In this document: piece by piece, positions 1 through 64,000 of the stretch
Layout of the letters: every line of letters begins with the position of its first letter
How positions within the stretch are numbered: position 1 is the first letter of the stretch
From: an uncultured Bacillota bacterium
Lineage (GTDB): Bacteria; Bacillota; Dethiobacteria; DTU022; UBA8154
DNA length: 64,000 nt
Assembly: GCA_937973635.1 (NCBI GenBank)
Contig: CALJJZ010000044.1
Location: 72-64,071, forward strand
Direction of reading: 5' to 3'
Notes under the pieces: generated by a model
Seen by the model: the letters and a program-made list of their open reading frames with translations, nothing else
Databases searched by the model: none
What the model was told of the DNA's origin: nothing
Position numbers and translations under genes: made by a program

Positions 1-747
1 CGAACTGAAGCTGGAGGATTATGATCTTAGCCGGTGGCGGCTCATGCATATCGGAGCCCAGCCTGTCCCCCCTCCCTGATTGCCCACTGGAAGCGCTACT
101 TTCCCACCATGGACTACGATACGACCTACGGCCTCAGCGAGGCCACCGTCCCCAATTGCGTGCACCTGGGGATCGAGAACACGCACAAAATCGGCGCCAT
201 CGGGCGCCCCGGCTTTAACTGGGAGACGCGTATCGTTGATGAGGCAGGCAAGGACGTTGCCCGCGGCCAGACTGGGGAACTAATTGTGCGGGGCAACGGC
301 GTAATGTGTGAGTACTATAAAAACCCCGAAGCCACAGCCCTGGCTATCAGGGAAGGGTGGCTTTATACCGGCGATATGGTAAGGGAAGATGAGGACGGGT
401 TTATCTATATCGTAGATCGGAAGAAGGACGTGATCATTACCGGCGGGGAGAACGTATTTCCCGTGGAGGTGGAAAACTTCCTGCACACCCATGCGGCGGG
501 CAAAGATGTTGCCGCCATCGGCTTCCCCGATGAGAGGCTCGGGGAAATTGTGGCCGTGGTGGTGGAGCCGGTCCCCGGCCGGGAAGCTACAGAGGCGGAG
601 CTCCTGGAATACTGTGCTGCCCTGCCAAAATATAAACGGCCCCGCAAAGTATTTTTCGGCGAGGTGTCCCGCAACCCCACCGGCAAGATCGAAAAACCTA
701 AATTACGCAAAAAATATACAGGTACAGAAGAAGCCTTTAAGCTATAA
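1..747 (+). CDS. AMP-dependent synthetase/ligase (acyl-CoA synthetase), C-terminal part; 5' end is outside the window
   Basis: Translation has the ANL-superfamily C-terminal motifs (YTGDMVREDEDGFIYIVDRKKDVIITGGENVFPVEVE, PTGKIEKPKLRK). The frame is open to base 1. Confidence 0.85.
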
Positions 748-796
748 GCGACAGGTTTCCATGTCCGGGTTCTGCCTATATGTCCTGCCGGCACGG

Positions 797-2131
797 TTAG
801 CGTTTGCGCAGGCTTAAAGGGATGCCCTGCTTTTTAAATTCCCGGGAGAGGAAGAGAAGCACGACGACAAAGGAGAGGAAGTCGGCCAGGGGCGTGGCCA
901 GCCAGAACCCGGTGAGACCGTAATAGCGGGGCACTATGAGCACAAGGGGAAGATAAAGGATAAACTGGCGCATCAGGGCAAGGAGCAGGGAGGCGGCTCC
1001 TTTGCCGATACCCTGGAAGAAGACGACGGCCATGGTATGCATGCCGATCAGCGGGTAGGTGAGGACCATGATGCGCACAGCATCCAGGCCGATTTTTAGG
1101 AGCTCCTCTTCATCTGTAAACAGGCGCAGGAAAAATTCAGGGAAAAGAAAAAGGGCGATCCCGGCCAGGGTGACCAAGACAGTGGCGGCACCGCTGCCCT
1201 TAAAGATGGCCTCCCGGATGCGCTCTATCTTCCTGGCGCCGAAATTAAAACCCACAATGGGCAACACACCCTGGGCAATGCCGATTACGGGCATAAAGGC
1301 AAACATCTGGAAGCGCACAAGGAGCCCCATCACGGCGATGGGCGCGTAGCCGTAATGGTCACTCAGGATGCGGTTGACGATTACCAGGGAGATATTGATG
1401 GCGACCTGGTTCAATAAAGAAGGGAAGCCCACCCTGTAGATCTCCAGGATGGTGCGCCCGCAGGGACGCAGGTGCACCGGGCGGACCCTAAGGGAGCTTT
1501 TGCGGCCGTAAAAATAAGCAAGGAGCATGACCACGCCCACGATTTTAGCCAGGACGGTGGCCACGGCCGCACCCCGGATCCCCATTTTCAGCCCGAAGAT
1601 AAAGATGGGGTCCAGGATAATATTGGTAACAGAGGAGATGACCATTACTTTCATGGGCAAAATGGCGTTGCCTTCGGCGCGGATAACGTGGTTGAGGATC
1701 ATGATCAACAGAATTAAGCCGGCCCCGCCGATGATAATGGACATATATTCCATGGTCGGCACCATAATTTCAGGGGTCGTGCCAAAGAAAGAGAGCAGCG
1801 GTTCCAGGAAAAGCAGGCCTGCCACTGCGGCAAAAAGGCCGAACAAAAGGGAAAGCATGATCGACTGGCCGGCGGCGGTAACGGCGTCCTGGTAGCGGCC
1901 GGCGCCCAGGGAGCGGGAGATAAACGACCCGGCTCCGATGCCCGTGCCCACGGCCAGGGCGCTGAAAAGCATCTGGATGGGGAAAGAGATAGAAAGGGCG
2001 GCGATGGCCTCTCCGCCCAGGCGGCCCACAAAGATGGTGTCAATGATATTGTAGGAGGCCATCACAGCCATGGCGAAGGTAGCCGGCAGGGAGAAGCGCA
2101 CCAGCAGCCTGGTAATATTCTCCGTACCCAT
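797..2131 (-). CDS. MATE family multidrug/oligosaccharidyl-lipid efflux transporter. The ORF stays open up to 2350, but that extension is low-complexity and repeat-encoded, so the likely start is the Met at 2131.
   Basis: Twelve-TM hydrophobic profile. MATE N-terminal signature (ITRLLVRFSLPATFAMAVMASYNIIDTIFVGRLGGEAIAAL) and its repeat in the second half. Confidence 0.8.
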   Translation of the reverse strand: MGTENITRLLVRFSLPATFAMAVMASYNIIDTIFVGRLGGEAIAALSISFPIQMLFSALAVGTGIGAGSFISRSLGAGRYQDAVTAAGQSIMLSLLFGLFAAVAGLLFLEPLLSFFGTTPEIMVPTMEYMSIIIGGAGLILLIMILNHVIRAEGNAILPMKVMVISSVTNIILDPIFIFGLKMGIRGAAVATVLAKIVGVVMLLAYFYGRKSSLRVRPVHLRPCGRTILEIYRVGFPSLLNQVAINISLVIVNRILSDHYGYAPIAVMGLLVRFQMFAFMPVIGIAQGVLPIVGFNFGARKIERIREAIFKGSGAATVLVTLAGIALFLFPEFFLRLFTDEEELLKIGLDAVRIMVLTYPLIGMHTMAVVFFQGIGKGAASLLLALMRQFILYLPLVLIVPRYYGLTGFWLATPLADFLSFVVVLLFLSREFKKQGIPLSLRKR

Positions 2132-2210
2132 ATCTGCGCCATTGGTGCTGCCCGCGCCTTCCGCGCCGCCTGCTGTGCCCGGCCCGGCTGTTCCTTCCCG
2201 CTCTGCGCTT

Positions 2211-2261
2211 CCTGTTTTTATCCCCGTTTTTATCTCCGTTTTTGCCCCTGTTTTTGTCTTA
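2211..2261. repeat. Tandem array of about four 11-12-nt units (CC(C)CGTTTTTAT/G) in the MATE gene leader
   Basis: Direct reading gives cctgtttttat ccccgtttttat ctccgtttttg cccctgtttttg. Confidence 0.6.
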
Positions 2262-2558
2262 AACAAGCGTCCCCTTTGCGTTTCCTGCTCCTCAAATCCG
2301 CCCATAAACGTCCTCCTCCAACCTGTGAGCGGCAAAAAAAGCCCGTCCACTTTAGCCGGGAGATCTTTTACCCCAGGTCTTTATTTTATGCCCTTTAACA
2401 GGGAAAGGCAATGGTTAATGGTTATATGTTATAATATCTGCGTTAAGAAAGTGGCGGCGCGCCTTCTCCAGCCGTGCCGTGCCGGCCGGATAAGACCCGG
2501 TGCGCCGCAGATGGGAGTGAAGGCCACTTTGGGAAATTTAAATTTCAACAAACAGCGT

Positions 2559-3002
2559 ATGGAGGCATATAGACAAAATTTTTCCCGCATGTCTCCCATT
2601 GTGCGTCTCTTTGGCATGGAACTTTCCTTTGATGAAAAAACGGGCAGCGCCATTGTGGACCTTCCCTATAACCCCCACCTGGACCACAGCCAGGGGGGCA
2701 TCCATGGCGGTGTGTATGCCACGCTGCTGGATACGGCGGGCTGGTTTACGGCAGCCATCGCCCATGATACGGATTGCTGGGTGGCCACGTCAGAGCTTAG
2801 CTTTCACCTGCTCAGGCACGCCAGGCGGACTGCTTTGCGCGCCGTGGGCCGCCTGCTCAAAGCCGGCAAGCGCCAGAACGTCTGTGAGATGTACCTCTAC
2901 GACGCAGAGGGCAACCTGGTCGCCCACGGCACGGGGACGTTTATTATCCTCCCCCACCTTTCCTTTATTTCCGGCAAGAGGCGTTCCGACTCCGAACCCT
3001 GA
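2559..3002 (+). CDS. PaaI/YbgC-type hotdog-fold thioesterase
   Basis: About 147 aa with the 'uncharacterized domain 1' thioesterase pattern (GGIHGGVYATLLDTAGWF...GTGTFII). The upstream part of the 310-aa ORF is Pro/Ala-rich low complexity, antisense to the MATE leader. Confidence 0.7.
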   Translation: MEAYRQNFSRMSPIVRLFGMELSFDEKTGSAIVDLPYNPHLDHSQGGIHGGVYATLLDTAGWFTAAIAHDTDCWVATSELSFHLLRHARRTALRAVGRLLKAGKRQNVCEMYLYDAEGNLVAHGTGTFIILPHLSFISGKRRSDSEP

Positions 3003-3101
3003 ACCTTGGAGCCTGAACCCTGAAAGCTAAAGCCCGACCTTTAAGCTTTGTTGTTTTCTTGAATCTGCAAGCAATATTTGTTCGCTGCGAGGTAAACCTT
3101 T

Positions 3102-5075
3102 ATGTTTTTACAACTGCACAATATCCATAAAGCCTACGGCGCCAACCCTGTTTTGCGCGGCGTCTCCCTGCAGCTGCACCGCGGCGAGCGGGCGGGCCTG
3201 ATCGGAGTCAACGGCTCCGGCAAGAGCACGATCCTGAAAATCATCATGGGCGAAGAAACTGCCGATGGGGGGCAGCTCCGCCTCTCCCGGGAGGTTAAGG
3301 TGGGTTACTTGAGCCAGAAACCGGAGTTTACTAGCAAGGAGACGCTGCGCGCTTTTTTGGAGCAGGGGGCGGCGCCGTTACTTAAGCTACAAAAAGAGAT
3401 GGCCGCCCTGGAGCAGGAGATGGCCCGGGTGTCCCGGCAGGAGGGGAAGAATGCACCCCGGCTGGACCCCCTGGTAGAACGTTACGGGATACTGGCACAC
3501 CATTTTGAAGAGCAGGGAGGCTATGACCTGGAGCACCGCCTGCGGGTTGTGGCCAGGGGGCTGGGCTTTGACGAGGCGGACCTCGGCCGTTCCCTCGCCA
3601 CTTTCAGCGGCGGCGAGAAAACGCGGGCCCAGCTCGCAGCGCTGCTCTTGCAGGAACCGGAGCTGCTGCTCCTCGATGAGCCCACCAACAACCTGGATAC
3701 AGAGGCGGTGGAATGGCTGGAGAGCTACCTTTCCGCCTGGCGCGGCGCTCTTTTGGTGGTTTCCCACGACCGTTATTTTCTTGACCGGGTGGCCACTGAA
3801 GTGCTTCTGCTGGAGCAGGGCGTGGTCCGGGCCTACCGGGGGAATTACAGCGCCTTTCAGTCCCAGCGGCGCCTGGAGGAGGCAACTGCCCTGAAGGCAT
3901 ACCGCAAACAGCAGGCAGTCCTGGAAAAAGAGAGGGCTTTTATCCTTAACGCCGCTGCTGATGCCCGCACAAAGCGACAGGCCCGCAGCCGGGAAAAGCG
4001 TCTGGAAAAGCTGGAGCCGCTTCAGGGGGTTACCCGTGAGCGGGAAATTAAGATCAGGTTGGGTTTTGCCGGGCGCAGCGGCAAACTGGTGGTGAGCCTG
4101 GAAAATATCTCCAAAAAATACGGCCCCAGGCAGATTTTTGCCGACGTAAACCTGGAGATTCACTGGGGGGACCGGGTGGCGGTAGTGGGCCCCAACGGTG
4201 CGGGGAAAACCACCCTGCTGCGGGTGATTACAGGGGAAGAAGCCCCTACCACGGGGCGTTTGCGCGTGGGGCCTTCTGTGCGTATGGCCTACTTTGAGCA
4301 GGAACAAAAGGAGCTGGATCCCCACAGCACCCCCCTGGCTGTGATTATGAACGCTTCCTCCATGTCTGCGCCGGAAGCCAGAAATTACCTGGGGAGCTAC
4401 CTTTTTCAGGGGGAAGATGTATTTAAGAAAATCGGGAGCCTGAGCGGTGGCGAACTCAGCCGCCTTGCCCTGGCCAAAATGGGCCTGGTGGAGGGCAATT
4501 TTTTAATCATGGACGAACCTACAAACCACCTCGATTTCCAGGGCGTGGAAGAGCTGGAGACAACGCTGGCCGCTTATCCGGGGACCATACTCCTTGTCTC
4601 CCATGACCGCTATTTTATTTCCCGGACAGCGAACAAGATCCTAGAGCTGCAGGACGGCCGGGCGCGCCTCTTTGGCGGGAGCTACCGGGAGTACCGGGAG
4701 CTCAAAGAGAGGGGAAAGGCCCTCCGCCCCGCTGTTTCCCCTCTGTCGTCGTCCGGTGTGGAGGCGGACCGGGAAAAAGCTGACCGCCTGGCGCAGCGCC
4801 AGGCAGAGCAGGCAAAGCGGGCAGAGCTTATGGCGCAGCGTCGCCGCCGCCGGGAAGCGGAGCGGCAGCTGGCTGCCCTGGAAGAAGAAATCCACGGAAC
4901 GGAAGAGCGTATCGGGCTGCTGGAGCAACAGCTGGCAGATCCGGCCCTTTACAGCTGCTTTGCCCAAGCCCGTCCTGTCATGGACGAATTGCAGGCGCTG
5001 CGCGGGCAGCTGGAGAAGCTCTACAAGCAGTGGGAGGAGACGGCAGCCCTCTTGGAAGAGCTGCCGTCTCTTTAA
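3102..5075 (+). CDS. ABC-F family ATPase (Uup/EttA-like). Two ABC cassettes, no TMD, C-terminal coiled coil.
   Basis: Two Walker A motifs (GVNGSGKST, GPNGAGKTT), two LSGGE signatures, an inter-domain linker, and a Glu/Arg-rich C-terminal coiled coil. Confidence 0.9.
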   Translation: MFLQLHNIHKAYGANPVLRGVSLQLHRGERAGLIGVNGSGKSTILKIIMGEETADGGQLRLSREVKVGYLSQKPEFTSKETLRAFLEQGAAPLLKLQKEMAALEQEMARVSRQEGKNAPRLDPLVERYGILAHHFEEQGGYDLEHRLRVVARGLGFDEADLGRSLATFSGGEKTRAQLAALLLQEPELLLLDEPTNNLDTEAVEWLESYLSAWRGALLVVSHDRYFLDRVATEVLLLEQGVVRAYRGNYSAFQSQRRLEEATALKAYRKQQAVLEKERAFILNAAADARTKRQARSREKRLEKLEPLQGVTREREIKIRLGFAGRSGKLVVSLENISKKYGPRQIFADVNLEIHWGDRVAVVGPNGAGKTTLLRVITGEEAPTTGRLRVGPSVRMAYFEQEQKELDPHSTPLAVIMNASSMSAPEARNYLGSYLFQGEDVFKKIGSLSGGELSRLALAKMGLVEGNFLIMDEPTNHLDFQGVEELETTLAAYPGTILLVSHDRYFISRTANKILELQDGRARLFGGSYREYRELKERGKALRPAVSPLSSSGVEADREKADRLAQRQAEQAKRAELMAQRRRRREAERQLAALEEEIHGTEERIGLLEQQLADPALYSCFAQARPVMDELQALRGQLEKLYKQWEETAALLEELPSL

Positions 5076-5100
5076 GGTAACTATCTCTAAGGGTAACTGC

Positions 5101-5787
5101 CTAACGCACGAAAAGGTGGCTGCCGATACGGGCCAGCACCGGCCGGCTGCGTATCCAGGCGTTCCAGGATTTGGCAGGATTGTAAAAGGAGAGTGCTCCT
5201 CCTGTGGGGTCATTGCCCTCAAGGGCTTCCAGAACAGCCCGGCGAGCTTCGTCCCCGGCCGGCCTGTTAATTGTCCCGTTGCGTACGGGACAGTACTGAT
5301 AGCCATAGGACACTTGGTAGATGACTCCGGGGATCGTATTGGGGTAACGGGGGCTCTCCACCCTGTTTAAAACCGTGGCGGCCACAGCCACTTTGCCCGG
5401 GTACGGCTCGCCCCCGGCTTCCGCCTGGACGAGGCGGGCCAGCAGATCGATGTCCTTCGCGCTGAAGCGCGGTGCCGGTGGCGCTGGCGGCGATGTCGGC
5501 ACGGCTGCCTCGGTACCTGCGCCTTCTTCTTTATTTGTCTTCCCTTTTCTTCCTTCTTTTTCTTCTTCTTTTAGTTCTCCTGCTGTTTTTTCCACGGGTA
5601 ACAGCTGGTTTGCAGCAGCTGGTTTTAACAGGGGATCGAGGGCGCTTGCGCTCAACATTACCGCCGCGGCTTCCTTTTTGCCCGGCCCGGAGGCTTCTGC
5701 CACCCGGGCGGAGGTTTCCGCCGATCCGCCTGTGATCAGGAAAATACAGATAGCCATACTTAACAATTTTTGCATCTTTTGTTTCAT
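5101..5787 (-). CDS. SleB-like cell-wall (spore cortex-lytic) hydrolase with signal peptide
   Basis: C-terminal Hydrolase_2 domain (VAATVLNRVESPRYPNTIPGVIYQ...YQYCPVRNG...FYNP). N-terminal signal peptide. RBS GGAGGTGAGGAGG sits before the ATG. Confidence 0.8.
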   Translation of the reverse strand: MKQKMQKLLSMAICIFLITGGSAETSARVAEASGPGKKEAAAVMLSASALDPLLKPAAANQLLPVEKTAGELKEEEKEGRKGKTNKEEGAGTEAAVPTSPPAPPAPRFSAKDIDLLARLVQAEAGGEPYPGKVAVAATVLNRVESPRYPNTIPGVIYQVSYGYQYCPVRNGTINRPAGDEARRAVLEALEGNDPTGGALSFYNPAKSWNAWIRSRPVLARIGSHLFVR

Positions 5788-5794
5788 TTTTCCT

Positions 5795-5920
5795 CCTCAC
5801 CTCCGGAGTTAGCTGTCGGGTTAGGGCGAGGAATGCCCTACCGCCTGTAGGCGGTTACACCCCGGAACATGGTTCCCCCGTACCCTCAAAAAGAGGGATT
5901 CGGCATTGATCGGTTTTCCG
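5795..5920 (-). ncRNA. Cyclic-di-AMP riboswitch (ydaO-yuaA class) in the 5' leader of the SleB-like gene
   Basis: The minus-strand transcript carries the ydaO hallmark segments as I recall them: UGCCGAAUCCC, ACGGGGGAACC, GGGGUGUAACC, and the 3' block AACCCGACAGCUAACUCCGGAGG. That last block runs into the RBS. A TATAAT lies about 10 nt upstream. Cell-wall hydrolases are classic ydaO targets. Confidence 0.5.
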
Positions 5921-6091
5921 TATTATAAAGGAGCTTAAGGGGGCGGGGCAAACAGCTCTCACCGGGCTGAGGAAGAATAAGCTGTGCTGAGGGGTACATA
6001 TTAATCATCTGGCAAAGAATATATACGTTCAGGCTGCTACAGCCAAGGTCTGCGGCGGGATGGTTGTTTTTGCCTCAACGAAGACGGCGCC

Positions 6092-6808
6092 TTAAGGAGC
6101 GGCGCCGGCAGCACAGATAAAGGTGTAAAGATCCTCCAGATAGCCCTCGAAATCCGCTTCGTAAGGCTCACCGCCGTCATTAATCAGGTTGTTTTTGACC
6201 AGGTAGGTGGCGATACCCAGGCGGGCGGCGGCCAAGTCTTCCCTGGTGTCGTTTCCGACCATCAGGCATTCTCCGGGTCTGCGCCCGAGCAGGTTCAGGA
6301 TCTCCGCATAATATTCAGGGTGTGGTTTGCAGAAGTGCGTATTTTCGTAAGTGGTAATTAGATGGAAAGGCAGGTGCGCAATGCCGGCCCACTTTAGCCG
6401 CTGCCGGATGGCCATTTCCGGAAATACGGGATTGGTGGCGATAACGACCTCCCGCCCCTGCAGGAACGCCTTTTCTATCAGTCCTCTGGCCAGCGGCTCA
6501 GGCCGGGCATAACGCTGCAGCCGGGGAAAATCGCGCTCATAATAATCTGTGAACACGGGCAGCAGTATCTCCCGGGAGAGTCCCGTGCGGGTGATGAAAT
6601 CCTCCCAGAAGACTTCTTCGTTAGTTTGCGCCGCCTCTCTGTTCAGCAGCATTGTCCGGGTGCTTTGCAGCAGCTTTTTTACAAAGACAGCAGGCTCAAG
6701 GAGATGGGCAAAACGGGGTGCGATGCTATCCAGGTAGCGGGCTACAAATTCATCCCTGTTGAGGGACAAAAGCGTCCCGTCCAGGTCGAATAACAGGGTT
6801 TTAAACAT
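6092..6808 (-). CDS. HAD-superfamily hydrolase (phosphatase)
   Basis: Motif I FDLDGTLL follows the Met at 6808 (RBS GGAGAAG). Motifs III/IV are present (K..., GNDTREDLAAARLG, resembling GDxxxD). Confidence 0.8.
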   Translation of the reverse strand: MFKTLLFDLDGTLLSLNRDEFVARYLDSIAPRFAHLLEPAVFVKKLLQSTRTMLLNREAAQTNEEVFWEDFITRTGLSREILLPVFTDYYERDFPRLQRYARPEPLARGLIEKAFLQGREVVIATNPVFPEMAIRQRLKWAGIAHLPFHLITTYENTHFCKPHPEYYAEILNLLGRRPGECLMVGNDTREDLAAARLGIATYLVKNNLINDGGEPYEADFEGYLEDLYTFICAAGAAP

Positions 6809-7045
6809 GGCTTCTCCTTTTTTAACGACTATTTTGGGAGCAACTATAATCTTTTTCTCAAATTTTAACAAAAAAAAGCGGGAACGTCAAAACCGCCTGC
6901 CCGGCCGGTGCCCGGCCAAAACTGCACCCCGGCCCGAATTTAATGGTAAATTTTTCTGGCTTATGGCCTGGTTTTAAGGGCCTGCCAAAGGGGATAATAA
7001 GTTAAATTACGGAACAAAGCCGGAACAACCAGCGAGAGCGAGGAG

Positions 7046-9499
7046 ATGAAGTCTTTGAAAGCGGTAATTATGGCCGGCGGCGAGGGCGCCAGGCTGCGTC
7101 CCCTGACCTGCGACCGACCAAAACCCATGGTACCCCTGCTCGGGCGTCCGATGATGGAGTACATCCTCAGACTGCTGCTAAAACACTGCCTGCAGGAGAT
7201 GGCCGTAACGCTCCAGTATCTCCCGGAAAAGATCAAAGGTCATTTTGCTGACGGCGAAGATTGGGGTGTCAGCTTGTGCTATTTTTTGGAAAAAGCACCT
7301 CTGGGGACGGCAGGCAGCGTAAAAAATGCTGCCTCCTTCCTTGACCGGACCTTCCTGGTGATCAGCGGCGACTGCCTTACGGACATCGATCTGACAGCGG
7401 CCCTCCGCTTTCACCGGCGCAAAAAAGCCCTGGCCACCATTGTCCTTACACCCAGGGAAGATCCCCTGGAATATGGTATTGTCATTACCGACGCAGAAGG
7501 GAGGATCAACCGTTTTCTGGAGAAGCCCGGCTGGGGCGAGGTTTTCAGCGATACGGTGAATACGGGGATATATATCCTTGAGCCGGAGGTGCTGCGCTAC
7601 ATCCCCGAAGGCGAAAAATTCGATTTCAGCCGCGACCTTTTCCCTCTGCTCCTGCAGGAAAGAAAAGCCCTTTACGGTTGCAGTCTTCCCGGTTACTGGT
7701 GCGACATCGGTAGCCTGGAGCAGTATATCCAGGCCCAGCATGATATGCTTGCCGGCAAAGTAAGCGTGGAGATCCCCGCTGCAGAAACGGAAAAGGGGGT
7801 GTGGCTGAGCCCGGGAGTGGAGCTGGAGGAAGGCTCGCGCCTGCTGCCCCCCGTATTTATAGGCGCCGGCACGCGCATCTCCAGGGGAGCGGTGGTAGGT
7901 GACTATGCCGTTATCGGCGCCCAAAACCATATCGGCCCCGGTGCTGTGGTAAAGAGGGGCATTACCTGGGACGGGGTCAACATTGCCGCCGGGGCAGCCC
8001 TTAAAGGAGGTATCCTAGGGCAGAGGGCACAGCTGGAAGAGCGGTCCGTAGTTTATGAAGACGCCATCCTGGCGGACAAAAGTATCCTCGGAGGGGAAAG
8101 CGTGATCAGACCGGGGGTTAAGGTATGGCCCTACAAGCATCTGGAAAGCGGCATCACGCTGCGCTCCAACCTTGTCTGGGGCAGCAGGGCCTGCCGCTTC
8201 CTCTTTGGCTTTGACGGCGTCAAAGGCAGGCTCAACGGTGAATGCAACGTGGAAGCGGCGGTAAGCCTGGGGGCGGCATTTGGTTCTCTGCTGGGACGGG
8301 GGAAAAGGGCCGTTGTGGGCCATGAAGCGGCGGCAGCCGCCGGTCTTTTGAAAGATGCGGTAAAACTTGGTCTCATATCCACCGGGCTGGAGGTATATGA
8401 ACTGGGGGAGACGACCTGCGCCATCTGCCGCTTTGCCGTGAACCTTTACGGGGCGCAAGGAGGGGTCTACCTCTCGGTGCCGGCAGAGGCGAAAGACTGT
8501 GTCTGCCTGCGTTTTTTCGACGGCGAAGGGATGAACCTCTCCCGCAATGAGGAGCGGAAAGTGGAGCAGCTTTTTTCCCGCGACGATTTTGCCCGGGCAG
8601 CGGCGGACCAGCTGGGGGAGACGGTTCCCGTCAGTGGTCTGACGGATCAATACAGGGAGTACCTTGCGGGGACGTTGAAAGCCCGCCGGATCCAGGAGCG
8701 CAAATACCGGCTTGTACTCAGCTGCCCGGCCGGGCCGGCCGGCAGCATTTTACTGGAACTCCTGGAGGGGCTAGGCTGCTCCCTGCTTTACCTGCCCTTT
8801 CCCCGCTGCCATGCTGTTTTGCCCCGGCATTTTGCCCGGGAAACGGTGCGGGAAACGGTGGAGCGGACAGGGGCGGATATGGGCGCCGTGCTCTCTCCCG
8901 ACGGCGAGCGCCTCTTTCTCAGCACAGCCTGTGGCCGTGTCCTAGAAGAGGAGGAGCTGCAGGCCCTGATTACGCTCCTGCAGCTGCGCTACAGGCAGCT
9001 TGGCACTGTGGCCGTACCTGTAACGGCACCTCGCGTGCACGAAGAGCTGGCGCGCCGTTACCGCGGCCAGGTGCTACGCACCCGCACCTCTCCCCGCCAG
9101 CGCCTGGAAGGGCTGCGGCAGACAGGGCTGCCCTTCCCTGCACAAGGCTTTGACGGCGGCAAGATCCTGCTGGAGCTTCTAGATTTTATGGCCGCCGAAC
9201 AAAAGTCCCTGGAGCAACTGCTGGAAGAGATCCCGCCCTTTTACCTCGAAGAAAGGAGGCTCCCGTGCCCCTGGAACCAGAAGGGCCGGGTAATGCGGCG
9301 CCTGGTTGAAGAAGCGGGCAGTGAAAAGGTGGAACTGCTCGAAGGCTTAAAGGTTTACCGTCCCGGGGGCTGGGCCCTTGTCCTGCCCGACCCGGAGGAG
9401 CCGGCTTACCGCATTATCGGGGAAGGGGACAGCAGGGAAAACGCAGTAGCCTTGGTCGATTTTTACCTGGAACGGGTGCGCCTGCTGCAGCAGGAATAA
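7046..9499 (+). CDS. Sugar-1-phosphate nucleotidyltransferase with left-handed beta-helix, fused to a phosphoglucomutase/phosphomannomutase-like C-terminal domain whose active site is degenerate
   Basis: N-terminus MAGGEGARLRPLTCDRPKPM (NTP_transferase). Hexapeptide repeats follow. The C-terminal PGM/PMM fold is present, but GGIMITASHNP is replaced by GGVYLSVPAEA, and the DGDGDR metal loop reads SPDGER. Confidence 0.85.
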   Translation: MKSLKAVIMAGGEGARLRPLTCDRPKPMVPLLGRPMMEYILRLLLKHCLQEMAVTLQYLPEKIKGHFADGEDWGVSLCYFLEKAPLGTAGSVKNAASFLDRTFLVISGDCLTDIDLTAALRFHRRKKALATIVLTPREDPLEYGIVITDAEGRINRFLEKPGWGEVFSDTVNTGIYILEPEVLRYIPEGEKFDFSRDLFPLLLQERKALYGCSLPGYWCDIGSLEQYIQAQHDMLAGKVSVEIPAAETEKGVWLSPGVELEEGSRLLPPVFIGAGTRISRGAVVGDYAVIGAQNHIGPGAVVKRGITWDGVNIAAGAALKGGILGQRAQLEERSVVYEDAILADKSILGGESVIRPGVKVWPYKHLESGITLRSNLVWGSRACRFLFGFDGVKGRLNGECNVEAAVSLGAAFGSLLGRGKRAVVGHEAAAAAGLLKDAVKLGLISTGLEVYELGETTCAICRFAVNLYGAQGGVYLSVPAEAKDCVCLRFFDGEGMNLSRNEERKVEQLFSRDDFARAAADQLGETVPVSGLTDQYREYLAGTLKARRIQERKYRLVLSCPAGPAGSILLELLEGLGCSLLYLPFPRCHAVLPRHFARETVRETVERTGADMGAVLSPDGERLFLSTACGRVLEEEELQALITLLQLRYRQLGTVAVPVTAPRVHEELARRYRGQVLRTRTSPRQRLEGLRQTGLPFPAQGFDGGKILLELLDFMAAEQKSLEQLLEEIPPFYLEERRLPCPWNQKGRVMRRLVEEAGSEKVELLEGLKVYRPGGWALVLPDPEEPAYRIIGEGDSRENAVALVDFYLERVRLLQQE

Positions 9500-9523
9500 A
9501 AGATTGTTTCCTTAAAATAATCC

Positions 9524-9573
9524 TTGAAACATTTTGCCTTAGATGTTATGATAAATGCAAATTAATTGCATTT
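9524..9573 (+). promoter_or_regulatory. Sigma-A type promoter (TTGAAA-17-TATGAT) directly abutting an 8-5-8 inverted repeat, AAATGCAA-attaa-TTGCATTT (candidate repressor operator)
   Basis: The -35 is at 9524-9529, the -10 at 9547-9552, and the palindrome at 9553-9573, about 28 nt upstream of the ABC ATPase start. Confidence 0.5.
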
Positions 9574-9600
9574 ATTTTTTTAAAAAAACCGGGGGGAAAT

Positions 9601-10248
9601 ATGATTGAGCTTAAAAACTTGAGAAAAAGTTTTGAAGGGGAGCTTCTGCTGGATATCAGGGGTTTTACCTTTCAAAACGGGGTCAGCTATCTCTTTTTTG
9701 GCCCGTCCGGCTGCGGCAAGACCACACTATTAAACATCATTGCCGGCGTGATCCCGGCCGACTCCGGCCAGGTAATTGTTGACGGCTGTGATATAGGGGC
9801 ACTGAGCCCCGTAAAGCGTGATGCATACCGCCTGAGCACCGTAGGGTATGTCTTCCAGGAGTTTTACTTGCTGGAAAAGATGACTGTAGAAGACAATTTA
9901 AGGCTGCTGGAGCTCGAGCTGAAGCGGAAGGTCCCTGTGGACAGGACCCTTGAAGCCCTGGGCCTCGGCCCCAAAAAACATAAAAAGATAACGACCCTCT
10001 CCAGCGGCGAAAAGCAGCGGGTGGCCATTGCCCGGGCCCTAATTAAAGAGCCTGCGGTGCTGCTGGCCGATGAGCCCACGGGCAACCTGAACCCCAGGCT
10101 GGCCGGAGAGATCATGTCCTTGATCGCCGGCTGTGCGAGCAACCTCCATATCCCTGTGCTTGCAGTCTCCCACGATTATGGCATGAAGGGGTATTTCGAC
10201 GTGGCCCTGGAGATCTCTGAGCTGAACGGGGTGAACCTGCCATGCTGA
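9601..10248 (+). CDS. ABC transporter ATP-binding protein
   Basis: Walker A GPSGCGKTT, signature LSSGEKQRVAIARAL, Walker B LLADEPTGNLN. Its stop overlaps the next start. Confidence 0.9.
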   Translation: MIELKNLRKSFEGELLLDIRGFTFQNGVSYLFFGPSGCGKTTLLNIIAGVIPADSGQVIVDGCDIGALSPVKRDAYRLSTVGYVFQEFYLLEKMTVEDNLRLLELELKRKVPVDRTLEALGLGPKKHKKITTLSSGEKQRVAIARALIKEPAVLLADEPTGNLNPRLAGEIMSLIAGCASNLHIPVLAVSHDYGMKGYFDVALEISELNGVNLPC

Positions 10249-11537
10249 AACTGCTGAATTTTGCCCTGAAAAACCTGAGAACAAAACTGACCAGGGCAGT
10301 CCTTGCCTCCCTGGCCATTATCCTGTGCGCTACCATTGCCCTGGTCAGCTATAATACGGCCAAACAGGTACAGGACGGTGTCATCTCCACGGCAGGCTTT
10401 TACGATACCATTGTCGGCCCTGAAGGGAGCCCGCTCCAGCTTGCCCTGGCGACGATGTTTTTTGTGGAAAACCCCCTGGGCACAATCCCTTACGAGCACT
10501 ATGAAAAACTGCGCCACAACCCGGCAGTGCGGGAAATTTACCCCTTTGCCGCCGGTGATTTCTACCGCACCACGCGTATTATCGGGACCGTGCCCGCCTA
10601 TCTGCAGCGCTATGAACTGCAAGAAGGGCGGATCTTTGCCCAGCCTGGTGAAGCCGTCATCGGTTACCAGGTCGCCCGGTCAGGCATTTTGCGCCTTGAT
10701 GATGTCTTTGTGGGCGCCCATGGCTTTGCCGTCAACGGGCATATACACGATGATTTTGAGTACCGTGTGGTGGGCGTGCTGGCTAAAAGCAGGACGGCTG
10801 CGGATAATGTCATCTTTACCCCCATTGAGAGCGTCTGGCTTGTGCATGCTGACCATGACCATGAACATGCTGACCATGACCATGAACATGGGCATGAAGA
10901 TACTCACGACTACGTACACGGCCAGCCGGAAGGGGGCTCCGGCGAGGGCTCCAGCCGGCAAGACGGAGATATGCACGGGCAGGAAGCCGGAGAGCTAAAG
11001 GGGGACCTTGTCTCCATTATGCTCAGGACAGAAAGCCTTGCCGCACACGCACGGCTTGTGGCTGCATACAGGGAGATCCCCGGAGTCCAGGCCATTAATC
11101 CGGCTTCTGTTTTAAGGGAGCTGCTCGTCAACCTTACCCTCGGCCGGGACATTCTGTATGCGCTGGCGGCAATAATCATGTTTATGGCGGCAATAGTCAT
11201 CTATGTTACCACCGCCTCCTTTGTTGAAGACAGCAAGAAAGATCTCTTAATCATGCGCCTGGTGGGCATTAAGCGGAAAACTATCGTCCCCCTCTTTGTC
11301 CTCCAGACTGTTTTCCTTGCCGCTGTAAGTATGGCTGTCTCTTTTTTCTTGAGTTTCCTTGCCCTTTTGCTGATCAACAGGTTTACGGCGGCAAATTTTG
11401 GCCTGGTGATCGACGGTGCAAAACGTTACCCCGCCGAAATGCTGATTTTGCTCGTTATCTTTGTCATTATTGTCGTCTCCTCCCTTGTTTCCATCTTCCC
11501 GGTTTACCGGCATGACCCACTGGAGGGGAGATCATGA
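10242..11537 (+). CDS. FtsX/MacB-like ABC permease with a His-rich extracytoplasmic insert
   Basis: N-terminal TM, large periplasmic domain, and three C-terminal TMs in the FtsX fold. The insert reads HADHDHEHADHDHEHGHEDTHDYVHGQ and is encoded by an exact 21-nt tandem duplication. Confidence 0.8.
   Translation: MLKLLNFALKNLRTKLTRAVLASLAIILCATIALVSYNTAKQVQDGVISTAGFYDTIVGPEGSPLQLALATMFFVENPLGTIPYEHYEKLRHNPAVREIYPFAAGDFYRTTRIIGTVPAYLQRYELQEGRIFAQPGEAVIGYQVARSGILRLDDVFVGAHGFAVNGHIHDDFEYRVVGVLAKSRTAADNVIFTPIESVWLVHADHDHEHADHDHEHGHEDTHDYVHGQPEGGSGEGSSRQDGDMHGQEAGELKGDLVSIMLRTESLAAHARLVAAYREIPGVQAINPASVLRELLVNLTLGRDILYALAAIIMFMAAIVIYVTTASFVEDSKKDLLIMRLVGIKRKTIVPLFVLQTVFLAAVSMAVSFFLSFLALLLINRFTAANFGLVIDGAKRYPAEMLILLVIFVIIVVSSLVSIFPVYRHDPLEGRS
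10848..10889 (+). repeat. Exact 2 x 21-nt tandem duplication (gctgaccatgaccatgaacat) encoding ADHDHEH x2 inside the permease gene
   Basis: Direct reading of the sequence. Confidence 0.9.
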
Positions 11538-12355
11538 AAAAAATAGCCCTAGCCTTTACGGGGCTTATTTTGGCCCTGGTGCTTTTGTGTGCGGGGTGCT
11601 CCCCGGAAAAACAGGCCGGACAGGCCGGGGTGGTGGCGCTCCATTTCCGGGAGCTGATGGACGAGGACAACAACCTTTCCTTACGGGTGCGGGAGCTTGA
11701 CGGGAAAAAAGTCTCCATCACGGGGTTTATGGCCATGCAGTCGCCCCTTGATGGCAGTTTTGTTTACCTGACGAATATGCCCCTTGTAGTCTGCCCGTAC
11801 TGTATTCCCGGCACAAACACGCTCCTGAACGCCATCCCTGCCATAGCCCCTGCCGGCAAGCCGATCAAATATACCGAACAACCGGTAACGGTTATCGGCG
11901 TGCTGGAGATAGGGGAAAAGAAAGATTTTTTTGGCTATACCACGCCGCTGAGGATTAATGTGGAGAGCATAGCAGTGGCCGATGCCGGCAAACTGTCCCC
12001 CTCCCTCAAGGAATACGCCATGCTCGCTTCCGACGGCGTGATCATGGAGGTCCTGCTTCTCCTGGACCAGTTGGTGACCTACACCAGCTACGATTTGTCC
12101 GAGCTTGATCCGGCCATGCTTTACGCTGTTGACCTGGAAAAAATAGACGGGCTGATGGGGAAGGTCAGGGGCTACGGCGTGCCCTCTTACGGGGGCCTCA
12201 TAGATATTTTACAAGGGGCGAGGGAACTGGCCGTGGAGCTCAATCAGCTTATGGAAAGCGGCCGGCAGGAAGAGATGATAAACTTTGCCGCAGAAGGGGC
12301 CTTCCTCTGGCGTGCCTATTTCGCCTGGGCGGACGAAATGGCCACCCTGGACTAA
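11534..12355 (+). CDS. Lipoprotein of unknown function with CPYC motif; third gene of the ABC/FtsX operon
   Basis: Lipobox LLCAGCS after a signal peptide. CPYCIPG motif. The start overlaps the permease stop. Confidence 0.6.
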   Translation: MKKIALAFTGLILALVLLCAGCSPEKQAGQAGVVALHFRELMDEDNNLSLRVRELDGKKVSITGFMAMQSPLDGSFVYLTNMPLVVCPYCIPGTNTLLNAIPAIAPAGKPIKYTEQPVTVIGVLEIGEKKDFFGYTTPLRINVESIAVADAGKLSPSLKEYAMLASDGVIMEVLLLLDQLVTYTSYDLSELDPAMLYAVDLEKIDGLMGKVRGYGVPSYGGLIDILQGARELAVELNQLMESGRQEEMINFAAEGAFLWRAYFAWADEMATLD

Positions 12356-12372
12356 AAAATTCTGAAAAAATA

Positions 12373-12392
12373 GGGACACAATGAAAATTATT
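12373..12392 (+). repeat. REP-like repeat copy 1 (GGGACACAATGAAAATTATT)
   Basis: Identical core to the copy at 12443-12462. Confidence 0.7.
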
Positions 12393-12437
12393 AAAAACAT
12401 TATCAAGTTTTTTGCAAAGCGGACATAAAAATTTTAA

Positions 12438-12462
12438 ATTTCGGGACACAATGAAAATTATT
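12438..12462 (+). repeat. REP-like repeat copy 2 (AATTTCGGGACACAATGAAAATTATT)
   Basis: Direct sequence identity. Confidence 0.7.
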
Positions 12463-12495
12463 GACCATAAATGGTTTTGATTTTATAATGAATGC

Positions 12496-13164
12496 ATGCC
12501 AAGGATAGCCAGAGTTGTTGTTCCGGGAATCCCCCATCACATCACACAGCGTGGAAACCGGCGTCTCCCCACTTTTTTCTGCGACAATGATTACAAGCGT
12601 TATCTGCAGATTATGGCGGAGCAATGCAAAAAATGGGGTGTTAAGATCTGGGCATACTGTCTTATGCCCAATCATGTGCATCTCATTGCTGTGCCTGCTA
12701 CAGAAGAAGCCCTGGCCGCTGCAGTCGGCGAAGCGCACCGCCGTTATACCTGGCTGATAAATAACCGGGAAAAATGGAGCGGCTTTTTATGGCAGGGTCG
12801 TTTTGCCTCATGCCCGCTGGATGAAGCTCATTTATACCTTGCAGCCCGTTACATTGAACTTAATCCTGTCCGTGCTGGCCTGGTAAAACATGCCCGGGAT
12901 TATCGCTGGAGCAGTGCGGCGGCACATTTTGCCGGGCGTGATGATATCCTGGTGGAGGTGGCGCCTCTAATAAACATGTTTGGGGATTGGGAGAAATACC
13001 TAGGGATTGATATTGCCGAGGAAGAATCAAAAAAGATTAAACGCCATGTGCAAAGCGGTGTCCCTTTGGGAGACGAAAAATTTGTATCTGACCTTGAGGA
13101 AAGGTTTGGCCTGAAATTCAGGCCGCAAAGGAGAGGCCCCAAAGGTTCCTGGAAACACAAATAA
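12496..13164 (+). CDS. REP-associated tyrosine transposase RayT (IS200/IS605-like Y1 HuH transposase, COG1943)
   Basis: HHITQRGNRR near the N-terminus, HuH motif PNHVHLIA, and catalytic Tyr region RYIELNPVRAGLV...YRWSS. The 222-aa length fits RAYT. Confidence 0.8.
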   Translation: MPRIARVVVPGIPHHITQRGNRRLPTFFCDNDYKRYLQIMAEQCKKWGVKIWAYCLMPNHVHLIAVPATEEALAAAVGEAHRRYTWLINNREKWSGFLWQGRFASCPLDEAHLYLAARYIELNPVRAGLVKHARDYRWSSAAAHFAGRDDILVEVAPLINMFGDWEKYLGIDIAEEESKKIKRHVQSGVPLGDEKFVSDLEERFGLKFRPQRRGPKGSWKHK

Positions 13165-13207
13165 CCTTCCTCAGCTTAACCCTGGTTTTCTGCACGGCAT
13201 AATAGGC

Positions 13208-13263
13208 ATAATTATCATTGTGTCCCGAAATTTTAGAAAATTTCGGGACACAATGATAATTAT
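13208..13263. repeat. Perfect palindromic REP pair (ATAATTATCATTGTGTCCCGAAATTTT-aga-AAAATTTCGGGACACAATGATAATTAT)
   Basis: About 26-nt arms with a 3-nt loop, forming a long hairpin. Confidence 0.85.
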
Positions 13264-13304
13264 TAATTATACAGAGGCTTGATAGGACAGGAGGTGGTGG
13301 GTAT

Positions 13305-14015
13305 ATGCGTGTGTGGGATATTCATCCCGGCTACCTTTCGCGGGAAAGCCTGCTGGGACAGCATGTGGAAATCCATAGCGTTTTCAGCGTGATAACGGGG
13401 CACAAAAAAGGCTATGCCCGCCACCCCGAAACATTGCGCTGGCGCAGCAACCTGCCGGAGCTGAAAAAGGTCCACGACCTGACAGTAAGGGAGATGATCC
13501 TGCGCGGTTACGGGCACCGCTCACCTCTACCCGCACCGGCAGAGGACGAAGGGACAGAAGCAAAGAGGCTAGACTGGGTTGATCCGCCCCATACCCAGTT
13601 TGGGCTCCTGGAGGCCAAATATGCCGCTGCCCGGCGGGAGGGCCGTATCCCCCTGCCCCGCTACAGCTCCCAGTTCTGGGCCCACCACAAGTACGCCGTC
13701 ATGGGCCGGGGGTACAATTTTTACAGGGAGATCCAGGCGTACATGGGAAGGGGAAAGGACCTGCCCATCGGGCAGAACGAGGGGCTGGTGCTCCGTGTTT
13801 TGGAGCTGCTCTGTGCCCCCTTAGACAGACGGGGGCTGAGGAATACCCTGGAGCACCTGTGGGGTTATTTTAAAGAGAAGGCCGGCGCAGCGGAAAAGGA
13901 AATGTTCCAGGCAAACCTGGCTGCAGATCCTTTTTCGCTGCTGTCCTTTCTTTACAGCCTGGCCTGCAAGTACGATGTTGTGTACCTCCGTCATTCCACC
14001 ATTTTCAGCGATTAA
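13305..14015 (+). CDS. Pyrimidine-dimer DNA glycosylase-like protein (T4 endonuclease V / Pyr_excise family) with C-terminal extension
   Basis: The N-terminus MRVWDIHPGYLSRESLLGQHVEIHSVFSVITGHKKGYARHPETLRW matches the bacterial DenV-like pattern as I recall it (MR.WD.HP..L....LLGEHRELH...KKGY.RHPE..RW). Confidence 0.45.
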   Translation: MRVWDIHPGYLSRESLLGQHVEIHSVFSVITGHKKGYARHPETLRWRSNLPELKKVHDLTVREMILRGYGHRSPLPAPAEDEGTEAKRLDWVDPPHTQFGLLEAKYAAARREGRIPLPRYSSQFWAHHKYAVMGRGYNFYREIQAYMGRGKDLPIGQNEGLVLRVLELLCAPLDRRGLRNTLEHLWGYFKEKAGAAEKEMFQANLAADPFSLLSFLYSLACKYDVVYLRHSTIFSD

Positions 14016-14120
14016 TTTTAGTAAAAGATAAAAGGTGGGCCTGTGAGCCTGCCGATTATAAAACAGGGGCAGATCCGTAACTTCTTTATAAAGAACTACT
14101 ATAGCTTCATGCCAAATATA

Positions 14121-14147
14121 ATAATTTTTATTGTGTCCCGAAATTTT
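14121..14147 (-). repeat. REP-like repeat copy in inverse orientation (ATAATTTTTATTGTGTCCCGAAATTTT)
   Basis: Reverse complement of the core. It lies exactly at the 5' truncation point of the IS256 fragment. Confidence 0.7.
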
Positions 14148-14151
14148 CAGG

Positions 14152-14487
14152 GCGATGAACAGCTTCGAAGATGACCTTGAAGCCTCGCTCGCTCACCTCT
14201 ATCTGCCGGCGGTGCACCGTAAATATTTGCGCACCACCAATCTAATCGAGCGCAGCTTAGGCGAACAGAGAAGACGCAGCAAGGTGACCCCTCGCTTCTT
14301 CGATGAAAAGAGTGCGCTCAAACTTGCCTTCGCTACACTTTGGCGAACCAGCCTCAAGCGGCAAAAGGTCAGGTTTTCAGAGATCGAACAGAAACAGGTT
14401 TTTGAGTTGCGTAAAAAGCTGGGTTTGATTCCCAAACAGACAGATATGAATGACGAAAATCAAGAGAAAGATGGTAATGCCGCTTGA
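14152..14487 (+). pseudogene. IS256-family (mutator-type) transposase, C-terminal fragment only
   Basis: LYLPAVHRKYLRTTNLIERSLGEQRRRSKV...ALKLAFATL matches the C-terminal approximately 110 aa of IS256 transposases. The catalytic DDE region is absent, and the fragment begins right after a REP copy. Confidence 0.6.
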
Positions 14488-14638
14488 ACCAGGCCGAGCT
14501 TTTTTACAGACAAAATTGGACTTGACCTCGGCTTCTTTCTCATTTTTTTCTCAGAAATCATTTTCCATACTTTAAGCTTAATATAACCGATAATCGCTGC
14601 AGCTATAGCAATTAACACCCACCAGTACCATTCCATTT

Positions 14639-15646
14639 TTATTCACCTCCTGCAGGCATTAAGCGGCTGCGTGTAATTTTAAACATAATGAGCAGCAGCG
14701 CCCCGCTTAATAGCAGGGTCAGCAGCAGAGCCATCCAGAAAGAACCCGTCAGCTGAGACCCGAAAAAAATACTTCTTAACATCTGGAACTGCCAGTAATT
14801 TGGCAGGGGGTAAAAGATAAGTTGCCAGCGCTCCGGAACGAAGAGCGAGACAATCGGCAGGGCCAGGTAGATGGGCATAAGCACTTTAATCACGGCAATA
14901 GCGCTGACCTGGTTGTTTGCAAAACCGCCCACTGTCAGGGTCAAGGCGGCAATAATCAGGATTGAAGCAGCGATGGCAGTGGCCAGCAGGAGGTAGTTGA
15001 TCGCAGATCCGCTTAAGATCAAGGCCGTACCTGTGGTTACAAGGGAGGCGACTACAAACGCCCCCAGGGTTCTGGCTATGATATAGCGATGCAGCCCGAG
15101 CGGGGTGACCGCCAGGGCACTGACGGCCCTGGTGTCTTTTTCATCGATAATGTTAAAGCCGGAGGCCACACCGCCCAGGAGGAGGGCCAGCATTATCAGT
15201 GAGAGGATAAGGATCTCCTCAAAAAGGGAAGAGCCTTCAGCGATGCTGCGCGCTTCATATTCAATCAACCTTTCCGGAGAAGTAACAGCGGTCAGCACCG
15301 CCTTTCCGGCCTCGATAATAGCTTCCGGCTCATTACTTTCGAACAATAACACCACTTCTTCGTCTTCTAAGATCACTCCCGGCACGGCATCGTTCTGTTC
15401 CACCCTGACTACAACTTCTTCATTGGTATCGAAGATCTCTACGACAGCGTAATTCTCCAGGGCAGCAGTCACGTCATCACCGACCTGCCTAGACAAGGCC
15501 ATTGTTAAGCCGGTTGCTTCGACCGAGGGCAGGAAAAGCCTGACCAGCAGGGCTAGCAAGAGCGGCGAAACAATCATGTATAAAACAATGTTATCGCGCA
15601 GGGCGGTGGCCAGGTCCTGGCGCAGCAAATTTAAGATTGCCTTCAT
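14639..15646 (-). CDS. ABC-2 type transporter permease
   Basis: Six-TM profile of the ABC-2 family. Last gene of the operon. Confidence 0.75.
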   Translation of the reverse strand: MKAILNLLRQDLATALRDNIVLYMIVSPLLLALLVRLFLPSVEATGLTMALSRQVGDDVTAALENYAVVEIFDTNEEVVVRVEQNDAVPGVILEDEEVVLLFESNEPEAIIEAGKAVLTAVTSPERLIEYEARSIAEGSSLFEEILILSLIMLALLLGGVASGFNIIDEKDTRAVSALAVTPLGLHRYIIARTLGAFVVASLVTTGTALILSGSAINYLLLATAIAASILIIAALTLTVGGFANNQVSAIAVIKVLMPIYLALPIVSLFVPERWQLIFYPLPNYWQFQMLRSIFFGSQLTGSFWMALLLTLLLSGALLLIMFKITRSRLMPAGGE

Positions 15647-16687
15647 TCAGCGTCCCTCCCTCATCAGTTTGAATTGAACAACCAGATGGCAGAGCAGGTA
15701 AGAGAGGATCGCCGCTGCTGCCAGGTATATATAGAGAGAAGTAAGATCTCTGCCGGTGGGGAAAAGAATCTCCCGCAGACCAAAAATAATCGGATAAGAC
15801 GGGATATGGGTGACCCAGGCCGGAGCGAAAGAAGGCCAGCCGTAGGAGATGACCGGGGTCATGTTCACTATCAGCAGGGCGATACCGACAAAGAGCCACT
15901 CGGAAATATTGTTGAAAAAGGCAGCCACTACCAGGCCCAAGCAGGTGTAGAAGAAGCAGCCCAGGATGAGGGTGAGGACCAGGGCCGGGTAGTTCAGGCT
16001 CACCCCGATGGTGGTCATAATCATCAGGAAGCCGTAAAGGAAGCCGATCAGGCTGAATACCGCTCCCTTGGCCAGGATATAAGGGGAGGTGCCCCCGGGC
16101 GTGACCCGGTAGGCGCGGTTCACGCCGTCCGCCTTCTCCTGAAAGAGGAGTACCGCCGCCATCAGGAAGCCCAGAACAATCACCTCGAAGGCTAGCAGGG
16201 GCGGCACCGCATTCTGATTCTGGGGCACCGGTGCACTCAAAGGCCGCAAGTATTCAACCCGGTAACCGTCTCCGTTTTCCAGACCATAATAGGGGCGCAG
16301 CGGTCCTTCCAGGGCTGCGGTAATCAGGTTCAGGTTCTGCTCTCTGATGGTGCCGTAGTGAAGGATGGTAATCTGCGGCGTTTCCCCGGAGGTGCTAAAA
16401 TAAACGCCGATTGAGCCGGGGTCAGCCTGTACCGCTTGCTCAAGCTTTTCCAGGCTGTCGAGAATAAATTCATCATCCAAACCCTCCCGCCGCGCTTCCT
16501 TTTCGAGATAGCCCATCTCGCTGGCATCGTAGAAATAGTAGGTATCCTCCAGGTCATAGTCGGCCGGGATTAGAAAGAGCACAACCAGGATGATTACCAC
16601 CAGCGCTCCCGCTACCACCCACATCAGGGCGTTGCGCGAGACAACGGCCAGATCCTGCATGAAGAGCGATAGAAAGCGGCGCATCAT
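15647..16687 (-). CDS. ABC-2 type transporter permease (second)
   Basis: N-terminal TM, extracellular loop, and five C-terminal TMs. Its stop overlaps the ATPase start. Confidence 0.75.
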   Translation of the reverse strand: MMRRFLSLFMQDLAVVSRNALMWVVAGALVVIILVVLFLIPADYDLEDTYYFYDASEMGYLEKEARREGLDDEFILDSLEKLEQAVQADPGSIGVYFSTSGETPQITILHYGTIREQNLNLITAALEGPLRPYYGLENGDGYRVEYLRPLSAPVPQNQNAVPPLLAFEVIVLGFLMAAVLLFQEKADGVNRAYRVTPGGTSPYILAKGAVFSLIGFLYGFLMIMTTIGVSLNYPALVLTLILGCFFYTCLGLVVAAFFNNISEWLFVGIALLIVNMTPVISYGWPSFAPAWVTHIPSYPIIFGLREILFPTGRDLTSLYIYLAAAAILSYLLCHLVVQFKLMREGR

Positions 16688-17541
16688 GCTGACAGCTCCC
16701 TTCCGGTAAGGCGAATAAAGATCTGCTCCAGGCTTGCTTCCTGGGAATGGATGGTCTGCACTTCTTTGGATTCGATAATTTCCTGCAGGGCGCGGCGATC
16801 TTCTTCACGGGCCAGGAAATACAGTTTACTCTTTACACTTCCGTTTTCATAATACTCTACCCGGACGGACTGCTCCCCGTATTTCAGTTTCAGGGCCCGG
16901 GGCGAATCCATGGCTACGATGGAGCCCTCATTGAGAAAAGCCACCCGGTCACAGATCTCTTCGGCGGTATACATGTTGTGGGTGGTGAGAAATACGGTTG
17001 CTCCTTCGCTTCTTTTCTGCAGGATAATATTTTTCACTTTAGCCGCCGTGACCGGGTCGAGGCTGGCCGTCGGTTCGTCGAGAAAGAGAATGCCCGGGTT
17101 GTTGATCAAGGCGCGGGCAAAAACAAGGCGCTGCTTCATCCCCTTGGAATAGGCGGCCACTTTACGGTTGGCCGCTTCGCCCAGGTCTACCAGTTCCAGG
17201 AGCTCCAGCGGCGGGTGGGTCGGCACATCGAAGAGGCCGGCGTAATAGCGCAGGTTTTCCAGACCGCTCAGCTTGGTATAAAGATTCGGGTGCTCAAAAG
17301 AGACGCCGATACGGTTAAAAAAAGCTCTTCTAATCTTTGATACTTTTTCGCCGCCGTAGAGCACCTCTCCCTGTTGCAGTTTCAAAAGGCCGATCATAAT
17401 GTTCTGGACCGTGCTTTTTCCGGCACCGCTCGGTCCAAGAAAACCGAATATCTCGCCTTCGTCAATCTGAAAAGAGACACCCTTAACGGCATATTTACCC
17501 TTGCCGGTGTAATCATGGGAAAGATTTTTAACTTCAATCAC
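16684..17541 (-). CDS. ABC transporter ATP-binding protein (export-type)
   Basis: Walker A GPSGAGKST, signature YSKGMKQRLVFARAL, Walker B LFLDEPTASLD. Confidence 0.9.
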   Translation of the reverse strand: MIEVKNLSHDYTGKGKYAVKGVSFQIDEGEIFGFLGPSGAGKSTVQNIMIGLLKLQQGEVLYGGEKVSKIRRAFFNRIGVSFEHPNLYTKLSGLENLRYYAGLFDVPTHPPLELLELVDLGEAANRKVAAYSKGMKQRLVFARALINNPGILFLDEPTASLDPVTAAKVKNIILQKRSEGATVFLTTHNMYTAEEICDRVAFLNEGSIVAMDSPRALKLKYGEQSVRVEYYENGSVKSKLYFLAREEDRRALQEIIESKEVQTIHSQEASLEQIFIRLTGRELSA

Positions 17542-17885
17542 CGCTTACTCCTCCTATCGCCGTCTCCGGCTGCTTTGACGCTTTGGATCAGCTTTTCCAT
17601 TTCAGAGAGATATTCATTCAACGCCTTCATCCCCTCCGGTGTTAGCGATACATGGGTAGCCGGCTTGCGACCAACAATGCGCTTTTCAATTTTCACATAC
17701 CCCGCCTCCTCCAGGTTGCGCAACTGAATAGAGAGGTTGCCGGCCGTAAGATCCAGCTTTTCTTTAAGCTCCAAGAAGGGCACTTTTTGATGCTCACCGG
17801 CAGCCAGATAACTCAGGATCAGCAGCCGGGCTCTCTCATGGATCACCTTATCTATTGACGGTTGTGTTCTCTCCCTGGCAGCCAT
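17538..17885 (-). CDS. Winged-helix transcriptional regulator (MarR/ArsR-like), first of two regulator-like genes in the ABC-2 operon
   Basis: About 115 aa with an HTH (LTAGNLSIQLRNLEEAGYV) and wing (HVSLTPEG). Overlaps the ATPase start. Confidence 0.6.
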   Translation of the reverse strand: MAARERTQPSIDKVIHERARLLILSYLAAGEHQKVPFLELKEKLDLTAGNLSIQLRNLEEAGYVKIEKRIVGRKPATHVSLTPEGMKALNEYLSEMEKLIQSVKAAGDGDRRSKR

Positions 17886-17888
17886 TTT

Positions 17889-18578
17889 TTATGCTTTCCC
17901 TTTGTTAAAAAGATAGTCGGAAGCGGCCATGATTAAAAACCCTACTCCGAAACCGAAGATCAGCTGCAGCAAAACATACAGTTCAGGCAGCCAGATCAGG
18001 TATACAAAACCGGTTAAAAGTAACCAACACCCGAAATAGATCATCGCCCGCAGATAAAATATTGTCGAAAGGGAAAAGCAAAGCAGGGCAAAAATGATCA
18101 TCAGCAAAGGCAAGGCCATTTTATCAAAGCCGCTGAAGCTGAAATATAGCGGCAGGGCAACAAGACTGATTAAGAAAGGAATTAACATGGTCAAAAAGCG
18201 GTGGGTATAGACTACGTCAAAAAATTGAATGAAAGTAATCTGCGCGTTAATTTCACGAGCCCGGGCAAAAAGGCCACGGATTTTCAGGCCGCCGACTAAT
18301 ATAAAAGAAAGGGCGATAGCCAGATAAAGCACCAACTTAATTTGGGAAGGTATGGCAGCATAACTGCCGTGTTGCAGGATAAAATAGTAGAAGAGCGTGC
18401 AGAAAAGGATCATCAGCGCTCCGGTTAAAAAGGTGACCGGGCGCAGTGTTTGCGATACGTCCATATACTGCAGGATCGAACCACTCCTGGTTACCGCTTT
18501 CTTTATAAGCTTCAAATCCTCTTCCAGCTTACTAATTTCATTTTGCTTATCCGGCTGCTCTTCTTTCACTTCAACCAC
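17889..18578 (-). CDS. Integral membrane protein of unknown function (operon leader)
   Basis: Polar coiled-coil-like N-terminus followed by five to six TM helices. No recognisable family. Confidence 0.5.
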   Translation of the reverse strand: MVEVKEEQPDKQNEISKLEEDLKLIKKAVTRSGSILQYMDVSQTLRPVTFLTGALMILFCTLFYYFILQHGSYAAIPSQIKLVLYLAIALSFILVGGLKIRGLFARAREINAQITFIQFFDVVYTHRFLTMLIPFLISLVALPLYFSFSGFDKMALPLLMIIFALLCFSLSTIFYLRAMIYFGCWLLLTGFVYLIWLPELYVLLQLIFGFGVGFLIMAASDYLFNKGKA

Positions 18579-18641
18579 CCCGTTAATTTAGTTTATATTA
18601 TAAACTACTTATTAGTATAAATCGTTTTGCGTGATTGTCAA

Positions 18642-18675
18642 TACCCTTAAAAAATAAATACCCTTAAAAAATAAA
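18642..18675. repeat. Exact 2 x 17-nt tandem repeat (TACCCTTAAAAAATAAA) in a 550-bp AT-rich non-coding region
   Basis: Direct reading. Confidence 0.8.
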
Positions 18676-19094
18676 ATGAGCTTAATCGTGAGGGAGAAAC
18701 GAAACCCTTAATTAATCTGGCCGGCTTAATGCCAGTGGTCATTTTATTATTGATATTCGTAAAGCCATCAAAATTGAGTGCTTTTAAGCGTATCCAACAC
18801 CTTATTATATTTCTGTCAAAAGGTTGCACGCCCCAAACCAAAAATGCACACCCCTAACCTGGATAACCAGTTGGAAAGCTGGAAAGGCAAAGGTTAAACC
18901 TTAAAGAGCAATGCTCTGCATGTTGTAGGGAACGGCCCCTGTGCCGTTCCGCTGAACAATATCTTGCCAATTATGCGCAGAACTTAAGAATTAAGGGCCT
19001 AATAAATTTTGCACCCGGTGTGTGCATTCTTTTTGGCAGAAAGGTGTGCAAAAGGGGAAATCCGTCCTTTTTCTGCTGCCAAATTTAGCCCTGA

Positions 19095-19125
19095 AAGCAC
19101 GAAAAGCCCTTGCTGTAAGGGCTTC
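19095..19125 (-). terminator. Hairpin (AAGCCCTT-gctgt-AAGGGCTT) followed by a U-rich run on the minus strand, downstream of tRNA-Ala
   Basis: Eight-bp GC-rich stem followed on the minus strand by UUUUCGUGCUUUC. Confidence 0.5.
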
Positions 19126-19154
19126 CGCATTGTATCAAAATTTGAGTTTACATT

Positions 19155-19230
19155 TGGTGGACCCGAGGGGGCTCGAACCCCTGGCCTCCAGAGTGCGATT
19201 CTGGCGCTCTCCCAGCTGAGCTACGGGCCC
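19155..19230 (-). tRNA. tRNA-Ala (anticodon CGC)
   Basis: Reverse complement folds as a cloverleaf: GGGCCCGTAGCTCAGCTGGGAGAGCGCCAGAATCGCACTCTGGAGGCCAGGGGTTCGAGCCCCTCGGGTCCACCA. It has the G3:U70 Ala identity pair, GGTTCGA T-loop and an encoded CCA. Confidence 0.85.
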
Positions 19231-19361
19231 GCGTTGTTTGTCGGCAAGCCCTATTATAACAGGTACGGCTGAGGAAAACAACTAGGGCGAGCAAACAAAC
19301 AAAACAGGCCATTACCTTTTAGGTTAGGGGAAAGTGCCTGCATTTTATAAGTTTTATAAAA

Positions 19362-19697
19362 TTATGAAAGAATCAGCCTCAATAAGGCCATGCAGACGAC
19401 CCCGGCGATGACTGTAATGAACATATTCCGCGTGTAAACGGCCGCGGCGAAGGTGGGCAGGGCGGCCCAGAAATAGGGGTTTGGGGAAAGTTCAAGGGTA
19501 AAGCTGCCTTCGGGCAGCAGTAAAATCGGCCCCAGCAGGGCGGCCAGCACGGCCACGGGGACATAGGAGAGCCACCGCTCCACACTTAAGGGGAGCCTGC
19601 GCCGGGAGAGGAGCAACAGGGGAAGCAGGCGCGGCAGGTACGTGGCGGCGGCCATGGCCAGGATGAGGATAATGACGGCTTCATTTGTGTAGGTCAT
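19362..19697 (-). CDS. azlD: Branched-chain amino acid transport protein AzlD
   Basis: Small four-TM protein (YLPRLLPLLLLS... pattern) immediately downstream of azlC. Confidence 0.75.
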   Translation of the reverse strand: MTYTNEAVIILILAMAAATYLPRLLPLLLLSRRRLPLSVERWLSYVPVAVLAALLGPILLLPEGSFTLELSPNPYFWAALPTFAAAVYTRNMFITVIAGVVCMALLRLILS

Positions 19698-19703
19698 GAT
19701 CCC

Positions 19704-20489
19704 TTAGCCCTTTCCTTTAAATTTTAACTTTGGGGTGTCGGTGATTTTGTCCAGGAACAGACCTGCTGTAGCGGCAAACAGGGTGGAGATGACGATATAC
19801 CAGTGCCCGCCCAAAAATTTAAACAGCAATACAGAGGCTGCTACGGACAAGAAGGCGACGCAGATATACCTGAGCGTGGTAAGCTGAATAACCAGCAGAA
19901 AAATAAACATAGCTCCCAGGGTAAAATCCAGGCCCAGGGCCTCCAGGTCAGTGAGCAGGCTGCCGGTCCAGGCGCCGGCCAGGCTCCCCGCCACCCAGGA
20001 AAGATGGGCGGCCATATTGGTGGTAATTATTCTGAGGACGGGGGGGTCTTTTTCTTTGCTAAAATGCAGGCTGTGCAGGGCAAAAGTCTCGTCTGTAAGC
20101 TGATGGGCAAACAGGGCCTGCTGCAAACGGTTAAGGTGGCCGAGAAAGGGAGAGATGGCTGCGCTCATGAGCAGGTGGCGCAGGTTAACCAAGAAGGTGG
20201 TCAGGGCAATGGTTAGCACCGGCAGCTGTTCCCCGATCATGCTTACGGCGATAAATTGGGAAGAACCGGCAAAGACCAGTATGGACATAAGGGCTGTTTG
20301 CCCCGGGCTAAGATCCACCCCTGTTGCCATTACGCCGTAGGCAAAACCGATGGGGAAATAGCCCAGGCAAACAGGCAGGCTTATTTTTAACCCTCCGGCC
20401 AGATTTTTCCAGTTTAGGGAAGAAAAAAAAGTCATACCCTCGTCCTTTAGCATTGCTTTTAATGCTTTTAAGTAATATAAATCTTCCAC
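19704..20489 (-). CDS. azlC: Branched-chain amino acid permease AzlC
   Basis: LKISLPVCLGYFPIGFAYGV matches the AzlC N-terminal motif. Multi-TM profile. Confidence 0.8.
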   Translation of the reverse strand: MEDLYYLKALKAMLKDEGMTFFSSLNWKNLAGGLKISLPVCLGYFPIGFAYGVMATGVDLSPGQTALMSILVFAGSSQFIAVSMIGEQLPVLTIALTTFLVNLRHLLMSAAISPFLGHLNRLQQALFAHQLTDETFALHSLHFSKEKDPPVLRIITTNMAAHLSWVAGSLAGAWTGSLLTDLEALGLDFTLGAMFIFLLVIQLTTLRYICVAFLSVAASVLLFKFLGGHWYIVISTLFAATAGLFLDKITDTPKLKFKGKG

Positions 20490-20583
20490 TCCCCTTTCCG
20501 ATCTCCTTTAATTTTTTGCCCCATAAATTTTCTGTTTTTCCCGCCTGGGGAGTAACTTATTCTGTCTGTATGCGTTAGTCTTA

Positions 20584-21399
20584 TTGAGGAGTATTAATAT
20601 CCGGGCGGGAGGTAAGGTCTTGGTGCAGAAATGGTTAGTGCTCTTTGTTGCCCTTTTAATCTTTTTGGGGTGGGGGGGTGCTGTTGCCTGTGCCGAAAGC
20701 GAAGAGAGGCAGGTACGCGTCTTTTTTGATGGCGAAGAGATCTCCTTCCGCGTAGCGCCCCAGTTTCAAAATAACCGCCTGTTCGTGCCTGTGCGCCCCC
20801 TCCTGGAGGCTTTGGGCACACAGGTTTACTGGAACCAGGAGAAGAACACCCTTTCCACCACTGTGGAGGGAAAAAATATTGTGGTGCATTTAAAGCAATC
20901 CATGGTGGAGATTGTCGGTAATATGGTAGAGTCAGATACGCCGGTGGTTGTTGTGGGCGGGGCGACAATGCTGCCTCTGCGCAGTTTTTCCGAGCTGTTA
21001 GGCCTCAAAGTAAGGTGGGATGGGGAGAATAATATTGTGGAGATAGAAAGCGGCAGGTATGTCCCCTTTTTGCGGGTAAAAGATGACGACAACCTGCCGC
21101 TAGCTGTCCGCCAGTGGTTGGAAGTTTCCAAACCGGAGGAAGTCAATGCTGCCCTGGAACTGGAAGATTGCCTGTACATCCTCAGTTCCATGGGCTGGAA
21201 GCCGACCGCCGGTTACAGCGTGAAGATTAGAAGGATTGAACGTGAAAATTCTTCTTTCCGGGTTAACGTTGAGATCCGAGAGCCGTTACCCGGCCAGTTT
21301 GTTTTTCAGGTCATATCTTATCCCTATGATTTGGTCAGTCTGGACCTGAAAGCTGTGGGGAGGCCGTCTGCAATTAATTTCCAGCAGATTACCCGTTAA
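20584..21399 (+). CDS. Secreted protein with copper-amine-oxidase N-terminal-like (stalk) repeats
   Basis: Signal peptide followed by two Cu_amine_oxidN1-type repeats (FFDGEEISF...RLFVPVRPLLEALG; VVVGGATMLPLRSFSELLGLKV). Confidence 0.6.
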   Translation: MRSINIRAGGKVLVQKWLVLFVALLIFLGWGGAVACAESEERQVRVFFDGEEISFRVAPQFQNNRLFVPVRPLLEALGTQVYWNQEKNTLSTTVEGKNIVVHLKQSMVEIVGNMVESDTPVVVVGGATMLPLRSFSELLGLKVRWDGENNIVEIESGRYVPFLRVKDDDNLPLAVRQWLEVSKPEEVNAALELEDCLYILSSMGWKPTAGYSVKIRRIERENSSFRVNVEIREPLPGQFVFQVISYPYDLVSLDLKAVGRPSAINFQQITR

Positions 21400-21512
21400 C
21401 TTTTAGCTTTTCCTTCGTTTTCTTTAAGCTAACAATATAACAACCGGGGCGTTAACCGGTTTTTTTGTTCTGTTTTTTGCTTTACCGGCATTGCCTCACA
21501 GCATGGGGGAAG

Positions 21513-22499
21513 TTAATTGTTGTCCAGTTCTTCCAATTTGCCGAAGACCAGCAACAGCCCCTCCTCATCCAGCCCGGCGGTGATCGTAAGCACGGAGTCT
21601 GCCACCACGGCCCGGAGCATTTTCTGGCCGTTTAAGGGGAAAAGCTCATACTCCAATTTACTTTGCTCTAAGGCAGCTTTTGGCTGTTCACCGGCCGGCA
21701 CCTGCGCTTCCTCTTTTTCCTCCGTAATTTCTGCTTCAAAGAAGTCCTGCTGCACAGTCAAGAGGTCGCCGCTGTCGTTGCTAAATTCCTGGCGTACGCC
21801 TAAAAGAGACGCATCTGTTTTATGGATGGTCCCTTCCTTGAAGGTATATCCTTCCGGCGGGACGGCGAGGTAGAAGATTTTTCCGCGGATAAGCCCTTTG
21901 CTTTCCTGCAGGCCAGCGCGGTACGCATTTAAAGAATCATAGTTCGATATATTTGTTTCCTGGATCATGGCCCTTTGCCTCTGCAGTATGCCCATTTCCC
22001 CCACTTCATCCGGAAGTGTGTCTGCCCCTTCTTCTACCCTCTGGGGGGCAGCTGGTTCCGGGGCCTGGGTTATCTGCAAAGAAGCGGGGGCTTTTGCCGC
22101 CCCGGGCATGCCCTCGGCAAGCTTCGCATCTGCCTCTGCGCCCTCCCATTCCATCTTGGTGCCGGCTATTTTGCCTGTTCCCGGGAGCATACCGCCGATT
22201 GCTTCGCGCAGTGATTGGAACGGCGGCATGCCGCTGAGCAGCATTATACCCAGGATGCATGCTGCGGCCAGGGCTGAAAGGTTCTTGTACTTCCGTCCAA
22301 GGAGATAAACTATGCCCTTTTGCGGCGCTCCCACAACGGGTACAGCCTCGTCTGCGTGCAGCCCGTTTTCTCCGCGTTTTTCCAGCAACTGCTGGAAGTC
22401 TTCCCAGCAGCGGCCGGTGTCAGGGAGTTCAAGCCTGCGGGCTTCTTCCTGAAAGTAGTTGTGGAGCAGTTGGTCAAAATCGTCTTTTTTGCTGATCAT
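21513..22499 (-). CDS. Anti-sigma factor (single-pass membrane), cognate of the adjacent ECF sigma
   Basis: Cytoplasmic N-terminus, one TM (LSALAAACILGIMLLSG), and an extracytoplasmic C-terminal domain. Immediately downstream of the ECF sigma gene. Confidence 0.6.
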   Translation of the reverse strand: MISKKDDFDQLLHNYFQEEARRLELPDTGRCWEDFQQLLEKRGENGLHADEAVPVVGAPQKGIVYLLGRKYKNLSALAAACILGIMLLSGMPPFQSLREAIGGMLPGTGKIAGTKMEWEGAEADAKLAEGMPGAAKAPASLQITQAPEPAAPQRVEEGADTLPDEVGEMGILQRQRAMIQETNISNYDSLNAYRAGLQESKGLIRGKIFYLAVPPEGYTFKEGTIHKTDASLLGVRQEFSNDSGDLLTVQQDFFEAEITEEKEEAQVPAGEQPKAALEQSKLEYELFPLNGQKMLRAVVADSVLTITAGLDEEGLLLVFGKLEELDNN

Positions 22500-22533
22500 A
22501 AAATTTAATCACCTTAAAAAACCGGACTGGCGG

Positions 22534-23079
22534 TTAATATTCCAGCGGTAGTTTTCCTTTGTTTGTAGGACGCTTTTTCCTGCCCTGCGGTTGCAAAAGA
22601 AGGCGTACTTTGTCACGGGCCCGGAAGAGGCGGGATTTTACTGTTCCCGGTGGGGCGCCGATGAGGGAGGCTATTTCGTTAATGCTCATTTCGTTAAAAT
22701 ATTTTAAGACCAGGATTTTTCTTTCTTCAGGGTCCAGCAAAGCCAGCGCCTGCCTGACTTCCTGAATATTTTCTGTTTTTTCCCAGTTATCTCCCGGGTT
22801 GTCGCCGGGCGTTTCGCCTGCATAGCTCTCCATGTTGTCTGCCAGGAATACTCTTTTGCGCTTGCGCAGTTGATCCACGGCATAGTTGGAGGCGATGACG
22901 CTGATCCAGGAACCAAACTTTTGCCTGTCTTGCAGTTTATGCAGGCTGGCAAAGGCTTTGAAAAACGTCTCCTGGGCCACATCTTCAGCTGTCTGGTGAT
23001 CCCCCGTAATGAAAAAAGCGGTGCGATAAACCCGGGGGAAATGTTGCTGATAGAGTTTTTCCATCTCACTTGTATCCAT
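22534..23079 (-). CDS. ECF (sigma-70 family, group 4) RNA polymerase sigma factor
   Basis: Region 2 (LYQQHFPRVYRTAFFITGDHQTAEDVAQETFFKAF) and region 4 (EMSINEIASLIGAPPGTVKSRLFRARDKV). Start taken at MDTSEMEKLY. Confidence 0.8.
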   Translation of the reverse strand: MDTSEMEKLYQQHFPRVYRTAFFITGDHQTAEDVAQETFFKAFASLHKLQDRQKFGSWISVIASNYAVDQLRKRKRVFLADNMESYAGETPGDNPGDNWEKTENIQEVRQALALLDPEERKILVLKYFNEMSINEIASLIGAPPGTVKSRLFRARDKVRLLLQPQGRKKRPTNKGKLPLEY

Positions 23080-23216
23080 TAGCCAAGCCTGCCTTTTAAA
23101 ATTCATAATCATTTTAACATATTCCAGAGGCGTTGTTAATGGAATAACTTTTCTTTCCCTTGACAAGCCTTTCTTTTTTAATTTAAAATCGTGGTAGGCG
23201 CGAATATGAACTATAT

Positions 23217-23229
23217 TTCACATTGTGAA
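23217..23229. promoter_or_regulatory. Perfect palindrome TTCACATTGTGAA upstream of IclR gene 1 (candidate IclR operator)
   Basis: A 13-nt perfect inverted repeat. Related copies lie at 24247 and 25721. Confidence 0.5.
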
Positions 23230-23285
23230 GGCTGTTTTTTTATACCAGTACGGAGTGGGAAAGGCGTCTGCTCCAAAAGGAGAGT

Positions 23286-24161
23286 ATGGGTATGGAGAAA
23301 GGGGAAAAAGAACAGAAACTGAGGGGAGCTGGCGGTATTAAGCTGGAAGCAAAGCATGATTTTGATGCCAATGGAGAGGGCGAGGAGAGGGACGGCCGCT
23401 ACGTCCAATCTGTGGAAAGGGTCCTCAATATTCTTGAAGCCATGGCCAGCGTAGGCGGCCCTATTACTGTAACTGAACTGGCAGACCGGGTTAAACTCAA
23501 GATCAGTACCGTGCACCGCCTCCTCTCAACTTTATTGCACCGCGGGTACGTAGAACAGGAGGACGACAATAAATACAGATTGGGCCTGAAACTCATGGAG
23601 ATAGGCAATGCTGTCCTCTATTATTCCGATATCCGCACCGTGGCGAGGCCATATCTGGAAGAGCTTATGGAGCGCTGCAATGAAACAGTTAACCTGGCCA
23701 TCCTGGATGATGTGGACGTAGTTTATATTGATCAGGTTGAGTCTAAGAACCTGATCATCGTTAAAATGCTGGCTCAGGTGGGAAACCGCGGCCCGGTTCA
23801 CTGCACTTCTTCCGGCAAAGTACTCTTGGCTTTCCTTCCGGAAGACAAAAGGGAAGAGGTAATTTCCAGATTGGATTTGGTTAAATATACCAATGAAACC
23901 ATTACCGACCCGGATAATCTGCGCAAAGAATTAAAGCGGGTACGGGAAGACGGTTATGCCGTGGACTGGGGAGAGCGGGAGGAACACGTCCGTTGTATCG
24001 CTGCGCCCATTCTTAACCACGAGGGGCGTGCCATTGCCAGCGTGAGTATATCCGGCCCCAGCAACCGCATTACCACTTATTATATGAAAAATGAACTGGT
24101 TGACTTAATCCGACAGACGGCACGAAAAATTTCCCACAAAATGGGTTATAACGGCGCTTAG
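23286..24161 (+). CDS. IclR-family transcriptional regulator
   Basis: N-terminal HTH (VQSVERVLNILEAMA...ITVTELADRVKLKISTVHRLLSTL) and C-terminal IclR effector domain (GAV fold motifs). Confidence 0.85.
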   Translation: MGMEKGEKEQKLRGAGGIKLEAKHDFDANGEGEERDGRYVQSVERVLNILEAMASVGGPITVTELADRVKLKISTVHRLLSTLLHRGYVEQEDDNKYRLGLKLMEIGNAVLYYSDIRTVARPYLEELMERCNETVNLAILDDVDVVYIDQVESKNLIIVKMLAQVGNRGPVHCTSSGKVLLAFLPEDKREEVISRLDLVKYTNETITDPDNLRKELKRVREDGYAVDWGEREEHVRCIAAPILNHEGRAIASVSISGPSNRITTYYMKNELVDLIRQTARKISHKMGYNGA

Positions 24162-24246
24162 CCGTTTTTTTTTTTTGCCTTTTTTCATTTGCCGGAACCT
24201 TTGCCCTTGACAGTATAAATACCCCTGCATATAATTAAACCGTGCC

Positions 24247-24261
24247 TTCCACAATGTGAAA
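24247..24261. promoter_or_regulatory. Palindrome TTCCACAATGTGAAA in the gdh promoter region (candidate IclR operator)
   Basis: Near-perfect inverted repeat about 50 nt upstream of the gdh start. It is followed by a CATTTTCGC motif that also occurs upstream of the second IclR gene. Confidence 0.5.
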
Positions 24262-24309
24262 TCATTTTCGCGATGAGGAAAACAATTTTAAAAATTGGGG
24301 GGTTCCGCA

Positions 24310-25587
24310 ATGGAATTGTCGGGCGTATCGGTGGCGGGAGCTTGCGAGTTGAATCCTTTTGCCATGGCGCAGCAACAGTGTGATGATTGTGCCAATATCC
24401 TTAACATTGACCAGGGTGTGCGGGAAATTATCCGCGAACCAATGCAGGAGATACATGTTTCTATCCCTGTACGTATGGACGACGGTAGCATCAAGGTTTT
24501 TAAAGGGTTCAGGGTTATACATAACAATGCCCTGGGGCCGGCCAAAGGCGGCATCCGTTTTCATCCCGACGAAACGGCGGATACGGTAAGGGCCCTTGCC
24601 ACGTGGATGACCTGGAAGTGCGCCCTGGTGGAGCTGCCCCTGGGCGGCGGCAAAGGGGGCGTTGTCTGTAACCCCAAAGAGATGTCCCAGGGAGAGCTGG
24701 AACGGCTCAGCCGGGGCTATGTGGACCGGGTCTGGCAGGTAATCGGGCCGGATAAAGATATTCCCGCCCCCGATGTATATACAAACCCGCAAATTATGGC
24801 CTGGATGATGGATCAATATTCCAAAATAGCGGGGAAGAACCAGTTTGGTGTGATTACGGGCAAGCCGCTGCGCCTTGGCGGTTCTGCCGGGCGCCATGAC
24901 GCTACGGCCAGAGGCGGGCTCTATGTGCTGCGGGAAGCGGCCCGGGCCCGGGGCCTTAACCTGAAAGGCGCTACCATGGCGATACAGGGCTACGGCAATG
25001 CCGGCTCTTATGTGGCTTCCCTGGCGCAGGAGCTGTTTGGCTGCCGCATCGTGGCTGTAAGCGACAGCAAGGGTGCCGTATATAACAAAATGGGGCTGGA
25101 CCCCCAGCTTTTGAGCGAGCATAAATCCTTTACCGGCTCCGTCGTCGGCTTTCCCAAGTCCGACCCCCTGCAGCAGGCAGAGCTTTTGGAGCTGGACGTT
25201 GACGTGCTCTGCCCCTGTTCCCTGGAAGGCGTGATCAACGCCGGGAATGCAGAGCGCATCAAAGCCTCCATCGTTGCCGAATTTGCCAACGGTCCCACTA
25301 CGCCGGAGGCAGACGAAATCCTCTTTGCCCGCGATATTCACCTGCTCCCCGATTTTCTTTGCAATGCCGGCGGCGTAACCGTTTCTTATTTTGAAATGGT
25401 GCAGAATTTTAACATGTTTTACTGGGAAGAAAAAGAAGTATATGAGCGCCTGGACAGAAAGATGACGGCAGCTTACCACTCCGTGCTGGAGATGTCGAAA
25501 AAGTATGGGGTAAATATGCGGCGGGCTGCCTATATTCTTGCGGTGCGGCGGGTAGCCGAAGCCATGCAATTGCGCGGCTGGGTTTAG
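24310..25587 (+). CDS. gdh: Glutamate dehydrogenase (Glu/Leu/Phe/Val dehydrogenase family)
   Basis: Catalytic Lys motif KGGIRFHP, GGGKGG loop, and NAD(P)-binding Rossmann motif GYGNAGS. The long ORF on the opposite strand is antisense. Confidence 0.9.
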   Translation: MELSGVSVAGACELNPFAMAQQQCDDCANILNIDQGVREIIREPMQEIHVSIPVRMDDGSIKVFKGFRVIHNNALGPAKGGIRFHPDETADTVRALATWMTWKCALVELPLGGGKGGVVCNPKEMSQGELERLSRGYVDRVWQVIGPDKDIPAPDVYTNPQIMAWMMDQYSKIAGKNQFGVITGKPLRLGGSAGRHDATARGGLYVLREAARARGLNLKGATMAIQGYGNAGSYVASLAQELFGCRIVAVSDSKGAVYNKMGLDPQLLSEHKSFTGSVVGFPKSDPLQQAELLELDVDVLCPCSLEGVINAGNAERIKASIVAEFANGPTTPEADEILFARDIHLLPDFLCNAGGVTVSYFEMVQNFNMFYWEEKEVYERLDRKMTAAYHSVLEMSKKYGVNMRRAAYILAVRRVAEAMQLRGWV

Positions 25588-25658
25588 CTGCGGTTACGGC
25601 AACCTGCCGGCGGAAAAGTATAATTTATAATTAAATTAATCAGGAATACCTTTAACCA

Positions 25659-25712
25659 TACCATAAACCGGCTCGAGCCAGATCTCGAAGCCGGTTTATG
25701 GTTTTATTTTTA
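25659..25712 (+). terminator. Rho-independent terminator after gdh (ATACCATAAACCGGC...GCCGGTTTATGGT + T-run)
   Basis: Stem of about 13 bp followed by TTTTATTTTTAT. Confidence 0.7.
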
Positions 25713-25720
25713 TGAATACA

Positions 25721-25737
25721 TTTCCACAATGTGAAAA
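25721..25737. promoter_or_regulatory. Palindrome TTTCCACAATGTGAAAA upstream of IclR gene 2 and the redox operon (candidate IclR operator)
   Basis: Third copy of the TTCACA-N-TGTGAA family. It lies 9 nt upstream of the promoter -35. Confidence 0.5.
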
Positions 25738-25745
25738 CATATCCC

Positions 25746-25775
25746 TTGACATAGCCGCTGTTCCGCCGTTATAAT
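25746..25775 (+). promoter_or_regulatory. Consensus sigma-A promoter TTGACA-18-TATAAT
   Basis: TTGACA at 25746-25751 and TATAAT at 25770-25775, upstream of the IclR-2 / NuoE-F-like operon. Confidence 0.6.
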
Positions 25776-25837
25776 CAGAAAAATAGAAAACATTTTCGCA
25801 TTGCGGAATATATTCTTTTAGGGGAGAGGTGTCAGCC

Positions 25838-26626
25838 ATGACGCAAATGGTGAAAAACCATGTGCGGGAGAAACCGGTACAATCGGTGGAACGGTCGCTG
25901 CGCATCCTTGAACTCATGGCGGAACGGGGGCAGCCTTTAAGCCTCAGCGATATCAGCCACCACCTCAAACTGAAGATAAGTACGGCCCACCGCCTGTTAA
26001 AAACCTTAATCATCTGCGGCTTTGCCCAGCAGGATCCTTATTCCGGAAAATACCTCCTCGGCATCAAGAATTTTACCATCGGTTACAACGCCCTGTACAG
26101 CCTTGATATCCGCAACGTTGCCCGCCCTTTCCTGCATCAGCTCGTAGCCAGGTACCACGAAACGGCGAGCCTCGGTATTCTGGATCAGGGCGATCTGATC
26201 TATATTGACCAGGTTGAATCGGAAAAAATGGTAAAGATGCTCGCCCGCCTGGGCAGCCGCCTGCCGGCCCATTCCCATGCGGTGGGCAAAGTGCTCTTGT
26301 CGGCCCTGAGCGAAACGGAACTGGAGCTGTTCCTGAAAAACAAAAAGCTGGAAAAGTTTACAGAAAACACCATTAACTCGGCAGAGCAATTAAAAAAAGA
26401 GCTGTACACGATCCGCAAGCAGTCCTATGCTCTGGATCTGGAAGAGACGGAGCTGGGAATCCGCTGTGTGGCCGCCCCTGTCTTTAACCACCTGGGCCAT
26501 GCCACGGCTGCAGTGGGCATATCAGCGCCAAGCAGCCGCGTCAGCTCCACATATCTTAACGAGTTGGCCGGCGCAGTAAAGCAAGCAGGTAAGGAAATAT
26601 CCATGCGCCTAGGTTATAAAGGGTAG
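25838..26626 (+). CDS. IclR-family transcriptional regulator (second)
   Basis: HTH (VQSVERSLRILELMAERGQPLSLSDISHHLKLKISTAHRLLKTL) plus IclR effector domain. A paralog of the 23286 gene. Confidence 0.85.
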   Translation: MTQMVKNHVREKPVQSVERSLRILELMAERGQPLSLSDISHHLKLKISTAHRLLKTLIICGFAQQDPYSGKYLLGIKNFTIGYNALYSLDIRNVARPFLHQLVARYHETASLGILDQGDLIYIDQVESEKMVKMLARLGSRLPAHSHAVGKVLLSALSETELELFLKNKKLEKFTENTINSAEQLKKELYTIRKQSYALDLEETELGIRCVAAPVFNHLGHATAAVGISAPSSRVSSTYLNELAGAVKQAGKEISMRLGYKG

Positions 26627-26662
26627 AAATCCGGTTTCCGACTAAAAAAGGAGGGAAAGAAG

Positions 26663-27229
26663 TTGGCCAAGGTAGCGGAGGAGTTAAAAAATGGACAGAA
26701 AGAGACGGCCGGCCAGAACAACGTATCCCTGGTGGCTTTATTGCAGGAGGTGCAGGAACGGTACAATTATCTCCCGGAAGACGTCTTAAGGGAGCTGGCC
26801 CGCGAGAAGAACCTTTCTCTTATGGAAATGTACAGTGTGGCTACTTTTTATAAGAGTTTTAGCCTGCAGCCACGGGGCAAACATAAGGTTGCAACCTGTT
26901 CTGGCACGGCCTGCCATGTCCGGGGCAGTGAAAAGGTTACGGAAGAGCTCTCCCGGGTGCTCGGCATCAAGCCCGGAGAAACGTCGCAGGACGGCGCATA
27001 CTCTCTGGAAACCGTCAACTGCCTGGGGGCGTGCGCCCTTGCCCCCCTGGTAGTGGTGGACGGGGAGTACCACGGCAATATGACAGCTGCTAGGGCTGCT
27101 GCTCTGATTAAAGAACATTTAAAGAAAAGCAGGGGTTTGTCTGCAGCAGAACTGGAGCAGGATGTGGAAAAGAAAGCCTGGGAAGGTTGTTCCTGTGCCA
27201 TACTGCTTGCCGGAAATGATAAAAAGTAA
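26663..27229 (+). CDS. NuoE/HydC-like thioredoxin-fold [2Fe-2S] subunit (24-kDa type)
   Basis: The CxxxxC...CxxxC motifs (ATCSGTACHVRG...CLGACALAPLV) and overall similarity to NADH dehydrogenase subunit E. Confidence 0.85.
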   Translation: MAKVAEELKNGQKETAGQNNVSLVALLQEVQERYNYLPEDVLRELAREKNLSLMEMYSVATFYKSFSLQPRGKHKVATCSGTACHVRGSEKVTEELSRVLGIKPGETSQDGAYSLETVNCLGACALAPLVVVDGEYHGNMTAARAAALIKEHLKKSRGLSAAELEQDVEKKAWEGCSCAILLAGNDKK

Positions 27230-27253
27230 CGGATCTGCCGGAGGGAGAAGATT

Positions 27254-29119
27254 ATGGATGCTCTAAAAACCGGCTTGCGGTCGCTGCCGGAACTGTTTGA
27301 CTTGCAGCTGGAGTTAAAAAAGAAAAGGGAACAAAGGGAAAATTACCTCGCTGTCTGCGGCGACACGGGCTGTACTGCCTGGGGTTCGGAGCAGGTTAAA
27401 GATCTTTTTGCCCGGTGCCTGGAAGAAAAGGGGCTCAGTCAAAGTACGGGCCTAAAATTTACCGGCTGCCTGGGATTGTGTGAGTGCGGGCCCGTGGTCA
27501 TCGTCTTTCCCCAGGGTATATTTTACCAGAAGGTAAAAACGGAAGACATTGAAGAGATTGTGGAGCAGACGCTGCTGCAGGGCAAGGTCGTGGAGCGGCT
27601 CCTTTATCAGGACCCGCTGAGTGGGGCAAAAATTGTTCATGCGGAGGAGATACCTTTTTACCGTAAGCAGCAGCGGGTCTTGCTGGCAAACAACTGGAAA
27701 ATAGATCCTTCCAGTATTGAAGATTATCTGGCCCTAGGTGGCTATGGCGCCCTGGGTCGTGTCCTCGGTCAGATGAGCAGTGAACAGGTGATCGGGGAGA
27801 TAAAAGCTTCCCGCCTGCGCGGCAGGGGCGGCGCCGGTTTTCCGGCGGGGCTGAAATGGGAAGAGTGCAGCGGGATGCCGGCAAAGCAGAAGTATATCAT
27901 TTGTAATGCCGACGAGGGCGATCCCGGCGCTTTTATGGACCGCAGCCTCCTGGAGGGGAATCCCCATTCTGTCCTGGAGGGTTTGATCATCGGCGGTTTT
28001 GCCGTGGGCGCCAGCGAAGGCATTATCTATATCCGGGCCGAATACCCCACTGCCGTGCAGAAGGTAAGGTTGGCCATTGCCCAGGCGGAGGAGCTGGGCT
28101 TGCTGGGGGAAAACATCCTTGGCAGCCGCTTCAGTTTTAAGGTAAGTGTAAGCGTGGGAGCCGGGGCTTTCGTTTGCGGGGAGACTTCCGCCCTGGTGGA
28201 GTCGGTACATGGTCGTGTTGGTGAGCCCCGGCAAAAGCCCCCTCATCTGGCAGAGCGGGGTTATAACAACTGTCCCACGGTAATTAACAACGTAGAGACG
28301 CTGGCAAATATTCCTTACATTATAAATATGGGTGCAGAGGCTTACAGCCGGATTGGTTCGGGAAAATCAGGAGGCACGAAGATCTTTTCCCTGGTGGGTA
28401 AGGTCCATCACACGGGGCTGGTGGAGGTGCCCCTGGGTATGCCCCTGCGCAAGATTATTTTTGAGATCGGCGGGGGGATCAAAGGGGGAAAAGCGTTTAA
28501 AGCGGTTCAGACGGGAGGTCCGTCGGGGGGCTGCCTGCCCGCTTCTATGCTCGACCTGCCCACTGATTTCGATGAGCTGAACGCAGCAGGTTCGATGATG
28601 GGTTCGGGCGGGATGATCGTAATGGATGAGGAAACCTGTATGGTTGACCTGGCCCGTTATTTTTTAAAATTCCTGAATGATGAGTCCTGCGGCTGTTGTT
28701 TTACCTGCCGGGAAGGCCTCAGCCGTATGCTGGAGATGGTGGAGGCCATTACCAAGGGGCAAAGCAGCATGGCGGAGTTTGCCCTGCTTAAAGAACTGGC
28801 TGCCGTAGTCAGGGATTCGACCATGTGCGGCCTGGGCCAGACGGGCGCCAACCCGGTGCTTTCCACGATCCGCTACTTCACGGAAGAGTACCGCGCCCAT
28901 ATAGAGGAAAGGAGATGCCCTGCCGGCGTTTGCCGGGACCTGATCAGCTTCCATATTAATAGTGAACTGTGCAACGGTTGCGGCGCCTGCCGCCGCAAGT
29001 GCCCGGCAGGGGCGATTACAGGTGAGGCCAAGATGCCCCACTTCATCCGGGCGGAGCTCTGCACGAAATGCGGTATCTGCCTGGAAAGCTGTCCCATTCA
29101 GGCTGTAATTAAACTGTAA
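27254..29119 (+). CDS. NuoF/HydB-like NADH-binding FMN flavoprotein with an N-terminal [2Fe-2S] domain and C-terminal 2x[4Fe-4S] ferredoxin domain
   Basis: N-terminal thioredoxin-like cysteines, 51-kDa core (GRGGAGFPAGLKWE, SLVGKV, 4Fe-4S CGxCxxC), and C-terminal CNGCGACRRKCP...CTKCGICLESCP. Confidence 0.9.
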   Translation: MDALKTGLRSLPELFDLQLELKKKREQRENYLAVCGDTGCTAWGSEQVKDLFARCLEEKGLSQSTGLKFTGCLGLCECGPVVIVFPQGIFYQKVKTEDIEEIVEQTLLQGKVVERLLYQDPLSGAKIVHAEEIPFYRKQQRVLLANNWKIDPSSIEDYLALGGYGALGRVLGQMSSEQVIGEIKASRLRGRGGAGFPAGLKWEECSGMPAKQKYIICNADEGDPGAFMDRSLLEGNPHSVLEGLIIGGFAVGASEGIIYIRAEYPTAVQKVRLAIAQAEELGLLGENILGSRFSFKVSVSVGAGAFVCGETSALVESVHGRVGEPRQKPPHLAERGYNNCPTVINNVETLANIPYIINMGAEAYSRIGSGKSGGTKIFSLVGKVHHTGLVEVPLGMPLRKIIFEIGGGIKGGKAFKAVQTGGPSGGCLPASMLDLPTDFDELNAAGSMMGSGGMIVMDEETCMVDLARYFLKFLNDESCGCCFTCREGLSRMLEMVEAITKGQSSMAEFALLKELAAVVRDSTMCGLGQTGANPVLSTIRYFTEEYRAHIEERRCPAGVCRDLISFHINSELCNGCGACRRKCPAGAITGEAKMPHFIRAELCTKCGICLESCPIQAVIKL

Positions 29120-29122
29120 GGA

Positions 29123-29806
29123 GTGCTGCCGGTGGTTAATTTTAAATTGAACGGTCTGGAAGTGGCCGTGGAAAAAGGAACAACGCTTTTGGAGGCAGCC
29201 CGTTTTTATGGCATTGAAATCCCCACCCTCTGCTATGACGCGGGCCTGAGCCCTTACGGCGCCTGCCGCCTCTGCCTCGTGGAGGTGGGGGAGCCGGGAA
29301 AATCACGCCTGGTTACCTCCTGCACTTACCCGGCGCGGGAAGGGCTGCAGGTCAGGACACACTCCCAATGGGTGGTAAATACACGTAAGTTAATTATTGA
29401 GCTTTATTTGGCTACCTGTCCTTCTTCGAAAACCATTCAGGACCTGGCCTCTCGTTACCACGTAACCGGTGTCCGTTTTCGTCAAAAACACGAGGACTGT
29501 ATCCTTTGCGGGCTTTGTATCCGCTACTGCAGTGAACAGATGCAGGCCAAGGCCATTGGTTTTATCAACAGGGGGGAGAAGCGGCGTATCAGCACGCCCT
29601 TTGAACGTAAGGCGGAAGAATGCAGGTTTTGCGGAGGGTGCATGTATATCTGTCCGGCCTGCCAGGCCCGTTGCCAGGGGCCCGAGGAAAAGGAAGCCGT
29701 CTGCAACGCGTGTTTGAACCTCTCCCCGCCCTGCCTTGATCGTTTTAACGATGCCATGTGTTATCTGGATCCCTGCGTGGCCTGTGAGCAGGGGCGCAAG
29801 GAATGA
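29123..29806 (+). CDS. NuoG/HydA-N-terminal-like ferredoxin module ([2Fe-2S] plant-type + [4Fe-4S] clusters) without a catalytic domain
   Basis: Two-Fe-2S motif (CYDAGLSPYGACRLCLVEV...SC), His/Cys cluster, and two CxxCxxCxxxCP motifs. Only 227 aa. Confidence 0.7.
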   Translation: MLPVVNFKLNGLEVAVEKGTTLLEAARFYGIEIPTLCYDAGLSPYGACRLCLVEVGEPGKSRLVTSCTYPAREGLQVRTHSQWVVNTRKLIIELYLATCPSSKTIQDLASRYHVTGVRFRQKHEDCILCGLCIRYCSEQMQAKAIGFINRGEKRRISTPFERKAEECRFCGGCMYICPACQARCQGPEEKEAVCNACLNLSPPCLDRFNDAMCYLDPCVACEQGRKE

Positions 29807-29848
29807 CACTTTAAAATATTGAAAAGATTTTAGAAAGGAGTATTGACC

Positions 29849-31432
29849 ATGACTTATTCACGTTTAAACGCCTCTGCGGCTACCCTGACCAAAAACCGCA
29901 CGGAAGGTTCGATCAGCCCTTTCAGCGGTATGTGTGTAACCTGCGTGGACGGTTGTATCGGTATGTGCGAGATTGGCAAGTCAGCCTACCGCGGCCACGA
30001 AACCATCTACCCCCAGCCCTTTGGGTTGATTACCACTGCTTCGGAAAAAGTTTATCCCCTGGATTATTCCCATTTTACAATTCTGGGGACCGCTGTGGGC
30101 GCCCACGGTATCGAAGCGGACAGCGACAAGGCCATCTTTCCGGCGGTAAACCTTGAAACCAGGGTGGGGCAGGGTGCGGGGATCCGTGTCAAATTACCCT
30201 TTGTCATCTCGGGTATGGGTTCCACCGATGTGGCCGGCAACAACTGGGAGGGATTGGCCTCCGGCGCCGCCCTGGCCGGTGTGATCCTGACCATTGGTGA
30301 AAATGTATGCGGTATGGATACGAGTACAGTGATAAAGGACGGACGGGTAGTTAGCACCACCGACCTGGACCGGCGTGTAAAAATTTACCAGCAATGGCAG
30401 CGGGACGGCTATGGGGCCATCGTTGTCCAGGCCAACGTAGAAGATACGCGGCTGGGAGTCCAGGAGTACGCCATCAGCCAGCTTGGCGTGGAAGCCGTGG
30501 AATTGAAATGGGGCCAGGGTGCCAAGGATATTGGCGGCGAGGTAAAGATCCGGGACCTGGAAAAGGCCCAGCTGTTAAAGCAGAGGGGCTATGTGGTCCT
30601 GCCCGATCCTGAAAACCCTGCGGTGATTGCTGCTTTTAAACAGGGCTCTTTTAAGGAATTTGAGCGCCACTCCCGTGTTGGTATGGTGGAGCTGGAATCT
30701 TTCCTTAAGCGCGTGGAAGAACTGCGCCGGGCCGGAGCCAAATATATCTTCCTGAAGACGGGTGCCTACCGCCCGGCAGACCTGGCCAGGGCGATCAAAT
30801 TTGCCTCCCTGGCGCGCCTTGACCTGCTTACTGTGGACGGGGCGGGAGGCGGCACCGGCATGAGCCCCTGGCGCATGATGAACGAATGGGGCATCCCCTC
30901 CGTGGAGCTGCATTCCCTGCTCTACCGTTATGCGGTCAGGCTGGCGGAAAAGGGCGAATATGTGCCCGACCTGGCCCTGGCCGGAGGTTTTACCCTGGAG
31001 GATCAGGTCTATAAAGGACTTGCCCTTGGCGCTCCCTACGTCAAGCTCATCGGTATGGCCCGTTCCCCCCTGGCGGCGGCGATGGTGGGCAAAACAATCG
31101 GGCGTCGTATCGCCGAAAACCAGGTGCCCGTCTATGTGGAGCGCTTTGGCCATACGATCGAAGATATTTTTGTCACTGCCGCCTCCTTGAAAGAAGAACT
31201 GGGCGAAGAAACTTTCCGCCAGGTTTCGCCGGGGGCCCTTGGCGTTTACACCTATTTTGAGCGCCTGGCCCAGGGGTTGAAGCAGCTTATGTGTGGCAGC
31301 CGCAAATTTGCCCTTGCTTATCTTACCCGGGACGATATTGCGGCCCTCACCAGGGAAGCAGCGGAGGTCAGCGGGATTGACTATGTCATGGACGTGGACA
31401 GGGAAGAGGCGGAGAGGATTTTGGACCTCTAA
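29849..31432 (+). CDS. Stand-alone glutamate-synthase large-subunit domain-2-like FMN/Fe-S protein (YerD / archaeal GltB-2 type, Pfam Glu_synthase)
   Basis: N-terminal CxxCxxxCxxxC cluster, then the GltB FMN-domain fold (GxSxG-like GMGSTDV, LVISGHDGGTGAS-like LTVDGAGGGTGMSP). About 527 aa. No amidotransferase or GXGXG domain. Confidence 0.75.
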   Translation: MTYSRLNASAATLTKNRTEGSISPFSGMCVTCVDGCIGMCEIGKSAYRGHETIYPQPFGLITTASEKVYPLDYSHFTILGTAVGAHGIEADSDKAIFPAVNLETRVGQGAGIRVKLPFVISGMGSTDVAGNNWEGLASGAALAGVILTIGENVCGMDTSTVIKDGRVVSTTDLDRRVKIYQQWQRDGYGAIVVQANVEDTRLGVQEYAISQLGVEAVELKWGQGAKDIGGEVKIRDLEKAQLLKQRGYVVLPDPENPAVIAAFKQGSFKEFERHSRVGMVELESFLKRVEELRRAGAKYIFLKTGAYRPADLARAIKFASLARLDLLTVDGAGGGTGMSPWRMMNEWGIPSVELHSLLYRYAVRLAEKGEYVPDLALAGGFTLEDQVYKGLALGAPYVKLIGMARSPLAAAMVGKTIGRRIAENQVPVYVERFGHTIEDIFVTAASLKEELGEETFRQVSPGALGVYTYFERLAQGLKQLMCGSRKFALAYLTRDDIAALTREAAEVSGIDYVMDVDREEAERILDL

Positions 31433-31496
31433 GCTGAAATTCTTCCAGAGCAGGCTGGATGGCGGGCGAAAAAGAATACAATGACTGTGGCATACA

Positions 31497-31525
31497 TTGA
31501 CAGCAAAAGATTACTTTTGTTATAT
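31497..31525 (+). promoter_or_regulatory. Sigma-A promoter TTGACA-17-TTATAT upstream of the LarA-like gene
   Basis: TTGACA at 31497-31502 and TTATAT at 31520-31525. Confidence 0.5.
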
Positions 31526-31610
31526 TTCTAGTGACCTTATTATGGCCCTTTGCCAGGTCGGATCACCGCCTGCTCAGCAAAAATGAACTTTGTTTATCTT
31601 CCAGTTTATA

Positions 31611-31642
31611 AGCGCTGCCGCAGAGAGGGCAGCGCTTTTTTC
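31611..31642 (+). terminator. Rho-independent terminator (AGCGCTGCC-gcagagag-GGCAGCGCT + TTTTTT)
   Basis: Nine-bp GC stem plus a T6 run between the GltB-like and LarA-like genes. Confidence 0.7.
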
Positions 31643-31687
31643 TACATGCCGTTAAGTGGCCAAAATTGAGCGGAAAGGGGTGGCGCC

Positions 31688-32929
31688 ATGGAAGAATTAA
31701 AATTCAGGTTGCCGCAAAATGCTTGGCACGGCGATGCGGAGGTGGAAATCGCCCTGCCGGCAACATGGGAGGTCAAGCTGGCGGAAATTCCGGCCGACAG
31801 CCTGCCGGTCCTGGGGAAAGAGGAGATGGCTGCGCGCTTGCTTAAGCCCATCGCTTCTTCTCCCCTCTCTGACCTGGCCCGGGGCCGCCGGAAAGCTGTT
31901 ATTATCTTTGACGACCTCTCCAGGCCTACCATGATGGACGTGGTAGCGCCCATGATCGTGGCAGAACTTTTAAAGGGCGGTATGGAAGAAAACAGCATCT
32001 CTTTTGTGGCTGCCCTGGGTGCGCACGGCGCCCACACGCTGCTCGACTTTACCAAAAAGCTGGGCGCGGAGATTGTGGGGCGTTTCCCTGTTTATAACCA
32101 CAATCCCTACGAGAATTGCTCCTACGTGGGGAAAACTTCTTCCGGCCTCCCTGTATATATCAACGACGAAGTGCTCAGTGCCGATTTAAAGATAGGTATT
32201 GGCAGCATTCTGCCCCATGCCTTTAACGGCTTTGGCGGCGGCGGGAAAATTGTTTTTCCCGGGGTGGCGGGGATGGAGTCTATCTATCTTAATCACAGCA
32301 AAGTCCTGGCTGACTTAAAAGAAAGGAACGTAGGTTTTACCGGCAATATGGGTGATATGGCGAACAGCCGCATGAAAGACGATATTGAAGAAATTGTACG
32401 TATGATTAATTTTAATTTTAAAATTGACATACTGCCCAACAGCAAAAGGGAGGCTGTGGAAATGGTGGCCGGCGATCCCATACTGGCGCATTATAAAGGC
32501 GTGGAGATGGCCTCCCGGCTTTATTTAACCGAGTTCCACGGCGATGCGGACATTGTCATCGCCAATGCCAATGCCAAGGCCAATGAGTCGTTGATCGCCC
32601 TCCTGCAGGGAGCGGCTTCCTTAAAGGAAGAGGGCGGCGATCTGGTGCTGATCGTAGATTTTCCCGCGGGACAGGTGGTGCACTACCTGCTGGGGCAGTG
32701 TGGCGAAAAAAGGGGTGGCAGGCTCTGGCCCGGGGAAGTCGCCTTTCCTCCCCGTATCCAGCGCGGCATCCTCTTCACCAGCAACCCCGGCCAGCGTTTC
32801 GGCCTTTGCCATAGCCTGGTGGAATGTTGCCGCTGGGATGATGTGCGTACTCTCTTGCAGGAGAAATACGGCGCTAAGACCAAAGCGGTAATTTATAAAG
32901 ACGCTACCATGCAATTTTTTCGCCGCTAA
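31688..32929 (+). CDS. LarA-family (DUF2088) nickel-pincer-nucleotide-dependent alpha-hydroxy-acid racemase/epimerase-like protein
   Basis: Approximately 413 aa. KAVIIFDDLSRPT resembles the LarA ...SDxTRP motif, ALGAHGAHT the ATGTHR motif, and PHAFNGFGGGGK the H..GfsGG.K motif. Confidence 0.5.
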   Translation: MEELKFRLPQNAWHGDAEVEIALPATWEVKLAEIPADSLPVLGKEEMAARLLKPIASSPLSDLARGRRKAVIIFDDLSRPTMMDVVAPMIVAELLKGGMEENSISFVAALGAHGAHTLLDFTKKLGAEIVGRFPVYNHNPYENCSYVGKTSSGLPVYINDEVLSADLKIGIGSILPHAFNGFGGGGKIVFPGVAGMESIYLNHSKVLADLKERNVGFTGNMGDMANSRMKDDIEEIVRMINFNFKIDILPNSKREAVEMVAGDPILAHYKGVEMASRLYLTEFHGDADIVIANANAKANESLIALLQGAASLKEEGGDLVLIVDFPAGQVVHYLLGQCGEKRGGRLWPGEVAFPPRIQRGILFTSNPGQRFGLCHSLVECCRWDDVRTLLQEKYGAKTKAVIYKDATMQFFRR

Positions 32930-33101
32930 GGCAGGAAAGGTAAAAAAAATGTCAAATATAAATTATAAATGTATATTATTTCGTAATAATTAATATAGCA
33001 GTGCAAGGGGGTGAATAAGGATAATATATGAGACAATAGTAACGGGAAAGTTGTACGTGGGGGAATTTCCAGAAAAATTTATTTATAACAGGAGGTCAAC
33101 G

Positions 33102-34187
33102 ATGAAAAAGAAGGTTACGGTATTTTTACTTCTGGGGGCTATGCTGGCGCTGGCACTGGCCGGATGCGCCCAGCAGGCGGCGCCTGCTCCCGCTACACCG
33201 GGGGCTCCTGCTGCTGCCGCTCCGGAAAAGGTCTTTAACTGGCGAGCCCAGGGCATTTATACCCCTGGAGACCCGGGGCTGGAGATCCAGCAAGCTTTTG
33301 TGGACAGGGTCAAGGAGCTTTCCGGCGGTAGGCTTAATATCACGCTGCATCCCATTGGCGCCATCGTGGGACCTTTTGAGACCTTTGATGCGGTGGCCAC
33401 AGGGGTGCTGGAAGTAGGCATGAAAACCCCTATGTGGTGGGGCGGTAAAGAACCTGTATGCAACCTTTTGACCAGTCTCCCGGGCAGCTTTACCCATGCC
33501 TACCAGTTGGATGCCTGGTACTGGGAGCACGGCGGCATTGATATTGCCCGGGAAGCCTACGGCAGGCATGGTATCTATTTTGTTGGGCCGGCTATCTTCG
33601 GTGTTCCGCCTATTGGAGCCGAAGTGGTTCATTCCCGTGTGCCTATCCGCAGTATCGATGATTACAGGGGGCTGAAGGTCCGCAGCGGCGGCGCTGCTGC
33701 CAAATGGTTTGAGGGCCTGGGAGCCTCCATCGTCACTCTCCCCGGACCGGAGATCTACCCATCTCTGGAAAAGGGAGTTGTAGATGCTGCCGAATGGGTT
33801 TCTCCCAACTCCAACTATGCGTTGGGCCTGCATGAGGCTGCTCCCTATGTAATTATGCCCGGGCTACACACACCGCTGATGGCTTCTGAGGTTACAGTAA
33901 ATATGGAGGCCTGGAACTCGCTCCCCGATGACCTGAAGGCCATTATGGAGGTCGCCACCAAGGAGCTTTCCGTAAGAAAAGCTCAGAGGTTTGAAAACCT
34001 CGACCACTACTACCTTGATAAGATGAGGGAATACGGGGTGGAAGTAATCGAGTGGACGCCGCAGGAAATTGCCAGGGCGGCCCAGTATTCTATGACTCTG
34101 TTTGAAGGCTTTGCCACCGATGAACTTTCCAGGCGGGCCTTGGATTCCCAGTTAAATTATCTGCGGACGATCGGCGTTATCCAATAG
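33102..34187 (+). CDS. TRAP transporter substrate-binding lipoprotein (DctP family)
   Basis: Lipobox ALAGCAQ, DctP-fold motifs, and RBS AGGAGG 7 nt before the ATG. Confidence 0.85.
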   Translation: MKKKVTVFLLLGAMLALALAGCAQQAAPAPATPGAPAAAAPEKVFNWRAQGIYTPGDPGLEIQQAFVDRVKELSGGRLNITLHPIGAIVGPFETFDAVATGVLEVGMKTPMWWGGKEPVCNLLTSLPGSFTHAYQLDAWYWEHGGIDIAREAYGRHGIYFVGPAIFGVPPIGAEVVHSRVPIRSIDDYRGLKVRSGGAAAKWFEGLGASIVTLPGPEIYPSLEKGVVDAAEWVSPNSNYALGLHEAAPYVIMPGLHTPLMASEVTVNMEAWNSLPDDLKAIMEVATKELSVRKAQRFENLDHYYLDKMREYGVEVIEWTPQEIARAAQYSMTLFEGFATDELSRRALDSQLNYLRTIGVIQ

Positions 34188-34227
34188 CCTAAGTGCTGAA
34201 TAGTCTTAAGGACTGGAGGGCATCTCC

Positions 34228-34731
34228 TTGAAACCTCTGCTGACTGTAATAGACGCTATTTCCGAATACACAGGTAGGCTTTTTGCCTACCTGTGTATTC
34301 CAGTCATTGCCATCATCATGATCGAAGTAATAGGGAGATATTTCTTTACTCACCCCTTTATCTGGAGCCATGAATCTATGACTTTTACAAGCGCGGGTAT
34401 CTATCTTTTGGGTGGGGCTTATATTTTAAAAGAACGGGGACATATCAGCGTGGATCTGATTTATCGCTATCTGCCGGTCCGGGCAAAGGCGATTATGGAT
34501 CTTGTGGTGTCAGTTTTCTTTTTCATTTATATTTATGTCCTGTTGAAGGTAGGGATGAACTACGCTCTTACCTCGGTGCGCATCCTGGAGAAGAGCGGCA
34601 CGCCCTGGAATCCTCCCATCTATCCGGTAAAGCTTGCCATTGCTATTGCCACTCTCCTTATTTTCCTTGCCGGAATAGCTAATTTTATCCGTGACCTGAA
34701 GGTCGCCATTACAGGGAGGGAAGAGCTATGA
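34228..34731 (+). CDS. TRAP transporter small permease (DctQ)
   Basis: Four-TM protein of about 167 aa. Its stop overlaps the dctM start. Confidence 0.75.
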   Translation: MKPLLTVIDAISEYTGRLFAYLCIPVIAIIMIEVIGRYFFTHPFIWSHESMTFTSAGIYLLGGAYILKERGHISVDLIYRYLPVRAKAIMDLVVSVFFFIYIYVLLKVGMNYALTSVRILEKSGTPWNPPIYPVKLAIAIATLLIFLAGIANFIRDLKVAITGREEL

Positions 34732-36038
34732 GCATTGAACTTATTACCTTGTTTATGTTTGGCGGCCTCTTTCTTCTCCTGCTTTTGAATGTGCCTATCG
34801 CCTTTGCCACCGGTTCCATCGCTGTCATCAGTGCCTACCTTTTCTGGAGCCCCAAGGCGGTGAACCTCTTTCCCACTTCTGTTTACACTATGGTCACAAA
34901 TTATATCTTTGTAGCTGTCCCCATGTTTATCTTCATGGGTTCTGTCCTGGAGCGCTCCGGCATTACAGACTATCTTTACGAAGCAGTTTACCGCTGGGTT
35001 GGTTCTCTGCGGGGCAGCCTGGCCATGGCCACTGTGCTGGCGAGCATTATTATGAGCGCCATGGTGGGGGTGATTGGGGCTATTATTGTTAGCATGGGGT
35101 TAATTGCTCTTCCCTCTATGCTTAAACGGGGTTACGATAAAGGTATTGCCATGGGCAGCATTATGGCCGGCGGCGCCCTGGGTGTGCTTATACCGCCCAG
35201 CATTATGCTCATCATGTACGCTATGTGGGCGGGCCTCTCCATCAGGAAGATTTTTCTGGGGGCGATCATGCCCGGCTTGCTGCTGGGAGGGCTCTTCCTC
35301 GTCTATATTGCTGTAAGGTGCTATATTCAGCCCCACCTGGGGCCTGCATTGCCCAAAGAAGAGCGGATCCCCTTTAAAGAGAAGCTGAAATACTTAAAGG
35401 CGCTGATCCTGCCTGTTGCCCTTATCGTTTTTGTGCTAGGTTCCATCCTTACCGGTATTGCTGCCCCCACAGAAGCCAGCGGCATCGGGGCTTTTGGCGC
35501 CCTAGTATGCGCCGCCGTTTACCGCCGGCTGAACTGGGATCTTGTCAAAAATGCCTGTCTGAGCACCATCAGGCTTTCGGCAATGGTCATGTGGATCGGT
35601 TTTGGCGCTGTTATGTTTATCAGCACCTATAACGCCCTAGGAGGTGTCCAGTTCGTCCAGAACCTCATCCTTGCCCTACCGGTGCAGCCATGGGTCCTTT
35701 TGGTGGGGATGATGGCCATTGTCATTGCTCTGGGAATGATTATCGAATGGGTGGGGATTATTATGCTGGTGGTGCCGATTTTCCTCCCTATTGTAGCGGC
35801 CCTTGGCTTCGATCCCCTCTGGTTTGGGGTCCTTGTCTGTGTTAACCTGCAGATGGACGTGCTGACCCCGCCCTTTGGCTATGCCCTTTTTTACATGAAG
35901 GGTGTGGCGCCAAAGGAAGTTACTACGGCCGATATCTACCGGGCCTCCATTCCTTTTGCCCTTTTGCAGCTGACAGGCCTTATTTTATGCATGATCTTTC
36001 CCCAGATCATCCTCTGGTTGCCCAATTTGATGTACTGA
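34728..36038 (+). CDS. TRAP transporter large permease (DctM)
   Basis: Twelve-TM profile. DctM family length is 436 aa. Confidence 0.85.
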   Translation: MSIELITLFMFGGLFLLLLLNVPIAFATGSIAVISAYLFWSPKAVNLFPTSVYTMVTNYIFVAVPMFIFMGSVLERSGITDYLYEAVYRWVGSLRGSLAMATVLASIIMSAMVGVIGAIIVSMGLIALPSMLKRGYDKGIAMGSIMAGGALGVLIPPSIMLIMYAMWAGLSIRKIFLGAIMPGLLLGGLFLVYIAVRCYIQPHLGPALPKEERIPFKEKLKYLKALILPVALIVFVLGSILTGIAAPTEASGIGAFGALVCAAVYRRLNWDLVKNACLSTIRLSAMVMWIGFGAVMFISTYNALGGVQFVQNLILALPVQPWVLLVGMMAIVIALGMIIEWVGIIMLVVPIFLPIVAALGFDPLWFGVLVCVNLQMDVLTPPFGYALFYMKGVAPKEVTTADIYRASIPFALLQLTGLILCMIFPQIILWLPNLMY

Positions 36039-36193
36039 TCTGCGGGGAAAACAGACCCGGCAGCGCTGCAGGCATGGGGAGCAGCCGGAAAGCAAGGCCG
36101 GGATATGGGGGATAAAGGCGTATCAAAGGGGATGCGCCTTTATATATTTCCCCGGTTGTTGGTTAGATAAAGAAAATGGCAGGAGGAATACAG

Positions 36194-37453
36194 ATGCGCT
36201 GTGAAATTATTGCCGTAGGTACAGAACTGCTCATGGGGCAGATCGTCAACACCAACGGGGCCGAAATAGCCCGGGAACTTGCCGGCCTGGGGGTCGGCGT
36301 TTATTACCAGACTATGGTGGGGGACAACGGCGAGCGGCTGGCCGAGGTTTTCTCCATAGCCCTCAAGCGGGCGGATCTGGTTATTTTATGCGGGGGCCTT
36401 GGCCCTACGAACGACGATCTTACGCGGGAAACGGTGGCCCATGTTCTGGGGTTGCCGCTGGAGCAGAACGAGTTCTGGGTGGAAAAGCTGCACGAGTTCT
36501 TTGGCCGCTTCGGCCGTCCTGTTATCCCCTCGAACCTGCGCCAGGCCATGCTGCCGCAGGGAGCTAAGCTTTTGCCCAATGACCGCGGCACTGCCCCGGG
36601 CATTTATCTGGAGCATGGACAGAATATTATTGTGCTCTTGCCGGGCCCTCCGGGGGAGCTGCTTCCCATGTTCCGTGCCCAGGTACTCCCCCTGCTCCGT
36701 GAACGCCTGGCGCAGGAGGACAACCTGGCTGTGCTTCAATCGAAGATCTTGCGCATTAGCGGCCTGGGCGAATCGGTTGTGGCCGAACGCCTCAAGGACG
36801 TGCTGGAGAAACAGCATAACCCCACCATTGCGCCCCTGGCCAGGGGAGGTCTGGAGGTACACCTGCGCCTTACGGCCCGTGCGGCAAGCCCGGCAGAAGC
36901 GGCCAGGCTGCTGGAGGAGAAGGCAGAAGAGATCCGCTGTATCCTCGGCGATTATATTTATGGCGAAGACGCGGAAGGGTTGGAGTACAGCGTGGCCCGC
37001 CTGCTCTGGCAAAAGAAACTGACCATCGCCGTAGCCGAATCCTGCAGCGGCGGCCTGCTCAGCCACCGCCTTACTGCTGTCCCTGGCAGCTCCCTTTATC
37101 TGATGGCCGGGTTGGTGACCTACAGCAATGAGGCCAAAATAGATCTGCTTGGCGTTGATCCGCAGCTGATCGCCCGGCATGGGGCCGTGAGCAGGGAAGT
37201 GGCTTTGCAGATGGCTACCGGGGCACGCCGTACAGGCAAGGCCCATATCGGCATGGGCATTACTGGGATAGCAGGCCCTGACGGAGGCACGGCGGAGAAG
37301 CCGGTAGGCCTTACCTATATCGCCCTTGCAGCCGACGGCAGGGAATATTGCCGTGAGCTGAATTTCTGGGGCAGCCGCGGGGAAATTAAGGAACGGGCCG
37401 CCCAAACGGCCCTGCACCTGCTGCGCCTTTTCCTGCTGGGGAAATTGTCGTAA
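36194..37453 (+). CDS. cinA: CinA (competence/damage-inducible protein; MocF + PncC NMN-amidohydrolase domains)
   Basis: MRCEIIAVGTELLMGQIVNTN N-terminus and C-terminal CinA domain (ESCSGGLLS...ITGIAGP). Confidence 0.85.
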   Translation: MRCEIIAVGTELLMGQIVNTNGAEIARELAGLGVGVYYQTMVGDNGERLAEVFSIALKRADLVILCGGLGPTNDDLTRETVAHVLGLPLEQNEFWVEKLHEFFGRFGRPVIPSNLRQAMLPQGAKLLPNDRGTAPGIYLEHGQNIIVLLPGPPGELLPMFRAQVLPLLRERLAQEDNLAVLQSKILRISGLGESVVAERLKDVLEKQHNPTIAPLARGGLEVHLRLTARAASPAEAARLLEEKAEEIRCILGDYIYGEDAEGLEYSVARLLWQKKLTIAVAESCSGGLLSHRLTAVPGSSLYLMAGLVTYSNEAKIDLLGVDPQLIARHGAVSREVALQMATGARRTGKAHIGMGITGIAGPDGGTAEKPVGLTYIALAADGREYCRELNFWGSRGEIKERAAQTALHLLRLFLLGKLS

Positions 37454-37618
37454 AAAAATAACAGGCCAGGCAGGAAAAAGGGCGGCGGGGCAGAATTTAT
37501 AATATGGCTGTGCCACTGTGTGGCCGTTGGAGGAGCAGGACCCCCTCAGGGGGTTTTAATAGAGTTATGCTGGGCAGCTAGCGGTTTCTTGTAGGAGGTA
37601 AATTTTTAGACAAGAGGA

Positions 37619-39712
37619 GTGAAAGGCATGACAAAGAGTAACGGCCAGTTGAAAGAAGGAGCCGGGGGGTTGCCTCCATGCCAGGTAGCCTGTCCCATCC
37701 ACCAGGAGGTAAGGGAATACCTGCGCTTTATTGCCACCGGTGATTTTGATCGTTCCCTGGAGGTAATTAAGCGGACCAGTCCCCTTTCTGCAGTGTGCGG
37801 CACGATCTGCGCCCACCACTGTGAGGACGAATGTCGCCGTCAGAATGTGGATGAGCCCCTCTCTATCCGCGGCTTAAAGAGGTCTGCCGTGGATTTTGGC
37901 AGCGCTGATTTTCCGGCACCTGTTCCCGTAGATGAAGGGAAAAAAGTGGCCATTATCGGTTCCGGCCCCGCGGGCATGACTGCCGCCTTTGACCTGGCTC
38001 TGCAGGGCTGCCGCGTCACCATTTTTGAGCGGGAGAAGGATTTTGGAGGCGCCCCGCGCAACTTTATTCCTCTTTACCGCCTTCCCGATGAAACCATTGA
38101 TCTGGATGTGGAGAATTTAAAGAAGCTCGGCGTGGAGTTTAGAGGCGGCGTGGAGTTTGGCAGCGATATTATGCCCGACGACCTGCGCAAAGAGGGTTAT
38201 AAGGCGATCCTGATCGCCGTGGGCCTGACTGCAAGCCGCGGCCTGCCGCTGCCGGGGGCGGACCATCAGGATGTATTGATGGCCCTTAATTTCCTCCGTG
38301 CCTCCAAAAGGGAGAATTTCCGCCTGGACGGAAGGGAAGTAATTGTTATTGGCGGCGGCAACGTGGCCATGGACGTAGCTCGTTCGGCGGTGCGTTGCGG
38401 CGCCGCCAAGGTGAGGCTGGCCTGCCTGGAGTCTGAAGCAGAGATGCCGGCTTTCTCCTGGGAGATTGAGGAGGCCAAAGAAGAAGGGGTAGAGATGAAC
38501 TGCTCCTGGGGGCCCACGGCGATCCGCGTAGAAAACGGCCGCATTACCGGCCTGGAGATGCATGAATGTACCTCTGTCTTTACCGACGGGCGCTTCAACC
38601 CCTGTTTTAACCCCGAGAACAAGAGCTTTATCCCCGGTGATACAGTCATCTTTGCCATCGGCCAGGCGCCTGACCTGAAAGCGGTAAGCAATGCCGGTAT
38701 CCCCCTTAACGAGCGTGGCCTCATGGAGTTTGACCCCTTCACTATGAAGACGCCGATACCAGACATTTTTGCCTGCGGCGAGATAGTAAACGGTCCAAGC
38801 ACCGCTGTTAAGGCTATGGCCCATGCCCGCGTGGCGGCCATGGCTATTTGCCATTATCTGGAAGGAAAGCCCTTTGTCGCCTCCATGGTGGAAGAGCAGG
38901 AAGCACTGCCCAAGCTGGCCGACGATGTGGCTGTGAAAGTAAAGAAGATCGCCCGGGCGGAGATCCCCCTCCTTACCCCGGAGGAGCGCTCTGCTAACTT
39001 TAAGCCGGTAGAAACGGGCTATACTATGGCTATGGCCGTCTGGGAGAGCCGCCGCTGTCTTGGCTGTGCCGCCGGTGCCGTACGCGTGGTGGAAAAATGC
39101 GCCGACTGCCTGACCTGCTTGCGTACCTGCCCCTACAACGTGCCTGTGGTCAGCGAGATGGGCGATCTCATGATCCGCGACCACCAGTGCCAGGCCTGCG
39201 GGCTTTGCCTTACGGTCTGCCCCAACCTTGCCATAGATTTCCGTACCCCGTATATTACGGAAGCGGAAGAGCGGCTGGAAGCTGTTGCCGGCGAGCTGGT
39301 GGCTTCACGCAATGGGAAGCCCCTGATTATGGTCCTTTCCTGCGCCCTCGGTGCTTACGCCCTGCCCGAGTTCCGCCAGGATTTCATGCAGCAGAAGCCG
39401 GCCAATGTGGGGGTAGTCCGTTTTCCCTGTATCTCCAAGATCGATACCACCCATATCCTCAAGGCTTTCCAGCTTGGTGTTGACAGCGTGGTGGTAGCGG
39501 GCTGCGCTTCTGACGAAGCCGATGACTGTCCTTTCCAGAAGACCATGTACTGGGCGGAGCAGCGCGTCAGCCGCGCAAAATCCCTGTTACAGGAAGCGGG
39601 TCTGGAAGGGGAACGGGTGGCCCTTTTAAGCTTTACCCCGGAACAGGTGGCGAACTTTAAAGAGGCCATTGCCGATACCCTGGTGCAGCTGGAAGGACTG
39701 GGACGGCGCTAG
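37619..39712 (+). CDS. GltD-like NAD(P)H:FAD oxidoreductase (N-terminal 2x[4Fe-4S]) fused to a 2x[4Fe-4S] ferredoxin and an MvhD/FlpD-like domain
   Basis: CQVACPIHQEV...CGTICAHHCEDECRR (GltD N-terminus), two dinucleotide-binding motifs (IIGSGPAGMTAA, VIGGGNVAMD), CPYNVP...CQACGLCLTVCP, then the MvhD pattern (VVRFPCISKID...VVAGCASDE..CPF). Confidence 0.8.
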   Translation: MKGMTKSNGQLKEGAGGLPPCQVACPIHQEVREYLRFIATGDFDRSLEVIKRTSPLSAVCGTICAHHCEDECRRQNVDEPLSIRGLKRSAVDFGSADFPAPVPVDEGKKVAIIGSGPAGMTAAFDLALQGCRVTIFEREKDFGGAPRNFIPLYRLPDETIDLDVENLKKLGVEFRGGVEFGSDIMPDDLRKEGYKAILIAVGLTASRGLPLPGADHQDVLMALNFLRASKRENFRLDGREVIVIGGGNVAMDVARSAVRCGAAKVRLACLESEAEMPAFSWEIEEAKEEGVEMNCSWGPTAIRVENGRITGLEMHECTSVFTDGRFNPCFNPENKSFIPGDTVIFAIGQAPDLKAVSNAGIPLNERGLMEFDPFTMKTPIPDIFACGEIVNGPSTAVKAMAHARVAAMAICHYLEGKPFVASMVEEQEALPKLADDVAVKVKKIARAEIPLLTPEERSANFKPVETGYTMAMAVWESRRCLGCAAGAVRVVEKCADCLTCLRTCPYNVPVVSEMGDLMIRDHQCQACGLCLTVCPNLAIDFRTPYITEAEERLEAVAGELVASRNGKPLIMVLSCALGAYALPEFRQDFMQQKPANVGVVRFPCISKIDTTHILKAFQLGVDSVVVAGCASDEADDCPFQKTMYWAEQRVSRAKSLLQEAGLEGERVALLSFTPEQVANFKEAIADTLVQLEGLGRR

Positions 39713-39762
39713 GCCAAAAAACCTTAAATAAAATTTAAAACCGAAGGACGAAAAGATAAGCC

Positions 39763-39813
39763 CCGAGGAGCCGGAAAAGGTTTTTTCCGGCGCCTCGGTT
39801 TTTTCTTTGCTCC
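39763..39813 (+). terminator. Strong rho-independent terminator (CCGAGGAGCCGGAAAAGG...CCGGCGCCTCGG + TTTTTT)
   Basis: About 16-bp stem and a T6 run after the GltD-MvhD gene. Confidence 0.8.
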
Positions 39814-39902
39814 CCTTAATCTTCATGCCTTTTTGTGCTAAGATTGATCTGCAGTAATATTTGGGCGCAGAAGCTTGCCCTGGCTAAAGGGGCCTACGCA
39901 AA

Positions 39903-40613
39903 GTGACGGCAAACTTAAACATCTTTATAGCTTTTATAGCAGGGCTCCTTTCTTTTTTTTCTCCCTGTGTTTTGCCGCTGCTGCCGGCATACCTGGGAGC
40001 TCTGGGTGCTCTGGCCTTTCCGGGGAGCAAAGGGGCCGGGGAGGAGAGGCCGAACCGCAGCAGGGTTAAGCTCCTGGCCTTGGCTTTTATTTGCGGTTTT
40101 GCCCTGGTTTTTATGGCCATGGGATTGGCAGCGGGGCTGCTGGGCAGTATGTTGCTGGCCCACCGGGAATTAATTTACCGCGCAGGAGGGATCATGATTA
40201 TCCTCTTTGCCCTTGTCCAGCTGGAACTGCTGCAGATTCCCCTCCTGCAAAGCAGCTGGCATGTCGTTTCTCGTGCTCCTGCAGCAGGTGGCTTCGTAGG
40301 TGCTTTGCTCATGGGGGCTGTTTTTTCTGCAGGCTGGAGTCCCTGCGTGGGACCGGTGCTGGGTGCGATCCTCCTTTTGGCCCTGACTGCTGCCACCCCC
40401 CTGCAGGCTGCTTTCTACCTTGCTGCTTATACGTTGGGTATGGCCGCCCCTTTCTTTCTTGTAGCCCTTTTTCTGGAAACATTTATGCTGAAACGGGGCA
40501 GGATAAACCGTTACCTGCCTCTCCTTGCCCGCTGCAGCGGTATCTTGCTGCTTATTCTGGGAGTTTTACTGGCAAGCGGCCTCTTTCAGCAATTCACGGC
40601 CATACTCATCTAA
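39903..40613 (+). CDS. ccdA: Cytochrome c biogenesis / thiol-disulfide electron-transfer membrane protein CcdA (DsbD TM domain)
   Basis: Six TMs with the conserved SPC...SPC motifs (FFSPCVLPLLPAYL and GWSPCVGPVLGAIL). Confidence 0.8.
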   Translation: MTANLNIFIAFIAGLLSFFSPCVLPLLPAYLGALGALAFPGSKGAGEERPNRSRVKLLALAFICGFALVFMAMGLAAGLLGSMLLAHRELIYRAGGIMIILFALVQLELLQIPLLQSSWHVVSRAPAAGGFVGALLMGAVFSAGWSPCVGPVLGAILLLALTAATPLQAAFYLAAYTLGMAAPFFLVALFLETFMLKRGRINRYLPLLARCSGILLLILGVLLASGLFQQFTAILI

Positions 40614-40677
40614 ACCTTATTTTTAATGCAATCTAGAGCGCTGTAAATTTTAGTTGAAGGGAGAGGAGGTCGTTTTT

Positions 40678-41247
40678 TTGAAGAACAAGCTGTTGTCCTG
40701 CTTGCTGCCCTTTATCCTGTTCCTTGCCTTTGCCGGCATGGTGCTCTTAAGTGGCTGTGCCCCGGGAAATGTCCCTGAGGAAATAGGGGAGACGCCCCCG
40801 GGCGGTGCAGAGCTGGTGGTTGAAGCTCCTCGTCTAGGTTACCGCGCGCCGGCTTTTAGTTTATCTGATTTAGAGGGTAAGGAGCACAGCCTGGATGATT
40901 ATGCCGGTCAAGCGTTGATCCTCAATTTCTGGACTACCTGGTGCCGCTTTTGCGTGCAGGAGCTGCCTTATCTGCAGGAGCTCCATGCTTCTTCTGCAGA
41001 TGTAACCGTGCTGGCAGTTAACGTGCAGGAGAAAAAAGACCTGGTGGCAAATTTTATCCACACTGCCGGTTATACCTTCACTGTCCTTTTAGACGAGGGG
41101 GCTGCCGTAGCCGGGACTTATCTGGTACGGGGTTTGCCCACCACTTTTGCCGTAAATGCTGAAGGGATCATCACGGCTGTGCACGTCGGTTCCTTTGATG
41201 CCCCAGGCCTGGCAGAGCTGCTTAAAAGTACAGGGGTGCAGCCATAA
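40678..41247 (+). CDS. Thioredoxin-fold thiol-disulfide oxidoreductase (ResA/TlpA-like), membrane-anchored
   Basis: Signal/anchor, then ALILNFWTTWCRFC (CxxC) redoxin domain. RBS GGAGAGGAGG before a TTG start. Confidence 0.8.
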   Translation: MKNKLLSCLLPFILFLAFAGMVLLSGCAPGNVPEEIGETPPGGAELVVEAPRLGYRAPAFSLSDLEGKEHSLDDYAGQALILNFWTTWCRFCVQELPYLQELHASSADVTVLAVNVQEKKDLVANFIHTAGYTFTVLLDEGAAVAGTYLVRGLPTTFAVNAEGIITAVHVGSFDAPGLAELLKSTGVQP

Positions 41248-41401
41248 AATACTTAAATTGTCTGCATAAAATATTTACGCCTTAACAGCTTGACAGGCGA
41301 ACCGGTCCATGGTTTAAACGTTCTAGGGGTAAGAAAGGGCCGGGAAAAGAACAGGAGCCTGTGCCGGCCCGAATTATATTAAAAAAAGAGGGGAAGAGCG
41401 T

Positions 41402-42373
41402 ATGGCAAAAAAAATGATTGGCAATATCCGCCCCAAAGGTAGCGTATTGGTTTGTTTTGCCCTCATATTATTGCTGGCTGCGGGTTTACTTTCCGGCTGC
41501 GCCTCCGGCTCCAGGAGCTATGAAGAGACAGATATGGCCTACAGCAAAGCGCTGCCGCCGTCAGCGCCCGCGCCGGCAGCAGCGCCGACTGTCCTGATGG
41601 CGGAGGGAGGCAATGTGGTATCCACTATACAGGATCTTCCGCCCGGTTCCCCGGGGTGGCGCCAGATCATCCAAAATGCCTATCTTTACCTGGAGATCCG
41701 CGATATTGACGAAACGGTGTCAGCTTTGCAGAACATCACAGACCAGGCGGGCGGTTATGTTGCCTCTCGCGAGATCTACAATTTAGGGGAAGACCGCCGT
41801 GCCGGAAATGTATCCTTGCGCGTGCCGGCAGACCGTTTTACCCCTTTAATCGGGGCAATTAAAGAACTGGGCAGGGTTAAAAACGAGCGTGTATACACAG
41901 ATGATGTTACCATGCAATATATCGACTTAGAAGCCCGCATCAACAACCTGGCGGCCCAGGAAAAGCGCCTGCGTGAGCTTTTGCAACGGGCTGAAAGCAT
42001 CGAAGATATTATGCAGGTAGAAAGGGAGTTGGGACGTATCAGGGGTGACCTGGAAGCCCTGGAGGGGAATTTTCGCTATCTGCGCGAGCGGGTGCAGTAC
42101 TCTACCATTGATCTCCAGCTGGAGGAAAGAGATCCCCGTACTCTGGTGGTGGACGATAAGTTTACCGGTTTTGGGGAAAGGCTGGCCAATCTGCTGGCTT
42201 TGAATACGAACCGTTTTCTCACAGGCTTGACGGGTTTTTTTATCGTAGCCATCGGTTCGTTGCCCATCGTGCTGCCCCTTTTACTTATCTTTTGGCTTCT
42301 CAGGAAAGCAGTGCTGGCAGTGGGCAGGCTTAAACAGAAAAAAAGGGAAGGGCAGAAGGACCTGGCTTCCTAA
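41402..42373 (+). CDS. Lipoprotein with central coiled coil and C-terminal TM anchor (DUF4349-like), unknown function
   Basis: Lipobox LLSGCAS, coiled-coil segment (NNLAAQEKRLRELLQRAESIEDIMQVERELGRIRGDLEALEGN), and C-terminal hydrophobic helix. Confidence 0.4.
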   Translation: MAKKMIGNIRPKGSVLVCFALILLLAAGLLSGCASGSRSYEETDMAYSKALPPSAPAPAAAPTVLMAEGGNVVSTIQDLPPGSPGWRQIIQNAYLYLEIRDIDETVSALQNITDQAGGYVASREIYNLGEDRRAGNVSLRVPADRFTPLIGAIKELGRVKNERVYTDDVTMQYIDLEARINNLAAQEKRLRELLQRAESIEDIMQVERELGRIRGDLEALEGNFRYLRERVQYSTIDLQLEERDPRTLVVDDKFTGFGERLANLLALNTNRFLTGLTGFFIVAIGSLPIVLPLLLIFWLLRKAVLAVGRLKQKKREGQKDLAS

Positions 42374-42489
42374 AGTCGAAAAAATATTAAAGATATTATT
42401 AAGGGCCAGGGGGGCGGGCTGTTCTGCCCGCTCCCCTGTTTTGAGAGCGGTTTTCTAACTAAAACTTAAAGGGGGCATAAAGGATTATT

Positions 42490-43720
42490 ACAAAAGAAAA
42501 ACAGTTTCCTTTTTTTATGGCTGGGTTATTGTGGCCCTGACCTTTTTTGCCCTCAGCTCTTTTGGCATCCGTATTTCCTTTGGCGCCTATTTTACCACCT
42601 GGGAAGGGGATTTTGCCATCGGCAGGACGGCTGTGGCCCTTATCTCTACCCTGGGGTGGGGGCCTCTTTTGCCCTCTTCCAGCCCGTTGTAGGGAAGCTG
42701 CTGGACCGTTATGGCACCCGGCCTGTCCTGGCCGGCAGCCTGTTTTTGATCGGTATAACCCTGCTGCTCTCCTCTGCGGCCTCCCAATTCTGGCAGCTGC
42801 TCTTCCTTTTGGGGATAGTTTCCTCCATGGGGTTTGCAGGGGCATCAGTCGTTACGGCAACTTCTGTGGTAGCCCGCTGGTTCGTGGAAAAAAAGGGGCC
42901 TAGTGCTCGGTTTCATTACTTCGGGCATGGCTGTGAGCCATCTGCTAATAGTCCCCCTGACAATCTACCTCATCGCTGTTTATGATTGGCGTATGGCCCT
43001 GCAGATGCTGGGTCTGGGGATGGCCTTTTTCCTTGCGCCCCTTTGTTTTGTCTTTATCCGTTCCAGACCGGAAGAGCTGGGCTTACGCCCTTACGGGGAG
43101 GCTAAGACCAGCGAACCGGGCAGTTCCGGACAACCTCCCGGTAGCCGCCCCGAAGGGGACAAGGGAGTGGCCTTTTTAAAAGAGCGTATTTTCTGGCAGT
43201 TAACCCTCCCCTATTTTTTTGCGGTTTTACCGATGTCGGCCTGATCGGTTCCCATTTTATTCCTTTTGCCCAGGGGAGGGGATTCGCCCTCGGCATTGTG
43301 GCCCTTGCCATCAGCGTTGTTGCCGCATTGAATATTGCCGGCTCCATCGGCACGGGTTATTTGTCGGACCGGCTTGACCGCAGCAAACTGCTGGCGGCAA
43401 TTTATGCCATACGTGGCTTTACCTTTATTTTGCTGTTGATGGCCCGGACGCCTTTTTTGTTGCTGCTATTTGCCGTTGTTTACGGTGCCACGGAGATGGC
43501 ATCCGCCTACCAGCTCTTTGTGTGTGCATTATTTCCGGGAAAATGTGGGCACCATTTTTTGCCTTTATTACAGTGAGCCACCACCTGGGTGCGGCAGCAG
43601 GTTCCTTTTTCGCCGGGCTTTCCTTTGAAATTAACGGGGTCATATTATTTTATCCTCGTCCTCTCTGTATTTATGCTCTGGGGCAGCGCTTTGGCCGTGG
43701 CCCGGATCAGGGACAGGCGG
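42490..43720 (+). pseudogene. MFS transporter (oxalate/formate-antiporter-like) disrupted by at least four frameshifts
   Basis: Five consecutive ORF fragments in alternating frames (42547-42903, 42656-42985, 42903-43244, 43298-43576, 43522-43836) together read as one 12-TM MFS protein. The frame changes coincide with homopolymer runs (T7, A8). Confidence 0.65.
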
Positions 43721-43828
43721 GCTGTTTTTTACGCCAACTTAAAAATATGCCATTGACAGCCGCAGGGCCTCATGGTCATAATAAAAGTGCTTTGTTGATA
43801 AATATTCTGTTAAAAGGCGGTAACCAGT

Positions 43829-45799
43829 ATGGATAATTTAAAAAAGACGGCAGAGGGTTTTAATGCCGGTTTGCTGAAAACGGTAACGGGCAAGATCCTG
43901 GCAGCCCACCTGGTGAAGGGTGTTTTGCAACAGGGCAAAGAAATCGGTATTCGGATTGACCAGACGCTGACGCAGGACGCCACCGGCACAGTGGCTTACC
44001 TGGAGATGGAGGCGCTGGGCATAAAACGGGCCGCTACTGAGCTGTCGGTGAGCTATATTGACCATAATACGCTAAAAGTAGACCATAAAAATGCCGACGA
44101 CCATGTTTACCTGCAAAGTGTAGCTGCCAGATATGGTCTGGTCCTCTCCAAAGCGGGTAACGGGATCTGCCACCAGGTCCATCTGGAGCGCTATGCCCGT
44201 CCGGGGAAGACGCTCCTTGGTTCGGACAGCCATACGCCTACAGCCGGAGGTATTGGCAGCCTGGCCATCGGTGCCGGCGGCCTTGACGTGGCCTTGGCCA
44301 TCGGCGGCGAGCCTTTCTTCCTGAAATGCCCGCAGGTCGTGGGGGTTAAACTGACGGGCAGGCTTCGACCTATGGTGGCGGCGAAGGATGTTATTCTGGC
44401 GGTGCTGCAAAGGCTGGGGGTCAAAGGCGGCGTAGGCAAAGTGCTGGAATATTTTGGTCCCGGTGTAAAGACTCTGACTGTCCCGGAAAGGGCTACTATT
44501 ACCAATATGGGGGCGGAGACCGGCGCTACTACTTCCCTTTTCCCTTCCGACGAGGTAACGCGAGAATTTATGCGTTGTGTCGGGCGGGAGCATGAATGGG
44601 TACGCCTGGAGGCGGACGAAGATGCCAGGTATGATGAAGTTATGCAGATAAATTTAAGCAAGCTCGTCCCCCTTATTGCCAGGCCCCACAGCCCCGGCGA
44701 TGTAGTGGCGGTAGAGGATGTGGCGGGAATAAAGGTTGACCAGGTCTGTATCGGTTCCTGCACGAATTCGTCTTATAAAGACTTGATGACGGCGGCGTAC
44801 ATGCTCAAAGGGAAAAGGGTTAATCCAGAGGTCTCTTTGACCGTTTCTCCCGGTTCTTTATCCGTCTATTATGCCCTGGCGGAAAACGGCGGCCTGGCCG
44901 ATCTCATTGCTGCCGGGGCCCGGATCCTGGAGTGTACGTGCGGCCCCTGTATCGGCCAGGGGCAGGCGCCGCGCAGCGGCGCGGTCAGTGTCCGGACATT
45001 TAACCGGAACTTTGAAGGGCGTTCTGGGACCGCCGATGCAAAGGTTTATCTCGCCAGCGTGGAGACGGCGGTGAGCAGCGCTCTGCGCGGCGAAATCACC
45101 GATCCCCGCACCATGGGGGAACTGCGCGAAATTACAATGCCGGAGCGGCTTACGCTGCAAAACGCCCTGATCGTGGAACCGCCGGAGGAGGAAGAAGCAC
45201 TGACAGTGGAGCTAGTCCGTGCTCCCCATATCAAACCCATCGAGCTGCGCGGCGAGCTTGAAGAAAAGGTGACGGGGACAGTCCTGATCAAACTGGAGGA
45301 CAATATCTCTACGGATATTATTATGCCTGCAGGCATTTATCTGGCTTTACGTTCCAACATCCCGGAGTATGCCAGGCATGTATTTGAGCCCGTGGATCCG
45401 GAATTTTACCGGAGAGCGGTGGAAAAAAAAGGCGGTTTTGTCATTGCCGGAGAGAATTACGGCCAGGGCAGTTCCCGGGAACATGCGGCTTTATGCCCTG
45501 CCTACCTTGGAGTTAAAGCTGTTATTGCCAAATCCTTTGCCCGTATCCACCTGGCCAACTTGATCAATTTCGGCATTGTCCCCCTTGTTTTTAGCGATGC
45601 CGGGGACTACGACAGGATTGAACCCGATGACCTGCTGGAATTCGCGGCAGCCGATCTGGACCGCCGTAAGCTGGTTGTAAAAAACCTGACCAGAGGGATA
45701 GAAATACCTGTGGAGCATAGCATGATGGAGGCGGAGCTTGAACGCATCAAGGCCGGCGGCAGCCTGGCTTATATCAGCAAAAACAATGCCAGGAAGTAG
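43829..45799 (+). CDS. Aconitate hydratase (about 650-aa aconitase-family enzyme)
   Basis: Fe-S ligand cysteines (CIGSCTNSS, CGPCIGQG), SDSHT motif, and C-terminal swivel domain (GENYGQGSSREHAAL). Confidence 0.85.
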   Translation: MDNLKKTAEGFNAGLLKTVTGKILAAHLVKGVLQQGKEIGIRIDQTLTQDATGTVAYLEMEALGIKRAATELSVSYIDHNTLKVDHKNADDHVYLQSVAARYGLVLSKAGNGICHQVHLERYARPGKTLLGSDSHTPTAGGIGSLAIGAGGLDVALAIGGEPFFLKCPQVVGVKLTGRLRPMVAAKDVILAVLQRLGVKGGVGKVLEYFGPGVKTLTVPERATITNMGAETGATTSLFPSDEVTREFMRCVGREHEWVRLEADEDARYDEVMQINLSKLVPLIARPHSPGDVVAVEDVAGIKVDQVCIGSCTNSSYKDLMTAAYMLKGKRVNPEVSLTVSPGSLSVYYALAENGGLADLIAAGARILECTCGPCIGQGQAPRSGAVSVRTFNRNFEGRSGTADAKVYLASVETAVSSALRGEITDPRTMGELREITMPERLTLQNALIVEPPEEEEALTVELVRAPHIKPIELRGELEEKVTGTVLIKLEDNISTDIIMPAGIYLALRSNIPEYARHVFEPVDPEFYRRAVEKKGGFVIAGENYGQGSSREHAALCPAYLGVKAVIAKSFARIHLANLINFGIVPLVFSDAGDYDRIEPDDLLEFAAADLDRRKLVVKNLTRGIEIPVEHSMMEAELERIKAGGSLAYISKNNARK

Positions 45800-45825
45800 C
45801 TCCCTGGTCAGCTTAAAACCAAAAG

Positions 45826-45862
45826 GCCCGGGGCAAATTGTTTTTTGCTGCCGGGTTTTTTT
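45826..45862 (+). terminator. Rho-independent terminator after the aconitase gene
   Basis: CCCGGGGCAA...TTGCTGCCGGG hairpin followed by TTTTTTT. Confidence 0.7.
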
Positions 45863-46039
45863 ACTTGTTTGCTTGATTGCTCTGTAAAGGGGAAAGTTGA
45901 CTTGGCTTATAATATTGATTATCTTTAAGCAAAACAGATCCCCGAATATCTCCTGCCGGGTAGAAGTTATCTGGTAAAATGCAGATTTTACAACGGTGGG
46001 TAATATGCTATATTCTTTTTGTAGGCAGGTGCAAAATTA

Positions 46040-46780
46040 TTGCCGCGTCATTATAACAGACACTACAACAAATGGTTCCTGGCAACGGTAAAGCAGACGA
46101 TCATCCGTTATGCCATGATAGCAACAGGAGATAAACTGGCCATCGGCGTTTCCGGGGGTAAAGACAGCAGCGCCCTGCTTTATATCCTTTCCCTGGTCCG
46201 GGAGCACGCCCCCTTTCCCTTTTCTCTGCAGGCAGTGTTTGTAGATCTGGGCTGGCCGATGGACCTTTCGCCCGTGGAAAATTTGTGCCGCCGCCTGCAT
46301 ATTCCCCTGCATGTGGAGCCAACTTCCATCGCCCGCATCGTATTCGACGTGCGCCAGGAGAAAAACCCCTGTTCCCTCTGTGCCAAGATGCGCCGGGGCG
46401 CGTTGCATAGCGCCGCGCAGAAGTTGGGCTGCAACAAGGTGGCGCTGGGCCACCACCTTGACGATGCCATGGAAACTTTTTTTTTAAACTTGCTCTACTC
46501 AGGCAGATTGGAGACATTTAAACCTTTTACTTACCTGGACCGGCGCGATTTAACCATGGTTCGGCCGCTGATTTGCCTTCCTGAAAAAACGCTGGTTACT
46601 CTCTGCCGTCTGGAAAACCTGCCCCTTGTGGCCAATCCCTGTCCTGTGGCGGGACAAACAAAACGCCGGGAAATGGGGGTTATTGTGGACTTTTTGCTTT
46701 CCCGTTATCCTCGGGCTTACCAGCGTTTCATCACAGCCATGGAAAAGAGCCGTATCTGGAAACCGCATGAGGGCGGTTAA
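46040..46780 (+). CDS. ttcA: TtcA-like PP-loop ATPase (tRNA 2-thiocytidine synthetase family)
   Basis: PP-loop GVSGGKDSSALLYIL, CSLCAKMRRG, ALGHHLDD, and a third Cys (NPC). Gives the three-Cys [4Fe-4S] pattern of TtcA. Confidence 0.7.
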   Translation: MPRHYNRHYNKWFLATVKQTIIRYAMIATGDKLAIGVSGGKDSSALLYILSLVREHAPFPFSLQAVFVDLGWPMDLSPVENLCRRLHIPLHVEPTSIARIVFDVRQEKNPCSLCAKMRRGALHSAAQKLGCNKVALGHHLDDAMETFFLNLLYSGRLETFKPFTYLDRRDLTMVRPLICLPEKTLVTLCRLENLPLVANPCPVAGQTKRREMGVIVDFLLSRYPRAYQRFITAMEKSRIWKPHEGG

Positions 46781-46843
46781 TACGATACGGGGTGTGCCCC
46801 GGCTGCCCTGGCGGAGAGAGATTTCTTGAGGAGGAAAAGAAGT

Positions 46844-47578
46844 ATGTCCTTTGCAGAAAAACTTTACCGGGAAATATGTGCATGGTTAAGGGAACAGGTC
46901 TACGCTTCAGGAGGGAAAGGGGGCGTTTTTGGCCTCAGCGGAGGGGTAGACTCAGCCGTGGTGGGGGTCCTGGTAAAAGAAGCCTTTGGCCAAGAATGCC
47001 TGGCCTTGATTATGCCCTGCCACAGCCAGGTGCAGGATCTGGAAGATGCGCTTATGGTGGCTGCCAAGTTTAAAATTCCCTATCGCCTTGTTCAGCTTGA
47101 TGCCGTCTTTGACCAGTTTTTGCTGGCCCTTGGTGTTGACCCGGGAGCGGACAGGAAAAACCTTGCCCTGGCCAATATCAAACCGCGCCTGCGCATGAAT
47201 GCCCTTTATTATTACAGCGCGATCCTCTCTTACCGTGTTATTGGCACGGGCAACAAAAGTGAAATAAGCATCGGTTACTTTACCAAGTACGGTGACGGCG
47301 GCGTTGACTTTGAGCCCATCGGGGATCTGCTGAAAGAAGAAGTGTATGCATTGGCCCGTTACCTGGAGATACCGGAACCGCTACTGCGGAAAAAACCGTC
47401 GGGCGGCTTGTGGGAAGGGCAGGACGATGAAACGGAGATGGGTATTACCTATGCCGATCTGGACCGTTATCTCAAGGGCGAAGCCGTGGACGGTGCGGTG
47501 GCGGAAAGGATCAGGGAGCGCATGCAGAGCAGCCTGCACAAGCAGAAAATGCCCCCTGTTTTTAAAGTTAGAGGTTGA
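46844..47578 (+). CDS. nadE: NH3-dependent NAD+ synthetase
   Basis: SGGVDS PP-loop. NadE length and motifs (GTGNKSE, YGDGG). Confidence 0.85.
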   Translation: MSFAEKLYREICAWLREQVYASGGKGGVFGLSGGVDSAVVGVLVKEAFGQECLALIMPCHSQVQDLEDALMVAAKFKIPYRLVQLDAVFDQFLLALGVDPGADRKNLALANIKPRLRMNALYYYSAILSYRVIGTGNKSEISIGYFTKYGDGGVDFEPIGDLLKEEVYALARYLEIPEPLLRKKPSGGLWEGQDDETEMGITYADLDRYLKGEAVDGAVAERIRERMQSSLHKQKMPPVFKVRG

Positions 47579-47813
47579 AATCCTGAAGAAATTGCCTTTA
47601 CCCTTCCCAATTTACAATAATTATGCTAAAATAACCTTTGTATACTGTATTAACTTCAAGTCTGGGGCAGACTTAAGTTAATTTAAGTTCGCACTGGAGC
47701 GGCGTTCTTTTTTAAGCGATGCCGTTTTTGTTGTTGAGCTTTGGGGCGTAAAGTGTTATAAAGGAAAGGCTGGCCTATCTGTTTTTTAAGACCAAAGGAG
47801 GTAAGAATAGTAA

Positions 47814-49178
47814 GTGGTTAAGTGGGAGAAAATAGACACCAACAAAATATCCCTGGAGATCACTGTCCCTGAGAATGAAGTAAATAAAGCCCTGGAGCAG
47901 GCTTACCTAAAGCTGCGGGGGAGATTTATCATCCCTGGTTTTCGTAAAGGCAGGGCACCGCGTAAAATTATCGAATCCCGCTACGGCAATGAAATATTTC
48001 ACGAAGAAGCCCTGGATATACTGGCGGATCCTGCTTACCGGCAAGCGATCAAAGAGGCGGAGCTGGAGCCTATTGGCCAGCCTGAAGTGGAATCTATTGA
48101 GCTGGAAAAAGATAAGCCGCTGGTGATGAAAGTGCTTGTGGAGGTCAAGCCCGAGGTTAAACTTGGCGAGTATAAAGGGGTCAGCATTGAACAGGAGATA
48201 AAGGAGATTACGGCAGAGGATGTGGAAAAATACCTTGAGTCTTTGAGAAGCCAGCACGCCCGCCTCGTGGCCATCGAAGAGGGCGAGCTGCAGGACAAAG
48301 ACCTGGCCTTGATAGATTTTAAGGGGACTATCAACGGGGAGCCGTTTCAAGGCTCGGAGGTGGAGAACTATTCCCTGCAGATTGGGTCCAGCACTTTTAT
48401 TGCAGGCTTTGAAGAACAGCTAGTGGGCGCAAAAAAGGGCGAAAAGAGGGAGTTAAAAGTAACTTTCCCCGAAGATTACCACAATAAAGAATTGGCAGGC
48501 AAAGAAGCGGTCTTTTCCGTAGAGGTAAAGGAGATCAAGAGGCCCCAGCTGCCGGAACTCGATGATAATTTTATTCAGGAACTTACAGAGGATTTTTCAA
48601 ATGTAGAGGATTTCCGGGCAGACGTAGAGAAAAGATTAAAAGAAGACCTGCAAAAGCGTCAAAAATTTGAGCTGGAAAGCAGGATCATAGAAAAAGTGGC
48701 TGCAGCGTCCGAGGTGGAGGTCCCTGCTACCCTGGTGGAGCGGGAGGTCGATAACCTCATGGGAGAGTTTGAATACTTCCTGCGCATCCAAGGGATAACC
48801 CTCGACCAGTATGCGCAGATCGTCGAGGGCGGCAAGGAGCAATTAAGGGCGGAGCGGCGCCCGGAGGCGGAAAAACGGGCCCGGGCCAACCTGGTACTTG
48901 ATGCTATCATTAAGGCGGAAAAAATTGAAGCAAGGGAAGAGGAGATCGATGGACGTATCCGTGAGATGATGGAGAAGTTTAAAGTGCAGGATTCCTTTGC
49001 TGAGATCCGGGAAAAATTTGCCCGGGACGGGCGCCTGGATATGATTAAACACGAGATCCGTTACCGTAAAGCCATTGATCTGCTGGTGGATAACGCCAAT
49101 ATTATCCCTGTGGCTCCTGAACAGCTACAGGAGAAGACAGAGGAAAAAGTCGCAGAAGAAGACAAGGGAGCAAAGTAA
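47814..49178 (+). CDS. tig: Trigger factor (ribosome-associated PPIase chaperone)
   Basis: N-terminal ribosome-binding motif [12 protein letters not shown] domain, and C-terminal arm domain. Confidence 0.9.
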
Positions 49179-49216
49179 AAGCTGTTCAGACATACAATAG
49201 AAAAAGGAGAGGATCT

Positions 49217-49816
49217 TTGATGCAGTTGGTACCCATGGTAGTAGAGCAGACAAGTCGTGGGGAAAGGGCTTATGATATATATTCCCGCCTGTTAAAGGAC
49301 CGGATTGTTTTTATTGGTTCTGCTATTGATGATGTCGTGGCCAACCTGGTAATTGCCCAGTTACTTTTTTTGGAATCGGAAGACCCGGATAAAGATATTA
49401 ACATCTATATTAATTCTCCAGGGGGCCTGATCTATTCAGGACTGGCTATTTATGATACGATGCAGTATATCAAGCCCGATGTTTCTACGATCTGCGTGGG
49501 CTTGGCCGCCAGTATGGGTGCGGTGCTTTTGGCCGCCGGCACAAAGGGCAAACGTTTTGCTCTGCCCCATTCCCGGGTGATGATGCACCAGCCTATGGGC
49601 GGCGCCCGGGGGCAGGCCGTAGATATTGAGATCCATGCCAGGGAAATTTTAAAGATTAGAGAATCGCTAAACGATATCCTGGCGAAACATACCGGCAAGC
49701 CGGTGGAACAGATTGCCAGGGATACGGATCGGGACTATTATATGTCGGCGGAGATGGCCTTGGAATACGGTCTTGTGGACAGTATCCTGGAAAAAAGGGA
49801 ATTGGCGAAGAGGTGA
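49217..49816 (+). CDS. clpP: ATP-dependent Clp protease proteolytic subunit
   Basis: Catalytic triad context ([19 protein letters not shown]). Highly conserved ClpP sequence. Confidence 0.9.
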
Positions 49817-49820
49817 AAAT

Positions 49821-51080
49821 ATGTTTAAATTCAGCGACGAGAAGGGGCAGCTCAAGTGTTCCTTCTGCGGGAAGAGCCAGGAACAGGTGCGTAAACTGGT
49901 GGCTGGCCCCGGGGTTTATATATGTGACGAATGTATAGAACTCTGCAACGAGATTATTGAGGAAGAAATAGAGGACGATCTGGAGCTCAATTTGGTCGAT
50001 CTCCCCAAACCGGCGGAGATCCATGAAGTGCTGAACAAGTACGTCATTGGGCAGGAGTTTGCCAAAAAAGTCCTTTCTGTGGCCGTTTACAACCATTACA
50101 AACGGGTTAACGCAGGGCAGAAGTTTGACGATGTGGAGCTGCAAAAAAGCAACATTCTCCTCATCGGGCCCACAGGGGTGGGGAAAACTCTCCTAGCTCA
50201 GACGATGGCGCGGCTGCTAAACGTTCCTTTTGCCATCGCAGATGCCACCTCCCTTACGGAAGCGGGCTATGTGGGAGAGGACGTGGAGAACATCCTCCTC
50301 AAGCTGATCCAGGCGGCCGATTACGACCTGGAAAAAGCGGAAAAAGGTATTGTCTATATTGATGAATTTGACAAGATAGCCCGTAAAAGCGAAAACCCCT
50401 CCATTACGCGGGACGTCTCCGGTGAGGGTGTGCAGCAGGCTCTGCTTAAGATCCTGGAGGGGACGATTGCCAGTGTGCCACCCCAGGGCGGGCGCAAACA
50501 TCCGCACCAGGAGTTCATGCAAATTGACACCACGGACATCCTTTTTATCTGTGGGGGAGCCTTTGACGGGCTGGAAAAAATAATCCTCAAACGTATCGGA
50601 GCCGGCGGTATGGGCTTTGGCGCAGACGTGCGCCCGCGCATGGATCTGAATATTGGCGATCTGCTGCGCCAGGTGCGTCCCGAGGATCTGATTAAATTCG
50701 GCCTTATCCCCGAGTGCGTGGGGCGCCTGCAGGTTATCGCTGTGCTTGATGCCTTGGACAGGGATGCACTGGTACGTATCCTTACGGAGCCGGTAAATGC
50801 CCTGGTAAAGCAGTACCAGAAGATGTTCGAGCTGGATAATGTGCAGCTGGAATTTAAAGAAGGTTCCCTCGAAGCTATTGCCGACGAGGCGATGAAACAC
50901 AAGATCGGGGCGCGGGGCCTGCGCGCCATTATGGAAGATATACTGCTGGAGATTATGTATGAGATTCCCTCCCGGGAAGATATTGAAAAATGTATCATTA
51001 CTGCCGGGGTCGTGCGTAAAGAGGAAAAGCCCAAACTGCTCACGGTGAGCAAAAAGAAAAAGGGAGTATCGGCATCCTGA
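49821..51080 (+). CDS. clpX: ATP-dependent Clp protease ATP-binding subunit ClpX
   Basis: Zn-finger (CSFCGK...CDEC), Walker A GPTGVGKT, and ClpX signature motifs. Confidence 0.9.
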
Positions 51081-51220
51081 GTAACTCCGGGGTGGCTCCA
51101 GGGAGTCACCCTTTTTTTCTAAACCAACCGCCCTGTGGCCCTTAAGTGATTATTTGCTCCGTTTCCGGTAATAATAGAGAGAGATATGTCAGCTTCTTAT
51201 ACGGAAAGGGAGTGAAAGCA

Positions 51221-52903
51221 TTGCCTGGTTGGTTAGGCGTGCTCGGTGTGGTGCAGGTTGTCTTTGCCATTGTGGTGGGAGCTTATTTCTGGAACCTTTT
51301 TAAAAACCAGCGTGGCCATAAAATGGTGGTGGGAAGGGATTCTTCCCGTGAAATGGAGGAGCTGAAGCGTCTCAGAGCCCTTTCCCTGACTGAACCGCTG
51401 GCAGAGAAGGTCCGCCCTGCTTCATTTGCCGAGATAATTGGGCAGGAGGACGCCATTAGGGCCCTGCGTGCTGCCATGTGCGGTCCCAATCCCCAGCATG
51501 TGCTCCTTTACGGTTCACCGGGCGTGGGTAAAACAGCGGCGGCAAGGCTTGTCCTGGAGGAGGCGAAAAGAAACGAGCTTTCGCCTTTCGGCAGGGAGGC
51601 ACCTTTTGTGGAAGTGGATGCGACTACACTCCGCTTTGACGAGAGGGGCATCGCCGACCCCCTCATGGGAACGGTGCACGACCCCATCTACCAGGGGGCC
51701 GGGCCTCTGGGTATTGCCGGCATCCCTCAGCCGAAACCGGGGGCGGTAACAAAGGCGCATGGCGGGATCCTTTTTATTGACGAAATCGGTGAGCTTCACC
51801 CCATCCAGATGAACAAGCTGTTAAAGGTACTGGAGGATCGCAAAGTTTTTTTGGAAAGCGCCTATTATAACAGGGATGACCGCAATGTGCCCCGCCATAT
51901 TCACGATATATTTCAAAATGGCCTGCCTGCAGATTTTCGCCTGATTGGGGCAACGACACGCCAGCCGGAAGAGCTCCCCCCGGCGATACGTTCCCGTTGT
52001 CTGGAGATATTTTTCCGGGATCTTTCGCCGCAGGAAATAGGCGCCATCGCCGCAAATGCGGCAAGGCGCGTCCATTTTACCCTGGACCCTGGGGCCTTAG
52101 AGGTGGTCATGACCTTTGCCCAGAATGGCAGGGAAGGAGTAAATATGGTTCAGATTGCTGCAGGGATAGCTCAGACCGAAGGGAGAAAAACCCTGGAGGT
52201 GGAGGAGATGGAATGGGTGGTCAACCACAGCCGCCTGGCTCCACGTCTGGAAAAAAGGATTCCTCCTGCACCCCAGGTCGGGCTGGTTAATGGCCTAGCT
52301 ATGGTGGGGCCGCAGCGAGGCGCCCTGTTGGAGATCGAAGCTGCCGTTACCCCTGCTGTGGGGGGCAGAGGGCGTCTCAGTATAACCGGGATAGTGGATG
52401 AAGAAGAGATGGGCACCCTGGGCCGTACGCTGCGCCGTAAAAGTACGGCCCGCGGTTCGGTAGAGAACGTCATTACGGTCCTTTCTGTGCTTCTGCACAA
52501 AAATATGGACGATTATGACATCCACCTCAATTTTCCCGGAGGTATGCCTGTGGACGGGCCTTCGGCGGGGGTGGGTATTGCGCTGGCCGTGTATTCGGCC
52601 CTGCAGGGTATTCCTGTGGATAATACCGTGGCCTTAACCGGCGAGCTCTCTATCCGGGGCCTGGTTTGCCCTGTGGGCGGAGTAACGGGGAAGGTAGAAG
52701 CGGCCCGTCAGGCCGGGGCCAAAAAGGTTTTAATTCCGGAAAAAAACTGGCAGCATTGTTTTGAAAAGATAACAGGGATCAGGATCATTCCTGTATCCCA
52801 TATCCGGGAAGTTTTCCAGCATGCCCTACTGGAAAGGGGCTCCCTTGCCCCGGCCCGGGAGCAAAAGGGGATTATTCCTGTAAATACGCTGGCTACAAAC
52901 TAA
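51221..52903 (+). CDS. lonB: LonB-type ATP-dependent protease (membrane-anchored, sporulation-associated Lon paralog)
   Basis: N-terminal TM, AAA+ Walker A GSPGVGKT, and C-terminal Lon protease domain with catalytic Ser (DGPSAGVGIA). Sits between clpX and lon as in Bacillus. Confidence 0.8.
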   Translation: MPGWLGVLGVVQVVFAIVVGAYFWNLFKNQRGHKMVVGRDSSREMEELKRLRALSLTEPLAEKVRPASFAEIIGQEDAIRALRAAMCGPNPQHVLLYGSPGVGKTAAARLVLEEAKRNELSPFGREAPFVEVDATTLRFDERGIADPLMGTVHDPIYQGAGPLGIAGIPQPKPGAVTKAHGGILFIDEIGELHPIQMNKLLKVLEDRKVFLESAYYNRDDRNVPRHIHDIFQNGLPADFRLIGATTRQPEELPPAIRSRCLEIFFRDLSPQEIGAIAANAARRVHFTLDPGALEVVMTFAQNGREGVNMVQIAAGIAQTEGRKTLEVEEMEWVVNHSRLAPRLEKRIPPAPQVGLVNGLAMVGPQRGALLEIEAAVTPAVGGRGRLSITGIVDEEEMGTLGRTLRRKSTARGSVENVITVLSVLLHKNMDDYDIHLNFPGGMPVDGPSAGVGIALAVYSALQGIPVDNTVALTGELSIRGLVCPVGGVTGKVEAARQAGAKKVLIPEKNWQHCFEKITGIRIIPVSHIREVFQHALLERGSLAPAREQKGIIPVNTLATN

Positions 52904-52965
52904 CTAAGAGGTATGATGAATCTTGCTCCGAATTTTGAAATGCCTGTGGAAGGGGGAAATAAGCG

Positions 52966-55326
52966 TTGGGAGAGCTTATAGAATTGCCGTTACTGCCCCT
53001 GCGCGGGGTCATTGTCTTTCCCCATCTTGTCCTGCATCTTGATGTGGGCAGGGAACGTTCGGTTAGGGCTCTGGAAGAAGCGATGATGCAGAATAACGTT
53101 ATTTTGCTGGTGGCACAGAAAGAGGCAAGGGTAGATGACCCTGCGCCGGAAGATCTTTTTGAAGTGGGGACTATTGCCAGAATTAAACAGATGTTGAAAC
53201 TGCCCGGCGGCACCATGCGTATCCTTGTGGAGGGAATCAAACGTGCCCGCCTCGAAAAAGTAACGGAACAGGAACCCTATTTTAAAGCGCTGGCTGCCGA
53301 GGTGGAAGAAGAAGAGGCTGATCAGGCGGAGACGGAAGCGTTGATGCGCTATGTCCTGCAGCAATTTGAACATTATATTAAATTAAGTAAGAAAATTCCC
53401 GCCGATGTCCTCGCTAATGTTTCAAGCATTACTTTACCCGGAAGGCTGGCCGATGTTATCGCCTCCCATTTAAGCCTGAAGGTCGAACAAAAGCAGGAGG
53501 TTCTTGCGGCTTTTTCCCCGGTGACGCGCCTGGAAGTGCTGGCGGATCTGTTGAACCGGGAGATGGAGATCCTGGAACTGGAGAAAAAGATCGGCCTGCG
53601 TGTGCGCAAACAGATGGAGAAAACGCAGAAGGAATATTACCTGCGGGAACAGGTTAAGGCCATACATAAGGAACTGGGAGAGGCGGATGAGCGTTTGGCT
53701 GAAGCCAACGAATACCGGGAGAAGATCGCTGCGGCCAAACTGCCGGAAGAAGTGGAGAAAAAAGCGCTTAAAGAAGTGGAACGGCTGGAAAAAATGCCTC
53801 CTGCCGCGGCGGAAGCTGCCGTTATACGCACATACCTGGATTGGTTGCTGGAGCTGCCCTGGGTTTTTCAGACGGAAGACCGCCTGGAGCTTGATGTAGT
53901 GGAGCAGGTTCTGGATGAAGACCATTACGGACTGGAAAAGGTTAAAGAACGTATCGTGGAATACCTGGCGGTACGCCGCCTTACGCAAAAAATTAAAGGG
54001 CCTATCCTCTGTTTGATTGGCCCTCCGGGTGTGGGTAAAACTTCCCTGGCCCGTTCTATAGCCCGGGCCCTGCAGCGCAAGTTTGTACGCATATCCCTGG
54101 GCGGTGTGCGCGACGAGGCGGAGATACGCGGCCATCGCCGCACCTATGTGGGGGCTCTGCCTGGGCGTATTATTCAGGGGATCCGCCAGGCCAAATCCCG
54201 CAACCCTGTTTTCCTGCTTGATGAAGTGGATAAGATGTCCACAGATTTTCGCGGCGACCCTTCTGCTGCCCTGCTGGAAGTCCTGGATCCTGAACAAAAC
54301 AATTCTTTCAGCGACCATTACATCGAGATCCCCTTTGACCTTTCCCAGGTTATGTTTATTACCACGGCCAACAATCGTTATAATATACCTCAACCTCTCC
54401 TTGACCGTATGGAGGCAATCTATCTACCTGGCTACACGGAGGAGGAGAAAGTTAAGATCGCTCAGCGCCACCTTATTCCCAAGCAGCTGGAGGAAAACGG
54501 CCTGACGGGAAAAAACCTGCGTATCTCGGAAGGGACGCTGCGTTATATTGTCAGGGAGTATACACGGGAAGCGGGGGTACGTAACCTAGAACGGGAGCTG
54601 GCTGTGCTCTGCCGCAAGACGGCAAGGCAGGTGGTAGAAAATAATGACTATCACCTGACTGTGACCCGCAGCAATCTGCATAAATACCTGGGGCCGCCTC
54701 GCTTTCGTTTTGGGCTGGCAGAAAAGGGGAACGAGGTCGGTGTGGTGACGGGCGTGGCCTGGACAGAAACGGGCGGTGATCTACTGGCCATTGAAGTTAC
54801 GCTGATGAAAGGCAAAGGGAAACTTATTTTGACAGGTAAGCTGGGTGATGTGATGCAGGAATCGGCCCAGGCCGCCCTCAGCTATGTTCGTTCCCGTGCT
54901 GCCGACTTTGGCATACCTGCAGATTTCCATGAAGAATACGACCTACACATCCATATACCGGAAGGAGCTATTCCTAAAGACGGCCCTTCTGCAGGTGTAG
55001 CTATGGCCACAGCCATGATCTCTGCCCTGACCCGCACTCCGGTTAACCACTTTGTAGCCATGACCGGAGAGATTACCCTGCGCGGCCGTATTTTACCCGT
55101 GGGCGGCATTAAAGAAAAGATTCTGGCGGCGCACCGGGCGGGCATAAAAACGGTTATTTTGCCGCAGGACAATAAAAAGGACCTTTTAGAGATACCTAAA
55201 AATGTACGGCGCCGCCTAGAATTTGTGTTAGTAGAGCACCTGGATCAGGTCTTGCCGAGGGCCCTGCTTAGTGAGGAGAAGTATGAAACCGAAGCAAGTA
55301 GAGCTATGTCAGTCAGCCAGGGATAA
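52966..55326 (+). CDS. lon: ATP-dependent protease La (LonA)
   Basis: LON N-domain, AAA+ (GPPGVGKTS), and S16 protease domain ([10 protein letters not shown]). Confidence 0.9.
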
Positions 55327-55906
55327 GCGCGGGTTGCCATCTTTGACCTGCCCGGAGATCGCCCTGGTGGGGCGCTCCAATGTGGGGAAGTCTTCCCTGA
55401 TTAATACATTGGTGCAGCGCCGCAATCTTGCCCGTACAAGCAATACACCGGGCAAGACGAGGGCGATCTATTTCTACCTTGTTGATGGCAAGTTTTTCCT
55501 CGTTGATCTGCCCGGCTACGGCTATGCCCGTGTATCCCGGGAGCAGCAACGTGAGTGGAAAAACCTTGTGGAAGCCTATCTGGATAAGCGCAAAGGATAC
55601 GCCATGCTTTTGCAGGTGGTGGACCTGCGCCACCCGCCCTCGGAGGCAGACAGGCAGATGGCCAATTGGATCCGTCATTTCGCCTATCCTTGGCGCGTCG
55701 TGGCCACTAAGGCGGACAAGGTGCCGCGGGGCCGTCGTTTAAATCAGCTGAAAATAATCGCCGCCGGGCTGGAGGTAGATCCGGCGGGGATCATTCTTTT
55801 TTCATCCAGCTCTGGTGAAGGCAAAGATCTTTTATGGGGGGCTATTCTGGATGAATTGGGAAACATGGCAAAGGGCGACGCCGGTAGCGCAGTCACACCA
55901 GGATGA
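55283..55906 (+). CDS. engB: Ribosome biogenesis GTPase YsxC/EngB
   Basis: G1 [10 protein letters not shown]3 DLPGYG, G4 TKADK. Confidence 0.85.
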
Positions 55907-57011
55907 AAGGCAGCGGGAAGAGTATCTTGAGCTGCTGGAAAGGGAAGAAGAGCATACCAGATCTCAGCTGGAAAAAATTGCCTGGCTGTGCAGCTATACG
56001 CCGGTGGAAATTATCGCTGCCTGCGGCCTAGTGCCTTATCGCCTGCTTGCCGCAGAGGGGCAGACGCTGCGGGCAGATACGATCCTTCACCCCACCCTTT
56101 GTTCTTACGTGCGCGGGGCCCTGGAAAATGCCCTGGCCATAGATGCCCGGACCCTGCAGGGTGCTGTCCTGCTGAACTCCTGTAATGCTGCCGGCCACCT
56201 GCAACATGCCCTGGCTGCGCTGTATTCTCAGAAATTTCAATATTTTTTGGATTTACCCCACAGCAACTCTGATGCAGCAATATATTTTTGGGCCAATGAG
56301 CTGCGCCAGTTTCATGAGACCCTGGCCTGCTACCGTGGTATCCCCGTATGTTTAGACGCGCTGCAACAGCAGATGGATCTTTATCGCATAAATCGGGAGC
56401 GCCTGGCCGCCCTCTACGCCGACAGAAAAGGAGAAGTCTTTGTAAGGGGCAGCGCCCTGGCGCGGCTTGTCCAGGCCTCCATGGTAATACCGGCAGCCCG
56501 TTTTGCGAAAGTGCTCGACCTTTTTGAAGCCTTTGCAGAAGAGCAAAAGGAGAGGGGCAAATATTATGGGGGGCCGCGTCTTTTTTTGCTGGGCAGTATT
56601 ATGGGGGCGGCAACAATGGAAATTATTGAAACAGAGGGCGGTATCCTGGTCCTTGACGACCTCTGCACGGGATACCGGGCCGTCAATTTTAAGGCAGTGC
56701 CGCCGGGGGGGGCAGAGAGCCCCTATCTTTCCCTGGCCCGTTTTTACCTGGGGCGTTCTCCCTGTGCGCGGATGAAAGATTCTTTTGCCGCCCTTGACCG
56801 GCTGGAGCAACTGCTCCTTGATTACAGGATCGACGGCGTAATCCTTTATTACTTGAAATTTTGTGATCCCTGGTATTACCTGGGGCAGCTGCTTAAAGAA
56901 AGAATCAAACATATACCGGTGCTGATCCTGGAGGGGGAATATACCGGCACAGGGAGGAGCGGCCAGTTGCGAACCCGCATTGCGGCATTTCTGGAGATGC
57001 TTAAGGCATAA
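55851..57011 (+). CDS. 2-hydroxyacyl-CoA dehydratase-family (HGD-D / BcrBC-like) subunit, substrate unknown
   Basis: HGD-D family hallmarks: YTPVEIIAACGLVP, DLCTGYR, YLKFCDPWYY. The start is uncertain and overlaps the engB 3' end. Confidence 0.7.
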   Translation: MNWETWQRATPVAQSHQDERQREEYLELLEREEEHTRSQLEKIAWLCSYTPVEIIAACGLVPYRLLAAEGQTLRADTILHPTLCSYVRGALENALAIDARTLQGAVLLNSCNAAGHLQHALAALYSQKFQYFLDLPHSNSDAAIYFWANELRQFHETLACYRGIPVCLDALQQQMDLYRINRERLAALYADRKGEVFVRGSALARLVQASMVIPAARFAKVLDLFEAFAEEQKERGKYYGGPRLFLLGSIMGAATMEIIETEGGILVLDDLCTGYRAVNFKAVPPGGAESPYLSLARFYLGRSPCARMKDSFAALDRLEQLLLDYRIDGVILYYLKFCDPWYYLGQLLKERIKHIPVLILEGEYTGTGRSGQLRTRIAAFLEMLKA

Positions 57012-57045
57012 AAATCTTATGGGTGTCCAGGGGGGAAGTGTCAGG

Positions 57046-58314
57046 ATGGTTATGGACGGGTTAAAAGCAAAAACTTTGTACAGTTTAGGCCGGCAGTTAC
57101 TGCGCCACCCCTTTTTTTATTTCCTCTGCCAGCAGGCGATCCGTCATGGCTTAGTCAAGTACCCCTATGCGGCCAGGCGCATGCTCATCGATTACGGTCT
57201 GGGGCAGATCAAGGAAGCTTTCCAGCACAGTGATAAGCTAGTCTGGAGCAGCGCTTTTTTCCCTACGGAAATACTTTACGCCCTGGGTGTTACCCATTTT
57301 TCACCGGAGGTTGCTTCGGCTGTCACGGCTTCTTTAGGTTTCCAGGAGCAGTTTCTGGCAGCGGCGGAAAGCCGCTGGTGGGGACGGGACAATTGTTCTT
57401 TTCACCGCTGCGCCATGGGCGGCGCCTTCCTGAATTTCTTTCCCCAAGCAAAAGCTTTTTGTGCAAGCACGCACCTCTGTGATGGGGCTGTTTTGCTCTT
57501 CAACAACCTGGCAGCCCGTTACCGCCGCCCGTTTTTGCTGCTGGATACGCCGCTAAAGCAAGACCGGGGTGCGCTTAACTATGTCATCCAACAGCTCAGG
57601 AGCATCATTGCTTCGCTGGAAGAATATAGCGGAAAAAAAATGCAGGCACACCGGCTGGAGGAAGCCGTTGCCCATGCCGAAGCGGCACGTCAGGCACTGG
57701 TTGAAGTGAACCGCTTGCGCCGGGAACCCCTTTCGCCCTTCAGCACCCGGGATGCCGTCGCTTTCCTCTATCTCTATTTCAACGGCCTGGGCAGCCCTGT
57801 GACACCGCGTATTTATCATACGCTGGCGGAAGAATTGCAGGAGAAGATAAATGCTGCGGCAGAAGCTTCCCTTCGTCCGCCCCGCATACGGCTGCTCTGG
57901 TTGCATATCCCGCCCCTGTACCGCAGCAATAATAACATGCTGGCTTATCTGGAAGCAAAGGGCGCCAGGGCTGTGTTTGAAGAATTCAGTCATGTTTACT
58001 GGGAACCCATGGATCCGGCCAGGCCCCTCGAATCCATTGCCAGGCGGATGCTCTCCCATTTTATTTATGGTCCCGTGGAGCGGCGTTTAAAAGCCATTAA
58101 AAGGATGGTAGAGGATTTAAAGGTGGATGGTGTTATCCATTTTTCCCACTGGGGTTGCCGGCAAAACTGCGGGTCAGTTAAGGCTATTCGTGATTATCTG
58201 AAACAGGAAGACATCCCTTTGTTGCTGCTGGACGGCGACTGCATTGACAGCCGCAACTATGCCTTCGGGCAGGTGCAAACGCGCATCGACGGTTTTCTGG
58301 AGATGCTGGCGTAA
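57046..58314 (+). CDS. 2-hydroxyacyl-CoA dehydratase-family (HGD-D) subunit, second
   Basis: FPTEILYALGV, conserved Cys positions (CSFHRC, FSHWGCRQNC). A paralog of the preceding gene. Confidence 0.7.
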   Translation: MVMDGLKAKTLYSLGRQLLRHPFFYFLCQQAIRHGLVKYPYAARRMLIDYGLGQIKEAFQHSDKLVWSSAFFPTEILYALGVTHFSPEVASAVTASLGFQEQFLAAAESRWWGRDNCSFHRCAMGGAFLNFFPQAKAFCASTHLCDGAVLLFNNLAARYRRPFLLLDTPLKQDRGALNYVIQQLRSIIASLEEYSGKKMQAHRLEEAVAHAEAARQALVEVNRLRREPLSPFSTRDAVAFLYLYFNGLGSPVTPRIYHTLAEELQEKINAAAEASLRPPRIRLLWLHIPPLYRSNNNMLAYLEAKGARAVFEEFSHVYWEPMDPARPLESIARRMLSHFIYGPVERRLKAIKRMVEDLKVDGVIHFSHWGCRQNCGSVKAIRDYLKQEDIPLLLLDGDCIDSRNYAFGQVQTRIDGFLEMLA

Positions 58315-58359
58315 ATGAAGAAAAATGCCGTATAAAGGGCTTAAGGGAGGTAGATAAAT

Positions 58360-59133
58360 ATGCCAGTTGCAGGAATGGATATCGGTTCCCTGTCCACGGA
58401 AGTGGTGATCCTGGATCAAGAGCATAAGCATATTATTGCGGCGGTTATTCTCCCCACCGGCGCCAGCAGCAAAACGGCCATCAACCGGGCTATGGAAGAA
58501 GCTTTGCGGCAAAGCGGGCTTTCTTTTGCTCAGCTGGAACGCATTGTGGCTACAGGATACGGGAGAGTAAGCGTCCCTTTCATCCATGAAAAGGTAACGG
58601 AGATAACCTGCCACGGCCGGGGAGCTTACCACCTGGACCCGTCGGTACGCACCGTAATCGATATAGGGGGACAGGACAGCAAGGTAATCTGTCTGAATGC
58701 CCAGGGTAAAGTGGTCGATTTTCTCATGAACGAAAAGTGCGCCGCGGGGACAGGTCGTTTTCTGGAAGTTATGTGCCAGGCCCTGGAGGTGGACTTAAAC
58801 GACTTTTCCCGCCTGGCTGCTCAAACGAACAAAACGGTTCCCATCAGCAGCATGTGTACAGTCTTTGCTGAATCTGAAGTTGTCTCCCTGATTGCTGAAG
58901 GCTATCCCCGGGAACAGATTATCCGGGGTATTATTGCCTCTATTGTGGAACGGACGGAACTTATGGCCAACCGTATCGGCATCGTCGGCAAAGTGATGAT
59001 GACCGGCGGCGTAGCCAAAAACAGGGCGGTAGTGGAGGCCTTACAGGAAAAACTGGGGGTGAAAATAATAGTGCCCCAGGAACCGCAAGTGGTAGGGGCC
59101 CTGGGCGCTGCCTTGCTGGCTGCGGAAATGTAG
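58360..59133 (+). CDS. CoA-substrate-specific enzyme activase (HgdC/BcrAD-type ATPase, [4Fe-4S]-bridged)
   Basis: ASKHA fold (GMDIGSLSTEVV, DIGGQDSK, CAAGTGRFLE). RBS AAGGGAGG before the ATG. Confidence 0.8.
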   Translation: MPVAGMDIGSLSTEVVILDQEHKHIIAAVILPTGASSKTAINRAMEEALRQSGLSFAQLERIVATGYGRVSVPFIHEKVTEITCHGRGAYHLDPSVRTVIDIGGQDSKVICLNAQGKVVDFLMNEKCAAGTGRFLEVMCQALEVDLNDFSRLAAQTNKTVPISSMCTVFAESEVVSLIAEGYPREQIIRGIIASIVERTELMANRIGIVGKVMMTGGVAKNRAVVEALQEKLGVKIIVPQEPQVVGALGAALLAAEM

Positions 59134-59190
59134 GGGAGAGGGGAAAATATATGTATTTTCCTATTTCAGGAAGGGCAGGTTGGCAGAAAA

Positions 59191-60339
59191 GTGGATAAAA
59201 AAAATATTTTCCGAGAATTAGATGCCGGGGAGCTGCTTTTCAGCGAGGGCGACGAAGGTTGGGAGATGTTCATCGTAATCAGCGGATCCGTGCAGGTCTT
59301 CTTGTTGCGGGATGGTTTGCAAATAATCCTTGCTAACCTGGGGCCCGGCCATTTTTTTGGTGAGATGTCTTTGCTTGAAGGAGAGACGCGCAGTGCCAGC
59401 GTTGCCGCAGATAAACCCGCCAAGCTCCTGGTAATCAACCATGACAATTTTCAGCAATTTATTTGCTCTAATCCCTCGCTGGCTGTTAAGCTGATGAAGG
59501 GCTTAAGCGGCCGCTTGCGTAGGAGCAATGAGCAGATCACCCGCATGGAGAGCGAATTGCTCTTGCACGGGAAAAAAATGCAGGAACCGGAAGGGGAGGA
59601 AAGCAAGGCCGCGGTGGGCTTGTTCAATGAGCTTTCTGCCGATGAACTGGAGCGGCGGCTGCGCAGAAGCCTGCAGAGCGCCCATATCCATCAGATGAGC
59701 TGTCCCGTTTGTCATAATAACTTTAAAAGCTATATTCTCCAAGATAAGAATTTAACGAAGCATACCAGGGATTTTTGGCTCCGTGACCGCTACGAAGGCC
59801 TTGAACCATTACTTTTCCGCAATGTGTGCTGCCGCCGCTGCTTTTTTGCCGCCCCAGCGGAGAGTTTTTTAGAGATCGGGCAGTTGCAGAAAGAGAGGCT
59901 GAAGAACGAAGAGAGGATGCGGCGCAGCAAAGTTGCCTTGCCGGAAGAGGAGGGAGTTGATTACGACCATGCCATCGGCCATTACAGGCTTGCCCTTTTA
60001 TGCCTGGAAGATACGGACAATAACCTCTCCCTCCTGGCCCGGCTTGCCCTGGAGCTTTCCTGGTTGTGCCGGGAAGCGGGGAAAAGCGAAGCAGAGGGCG
60101 AAGCTTTGCGGCAGGCTGGCGAGTACCTTGAAAGGGCTGCAGAAAGGCTGACCCTGAGCAATGTAGAAAAACAAAACAACCTTTACTTACAGGGTTTGGT
60201 TAATTTACGCCTGGGAGATCTGGAAAGGGGCAAAGATCTGCTAGGGCAAGCCCTTTCTGCCAAGGAGCTAACCGTAGTGCGGCTGATGGCCCATCAGATT
60301 ATGGAAAAAATAAAGGAGAACCAGCCTTTGCCCCTCTAA
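59191..60339 (+). CDS. cNMP-binding-domain protein with Cys-rich/TPR-like C-terminal domain of unknown function
   Basis: N-terminal cyclic-nucleotide-binding fold (FGEMSLLEGETRSASVAA). The C-terminal approximately 230 aa contains CPVCHNNF...CCRRCFF and helical repeats. Confidence 0.55.
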   Translation: MDKKNIFRELDAGELLFSEGDEGWEMFIVISGSVQVFLLRDGLQIILANLGPGHFFGEMSLLEGETRSASVAADKPAKLLVINHDNFQQFICSNPSLAVKLMKGLSGRLRRSNEQITRMESELLLHGKKMQEPEGEESKAAVGLFNELSADELERRLRRSLQSAHIHQMSCPVCHNNFKSYILQDKNLTKHTRDFWLRDRYEGLEPLLFRNVCCRRCFFAAPAESFLEIGQLQKERLKNEERMRRSKVALPEEEGVDYDHAIGHYRLALLCLEDTDNNLSLLARLALELSWLCREAGKSEAEGEALRQAGEYLERAAERLTLSNVEKQNNLYLQGLVNLRLGDLERGKDLLGQALSAKELTVVRLMAHQIMEKIKENQPLPL

Positions 60340-60350
60340 GGCAGCTGGAG

Positions 60351-60905
60351 CTATGCTTGTGCTGTGTCCACTAACCCGGCGGCTTTCAGGCGGCGTCTGA
60401 CCTGGGGCCCTAGCACCGCTGCAGCGCCCAGCTTGACAAGGTCGAGGGGGATAAAAGGCAAGGCCCCAAGGAGCAGTGCCTGGGGCAGGCCCAGCCCGGC
60501 TACGAAAGAAAGTTGCAGCACGCCCAGCCCGTATACAATGAGCAGGCAGAGAAGCATGCCTACGGCTGTGCTGATAAGGGAATTGCTCCGTTCGCTTATT
60601 TTGCCCAAGAGATAGCCTCCGAGCACGAAACCCCACAGGTAACCGCCGGTAGGCCCCAGGAGAATGTGCAGGCCTCCTTGAAGATTGTGAAAGACAGGGA
60701 GACCTGTAGCGCCGAGCAGGATATACACAAAAAGGGAAACGGCGCTCCAGCGTGCTCCTAGGATAGATCCTGCCAGGAATACGCCAAAAATCTGGCCGGT
60801 CAAGGGGACAGGGCTGAAGGGCAGGGGTATGGACAGCTGTGCCAACAAGGCTACGATGGCGGCAAAAAGGCCGCTTAAAATAAGATGGCGCGTAGATTTA
60901 AACAT
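60351..60905 (-). CDS. bioY: Biotin transporter BioY (ECF S-component)
   Basis: Six-TM BioY-family profile, immediately downstream of birA. Confidence 0.8.
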   Translation of the reverse strand: MFKSTRHLILSGLFAAIVALLAQLSIPLPFSPVPLTGQIFGVFLAGSILGARWSAVSLFVYILLGATGLPVFHNLQGGLHILLGPTGGYLWGFVLGGYLLGKISERSNSLISTAVGMLLCLLIVYGLGVLQLSFVAGLGLPQALLLGALPFIPLDLVKLGAAAVLGPQVRRRLKAAGLVDTAQA

Positions 60906-60948
60906 TACTTTATTTTACCTCCTGTCTTTTTTAACTTCAGTCAGACGG

Positions 60949-61932
60949 TTAGGCCAAAATCACTTCTCCGGCAAGGAAACGCCTCTTTTTGCCTTTTTCC
61001 CCTTCGACTACCAGGGCTCCCTCCTGATCCAGCTCCCGGGCTGTCCCGGAAAAAGTATCTCCCGGGCTGATAATTGTTACTCTGCGTCCCAGGGTAACAT
61101 TATAAGCCCGCCAGCGGTCCAGCAAGGGGGCGGCTCCCTTTTCCCTGTATTCCTGATAGAGCTCGTCAAAGTGCTGCAGCACGGCTGCTGCCACTGCCGC
61201 CCGCGGCACTTCAACGCCGTTGTTTGCCAGCTTCAAAGAGATGGCGGTATCGCGCAGGGCGGGGGGAAGATCCTCCGGACCTGTGTTTACATTAATGCCG
61301 ATACCTATAATTAGATAGTGTACAAGATCTGTTTCCGCTTTGATCTCACAGAGGATGCCGCATACTTTGCGCCCGTTTAGGAGTACATCATTGGGCCATT
61401 TAATTCCGGGAGAGAGCCGGGGCAGTACGGAGCTGATACCCTGACAGACTGCTGCCGCTGCCAGCAGAGTAAAAGGAGAGGTCTTCTGGGGAGGGATTTC
61501 CGGCCTGAGCAAAAGGGAATAATAGATCCCTTTGCCTGCCGGGGAAGACCAGGACCGTCCCATTCTGCCTCTGCCCGTTTCCTGGTATTCGGCTACGACT
61601 ACTGTACCTTCAGGCGCCCCTTCTTCCGCCATTTTTTTTAAAACGTTGTTTGTGGAATCGGCAGAAGGGAGATGGCAGATAGAGGAAAGGGCGGGGGCAA
61701 TTAATTTTGTGTTCAGCCTGGCAGTTAGCTCTGCGGGGTAAAGGAGGTCGGGCACCTGCAGCAGCACGTAGCCCCGCCGCGGGCTGCCGCTTATGGCGTA
61801 ACCCATTTGTTGCAGGGACCTGATATTTTTCCAGACGGCGGTGCGGCTGACGCCCAGCCGGCGGGCTATGGCCTCCCCGGAAAGGGGGACTGGCCGGCTT
61901 TTTTTAAGTAGGTGGAGGATCTCTGTGCGCAT
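60949..61932 (-). CDS. birA: Bifunctional biotin--[acetyl-CoA-carboxylase] ligase / biotin operon repressor BirA
   Basis: N-terminal HTH (LSGEAIARRLGVSRTAVWKNIRSL), BPL catalytic domain (GRGRMGRSWSSP), and C-terminal SH3-like domain. Confidence 0.85.
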   Translation of the reverse strand: MRTEILHLLKKSRPVPLSGEAIARRLGVSRTAVWKNIRSLQQMGYAISGSPRRGYVLLQVPDLLYPAELTARLNTKLIAPALSSICHLPSADSTNNVLKKMAEEGAPEGTVVVAEYQETGRGRMGRSWSSPAGKGIYYSLLLRPEIPPQKTSPFTLLAAAAVCQGISSVLPRLSPGIKWPNDVLLNGRKVCGILCEIKAETDLVHYLIIGIGINVNTGPEDLPPALRDTAISLKLANNGVEVPRAAVAAAVLQHFDELYQEYREKGAAPLLDRWRAYNVTLGRRVTIISPGDTFSGTARELDQEGALVVEGEKGKKRRFLAGEVILA

Positions 61933-61996
61933 TTATATCCCGCTTCCTCTTTCTTTGGCCGGAATCCGGAATAGTGTAAACATCATAGCAGGCGCT

Positions 61997-62010
61997 TTGA
62001 CAAATGTCAA
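61997..62010. promoter_or_regulatory. Palindrome TTGACAAATGTCAA in the birA/valS divergent intergenic region. The adjacent direct repeats (A)TGTCAACCAT / (A)GTTAACCAT resemble BirA half-sites.
   Basis: Direct reading of the sequence. Spacing does not fit a canonical bioO, so the call is tentative. Confidence 0.3.
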
Positions 62011-62051
62011 CCATTTTTAGCGATATAGTTAACCATTTAATCATGTAAAGA

Positions 62052-62080
62052 TTGACTTGGCTTGGGGAAAAATGTAATAT
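62052..62080 (+). promoter_or_regulatory. Sigma-A promoter TTGACT-17-TAATAT upstream of valS
   Basis: TTGACT at 62052-62057 and TAATAT at 62075-62080, about 30 nt before the valS ATG. No T-box element found. Confidence 0.5.
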
Positions 62081-62112
62081 ATGCTAGACGAAACAGGAAA
62101 GGAACATACTTA

Positions 62113-64000
62113 ATGAGCGTTAATCTGCCGTCAGTTTATGATCCTGAAAAAGTAGAAGATAAAATTTACCAGTTTTGGCTTGCCGGTGATTTTTTTCGGG
62201 CGCTGCGGGTAAAAGGAAAAAAAACCTTTACCATTGTCATCCCCCCGCCCAATGTCACCGGTTCTTTACACATGGGCCATGCTCTGGATAACACCATCCA
62301 GGATGTCCTGATCCGCTGGCGCCGTATGCAGGGCCTCGACACGCTCTGGCTTCCCGGCACGGATCACGCCGGGATTGCCACGCAAAATAAAGTGGAGGAA
62401 CACCTGGCGGCGGAGGGCCTTACCCGCCATGACCTGGGCCGGGAGAAGTTTCTGGAGCGGGCCTGGAAATGGAAAGAGGAGTACCACGGGCGGATTGTCA
62501 GGCAGCTCCATAAACTGGGCGTTTCCTGCGACTGGTCGAGGGAACGCTTTACCCTGGACGAAGGTTGTTCCCGGGCTGTGCGCGAGGTCTTTGTTTCCCT
62601 TTATGAACGGGGCCTCATTTACCGTGGCAATTATATGATTAACTGGTGTACCCGCTGCCACACGGCCCTTTCGGATATTGAGGTGGAGCACGAGGAGAAA
62701 GCATCCACCCTTACCCATATCTCCTATCCGGGTGTGAGCTGGGAAGGATCTATTACCGTGGCCACCACGCGGCCTGAGACCATGCTTGGCGATACGGCTG
62801 TTGCCGTTAACCCGGAAGACCCCCGCTACAGGGATTTGATCGGGCGCAGGGTGCTGCTGCCCCTCCTGAACCGGGAGATTCCGATTATTGCCGATGCCTA
62901 TGTGGATCCCGCCTTCGGTTCCGGGGCGGTGAAGATTACGCCGGCCCACGACCCCAACGATTTTGAAATTGGCAGGCGCCATAACCTGGAAATGGTCGTG
63001 GCCATTGGTGAAAACGGGCTGATTACAGAGGGAATGGGCCCCTATGCAGGGATGGACCGCTATGCGGCCCGCCGTGTTATTGTGGATGACCTGAAAAAAG
63101 GCGGTTATCTGCAAAAAATAGAGGATTATACCCATGCTGTAGGTCACTGTCAGCGCTGCGGGACGGAAATCGAACCTCTCCTGTCCCTGCAGTGGTTTGT
63201 GTGCATGCAGCCGCTGGCCGGACCGGCCATTGAGGCGGTGACGCAGGGGCGCATCAGCTTTGTGCCCGAGCGCTTTACCCGTCCCTACCTGCATTGGATG
63301 GAAAATATCCGGGATTGGTGCATCTCGCGGCAGATCTGGTGGGGGCACCGTATTCCGGCCTGGTACTGTCCGTGCGGGGAGATGATCGTATCCAGGCAGG
63401 ACCCCGTTGCCTGTCCGTCCTGCGGCGGAGAGAAACTGGAGCAGGACCCCGATGTTCTTGATACCTGGTTCAGTTCGGCCCTCTGGCCTTTTTCTACGCT
63501 GGGCTGGCCGGAAAAAACGCCGGACCTGGAGCATTATTTCCCCACCAGCGTTCTGGTAACAGGCTATGATATTATTACTTTTTGGGTTTCGCGCATGATC
63601 TTTATGTCCCTGGAATTCATGAAAGATATTCCTTTTTCCCATGTCGCCGTACATGGCCTGGTGCGCGACGCCCAGGGCCGTAAGATGAGCAAATCTTTGG
63701 GTAATGGGGTAGATCCCCTGGAAGTAATCGAAGCTTTTGGCGCAGACACATTGCGGTTCACCCTAGTAACCGGCCAATCTCCGGGCAGTGACCAGCGCTT
63801 CCGGCCGGAAAACGTAGCCGCCAGCCGCAACTTTTCCAATAAAATCTGGAATGCCTCCCGTTATGTGCTCATGAACCTGGAAGGTTACCGTCCGGCGGCA
63901 GCGTTGCCGCCTGATCTGGAGCGCCGTGACCGCTGGATCCTGGACCGTTTAAATGATGTTACGGCAAAAACTACAGCATTGCTGGAAAACTACGAGCTGG
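62113..64000 (+). CDS. valS: Valyl-tRNA synthetase (N-terminal approximately 630 aa; continues past window end)
   Basis: HIGH motif ([15 protein letters not shown]) and class-I editing/CP1 region. Open to the end of the window. The 462-aa ORF on the opposite strand is antisense. Confidence 0.9.

Follow-up and report, generated by a model that had tools for sequence, protein, structure and literature searches.

We identified in the window, the whole 64,000-nucleotide stretch of Bacillota DNA analysed here, a set of NuoE-, NuoF- and NuoG-N-terminal-like genes followed by a gene for a GltB2-like protein (26663-31432, all on the + strand). Gene calls and domain searches agree with the first-pass annotation that this set is real. 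Three aspects of it are firm: its domain content, the end-to-end homology of BfuABC to solved bifurcating enzymes, and a near-universal synteny across phyla. With about even confidence, we propose that BfuC, BfuB, BfuA and GltB2 form one soluble Fe-S flavoprotein complex that would carry out the GltS synthase half-reaction without a glutaminase domain, using NADH and reduced ferredoxin. The best reading, which we believe about as readily as we doubt it, is a Type-2 Bfu enzyme with 2-oxoglutarate plus NH3/glutamate as its third substrate; its substrate, direction and stoichiometry are what we infer. This third substrate is absent from published Bfu functions. The first-pass annotation had already suggested an NADH-linked (possibly ferredoxin-linked) oxidoreductase for glutamate/2-oxoglutarate or a related 2-imino/2-oxo acid, and our analysis supports that reading, in which we infer the substrate and any bifurcation.

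Layout and conservation of the gene cluster

The cluster and its surroundings contain the following features.

24295-25587, + strand: gdh, glutamate dehydrogenase (ELFV_dehydrog; GdhA_Arch, 599 bits)
25746-25775, + strand: sigma-70 consensus promoter TTGACA-18-TATAAT, 12/12 hexamer matches, 5' of the IclR gene
25829-26626, + strand: IclR-family regulator, first gene of the unit (HTH_IclR and IclR_C)
26663-27229, + strand: bfuC, NuoE-like, 188 aa (PF01257, 159 bits)
27254-29119, + strand: bfuB, NuoF/HydB-like, 621 aa (Complex1_51K, NADH_4Fe-4S and further domains)
29123-29806, + strand: bfuA, NuoG-N-terminal-like, 227 aa (Fer2_4 and a 4Fe-4S dicluster, Fer4_7/Fer4_Nqo3)
29849-31432, + strand: gltB2, GltB2-like, 527 aa (partial PF01645)
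31610-31637, + strand: intrinsic terminator-like hairpin, 10 bp stem with 7 GC pairs and a T-run, 3' of gltB2 and 5' of larA
31688-32929, + strand: larA-like gene
33051-36038, + strand: TRAP transporter DctPQM

The consensus promoter, correctly described in the first-pass annotation as shared with the IclR gene, probably drives an iclR-bfuCBA-gltB2 unit, and no other strong + strand promoter-like site was found between it and 31497. The bfuC gene has a TTG start with a GGAGG ribosome-binding site, and gltB2 starts at ATG 29849 (MTYSRL...) with an AGGAG site. Because of this start, the bfuA-gltB2 gap is 42 nt rather than the 36 nt first given; the scan of this intergenic region bore out the absence of a terminator-like site. 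The strong terminator-like hairpin at 31610-31637, together with a second promoter-like site at 31497-31526, makes larA a separate unit, as had been claimed. The gdh gene has its own hairpin and T-run at ~25668-25705, read from the sequence, and is a functionally associated neighbour that lies outside the operon in this window. A GltD-MvhD fusion gene is found 6 kb downstream of the operon (37619-39712), and an IclR gene also adjoins the cluster in three Bacillota loci (L001, L002 and L037).

We compared synteny across 80 GTDB species-level loci from more than 15 phyla, including Bacillota, Zixibacteria, Planctomycetota, Aminicenantes, Acidobacteriota, Ignavibacteria, Latescibacterota, Verrucomicrobiota and Thermodesulfobacteriota. 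The order NuoE-NuoF-NuoGN-GltB2 held wherever the contig reached. The NuoG-like gene was directly 5' of the GltB2 gene in 79/80 loci (median gap 54 nt), and each of the 69 loci whose contig extended far enough upstream had a NuoF-like gene; its forms were scored in these loci. Conservation of the GltB-like gene beside NuoE/F/G-like genes, raised in the first-pass annotation for Clostridia, thus extended to essentially all 80 loci and to phyla beyond Clostridia. At least 573 loci encoding GltB2 relatives were confirmed among GTDB species genomes.

It is highly improbable, in our view, that the BfuABC-like and GltB2-like genes are mere neighbours that form no complex, with the catalytic partner of BfuABC encoded elsewhere. 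It is true that certain Bfu clades show no evident third partner in their vicinity (PMC9304861). Here, however, adjacency, order and strand were kept in all evaluable loci across more than 15 phyla with short gaps, and GltB2 was the most conserved of the four (median 74% identity, at least 72% across phyla, vs. 49-63% for the others). Moreover, no other candidate catalytic gene recurred in the flanks of the 80 loci. No hydrogenase or FDH subunit recurred there either, and no hydrogenase/FDH catalytic subunit is present in the window neighbourhood of the operon, in line with the original description.

The electron module

BfuC is a [2Fe-2S] thioredoxin-like ferredoxin subunit whose closest solved relatives are HydC proteins of bifurcating hydrogenases (8a6t_C, 7t2r_C and 7p5h_C). 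BfuB combines an N-terminal 2Fe-2S_thioredx domain (residues 29-105) with Complex1_51K, NADH_4Fe-4S and a C-terminal 2x Fer4 domain, and is predicted to carry a [2Fe-2S] cluster, an FMN/NADH site, an N3-type [4Fe-4S] cluster and a 2x[4Fe-4S] ferredoxin-like domain. Its residues 31-620 align with residues 7-596 of A. mobile NiFe-HydB (7t2r_B) at 738 bits with all Cys motifs conserved, an end-to-end match that confirms the HydB architecture first proposed for this protein; further PDB matches were 7q4v_B, 8a6t_B, 9mqx_B and 9n5u_B. BfuA is closest among solved proteins to the 247-aa WorA (9mqx_A; 130.9 bits, residues 5-192 vs. 5-193), and the domain search found no molybdopterin or H-cluster domain in it. 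It resembles the short BfuA (WorA) of the Bfu enzyme WorABCSL (PMC12318220), and would presumably act as the wire from the BfuBC core to the catalytic subunit.

Judged by sequence, this electron module is a member of the Bfu (HydABC-type) family already defined in PMC9304861. The earlier proposal of an undescribed complex therefore does not extend to the module itself; it stands for the combination, as our literature search found no paper describing a Bfu module with GltB2.

In complex I, NAD-FDH and Hox hydrogenase, NuoEF-type modules work simply as NADH dehydrogenases; all three were among the lower-scoring PDB matches of BfuB and BfuC. The cluster could encode a plain non-bifurcating NADH-dependent glutamate synthase, in which the NuoEF/NuoG-like module takes the place of GltD and BfuB has its ferredoxin-like domain as a structural or relay element only. 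NADH alone reduces 2-iminoglutarate exergonically on established potentials, and electron-input modules are evidently interchangeable in the GltB2 family. We nonetheless regard this option as improbable, because BfuB scores ~700-738 bits against bifurcating HydB/BfuB and roughly half of that (~340-364 bits) against non-bifurcating NuoF/FdsB. It also holds the full cofactor set that marks bifurcating Bfu enzymes off from non-bifurcating NuoF homologues, namely the N-terminal 2Fe-2S, the C-P-A-x2-C site and the C-terminal 2x[4Fe-4S] (PMC9304861).

The GltB2-like protein and its possible substrate

GltB2 is a distant relative of the FMN/synthase domain of glutamate synthase. The first-pass annotation had described it as the FMN/Fe-S domain of that enzyme and nothing else. 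PF01645 was indeed matched above its gathering threshold, but partially (residues 279-399 vs. model 186-303 of 369; 56.8 bits), and the GltS 3Fe-4S motif is missing, with an N-terminal C29-x2-C32-x3-C36-x3-C40 motif, conserved in divergent relatives, in its place. As claimed, the amidotransferase and GXGXG domains are lacking: the domain search found no GATase_2, Glu_syn_central or GXGXG domain in the operon, and no GltD gene. The protein carries the GltS-like motifs LKWGQGAKDIGGE (residues 219-231) and DGAGGGTGMSP (residues 330-340), and the alignment showed that KxxQGAKxxGG and GGTGxSP, two motifs of the GltS synthase site, are kept; their residues would function as they do in GltS structures. 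GGTGxSP and the barrel strands after it could be aligned with residues 1014-1088 of E. coli GltB, and LKWGQGAK pairs with E. coli IKVAQGAK through an equivalence bridged by HMMER via the relative P0222. Canonical GltB and GltB2 share a weak, local similarity, statistically detectable only around GGTGxSP, with pairwise scores barely above shuffles. GltB2 had no sequence match in the PDB, profile search included, and none in NCBIfam; the structure model is an FMN-oxidoreductase-type TIM barrel. The family is tight and distinct, and sequence searches with ordinary GltB/PF01645 proteins do not reach it, making the earlier 'YerD-like' label a poor one.

This local similarity leaves some room for a different substrate, such as a further 2-oxo/2-imino acid or a 2-hydroxy acid, or for an FMN-dependent reduction of an unrelated kind, a possibility that we consider unlikely. 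A LarA-family 2-hydroxyacid racemase and DctPQM lie directly downstream in the window and would fit a 2-hydroxy acid. However, LarA and TRAP were found in none of the 80 related loci and are set off here by the terminator and their own promoter; they are a window-specific insertion relative to the syntenic Dethiobacter locus L001 and lie outside the bfu-gltB2 unit. Where enzymes of the hydroxy-acid oxidase family have their catalytic His/Arg motif SNHGGRQ, GltB2 has the GltS-type DGxGGGTGMSP, and PF01070 had no match in the window protein. Dethiobacter encodes a further GltB2 paralogue next to the cluster, at 61% identity, a hint of diversified substrates, and HgdAB-like dehydratase genes are found upstream in one Bacillota locus.

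Against this, and in favour of glutamate chemistry, the recurring neighbours are gdh and nitrogen-type regulators. A gdh gene is located no more than 10 kb from the cluster in ~16/80 loci, and inside its sigma-54 operon in two of them (L013 and L035). A histidine kinase and a sigma-54 response regulator are encoded upstream in 43 loci, and sigma-54 promoter-like sites were detected upstream in 22/54 loci (expected 0.015 per 900 nt). A sister subfamily, ~50% identical and with motifs shared with GltB2, is found beside GS, class-II GATase, gltBD, GS-III, Amt and PII.

Proposed electron flow and glutamate formation

The NuoF-like protein occurs in two main forms. The ferredoxin-domain form seen here was found in 20/69 loci, whereas in the majority (49/69) it lacks this domain and is fused to a GltD-like NAD(P)H/FAD module. 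The initial statement that a GltD partner is missing therefore applies to this lineage and not elsewhere. In most other phyla the GltD-like module stands where BfuB here has its ferredoxin-binding domain, so the second redox partner appears to be interchangeable (ferredoxin or NADP(H)). The FrhB/FdhB-type fusion of P0222 has a parallel in methanogens, in their putative F420-dependent glutamate synthases (PMC3448663).

In the glutamate-forming Type-2 Bfu reading, NAD(H) would bind at the FMN of BfuB and ferredoxin at its C-terminal 2x[4Fe-4S] domain, with NADH and reduced ferredoxin drawn on jointly. The clusters of BfuA would pass single electrons to the N-terminal 4-Cys metal cluster of GltB2, which would stand in for the GltS [3Fe-4S] cluster and feed the FMN in the TIM barrel. 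There, 2-oxoglutarate and free NH3 would yield 2-iminoglutarate, whose reduction would give L-glutamate. Because NAD(H) and ferredoxin both have potentials below that of the 2-oxoglutarate + NH4+/glutamate couple, glutamate formation is the expected physiological direction.

The same architecture, which sets the flavin at the junction of two Fe-S paths (PMC9304861), could instead serve energy coupling. NADH would then be the bifurcating donor at the BfuB FMN, with one electron running downhill via BfuA to reach 2-iminoglutarate while the other is driven uphill onto ferredoxin (2 NADH + Fd_ox + 2-OG + NH4+ -> 2 NAD+ + Fd_red + Glu). Run in reverse, reduced ferredoxin would aid glutamate oxidation to NADH in amino-acid fermentation, comparable to the Etf-lactate dehydrogenase system. 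In its favour, the hosts belong to phyla of energy-limited anaerobes and amino-acid degraders, gdh is adjacent, one sister-subfamily gene adjoins Rnf genes, and the reaction is thermodynamically feasible by our own estimate from standard potentials. Still, we rate this alternative as quite improbable: in all characterised Bfu enzymes, the electrons of both NAD and ferredoxin come from or go to the third substrate rather than NADH (PMC9304861, PMC12318220), so this electron flow is without precedent in the family, and the majority GltD-fused form has no ferredoxin domain.

Besides the weak similarity to GltB and the missing GltS 3Fe-4S motif, three points speak against the Type-2 Bfu reading. 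Its high-potential third substrate creates no obvious need for energy coupling, the NADH and NADPH pair of the GltD-fused form offers no clear thermodynamic gain over NADPH-GDH, and where gdh shares the operon, two enzymes would yield one product.

If the Type-2 Bfu reading is true, the joint use of NADH and reduced ferredoxin would provide ATP-independent ammonia assimilation at low ammonium with a large driving force. Because an NADH/ferredoxin module with a conserved GltB2 recurs in hundreds of anaerobic bacterial species, this complex may represent an undescribed route from ammonia to glutamate.

Gene order and transcription signals of the locus

By listing ORFs in the window and scanning them with Pfam and NCBIfam, we found the gene set that the first-pass annotation had proposed as an NADH-coupled amino/oxo-acid oxidoreductase. 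NuoE-like, NuoF-like, and short NuoG-N-terminal-like genes, here called bfuC, bfuB, and bfuA, are followed on the plus strand by a gene for a protein related to domain 2 of GltB (GltB2), and the glutamate dehydrogenase gene gdh lies nearby. The features of this region are listed below.

23286-24161, plus strand: first IclR regulator
24295-25587, plus strand: glutamate dehydrogenase (gdh)
~25668-25705: hairpin and T-run belonging to gdh, read from the sequence
25746-25775: sigma-70 promoter, perfect consensus
25829-26626, plus strand: second IclR regulator
26663-27229, plus strand: NuoE-like protein BfuC, 188 aa
27254-29119, plus strand: NuoF-like protein BfuB, 621 aa
29123-29806, plus strand: NuoG-N-terminal-like protein BfuA, 227 aa
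29849-31432, plus strand: GltB2, 527 aa, starting at ATG 29849 (MTYSRL...) behind an AGGAG ribosome-binding site; sole Pfam match PF01645
31497-31526: promoter-like site before larA, near-consensus TTGACA-18-TATATT with an extended TG
31610-31637: strong terminator hairpin
31688-32929, plus strand: LarA-family protein
33051-36038, plus strand: DctPQM TRAP transporter
37619-39712: GltD-MvhD fusion, 697 aa (counterpart in the related Dethiobacter locus L001, 15016-17118)

The predicted consensus promoter before the second IclR gene is indeed a perfect sigma-70 site. The spacer between the NuoG-like gene and gltB2 had been put at 36 nt and has to be corrected to 42 nt, because GltB2 starts at the ATG at 29849. 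Separate transcription of larA, as had been claimed, is borne out by the terminator and by larA's own promoter-like site. Within the 255-nt gltB2-larA spacer, the promoter-like site comes first and the strong terminator hairpin follows ~80 nt on; this arrangement (31497-31637) could be a leader or attenuator of larA-TRAP, or a plain operon terminator beside the larA promoter. Rfam detected no riboswitch or other known RNA in the spacer or in the rest of the 25.5-33.1 kb region, and the spacer fold (z = -2.1) was unremarkable except for the terminator. The sole Rfam match, CRISPR-DR19 at 27189-27225 on the minus strand within the NuoE-like gene (25.7 bits against a gathering threshold of 40, E = 0.41), is most likely due to chance.

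The four proteins and their characterized relatives

The HydB architecture claimed for BfuB was recovered along its whole length. An N-terminal thioredoxin-like 2Fe-2S domain (PF01257-like) is followed by FMN/NADH and 4Fe-4S domains (PF01512, 151 bits; PF10589, 96 bits) and a C-terminal 2x[4Fe-4S] part (two PF00037 matches); the SLBB domain PF10531 scored 23.2 bits, under its 27-bit cut-off. Residues 31-620 align end to end with 7-596 of 7t2r_B, the BfuB of a bifurcating NiFe-hydrogenase (738 bits), and the alignments to 7q4v_B, 8a6t_B, and 9mqx_B (FeFe-hydrogenase HydB and WorB) are likewise end to end at 700-728 bits. NfnB (9n5u_B) reached 637 bits, and non-bifurcating NuoF and FdsB reached only ~340-364 bits. 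All Cys motifs are kept, including those of the N-terminal 2Fe-2S site and the N3 cluster, C-P-A-x2-C, and two C-terminal CxxCxxCxxxCP motifs. BfuB shares its FMN/NADH domain with NuoF and scores highest against bifurcating enzymes; set beside these matches, we regard a plain NADH-dependent enzyme as quite unlikely.

The other two core proteins gave similar results. BfuC, encoded directly upstream of bfuB, matches PF01257 at 158.9 bits, and its top PDB matches are the HydC/BfuC subunits of bifurcating enzymes. BfuA matches PF13510 at 67 bits, with Fer4_7 (26.9 bits) and Fer4_Nqo3 (24.8 bits) slightly under their 27-bit cut-offs, and its top PDB match is WorA (9mqx_A, 247 aa), followed by HydA N-terminal domains. 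The published definition of the family (PMC9304861) asks of BfuB the NuoF FMN/NADH, SLBB, NuoF [4Fe-4S], and C-terminal 4Fe-4S domains (IPR011538, IPR019554, IPR019575, IPR017896), of BfuC a thioredoxin-like [2Fe-2S] domain of the NuoE type (IPR002023) and a gene within the cluster, and of BfuA at least one 2Fe-2S and one 4Fe-4S ferredoxin-type domain; of the enzyme, it asks a coupled (bifurcating or confurcating) reaction of NAD(H), ferredoxin, and a third substrate. The three window proteins have the domain features at the sequence level, and by this definition, the predicted complex would be a Type-2-like Bfu enzyme. The third modules named in that study are FeFe, NiFe, Fdh, Nfn, F420, Por, Codh, Wor, Bam, Rub, Mbh, and Nuo, with 17 clades unassigned; glutamate synthase is absent from both its main text and its supplement.

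The closest solved analog of the window complex appears to be the Acetomicrobium mobile enzyme WorABCSL (Wor-Bfu), which belongs to Type 2 of the BfuABC/HydABC family (PDB 9mqx; PMC12318220, PMC9304861). In that enzyme, WorA is the truncated BfuA of a tungsten aldehyde oxidoreductase, and a separate catalytic module docks onto it (PMC12318220). The two systems share BfuC, BfuB, and a short BfuA without an H-cluster or pterin domain (119.6 bits to 9mqx_C, 701.9 to 9mqx_B, and 130.9 to 9mqx_A), and in both, the catalytic site would lie on an extra subunit feeding BfuA. However, the extra subunit of WorABCSL is a tungstopterin aldehyde oxidoreductase, whereas that of the window would be an FMN TIM barrel related to the GltS synthase domain. 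The third substrate, that is, the one besides NAD(H) and ferredoxin, is also a low-potential aldehyde in WorABCSL and is expected to be the high-potential 2-oxoglutarate plus NH3 in the window.

GltB2 itself appears, from its sequence, to belong to the PF01645 superfamily, though as a divergent protein. PF01645 matches it at 56.8 bits (cut-off, 20.4), with the best stretch spanning only model positions 186-303 of 369. No NCBIfam model matched GltB2, no PDB chain matched it by sequence or profile and no solved structure was thus found, and an exact-sequence look-up did not find the window protein on record. Its best 120 matches among 5.8 billion proteins are all at least 74% identical, come from many phyla, and carry a single name, “FMN-binding glutamate synthase family protein.” An exhaustive phmmer search of 1.84 billion cluster representatives returned only 1102 matches at E <= 1e-3, which suggests that the large canonical GltB/PF01645 population is out of its reach.

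We aligned GltB2 to Escherichia coli GltB using HMMs of close and of divergent homologs, hhalign, and Smith-Waterman with shuffles. GltB2 320-396 aligned significantly with GltB 1014-1088, covering GGTGxSP and the subsequent barrel strands, and no statistically supported full-length alignment was obtained beyond this region by any of these approaches. Equivalents of the GltS site motifs K-x2-Q-G-A-K-x-G-x-G-G and D-G-G-T-G-A-S/A-P were also found, in the order and with the spacing (KxxQGAKxxGG, then GGTGxSP) of glutamate synthase: LKWGQGAKDIGGE (219-231) and DGAGGGTGMSP (330-340) in GltB2, against IKVAQGAKPGEGG (930-942) and DGGTGASP (1026-1033) in E. coli GltB. Both equivalences are backed by HMMER alignments, the first of them via P0222, a bridging metagenomic relative of GltB2, and the motifs are at least 80% conserved in divergent relatives. 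We take the KxxQGAK- and GGTGxSP-type motifs of GltS to serve in binding FMN and 2-oxoglutarate.

Other features set GltB2 apart from glutamate synthase. It has 527 aa compared to 1486 aa in E. coli GltB, the similarity is limited to ~80-170 residues, and canonical GltB was missed by both the phmmer and profile searches. The amidotransferase and GXGXG domains are missing, as had been noted: PF01645 is the only family match of GltB2, and Pfam detected no class-II amidotransferase, central, or GXGXG domain in the protein or elsewhere in the window operon. Also missing is the GltS 3Fe-4S motif C-x5-C-x4-C, which follows barrel strand 8 and lies at 1102-1113 in E. coli GltB; the matching stretch of GltB2 has no Cys. 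In its stead, GltB2 carries an N-terminal C29-x2-C32-x3-C36-x3-C40 motif that is invariant in close homologs and kept in relatives down to ~40% identity, and as in glutamate synthase, an Fe-S cluster presumably lies next to the FMN. Because the GltS-defining features fail, GltB2 should not be filed as GltB or as “YerD-like.” If the assimilation or bifurcation reading holds, the family may represent new glutamate-synthase-like enzymes of the Fe-S/FMN type, marked by a 4-Cys cluster at the N-terminus.

We also compared GltB2 with FMN-dependent alpha-hydroxy-acid oxidases and dehydrogenases (lactate oxidase, mandelate dehydrogenase, flavocytochrome b2; PF01070). These are 12-19% identical to GltB2 and, unlike the proposed enzyme, have no Fe-S cluster; PF01070 did not match GltB2 even at E = 10. 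At the position of their strand-6 catalytic His/Arg motif, GltB2 has TVDGAGGGTGMSP, without His or Arg. Because a GltS-type glycine-rich motif replaces the hydroxy-acid-oxidase motif and PF01070 does not match, the modeled fold similarity appears to be no more specific than that shared by FMN barrels generally. That GltB2 acts on another substrate, given its short PF01645 match on one side and its GltS-type motifs on the other, seems to us unlikely, if the most credible of the rival explanations.

Conservation and nitrogen context across genomes

A single scan of GTDB species genomes with the family alignment yielded at least 573 confirmed loci, of which the best 80 were kept; these were examined with a crude gene map and by tblastn, using the window proteins as queries. 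In 79 of the 80, gltB2 directly follows a NuoG-like gene, at a median gap of 54 nt; the exception has 72 nt of upstream sequence. A NuoF-like gene was present in all 69 loci with sufficient sequence and a NuoE-like gene in 62. The loci come from Bacillota, Zixibacteria, Planctomycetota (including Scalindua), Aminicenantes, Acidobacteriota, Ignavibacteria/Bacteroidota, Latescibacterota, Verrucomicrobiota, Thermodesulfobacteriota, Acetothermia, and others, so the expectation that GltB2 would be co-conserved with NuoE/F/G-like genes held across many phyla. Neither hydrogenase nor formate dehydrogenase (FDH) genes, the other neighbors checked for, recur in the flanks of the best 80 loci. Median identity to the window proteins is 74% for GltB2, 63% for BfuA, 52% for BfuB, and 49% for BfuC; judged from sequence identity, the putative catalytic subunit GltB2 appears to be the most constrained of the four. 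Apparent NuoG-GltB2 fusions in three loci (L071, L070, and L046) were rejected as ORF-calling artifacts in GC-rich DNA, with the genes in different frames.

BfuB occurs in two forms. The first, as in the window, has 610-670 aa and a ferredoxin-like C-terminus (20 loci), and the second has ~1050-1100 aa and a C-terminal GltD-like module of Fer4_20 and Pyr_redox_2 (49 loci); both forms are found inside Zixibacteria and likewise inside Planctomycetota. The earlier statement that no GltD is adjacent therefore stands for the window operon, where Pfam detected no GltD-type NAD(P)H/FAD/2x[4Fe-4S] subunit, but not for 49 of the 69 related loci, in which the partner that glutamate synthase uses as its donor would be part of the complex as a fusion to BfuB. 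This majority variant resembles StnABC/NfnABC (PDB 9n5u, 8oh5; PMC7483475, PMC10482914, PMC12018979) in joining a Bfu core to a GltD-like NADPH/FAD module. However, in Nfn/Stn, BfuA contains the GltD-like domain and the third substrate is NADPH, whereas in the related loci, the GltD-like domain, if any, replaces the C-terminal ferredoxin domain of BfuB, GltB2 is always there as a further catalytic subunit, and the window operon has no GltD-like domain at all. The GltD-MvhD fusion 6 kb downstream in the window combines Fer4_20 and Pyr_redox_2 with a 4Fe-4S dicluster and an MvhD/FlpD domain; the Dethiobacter locus has kept it, and its identity to the GltD part of the BfuB fusions of other phyla is 35%.

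The closest of the best 80 loci belongs to a Dethiobacter alkaliphilus MAG (L001, 81% identity). Its synteny with the window extends to both sides and takes in the downstream cinA and GltD-MvhD fusion; it lacks larA-TRAP, which we therefore regard as an insertion in the window. Membership of LarA and the TRAP transporter in the system, as a hydroxy-acid oxidation module, was rejected: tblastn with window LarA and DctPQM found them in 0 of the 80 related loci, gltB2 adjoins cinA directly in Dethiobacter, and a terminator and separate promoter intervene in the window. The best NCBIfam match of LarA is the malate racemase LarAH6 family (212 bits, far under the cut-off), and LarA and DctPQM probably form a separate unit for hydroxy-dicarboxylate uptake and racemization. 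At the place of the window's gdh, between two IclR genes, the Dethiobacter locus has a GltB2 paralog (4126-5709, 61% identical to the neighboring GltB2), perhaps a variant of different specificity or a catalytic subunit used in alternation.

Several lines of context concern nitrogen. In ~16 of the 80 loci, gdh lies within 10 kb of the cluster, mostly as its immediate, co-directional neighbor, and in two (L013 and L035), it is within the operon. Outside Bacillota, a GAF histidine kinase and a sigma-54-dependent response regulator typically precede the cluster (43 loci). Of 54 loci, 22 have the sigma-54 promoter-like site TGGCAC-N5-TTGC, with at most one mismatch, in the 900 nt before the NuoE-like gene, compared to an expectation of 0.015 per 900 nt. 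A sister subfamily of GltB2 (~534 aa, ~50% identity over the full length) keeps the same N-terminal C-x2-C-x3-C-x3-C and KWGQGAK motifs, and no Bfu genes were found beside it in four loci (L083, L086, L087, and L089). Its gene is flanked by glutamine synthetase (GS) and a class-II amidotransferase in L083, by a GAF/sigma-54 activator and GS in L087, and by gltBD and GS-III-Amt-PII-Amt in L089; in L086, it adjoins Rnf, and one genome (L088) has both subfamilies side by side. Thus, like glutamate synthase, GltB2 has relatives in nitrogen-assimilation loci, and the sister subfamily may act on its own as a glutamate-synthase-like enzyme, possibly one that depends on ferredoxin.

The bridging relative P0222 (800 aa, 39% identical to window GltB2) joins an F420-type input module, made up of a 4Fe-4S dicluster and both the N- and C-terminal domains of FrhB/FdhB, to a GltB2-like domain whose PF01645 match (model positions 57-305) is wider than that of the window protein. 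It recalls the putative FGltS(I/II) of methanogens (PMC3448663), which share the modular logic of a stand-alone GltS-type subunit with a dedicated electron-input module. Unlike the window system, FGltS(I/II), known as predictions, have an F420H2 dehydrogenase-like input rather than Bfu, and their proposed reaction is glutamine-dependent. Together, the gdh, sigma-54, sister-subfamily, and P0222 results tie the GltB2 family to glutamate/ammonia metabolism, and the sister-subfamily, BfuB-fusion, and P0222 results indicate that its electron-input module is exchangeable.

Some loci carry further differences. The NuoE-like subunit has ~280-330 aa in most non-Bacillota loci (L003 5234-6082, L082 5124-5972, and many others) vs. 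188 aa in the window, and therefore has an extra C-terminal region in those loci. At least 16 loci begin their sigma-54 operon, directly before the NuoE-like gene, with an unannotated Cys-rich ORF of ~100-150 aa (L003 ~4740-5179, L082 4733-5083, L080 6135-6482) that has no window counterpart. Its product contains two GLCxxC-x5-C-x9-10-C(E/D)E(F/Y) repeats without a Pfam match, and could be an added metal-binding subunit or a regulator. In one Bacillota MAG only (L002, 3158-5654), the cluster is closely preceded by a TetR regulator and two genes of the HGD-D family (2-hydroxyglutaryl-CoA dehydratase D-component-like), which may be a coincidence.

Proposed reaction and its meaning

From this context and the motifs, we infer a candidate function for the cluster. 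GltB2 would carry out the synthase half-reaction of GltS as set out in PMC8097209, with 2-oxoglutarate and free ammonia forming 2-iminoglutarate at its FMN, which would then be reduced to glutamate. BfuC, BfuB, BfuA, and GltB2 would form one complex, in which NAD(H) reacts at the BfuB FMN and ferredoxin at the BfuB C-terminal clusters or, in the fused form, NADP(H) at the GltD module. Electrons would pass from BfuA through the N-terminal 4-Cys cluster of GltB2 to its FMN.

The standard potential of the 2-oxoglutarate + NH4+/glutamate couple is ~-0.12 V, which is high compared to NAD and ferredoxin. Within the Bfu framework (Table 1, PMC9304861), a couple this high implies that the enzyme should run toward glutamate, consuming NADH and reduced ferredoxin. 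By our own estimate, with ammonium in the micromolar-to-millimolar range and the 2-oxoglutarate/glutamate ratio low, the effective potential would fall to ~-270 to -340 mV, where the additional pull from ferredoxin would become important. Joint drive by NADH and ferredoxin would suffice to fix ammonium at low concentration and, on our thermodynamic reasoning, would offer an ATP-free alternative to GS-GOGAT. Classical bifurcation from NADH as donor, or its reverse, would fit the HydB-type BfuB; we think it improbable. Our preferred, though tentative, reading is that the four genes may encode a glutamate synthase that needs neither glutamine nor ATP and uses NADH together with reduced ferredoxin or, if GltD-fused, with NADPH. 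Alternatively, the amination of 2-oxoglutarate may drive ferredoxin reduction in a new flavin-based bifurcation.

We found no description of a complex of Bfu, NuoEF, or HydABC with a glutamate synthase domain in the searchable literature; matches on that combination concerned only the resemblance of GltD to NfnB/StnC, or unrelated use of the terms. The combination of BfuABC with a GltS-like protein is not among the published Bfu functions. A Dehalobacteriia genome paper mentions an unassigned NuoE/NuoF/NuoG-like cluster without close characterized homologs, which may or may not be the same as the window module. The module is widespread, extremely conserved, and unannotated as such, its genes being labeled at present as an “FMN-binding glutamate synthase family protein” beside “NADH dehydrogenase subunits”; metabolic reconstructions would need revision if our reading is true.

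Should it be true, the Bfu family would gain a new class of third substrate, an amino/oxo-acid couple, along with a new type of catalytic module, and the ferredoxin-domain and GltD-fusion variants could help explain the low-potential branch of Bfu enzymes. The module can be tested, since Dethiobacter alkaliphilus, which has the closest syntenic locus found, is a described species. For anaerobes, it would represent an overlooked route of ammonia assimilation, and many uncultured sediment and subsurface lineages, among them Zixibacteria, Aminicenantes, Planctomycetota, Latescibacterota, KSB1, and Dethiobacteria, would gain a central enzyme of nitrogen assimilation or redox balancing.

Follow-up and report, generated by a model that had tools for sequence, protein, structure and literature searches.

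The window, a 64,000-nucleotide stretch of DNA from an uncultured Bacillota bacterium, carries a gene for a LarA homologue with dctPQM, the genes of a TRAP transporter, downstream on the same strand. Coordinates and Pfam matches confirmed this originally predicted gene order, and the LarA homologue and dctPQM form a real four-gene unit. The features of the locus are listed below.

31497 to 31526, + strand: sigma-70-type promoter, TTGACA-17-TTATAT, 11 of 12 matches
31610 to 31643, + strand: terminator-like leader hairpin, AAGCGCTGCC-N8-GGCAGCGCTT followed by a U-run; stem of 10 bp with 7 GC pairs
31673 to 31683, + strand: ribosome-binding site of the LarA homologue (GAAAGGGGTGG), 4 nt 5' of the ATG, read from the sequence
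31688 to 32929, + strand: LarA homologue, 413 aa; Lar_N/DUF2088 Pfam match, E 4e-50
32930 to 33101, + strand: AT-rich spacer between the LarA homologue and dctP, containing the dctP ribosome-binding site as well as a weak promoter-like site
32949 to 32977: the weak promoter-like site in this spacer, ATGTCA-17-TATATT, 9 of 12 matches
33102 to 34187, + strand: dctP, TRAP substrate-binding protein of the TTHA0766/TakP type, 361 aa, with signal peptide; PF03480
34228 to 34731, + strand: dctQ, TRAP small membrane subunit, 167 aa; PF04290, E 1e-25
34728 to 36038, + strand: dctM, TRAP large membrane subunit, 436 aa; PF06808, E 1e-81
36113 to 36150, + strand: stable hairpin with a U-rich tail 3' of dctM; dG -26.5 kcal/mol, z -5.0

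The end of dctQ and the start of dctM share 4 nt, and DctM scored above the cut-off of TIGR00786 (322 versus 268 bits). The true start of dctP is the ATG at 33102, which has an AGGAGG ribosome-binding site and was preferred over a TTG at 33051, which was rejected. GC content drops across dctPQM.

The promoter was the top match in the 9 kb scanned (29000 to 38000), is equally readable as TTGACA-18-TATATT with an extended -10 TG, and gives a predicted transcription start at approximately 31533. Its sequence, CATTGACA...TGTTATATTT, is kept 5' of the LarA orthologue in the relative L085, and the near-consensus promoter first proposed for this gene was upheld. A terminator preceding that promoter had also been proposed; both elements are present, but their order is reversed. 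The hairpin itself (31610 to 31637; dG -20 kcal/mol, z -3.3) lies 3' of the promoter, inside the 5' UTR and 50 nt before the LarA start codon, where it may have a regulatory role. Both stem arms are identical in the relatives L083 and L085, in which the T-run is not kept. The hairpin sequence is also common elsewhere in metagenomes, and there it never adjoins a LarA homologue. No terminator was predicted in the spacer between the enzyme gene and dctP (32930 to 33101), and the hairpin 3' of dctM, which none of 200 shuffled sequences equaled in folding, is probably the terminator of the unit. One transcription unit would then run from the promoter at 31497 through the leader hairpin, the LarA homologue, and dctPQM to the hairpin at approximately 36113 to 36150.

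The predicted LarA-superfamily identity of the enzyme was borne out by the Lar_N match, the LarA fold, and a complete set of nickel-pincer-cofactor residues; no Pfam family besides Lar_N matched the protein. The AlphaFold2 model (pLDDT 90.5) matched LarA of L. plantarum (5HUQ) and I. pallida (9EIA) over the full length (TM, 0.80 to 0.83), and the two-domain fold is also common to the malate racemase Mar2 (6D6Z; TM, ∼0.6). Sequence identity to LarA and Mar2 is 20 to 26%, and the sequence-profile alignment ends at about residue 330. Lys187, His203, His113, His177, and Arg79 of the window enzyme are equivalent to L. plantarum Lys184, His200, His108, His174, and Arg75, and Asp76 aligns with LarA Asp72; LarA and Mar2 both share with it the Lys that tethers the cofactor, the His that binds Ni, the Arg, and the two catalytic His residues. 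All six residues (D76, R79, H113, H177, K187, and H203) were invariant in 48 family members with 41 to 86% identity. The window enzyme has the LarA fold with the full cofactor and catalytic residue set. An alignment check against Lys184/His108/His156/His200 had been suggested: the Lys and His equivalents are present, but His156 is not canonical, the canonical LarA set being His108, His174, Lys184, and His200.

By sequence, the window enzyme falls within Group 23, which is labeled "unknown function", in the sub-branch of Deba_0774 and AF0049. Deba_0774 (Desulfarculus baarsii) and AF0049 (Archaeoglobus fulgidus) are ∼40% identical to it over the full length, share the motifs NAxAKANE and GQxxHY, and show the same pattern in the Desguin table, with D-R-H-H ... 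K-H kept and Y294/Q295/K298 replaced; the window protein differs in coming from an uncultured Bacillota lineage. Among the GTDB genomes, its nearest relative shows 63% identity. The sole assayed Group 23 protein, LarAH23 (Isop_0004), was inactive in seven assays (Desguin 2020, Sci Rep, PMC7583248); unlike the window enzyme, it retains the Gln and Lys. Because LarAH23 belongs to another sub-branch, the Deba_0774/AF0049 sub-branch is without an assayed member in the literature examined.

As the original prediction stated, larB, larC, and larE were not found among the window open reading frames (all those of at least ∼180 aa were compared with Pfam and/or NCBIfam), and the only PP-loop proteins in the window were TtcA-like (46040 to 46780) and NadE (46826 to 47578). 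A weak motif search likewise found none of the three within 10 kb of any of the 85 homologous loci, and no gene family is listed as associated with Group 23 (Desguin 2020 Table S1, PMC7583248). The lack of lar biosynthesis genes near any family member examined, that empty table entry, and the loss of Tyr294, which is reported to be important for nickel-pincer nucleotide (NPN) retention in I. pallida LarA (bioRxiv 10.1101/2024.11.28.625916), would fit a protein of LarA fold that works without the cofactor, or one with non-racemase hydride chemistry. We consider this very improbable: across 48 diverse members there is no exception to the Lys that tethers the cofactor, the His that ligates Ni, the Arg/Asp pair, or either catalytic His, a constancy that is hard to explain without the nickel-pincer cofactor, and in other LarA groups the lar genes are often unlinked from the LarA homologues.

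The substrate pocket differs from those of LarA and Mar2. In characterized LarAs, Tyr294, Gln295, and Lys298 hold the substrate carboxylate and 2-OH (bioRxiv 10.1101/2024.11.28.625916). This Tyr294-Gln295-x-x-Lys298 motif is missing from the window enzyme and its sub-branch: the Tyr position was lost through a 4-residue deletion, and the Gln and Lys were replaced by small or aliphatic residues. The helical segment with the specificity positions Trp358/Thr359 has become a Gly/Pro-rich loop in the window enzyme. Seven family-specific pocket residues (N293, K297, E300, H332, Y333, W383, and D405) are invariant in both phyla, Bacillota and the one represented by Dehalococcoidia, and the pocket of the sub-branch is rebuilt, with invariant residues of its own. 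The window enzyme also fell below the cut-off of every curated LarA-family NCBIfam model, scoring 212 bits against the LarAH6 malate racemase model (cut-off, 500; only residues 43 to 295 covered) and 164 bits against the LarA lactate racemase model (cut-off, 460). No curated model thus identifies it as a malate, 2-hydroxyglutarate, or lactate racemase.

The transporter had been described as dicarboxylate type, a description that the binding protein contradicts. The best solved relative of DctP is the Ca2+/L-lactate-binding protein TTHA0766 of Thermus thermophilus (2ZZV; full length, E 1e-65), with 122 of 335 residues identical (36%), followed by the pyruvate/ketoacid binders 4pet, 5cm6, 7ug8, and TakP, the pyruvate/2-oxoacid receptor of R. 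sphaeroides (2HZK; full length, E 1e-27). The window protein shares the DctP-family fold class with TTHA0766 and TakP, and the Arg of K-x-R-x-GG is kept in the alignment. With this clustering and a score of 60 bits against the dctP model TIGR00787 (cut-off, 175), a C4-dicarboxylate DctP identity was rejected. The binding protein belongs to the lactate/pyruvate-type receptors, with 36% identity to TTHA0766 leaving ligand specificity unfixed; since ligand-contact residues are not confidently mappable, a different small acid of the 2-hydroxy or 2-oxo class may be bound instead. The TTHA0766-based biosensor eLACCO1 has an apparent Kd of 4 μM for L-lactate and 120 μM for D-lactate and is ∼460-fold less sensitive to pyruvate (bioRxiv 10.1101/2021.03.05.434048).

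These results bear on the proposal that a hydroxy-dicarboxylate, malate or 2-hydroxyglutarate, is imported and racemized and feeds the neighboring glutamate dehydrogenase and redox genes. The top NCBIfam and PDB sequence matches of the enzyme are the malate racemases LarAH6 and Mar2; a glutamate dehydrogenase gene and an IclR - NuoE/F-like - GltB-FMN operon lie upstream, and a 2-hydroxyacyl-CoA-dehydratase-family pair with its activase lies 20 kb downstream in the window. However, the LarAH6 match is partial and far below its cut-off, the malate/2-hydroxyglutarate racemase signature residues lie in helices swapped for a loop in this family, and the binding protein groups with lactate/pyruvate receptors, so that binding protein, score, and pocket all speak against these substrates. 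The gdh/Nuo-like synteny is limited to this lineage, namely, the window and L085, the sole close relative with a readable upstream region, and in L085 a terminator and promoter separate these genes from the enzyme gene, which argues against the proposed feeding of adjacent genes. We regard the hydroxy-dicarboxylate proposal as improbable.

The pairing of enzyme and transporter is not a one-off adjacency. Orthologous TRAP genes adjoin the enzyme in five related Bacillota loci (L004, L010, L011, L013, and L016), in a clade with enzymes 56 to 63% identical, and are placed upstream, downstream, or on the opposite strand; DctM is ∼80% and DctP 60 to 82% identical. Dehalococcoidia loci, e.g., L034, L064, L078, and L081, also have the pairing, and in L034 and L081 the binding protein once more matches structures of the TTHA0766/TakP type. 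In the two nearest relatives, which are 86% and 79% identical, however, the enzyme gene is directly followed by cinA, with no TRAP genes at the locus. This arrangement, the AT-rich spacer with its own weak promoter-like site, and the lower GC content across dctPQM could indicate that dctPQM is unrelated cargo inserted between the enzyme gene and cinA. With three arrangements across five other loci, a DctM conserved beyond the enzyme, and same-type TRAP genes in another phylum, as would be expected if enzyme and transporter are functionally coupled and two lineages lost the latter, we find the insertion of unrelated cargo quite improbable. LarA-TRAP adjacency was noted before for the uncharacterized Group 22, which shows 25 to 30% association with genes for TRAP transporters and IclR regulators (Desguin 2020 Table S1, PMC7583248), and this type of arrangement was therefore already known; Group 22 is a separate phylogenetic group and, unlike the window enzyme, has sugar-kinase and dehydratase neighbors.

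Other neighbors fit 2-hydroxy-acid catabolism: a GlcD-like FAD D-2-hydroxyacid dehydrogenase gene is directly 3' of the enzyme in L011, and a GlcC/LldR/PdhR-like FadR-family regulator gene is directly 5' in L003. Many Dehalococcoidia loci instead have a split SAF (99 aa) and UxaA/GarD-type dehydratase (399 aa) pair immediately 5' of the enzyme, an architecture that we take to be that of the sulfolactate sulfo-lyase SuyAB, along with a D-2-hydroxyacid dehydrogenase, an enolase-superfamily acid-sugar dehydratase, a phosphotriesterase-like lactonase, and a second paralogue. A putative IlvD/Edd-like dehydratase, read from sequence, is upstream in L014. Together with the invariant pocket residues, these neighbors would suit a C2-epimerase or racemase for sugar acids, 2,3-dihydroxy acids, or 3-sulfolactate that serves the adjacent dehydratase/lyase, with the window copy and its transporter handling the same acid. 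Dehydratase genes of this type are absent from the window and the Bacillota relatives, the binding proteins match small-ligand (C2-C4) rather than sugar-acid TRAP receptors, and our literature search found no paper tying LarA enzymes to sulfolactate; we judge this explanation rather unlikely for the window. The UxaA/GarD-type and enolase-type acid-sugar dehydratase neighbors in Dehalococcoidia point to larger, polyhydroxylated, or other acids for some family members at least.

The best explanation is uptake and stereo-inversion of a small 2-hydroxy monocarboxylate as the putative substrate, to which we give about even chances; the leading candidates are lactate and its close C3-C4 analogues. 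Counting against it are the pocket motif loss, the failed curated models, the lack of larB, larC, and larE in the window, the lack of TRAP genes at the loci of the two closest relatives, the modest identity of the binding protein to TTHA0766 (36%), and the acid-sugar dehydratase neighbors in Dehalococcoidia. The high-affinity TRAP transporter would import a small 2-hydroxy (or 2-oxo) monocarboxylic acid, and the cytoplasmic LarA-superfamily enzyme would invert its C2 stereocenter through an NPN hydride shuttle, with Lys187 tethering the cofactor, His203 ligating nickel, and His113 and His177 providing acid/base catalysis. The LarA-family branch concerned is large and already catalogued (Desguin 2020), and the window enzyme adds a member to it. 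For the organism, either imported enantiomer would become usable by stereospecific dehydrogenases encoded elsewhere.

The LarA homologue (413 aa; residue numbers of the enzyme refer to this protein) and its neighbors were laid out in the window as follows.

23286-24161, + strand: IclR-family regulator
24295-25587, + strand: glutamate dehydrogenase
25829-26626, + strand: second IclR regulator
26663-31432, + strand: NuoE-like, NuoF-like and HoxU-like trio, and a 529-aa protein with only the glutamate synthase FMN domain
Spacer of 255 nt between the FMN-domain gene and the LarA homologue
31610-31643 (stem-loop 31610-31637), + strand: leader hairpin with a 10-bp GC-rich stem and then a U-run
31688-32929, + strand: LarA homologue
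33102-36038, + strand: dctP, dctQ and dctM
36113-36150, + strand: hairpin with a U-rich tail, 3' of dctM
36176-37453 (start probably ATG 36194), + strand: full-length CinA with MoCF-like, KH and PncC NMN-deamidase domains
37619-39712, + strand: GltD-like flavoprotein fused to an MvhD/FlpD domain

The coordinates originally predicted for the whole enzyme-transporter unit (31688-36038) were right except for the start of dctP: an AGGAGG site precedes ATG 33102, which gives 361 aa; the same call was obtained on two identical public contigs. The dctQ and dctM genes overlap by 4 nt, and the hairpin 3' of dctM (ΔG, -26.5 kcal/mol; z, -5.0) probably closes the unit. A 435-aa ORF that is antisense to, and nearly coextensive with, the glutamate dehydrogenase gene (24262-25569, - strand) is almost certainly a shadow ORF and not a gene. 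An IS200/IS605-type Y1 transposase gene is located at 12496-13164.

The cofactor nickel-pincer nucleotide (NPN) is used chiefly, so far as is known, by LarA enzymes. Pfam matched the window protein in the N-terminal LarA domain only (Lar_N, PF09861; E = 4.4e-50, 170 bits against a cutoff of 23.3, residues 15 to 209). A model predicted by AlphaFold2 from 48 homologues (pLDDT, 90.5; pTM, 0.91) was compared with solved structures by Foldseek and matched the L. plantarum and I. pallida LarA structures 8EZF, 8EZH and 9EIA over its full length (TM, 0.80 to 0.83; ∼430 columns), while the first non-LarA match that followed had an E value above 0.01. The predicted structure is that of a complete two-domain LarA-fold enzyme. 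Six residues (D76, R79, H113, H177, K187 and H203) were invariant in the 48 homologues, which are 41 to 86% identical to the window enzyme, and profile alignment to 5HUQ placed them at D72, R75, H108, H174, K184 and H200, the cofactor-anchoring, nickel-binding and acid/base residues of LarA (JBC 2024, PMC11770544). The L. plantarum and window enzymes have in common the tethering Lys (K184/K187), the nickel-ligand His (H200/H203) and the catalytic His residues (H108/H113 and H174/H177). Absence of the catalytic Lys and His residues had been named beforehand as grounds for rejecting the original reading; all of them were present and invariant.

The position of the enzyme within the superfamily was also examined. 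Every curated LarA-family model in NCBIfam scored below its cutoff, with matches spanning residues ∼14 to 295 only: LarAH6 malate racemase (NF052593) gave 212.5 bits against 500, LarAH5 malate racemase (NF052595) gave 165.2 against 462, LarAH10 gave 185 against 540, and lactate racemase LarA (NF033504) gave 163.6 against 460. When the supplementary dataset of Desguin et al. 2020 (PMC7583248) was searched by motif, Deba_0774 of Desulfarculus baarsii was recovered, and AF0049 of Archaeoglobus fulgidus was found in the surrounding listing. Both are entered as "Group 23, unknown function," have ∼40% full-length identity to the window enzyme, and carry the same motifs. Together with the NCBIfam scores, the matches to Group 23 entries ruled out assignment to the Group 5/6 malate racemases or to Group 22. 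Group 23 is heterogeneous; its sole purified and assayed member, LarAH23 (Isop_0004), was negative in seven assays, belongs to another sub-branch, and keeps the Gln and Lys of the substrate site. The sub-branch of Deba_0774 and AF0049 is thus already catalogued, and the published Group 23 assay covers a different one. Each of the best 120 clusters (90% identity) listed by a protein search shared 40% identity or more with the enzyme, and all but one were full length. Within a genome collection, 225 of 270 candidate stretches encoded a relative, mostly in Dehalococcoidia, Bacillota and Desulfobacterota metagenome-assembled genomes. The sub-branch is large and widespread, extending over Dehalococcoidia, Bacillota, Desulfobacterota and Archaeoglobus.

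In I. pallida LarA, an Arg, Gln295, Lys298 and two His residues hold the carboxylate of the bound D-lactate, and a His and Tyr294 hold its 2-hydroxyl (bioRxiv 10.1101/2024.11.28.625916). Equivalents of the C-domain residues Tyr294, Gln295 and Lys298 were not found in the alignment, where a 4-residue deletion falls at the Tyr, the Gln is replaced by Ser or Ala, and the Lys is replaced by Ala or Leu. These three residues mark the characterized LarA groups and not the whole superfamily. HMM alignments to all solved LarA enzymes ended near residue 330, and the "specificity" residues Trp358 and Thr359 sit in a helical segment that is replaced in the AlphaFold2 model by a lower-confidence Gly/Pro-rich loop. 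The sub-branch has invariants of its own: N293, K297 and E300 (NAxAKANE), G328, H332 and Y333 (GQxxHY), W383, and D405.

The transporter genes encode TRAP P, Q and M components together (PF03480, PF04290 and PF06808), and DctM exceeded the cutoff of the dctM model TIGR00786 (322 bits; cutoff, 268). The binding protein scored only 60.2 bits with the dctP model TIGR00787, below the cutoff of 175. Among solved structures, Thermus thermophilus TTHA0766 was by far its closest relative, matched over the full length (E = 1e-65) with 122 of 335 residues identical; pyruvate and 2-oxoacid receptors, including TakP, came next (review, PMC5812351). TTHA0766 is a Ca2+-dependent L-lactate receptor, and the TTHA0766-based biosensor eLACCO1 has an apparent Kd of 4 µM for L-lactate, with binding of D-lactate 30-fold weaker and sensitivity to pyruvate ∼460-fold lower (bioRxiv 10.1101/2021.03.05.434048). 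Of the "TRAP dicarboxylate-type" transporter originally predicted, the TRAP assignment stood and the dicarboxylate assignment did not: judged by its sequence, the binding protein falls outside the C4-dicarboxylate DctP subfamily.

To survey how often the enzyme and transporter genes occur together, the ORFs of 85 homologous loci were clustered. In a Bacillota clade with enzymes 56 to 63% identical to that of the window, orthologous TRAP genes lay directly beside the enzyme gene at five loci (L004, L010, L011, L013 and L016). The orthologues were ∼80% (DctM), 60 to 82% (DctP) and ∼60% (DctQ) identical, and their position varied from downstream to upstream to convergent. Several Dehalococcoidia loci also carried enzyme and TRAP genes, and the binding proteins of two of them (L034 and L081) matched the TTHA0766/TakP cluster. 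At L083 and L085, the two closest relatives (enzymes 86% and 79% identical), cinA directly follows the enzyme gene, with no transporter. Chance insertion of the transporter beside the enzyme is unlikely; the simplest reading is that enzyme and transporter have long been functionally linked and that the two nearest lineages lost or relocated the linkage.

A promoter of its own had been predicted for the LarA homologue, and this was borne out as a sequence match at 31497-31526 (TTGACA and a TG-extended TATATT; 11 of 12 matches, the best within the 9 kb scanned), which is also kept 5' of the L085 orthologue. The terminator predicted to lie upstream of this promoter lies instead downstream of it: ∼80 nt separate the leader hairpin (ΔG, -20 kcal/mol; z, -3.3) from the predicted transcription start on its 5' side, and 50 nt separate it from the ATG on its 3' side. 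Its stem arms are identical in the window, L083 (152-188) and L085 (9913-9941), while the loops and flanking bases vary, only the window has the T-run, and the spacers of the three align poorly apart from the 10-bp stem. Purifying selection acting on a signal at the protein or RNA level could explain the shared stem, as could a mere generic terminator stem. The exact 20-base hairpin sequence has at least 120 occurrences in unrelated metagenome contigs, and the T-run is present in 71 of the 120 listed, none of which lies beside a LarA homologue; therefore, the hairpin is probably a generic terminator-type stem. A riboswitch or attenuator in the 155-nt leader was considered and found little support, given the probably generic stem sequence, the lack of any Rfam match at E values up to 1, and whole-leader folding that was not significant (z, -1.3 and -0.9); no convincing anti-terminator helix was found in the leader. 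The upstream operon has its own terminator in L085 and none in the window, where the leader hairpin may also end that operon, and the hairpin may attenuate transcription in this strain.

The imported acid had also been proposed to feed into the adjacent redox and gdh genes. For gdh and the NuoE/F-HoxU-GltB(FMN) operon 5' of the enzyme, no such link was upheld, as the synteny is limited to the window and L085, and the L085 operon ends at its terminator ahead of the enzyme promoter. The electron-input module with the 529-aa FMN protein (26663-31432) and the GltD-MvhD/FlpD fusion (37619-39712) are conserved in L085, and the 529-aa protein had no match in NCBIfam. The module, the fusion, gdh and the two IclR regulators together resemble a 2-oxoglutarate/glutamate redox system of an unusual kind, linked to NAD(P)H. 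Genes for two HGD-D family subunits and an acyl-CoA dehydratase activase (55815-59133) lie 20 kb away, with the housekeeping genes tig, clpX and lon between them and the LarA homologue. Their products scored much lower than the curated models of double-cubane reductase, benzoyl-CoA reductase and 2-hydroxyisocaproyl-CoA dehydratase require, and represent an unassigned member of the 2-hydroxyacyl-CoA dehydratase/BCR family.

Neighbors elsewhere in the family were examined at the homologous loci. A GlcD-like FAD-dependent D-2-hydroxyacid dehydrogenase is directly downstream of the enzyme in L011, and the same ORF cluster is directly upstream in L045 and L060. In L003, a GlcC/LldR/PdhR-like FadR-family regulator is directly upstream, and an apparent LIV-type ABC uptake system, read by eye, is downstream. 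At 10 Dehalococcoidia loci (L018, L021, L023, L025, L035, L055, L058, L061, L067 and L068), a split pair of SAF (∼99 aa) and UxaA/GarD-type dehydratase (∼399 aa) genes is always directly 5' of the LarA homologue, which lies at about position 10001. Alongside the pair in Dehalococcoidia are genes for a D-2-hydroxyacid dehydrogenase, an acid-sugar dehydratase of the enolase superfamily, a phosphotriesterase-like protein and a flavoprotein, and often for a second, convergent LarA paralogue. The sulfolactate sulfo-lyase SuyAB has this same split architecture, and the pair may possibly function in organosulfonate or sugar-acid catabolism. The family neighbors are compatible with 2-hydroxy-acid catabolism, and the substrate need not be uniform across the family.

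No larB, larC or larE was found by searches of the ORFs in the 64-kb window, in agreement with the original prediction. A PP-loop protein (46040-46780) was considered as a LarE candidate and rejected, being TtcA-like with NadE as its neighbor; this TtcA-like tRNA thiolase and NadE (NAD synthase) together occupy 46040-47578. A weak search with short motifs turned up no lar-like gene up to 10 kb away from any family member at the 85 homologous loci, and for Group 23 no associated gene family is given in the published table (Desguin et al. 2020, PMC7583248). The cinA gene, 3' of the unit in the window, directly follows the LarA homologue in L083 (1542-2816, after a 61-nt spacer) and L085 (11502-12758). 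The nickel-pincer cofactor is built from NaAD, whose precursor, nicotinate mononucleotide, is the product of NMN deamidase. NadE and CinA place NAD-pathway genes no more than 15 kb from the LarA homologue, the cofactor of which would be made from NaAD; the CinA-LarA adjacency is confined to this lineage and may be coincidental.

The best-supported mechanism is that lactate or a similar small 2-hydroxy monocarboxylate would be taken up by the TRAP system and inverted at C2 by the LarA homologue in an NPN-dependent reaction. We place only middling confidence in this sequence-based mechanism because the substrate-holding residues are noncanonical. The malate or 2-hydroxyglutarate substrate first proposed was unsupported. 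The curated NCBIfam models, those for malate racemase included, were all missed by a wide interval. A rather improbable alternative is that the sub-branch, which has kept the nickel-pincer machinery and replaced the substrate-holding half of the active site, binds its substrate in a novel mode and acts on a new substrate class, such as 3-sulfolactate or another noncanonical 2-hydroxy acid, which would be handed to the SuyAB/UxaA-type lyases in Dehalococcoidia and imported by the lactate-type TRAP system in the window. A literature search found no paper linking sulfolactate with the nickel-pincer cofactor.

Taken as a whole, the original observation was largely correct. In its interpretation, the family and cofactor residues stood, and the transporter type, likely substrate, redox link and order of promoter and terminator were wrong or without support. 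For the window, the outcome is mainly a corrected annotation, with no dicarboxylate system and no demonstrable tie to the glutamate and redox genes. About half of the LarA superfamily is still without a predicted function (survey, JBC 2024), and this gene belongs to a large branch in which the canonical substrate-binding residues are gone and every cofactor residue is invariant. With the recurrent lactate/pyruvate-type TRAP pairing, a ligand screen of the soluble binding protein would yield a short list of candidate substrates. The window enzyme adds to a known, catalogued LarA branch, and its main value is as a tractable entry to that branch.

Follow-up and report, generated by a model that had tools for sequence, protein, structure and literature searches.

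The window analyzed here, a stretch of 64,000 nucleotides from an uncultured Bacillota bacterium, carries at positions 55851-59133 a module of three genes. They encode two paralogous HGD-D proteins (subunits A and B, 23% identical to each other) and an activase, and are followed by a gene for a protein with cNMP_binding and DUF2225 domains (Table 1). The Pfam scan found PF06050 twice and PF01869 once, which bears out the unit of two HGD-D paralogs and an activase described in the first-pass annotation; the region given there begins where A starts and ends where the cNMP gene stops. The overlapping starts and stops described for this unit were found at only one place, between engB and A, which share 56 nt (55851-55906). 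All other junctions are gapped, with 34 nt between A and B, 45 nt between B and the activase gene and 57 nt between the activase gene and the cNMP gene. The starts behind these figures agree with the N-termini of homologs, with gene calls and with ribosome-binding sites; the activase gene is preceded by a strong GGGAGG ribosome-binding site, and the engB call comes from the identical contig L005. A promoter and terminator scan of the locus gave a number of sites not above that in shuffled sequence.

Table 1. Genes of the module and its direct neighbors, with positions in the window and Pfam matches.
Feature	Position	Strand	Pfam match
engB, YsxC-type GTPase, 207 aa	55283..55906	+	MMR_HSR1, 1.5e-21
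Subunit A, HGD-D paralog, 386 aa	55851..57011	+	HGD-D, E = 3e-63
Subunit B, HGD-D paralog, 422 aa	57046..58314	+	HGD-D, E = 8e-69
Activase ('archerase'), 257 aa	58360..59133	+	BcrAD_BadFG, E = 2e-64
cNMP_binding + DUF2225 protein, 382 aa	59191..60339	+	1.5e-23, 4.8e-31

Six cysteines of A (Cys47, 84, 111, 272, 305 and 338) align with Cys36/73/100/263/293/327 of BzdN, the ligands of its [8Fe-9S] cluster as listed in PMC11971306. They are invariant in 20 orthologs and were also present in every surveyed A member of the wider family. HadC and MbdN, the two other accessory subunits that were aligned, do not have this six-Cys motif. Of the four basic residues that surround the distal subcluster of BzdN, three (R64, R276 and R302) have a counterpart in the alignment, namely Arg53, Arg267 and Arg290 of A; His330 of BzdN corresponds to Trp341. 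The AF2 model of A (pLDDT 92.7) had BzdN (8s02_B) as its best fold match in the PDB, followed by DCCP. From motif and model we predict that A is a paralog of the BzdN/DCCP/HadC type that carries an [8Fe-9S] double cubane. The label '2-hydroxyacyl-CoA dehydratase-like', under which the system had been annotated at first, is hence too narrow: it is right in that the genes form an activase-dependent HGD-D radical or redox unit, but it does not fit an A subunit with the motif of BzdN and DCCP.

In B, Cys117, 145 and 371 align with Cys95/128/380 of BzdO and with the ligands of HadB. All three are invariant in 87 homologs, so that the cysteine ligands of the [4Fe-4S] cluster, the loss of which had been considered beforehand, are intact. 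Where the second subcluster would have its three Cys ligands, the alignment of B shows none, and thus B cannot bind a double cubane. His131 and Tyr97 of BzdO are replaced by Ala148 and Phe119, which argues for a site chemistry other than Birch reduction. The invariant Glu88 of B lies one position off Glu65 of BzdO in the HMMER alignment. The AF2 model of B (pLDDT 94) matched HadB best (3o3m_A, TM 0.82/0.87); HadB, BzdO (0.80) and MbdO all ranked above DCCP (0.73) and the accessory subunits. This suggests that B is a catalytic paralog of the HadB/BzdO type with a predicted [4Fe-4S] cluster that has one open iron site, and that it is probably the substrate-binding subunit. All solved proteins of this fold type known to us bind acyl-CoA.

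The activase passes the TIGR00241 model 'acyl-CoA dehydratase activase' (272 bits, cut-off 125). Its closest solved relatives are MbdQ (8e-66), HadI (5e-64), HgdC and DCCP-R (6e-55), and its Cys motifs NEKC and SSMC are kept in six orthologs. Only one activase gene is present, here as well as in all orthologous loci. As the protein is an ASKHA-fold ATPase encoded by a single gene, it would act as a homodimer that presumably bridges one [4Fe-4S] cluster. With HGD-D subunits, an ASKHA activase and the cluster cysteines, the module has the features of the BCR/HAD/DCCP superfamily (IPR010327 / PF06050 with a PF01869 partner).

In neighbor-joining trees the Dethiobacteria clade containing the module had a bootstrap support of 91% for A and 99% for B. 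The family of B subunits from single-activase loci was recovered with 96%, and HadB, BzdO and DCCP fall outside it; the clustering with an enzyme of known substrate that had been considered possible was not observed. For the A subunits of the wider family, support for monophyly was weak (30% bootstrap). In profile scoring, neither A nor B passed a curated equivalog model. Most surveyed loci that have a His at the position of BzdO His131 and reach far enough downstream have two activase genes. The module belongs to an uncharacterized family, which is defined by a six-Cys A, a three-Cys B lacking the BzdO histidine, and one activase. The B family is present in many anaerobic phyla, and the relatives include Moorella-type bacteria, Atribacterota, Actinomycetota and other anaerobes. 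When 39 loci were compared, A, B and the activase were the only gene families common across lineages. Thus the module is self-contained.

Outside Dethiobacteria-like Bacillota the position behind engB is not kept. In sister genomes the backbone tig-clpPX-lonB-lon-engB ... bioY-birA-valS is identical but lacks the module, and in one Dethiobacteria MAG the module is located at an unrelated site. In Dethiobacteria-like Bacillota it is an optional insert in a variable slot between engB and bioY-birA, and engB is an upstream neighbor outside the enzyme system. Co-transcription with growth-related genes, which had been proposed because of the overlap with engB, could not be upheld: the overlap occurs in the closest relatives only, and in more distant orthologous loci engB and A are separated by 80-147 nt. 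Similarly, the idea that the cNMP protein is a sensor or partner of the enzyme is not borne out, since all four combinations of presence and absence of the module and the cNMP/DUF2225 gene occur in the slot. The module is found without this gene in four loci (L002, L004, L006, L089), and the gene directly follows engB without the module in two others (L093, L094). For the cNMP/DUF2225 protein there are about 15 full-length homologs with 42-75% identity; its gene is a co-occupant of the variable slot and no conserved partner of the module. As the backbone occurs without the module and the cNMP gene with or without it, the linkages to engB and to the cNMP gene provide no functional evidence.

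The context is equally sparse with regard to metabolism. The first-pass annotation had stated that no CoA-handling gene is nearby, and for the flanks the Pfam scans agree. In these scans, which covered nearly all ORFs of at least 200 aa in the window, no CoA-transferase, acyl-CoA dehydrogenase, enoyl-CoA hydratase or 2-hydroxyacid dehydrogenase was found. The only CoA-related matches in the window were a fragment of an AMP-binding enzyme (34-747) and a 4HBT thioesterase (2070-3002), both more than 52 kb away. CoA-transferase and 2-hydroxyacid dehydrogenase genes were also absent from the annotated flanks of the relatives (up to 10 kb on each side) and from the families shared across the 39 loci. 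The window scans detected no gene for a dienoyl-CoA hydratase, a ferredoxin or a benzoate-CoA ligase nearby; with neither a ferredoxin nor a CoA-ligase gene adjacent, there is no contextual support for an electron donor or a thioester substrate. The suggested link to gdh and a LarA-like gene was not substantiated either, as these genes lie 24-30 kb off and are found beside the module in no relative with annotated flanks.

What is established are the identities of the domains, the patterns of Cys residues, the relationships of the predicted folds, the separate phylogenetic position and the behavior of the gene context. We think it reasonably probable that the module codes for an ATP-dependent enzyme of two components from the BCR/HAD/DCCP superfamily, which would carry out low-potential redox or radical chemistry and has the predicted cofactor layout of BzdNO. 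Its most likely function is to inject low-potential electrons, driven by ATP, via a double cubane into the [4Fe-4S] site at which the substrate binds. Reduced ferredoxin or flavodoxin would supply the homodimeric activase with an electron, which the activase would inject, upon ATP hydrolysis, into the A/B heterodimer. In A, the six-Cys [8Fe-9S] double cubane would relay the electrons and probably store them. The three-Cys [4Fe-4S] cluster of B, with one iron not ligated by the protein, would lie beside a pocket which replaces the lost second subcluster, and there the substrate would be reduced or turned into a ketyl-type radical. We infer the cluster types from the sequences and models; the same holds for the direction in which electrons move, for a reaction that ends in net reduction and not in redox-neutral dehydration, and for a thioester substrate. 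The dehydratases, where the activase serves catalytic activation, and DCCP work with one homodimeric activase, but BzdNOPQ does not. This leaves room for a redox-neutral radical reaction.

Several characterized systems resemble the module in part. HadBC/HadI (PDB 3O3M, 4EHT) is likewise an alpha/beta heterodimer with a single homodimeric activator, and HadB, which the fold of B matches best, shares with B the three Cys ligands and a small residue (Val in HadB) at the position of BzdO His131. Considering in addition that there is one activase gene, as with hgdC and hadI, and that its product passes TIGR00241, the module could be a true member of the HgdAB/HadBC/FldBC/LcdAB group of 2-hydroxyacyl-CoA dehydratases, with CoA-transferase and dehydrogenase encoded elsewhere in the genome; it would then catalyze the syn-elimination of water from an (R)-2-hydroxyacyl-CoA. 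Yet this is rather unlikely. Where A has six ligand Cys, HadC has four at the same positions (PCCACC), three of which bind a single cluster and not a double cubane; the single cluster of the dehydratase beta-subunit is worded as [4Fe-5S] in PMC11971306. The NCBIfam cut-offs are missed about tenfold (88 bits against 750 for HadB, NF052455; 56 against 700 for HadC, NF052456), and the B family is split from HadB at the 96% node. In characterized 2-hydroxyacyl-CoA dehydratase systems, genes for a CoA-transferase and for a 2-hydroxyacid dehydrogenase lie in the same cluster; the scans of the window, the relatives' flanks and the shared families found neither of them, nor does the module have hadA- or ldhA-type neighbors. 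In its predicted cofactors the module is more like BzdNO(PQ) from Aromatoleum sp. CIB (PDB 8S02), the only characterized heterodimer with such a layout (PMC11971306). This enzyme, too, is built of two HGD-D paralogs with ATP-dependent electron input via an ASKHA activase; all six Cys that hold the [8Fe-9S] double cubane of BzdN, the best fold match of A, are present in A, and all three that hold the open-site [4Fe-4S] cluster of BzdO are present in B. Nevertheless, it appears highly improbable to us that the module is a class I aryl-CoA (benzoyl-CoA-like) reductase of the BZD type and dearomatizes an aromatic thioester. A and B are only about 21-25% identical to BzdNO, and the BzdO residues His131 and Tyr97 as well as BzdN His330 are not kept. 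One activase gene stands against the pair of BzdP and BzdQ and against the two found in most surveyed loci with a His131-bearing B. The scores for TIGR03190 and TIGR03191 are 77 bits versus 454 and 50 bits versus 449, respectively. In both trees the module lies in a separate clade, with BzdN and BzdO joining other loci instead of the Dethiobacteria clade, and the bzd pathway genes sought in the window scans are missing at the module.

DCCP and DCCP-R from Carboxydothermus hydrogenoformans (PDB 6ENO, 7YYL) share with the module the six-Cys double-cubane motif, found in A, and an orphan genomic context with a single adjacent activase gene (PMC7317905). DCCP (6ENO/7YYL) was the best PDB sequence match of both A and B, NF040772 'double_cubane' was the top NCBIfam model for both, the mean distance of B to DCCP is smaller than that to HadB or BzdO, and DCCP branches beside the module family in unbootstrapped neighbor-joining trees. 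A possible interpretation is therefore that the heterodimer is a diverged DCCP dimer, i. e. a reductase like DCCP whose substrate is a small molecule or a compound other than a CoA ester. We consider this unlikely. DCCP consists of two copies of a single protein, the motif of which has seven Cys (six being ligands), whereas the module has two diverged paralogs, of which A lacks the seventh conserved Cys and B has lost one subcluster and with it the possibility of a double cubane. Furthermore, the fold of B is nearer to the CoA-ester-binding HadB and BzdO (TM 0.80-0.87) than to DCCP, and with 141 bits (A) and 96 bits (B) both subunits stay below the NF040772 cut-off of 350.

We therefore return to the two-component enzyme with the BzdNO-like layout. 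To our knowledge, DCCP and BzdN are the only two solved proteins with an [8Fe-9S] double cubane. Sequences and models point to the locus and its relatives as a third, phylogenetically separate double-cubane family, in which one activase would drive a double-cubane subunit paired with a catalytic subunit that resembles HadB/BzdO. If confirmed, this family would offer a tractable three-gene target for finding other uses of ATP-driven double-cubane chemistry. Uncharacterized members are common in the BCR/HAD/DCCP superfamily, and the assignment of the module within it is a prediction at the sequence level. There is a small but appreciable chance that this widespread, unstudied heterodimeric family, with members never seen beside CoA-handling genes, acts on a substrate outside those of the known dehydratases and aryl-CoA reductases, perhaps on a metabolite without CoA, or else on a cofactor or repair intermediate. 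If this were true, such a non-CoA or novel substrate would mean a second physiological role of the [8Fe-9S] cluster beyond benzoyl-CoA reduction.

Pfam and NCBIfam searches of the predicted ORFs confirmed, with matches far above chance, what the first-pass annotation had read at this locus: two HGD-D paralogs, here called A (386 aa) and B (422 aa), are followed by a BcrAD_BadFG-type activase (257 aa) and by a gene for a protein with cNMP-binding and DUF2225 domains. A and B share 23% identity, and a C-terminal motif common to both is the sole notable repeat. The start of A is supported by the conserved N-termini of its orthologs (MNW/MKW...) and by a G-rich ribosome-binding site. The unit had been described as having overlapping starts and stops. 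This holds for engB and A, which overlap by 56 nt, but the remaining junctions are short gaps of 34 nt (A-B), 45 nt (B-activase) and 57 nt (activase-cNMP gene), with a ribosome-binding site at each. With the engB start as called on the identical contig, lon and engB also overlap by about 44 nt. This overlap recurs in relatives, and in the closest of them the two overlaps make a chain of overlapping genes. A scan for promoters and terminators gave no excess over the shuffled expectation. The module (A, B and activase) showed no anomaly in composition, its GC content of 0.52-0.54 being the same as that of the surroundings, and no flanking repeats that would be a sign of insertion were found around it.

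Positions of the features discussed (window coordinates unless a related locus is named)
Feature	Position	Strand	Basis
IS200-like (Y1_Tnp) transposase gene	12496-13164		
Probable catabolic cluster	23286-36038		
gdh (glutamate dehydrogenase)	24295-25587		
NuoF-like flavoprotein	27254-29119		
LarA-like gene, Lar_N	31688-32929		
Flavoprotein/4Fe-4S/FlpD fusion	37619-39712		
tig	47814-49178	+	ORF list, Pfam/NCBIfam
clpP, clpX	between tig and LonB-like gene	+	ORF list, Pfam/NCBIfam
LonB-like protease	51146-52903	+	ORF list, Pfam/NCBIfam
lon	52966-55326	+	ORF list, Pfam/NCBIfam
engB	55283-55906	+	ORF list, Pfam/NCBIfam
A, HGD-D	55851-57011	+	Pfam E = 3e-63
B, HGD-D	57046-58314	+	Pfam E = 8e-69
Activase, BcrAD_BadFG	58360-59133	+	Pfam E = 2e-64; TIGR00241 curated cut-off passed
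cNMP_binding + DUF2225 gene	59191-60339	+	Pfam
bioY, birA	after cNMP/DUF2225 gene	-	
462-aa ORF	62266-63654	-	no Pfam match
A-B-activase, locus L091 (Moorella glycerini)	7950-11063		
cNMP/DUF2225 gene without module, locus L093	7001-8164		
cNMP/DUF2225 gene without module, locus L094	7001-8167		

None of the curated NCBIfam equivalog cut-offs was passed by A or B. For both, the top model was NF040772 (double_cubane), with 141 bits for A and 96 bits for B against a cut-off of 350. A scored 77 bits with the BzdN model (cut-off about 450), 73 bits with BcrC (421) and 56 bits with HadC (700); B scored 88 bits with HadB (750) and 50 bits with BzdO (about 450). Among solved structures, the best sequence match was DCCP (6ENO/7YYL) for A as well as for B, followed by BzdN for A and by HadB and BzdO for B.

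In the 2025 structure of BzdNO, BzdN holds its [8Fe-9S] double cubane through Cys36, 73, 100, 263, 293 and 327 (PMC11971306). HMMER alignments place a cysteine of A at all six positions (C47, C84, C111, C272, C305, C338), and these are invariant in 20 orthologs of 40-68% identity. In contrast, HadC lacks cysteine at two of the six positions (pattern PCCACC) and MbdN at three (-CCFYC). The seventh, non-ligand cysteine of DCCP is missing from A. Of the four basic residues that surround the distal subcluster in BzdN, three have an equivalent in A (R64, R276, R302), and BzdN His330 is replaced by Trp341. The AlphaFold2 model of A is confident (pLDDT 92.7), and in Foldseek searches of the PDB it matched BzdN first, then DCCP and HadC.

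B has ligand-type cysteines only at C117, C145 and C371. They align with the ligands of HadB and with Cys95, Cys128 and Cys380, which hold the catalytic [4Fe-4S]-OH2 cluster of BzdO (PMC11971306), and they are invariant in 87 homologs. At the three positions that would serve a second subcluster, the alignment shows no cysteine. B differs from BzdO at two further residues, His131 being replaced by Ala148 and Tyr97 by Phe119. An invariant Glu88, within a 'PE' motif common with HadB, adjoins the position of BzdO Glu65. The model of B is also confident (pLDDT 94.1), and its Foldseek matches in the PDB were, in order, HadB (TM 0.82/0.87), BzdO (0.80), MbdO, DCCP (0.73) and accessory subunits. Two extra cysteines of B, Cys122 and Cys375, lie five and four residues past the ligands Cys117 and Cys371; they could be positioned near the unique iron. 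They are kept in a subgroup from Dethiobacteria, Actinomycetota and Syntrophobacterales (B pattern CCCACC), not family-wide. The activase retains both Cys-containing motifs and is about equally near to MbdQ, HadI, HgdC and DCCP-R.

A search with A yielded about 24 proteins in a tight group (41-68% identity), with the next tier at 35% or below. B is more conserved than A, with orthologs 53-76% identical, and has a broad second tier at 35-45% that includes the cultured Desulfallas, Moorella glycerini, Desulfothermobacter and Thermanaeromonas. In contigs representing one genome per GTDB species only four loci of the tight group were present, all from MAGs of Dethiobacter, Dethiobacteria or Bacillota. 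When 1.84 billion cluster representatives were scanned in full with HMMER, B had 1696 relatives at E ≤ 1e-3, 237 of them at E ≤ 1e-30, and a single full-length representative was more than 50% identical. In some relatives of B (P0219, P0256, P0284, P0306, P0351) the homology covers the C-terminal part of longer proteins of 785-802, about 1528 or 2004 aa, presumably fusions with A-like, activase-like or other domains.

When 88 loci were surveyed with phmmer and their Cys columns scored, three architectures recurred. Type (i), that of the window, combines a six-Cys A, a three-Cys B with Ala, Gly or Ser at the position of the BzdO histidine, and one activase. It also occurs in Neomoorella carbonis, Halanaerobiaceae, Atribacterota, Syntrophobacterales, Spirochaetota and Myxococcales; at the type (i) loci of Actinomycetota no adjacent activase was detected within the flanks examined. 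Type (ii) is BzdNOPQ-like, with a six-Cys A, a B with the histidine and, where the locus was long enough, mostly two activase genes. Type (iii), the Syntrophorhabdus-type BCR, has an A with only three Cys (S/T-C-C-S-x-C) and mostly two activase genes. In neighbour-joining trees (100 bootstraps) the Dethiobacteria clade was supported by 91% for A and 99% for B. Type (i) B was monophyletic at 96%, with HadB, BzdO and DCCP outside; the corresponding grouping of A reached only 30%. DCCP branched near the base of type (i). The trees therefore gave no grouping of the module with an enzyme whose substrate is known, which agrees with the first-pass annotation.

The order tig-clpP-clpX-lonB-lon-engB-A-B-activase-...-bioY-birA-valS is kept even in relatives whose A is only 43% identical, but this conservation is confined to one lineage. 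Among Dethiobacteria genomes, GCA_020725665.1 and GCA_900198705.1 carry the module. In one Dethiobacteria MAG (loci L007 and L008) A-B-activase lies in an unrelated neighbourhood. In two related genomes, GCA_016841605.1 and GCA_012728375.1 (L093 and L094), the same tig...valS backbone lacks the module, and engB is followed directly by the cNMP/DUF2225 gene; thus the engB-bioY slot is an indel hotspot. Between activase and bioY the relatives have either the cNMP/DUF2225 gene or an MFS transporter, or else no gene. The overlap with engB, formerly taken as a sign of co-transcription with growth-related genes, is limited to the closest relatives, and with the module elsewhere in L007/L008 and absent in L093/L094 a functional tie to the engB/protease block was dismissed. 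The same applies to the cNMP protein as a sensor or partner, because its gene comes and goes independently of the module across related loci. Judging from the loci without module and from what the slot contains, the conserved backbone has a variable slot that the module and the cNMP/DUF2225 gene occupy independently of each other. The 'hemA position' of the module relative to Bacillus we take to be the same kind of positional coincidence, assuming the gene order of B. subtilis. Further downstream, the 462-aa ORF is probably spurious antisense, since synteny with relatives would place the start of valS on the + strand just past birA.

Pfam scans covering essentially all window ORFs of at least 200 aa detected neither a CoA-transferase nor an acyl-CoA dehydrogenase, and no enoyl-CoA hydratase or 2-hydroxyacid dehydrogenase either; the module is indeed an orphan as regards nearby CoA-handling genes. 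A hydroxyglutarate-type pathway drawing on gdh and the LarA-like gene had been thought conceivable; it was rejected because these genes lie 24-30 kb upstream in a separate cluster and, in the annotated flanks of relatives, do not accompany the module. This probable catabolic cluster, which has no link to the HGD-D module, comprises in order an IclR regulator, glutamate dehydrogenase, a second IclR, the NuoF-like flavoprotein, a 2Fe-2S/4Fe-4S protein, a glutamate-synthase-like domain protein, the LarA-like protein and a TRAP transporter (DctP/DctM). The window also encodes an IS200-like transposase and a 697-aa protein in which a Pyr_redox_2 (HdrA/GltD-like) flavoprotein is fused to 4Fe-4S domains and, at the C-terminus, to an FlpD (MvhD-like) domain; this fusion suggests an electron-bifurcation-type module.

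All-against-all ORF clustering of 39 wider-family loci found no common neighbour family except A, B and activase, and guilt by association is uninformative over this set. Judged by eye, the neighbours are QueG-like and PspC-like genes in Atribacterota, RuvA in Neomoorella and TetR or MarR regulators at some loci; by precomputed Pfam annotation, Desulfallas has radical-SAM and Moco genes there, and Moorella glycerini has genes for nif functions and MTA salvage. In the latter (L091) the module is flanked by a nif-type cluster (P-II twice, Oxidored_nitro three times, a radical SAM gene and a homocitrate-synthase-like gene) and by MtnA-like, PNP_UDP_1 and AdoHcyase genes, which may be a coincidence.

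The prediction with the best support is that of an enzyme driven by its activase and dependent on ATP, with the cofactor layout of BzdNO, for which a shoulder at roughly 660 nm and S=3/2 EPR signals have been reported. The double cubane of A would act as electron relay or store, the open-site [4Fe-4S] cluster of B would be the catalytic centre, and the activase would be a single homodimer, as in the dehydratases and DCCP. BzdNO is the only characterised double-cubane heterodimer, and its cubane accumulates electrons for a two-electron reduction (PMC11971306). Because of this storage function we favour, by analogy, a net reduction rather than a redox-neutral dehydration. The modelled fold class of B, taken alone, suggests a thioester substrate. 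Yet CoA-handling neighbours are persistently absent, and the substrate may therefore be a non-CoA compound.

Both the superfamily and its mechanism are well established, and many of its members are uncharacterised. A literature search of limited coverage found no characterised member of the family to which the module belongs, a family that is distinct, uncharacterised and widely distributed. What is new is the combination predicted from alignments and models: a clade of its own in which a BzdN-type double cubane is paired with a HadB-like catalytic subunit and a single activase.
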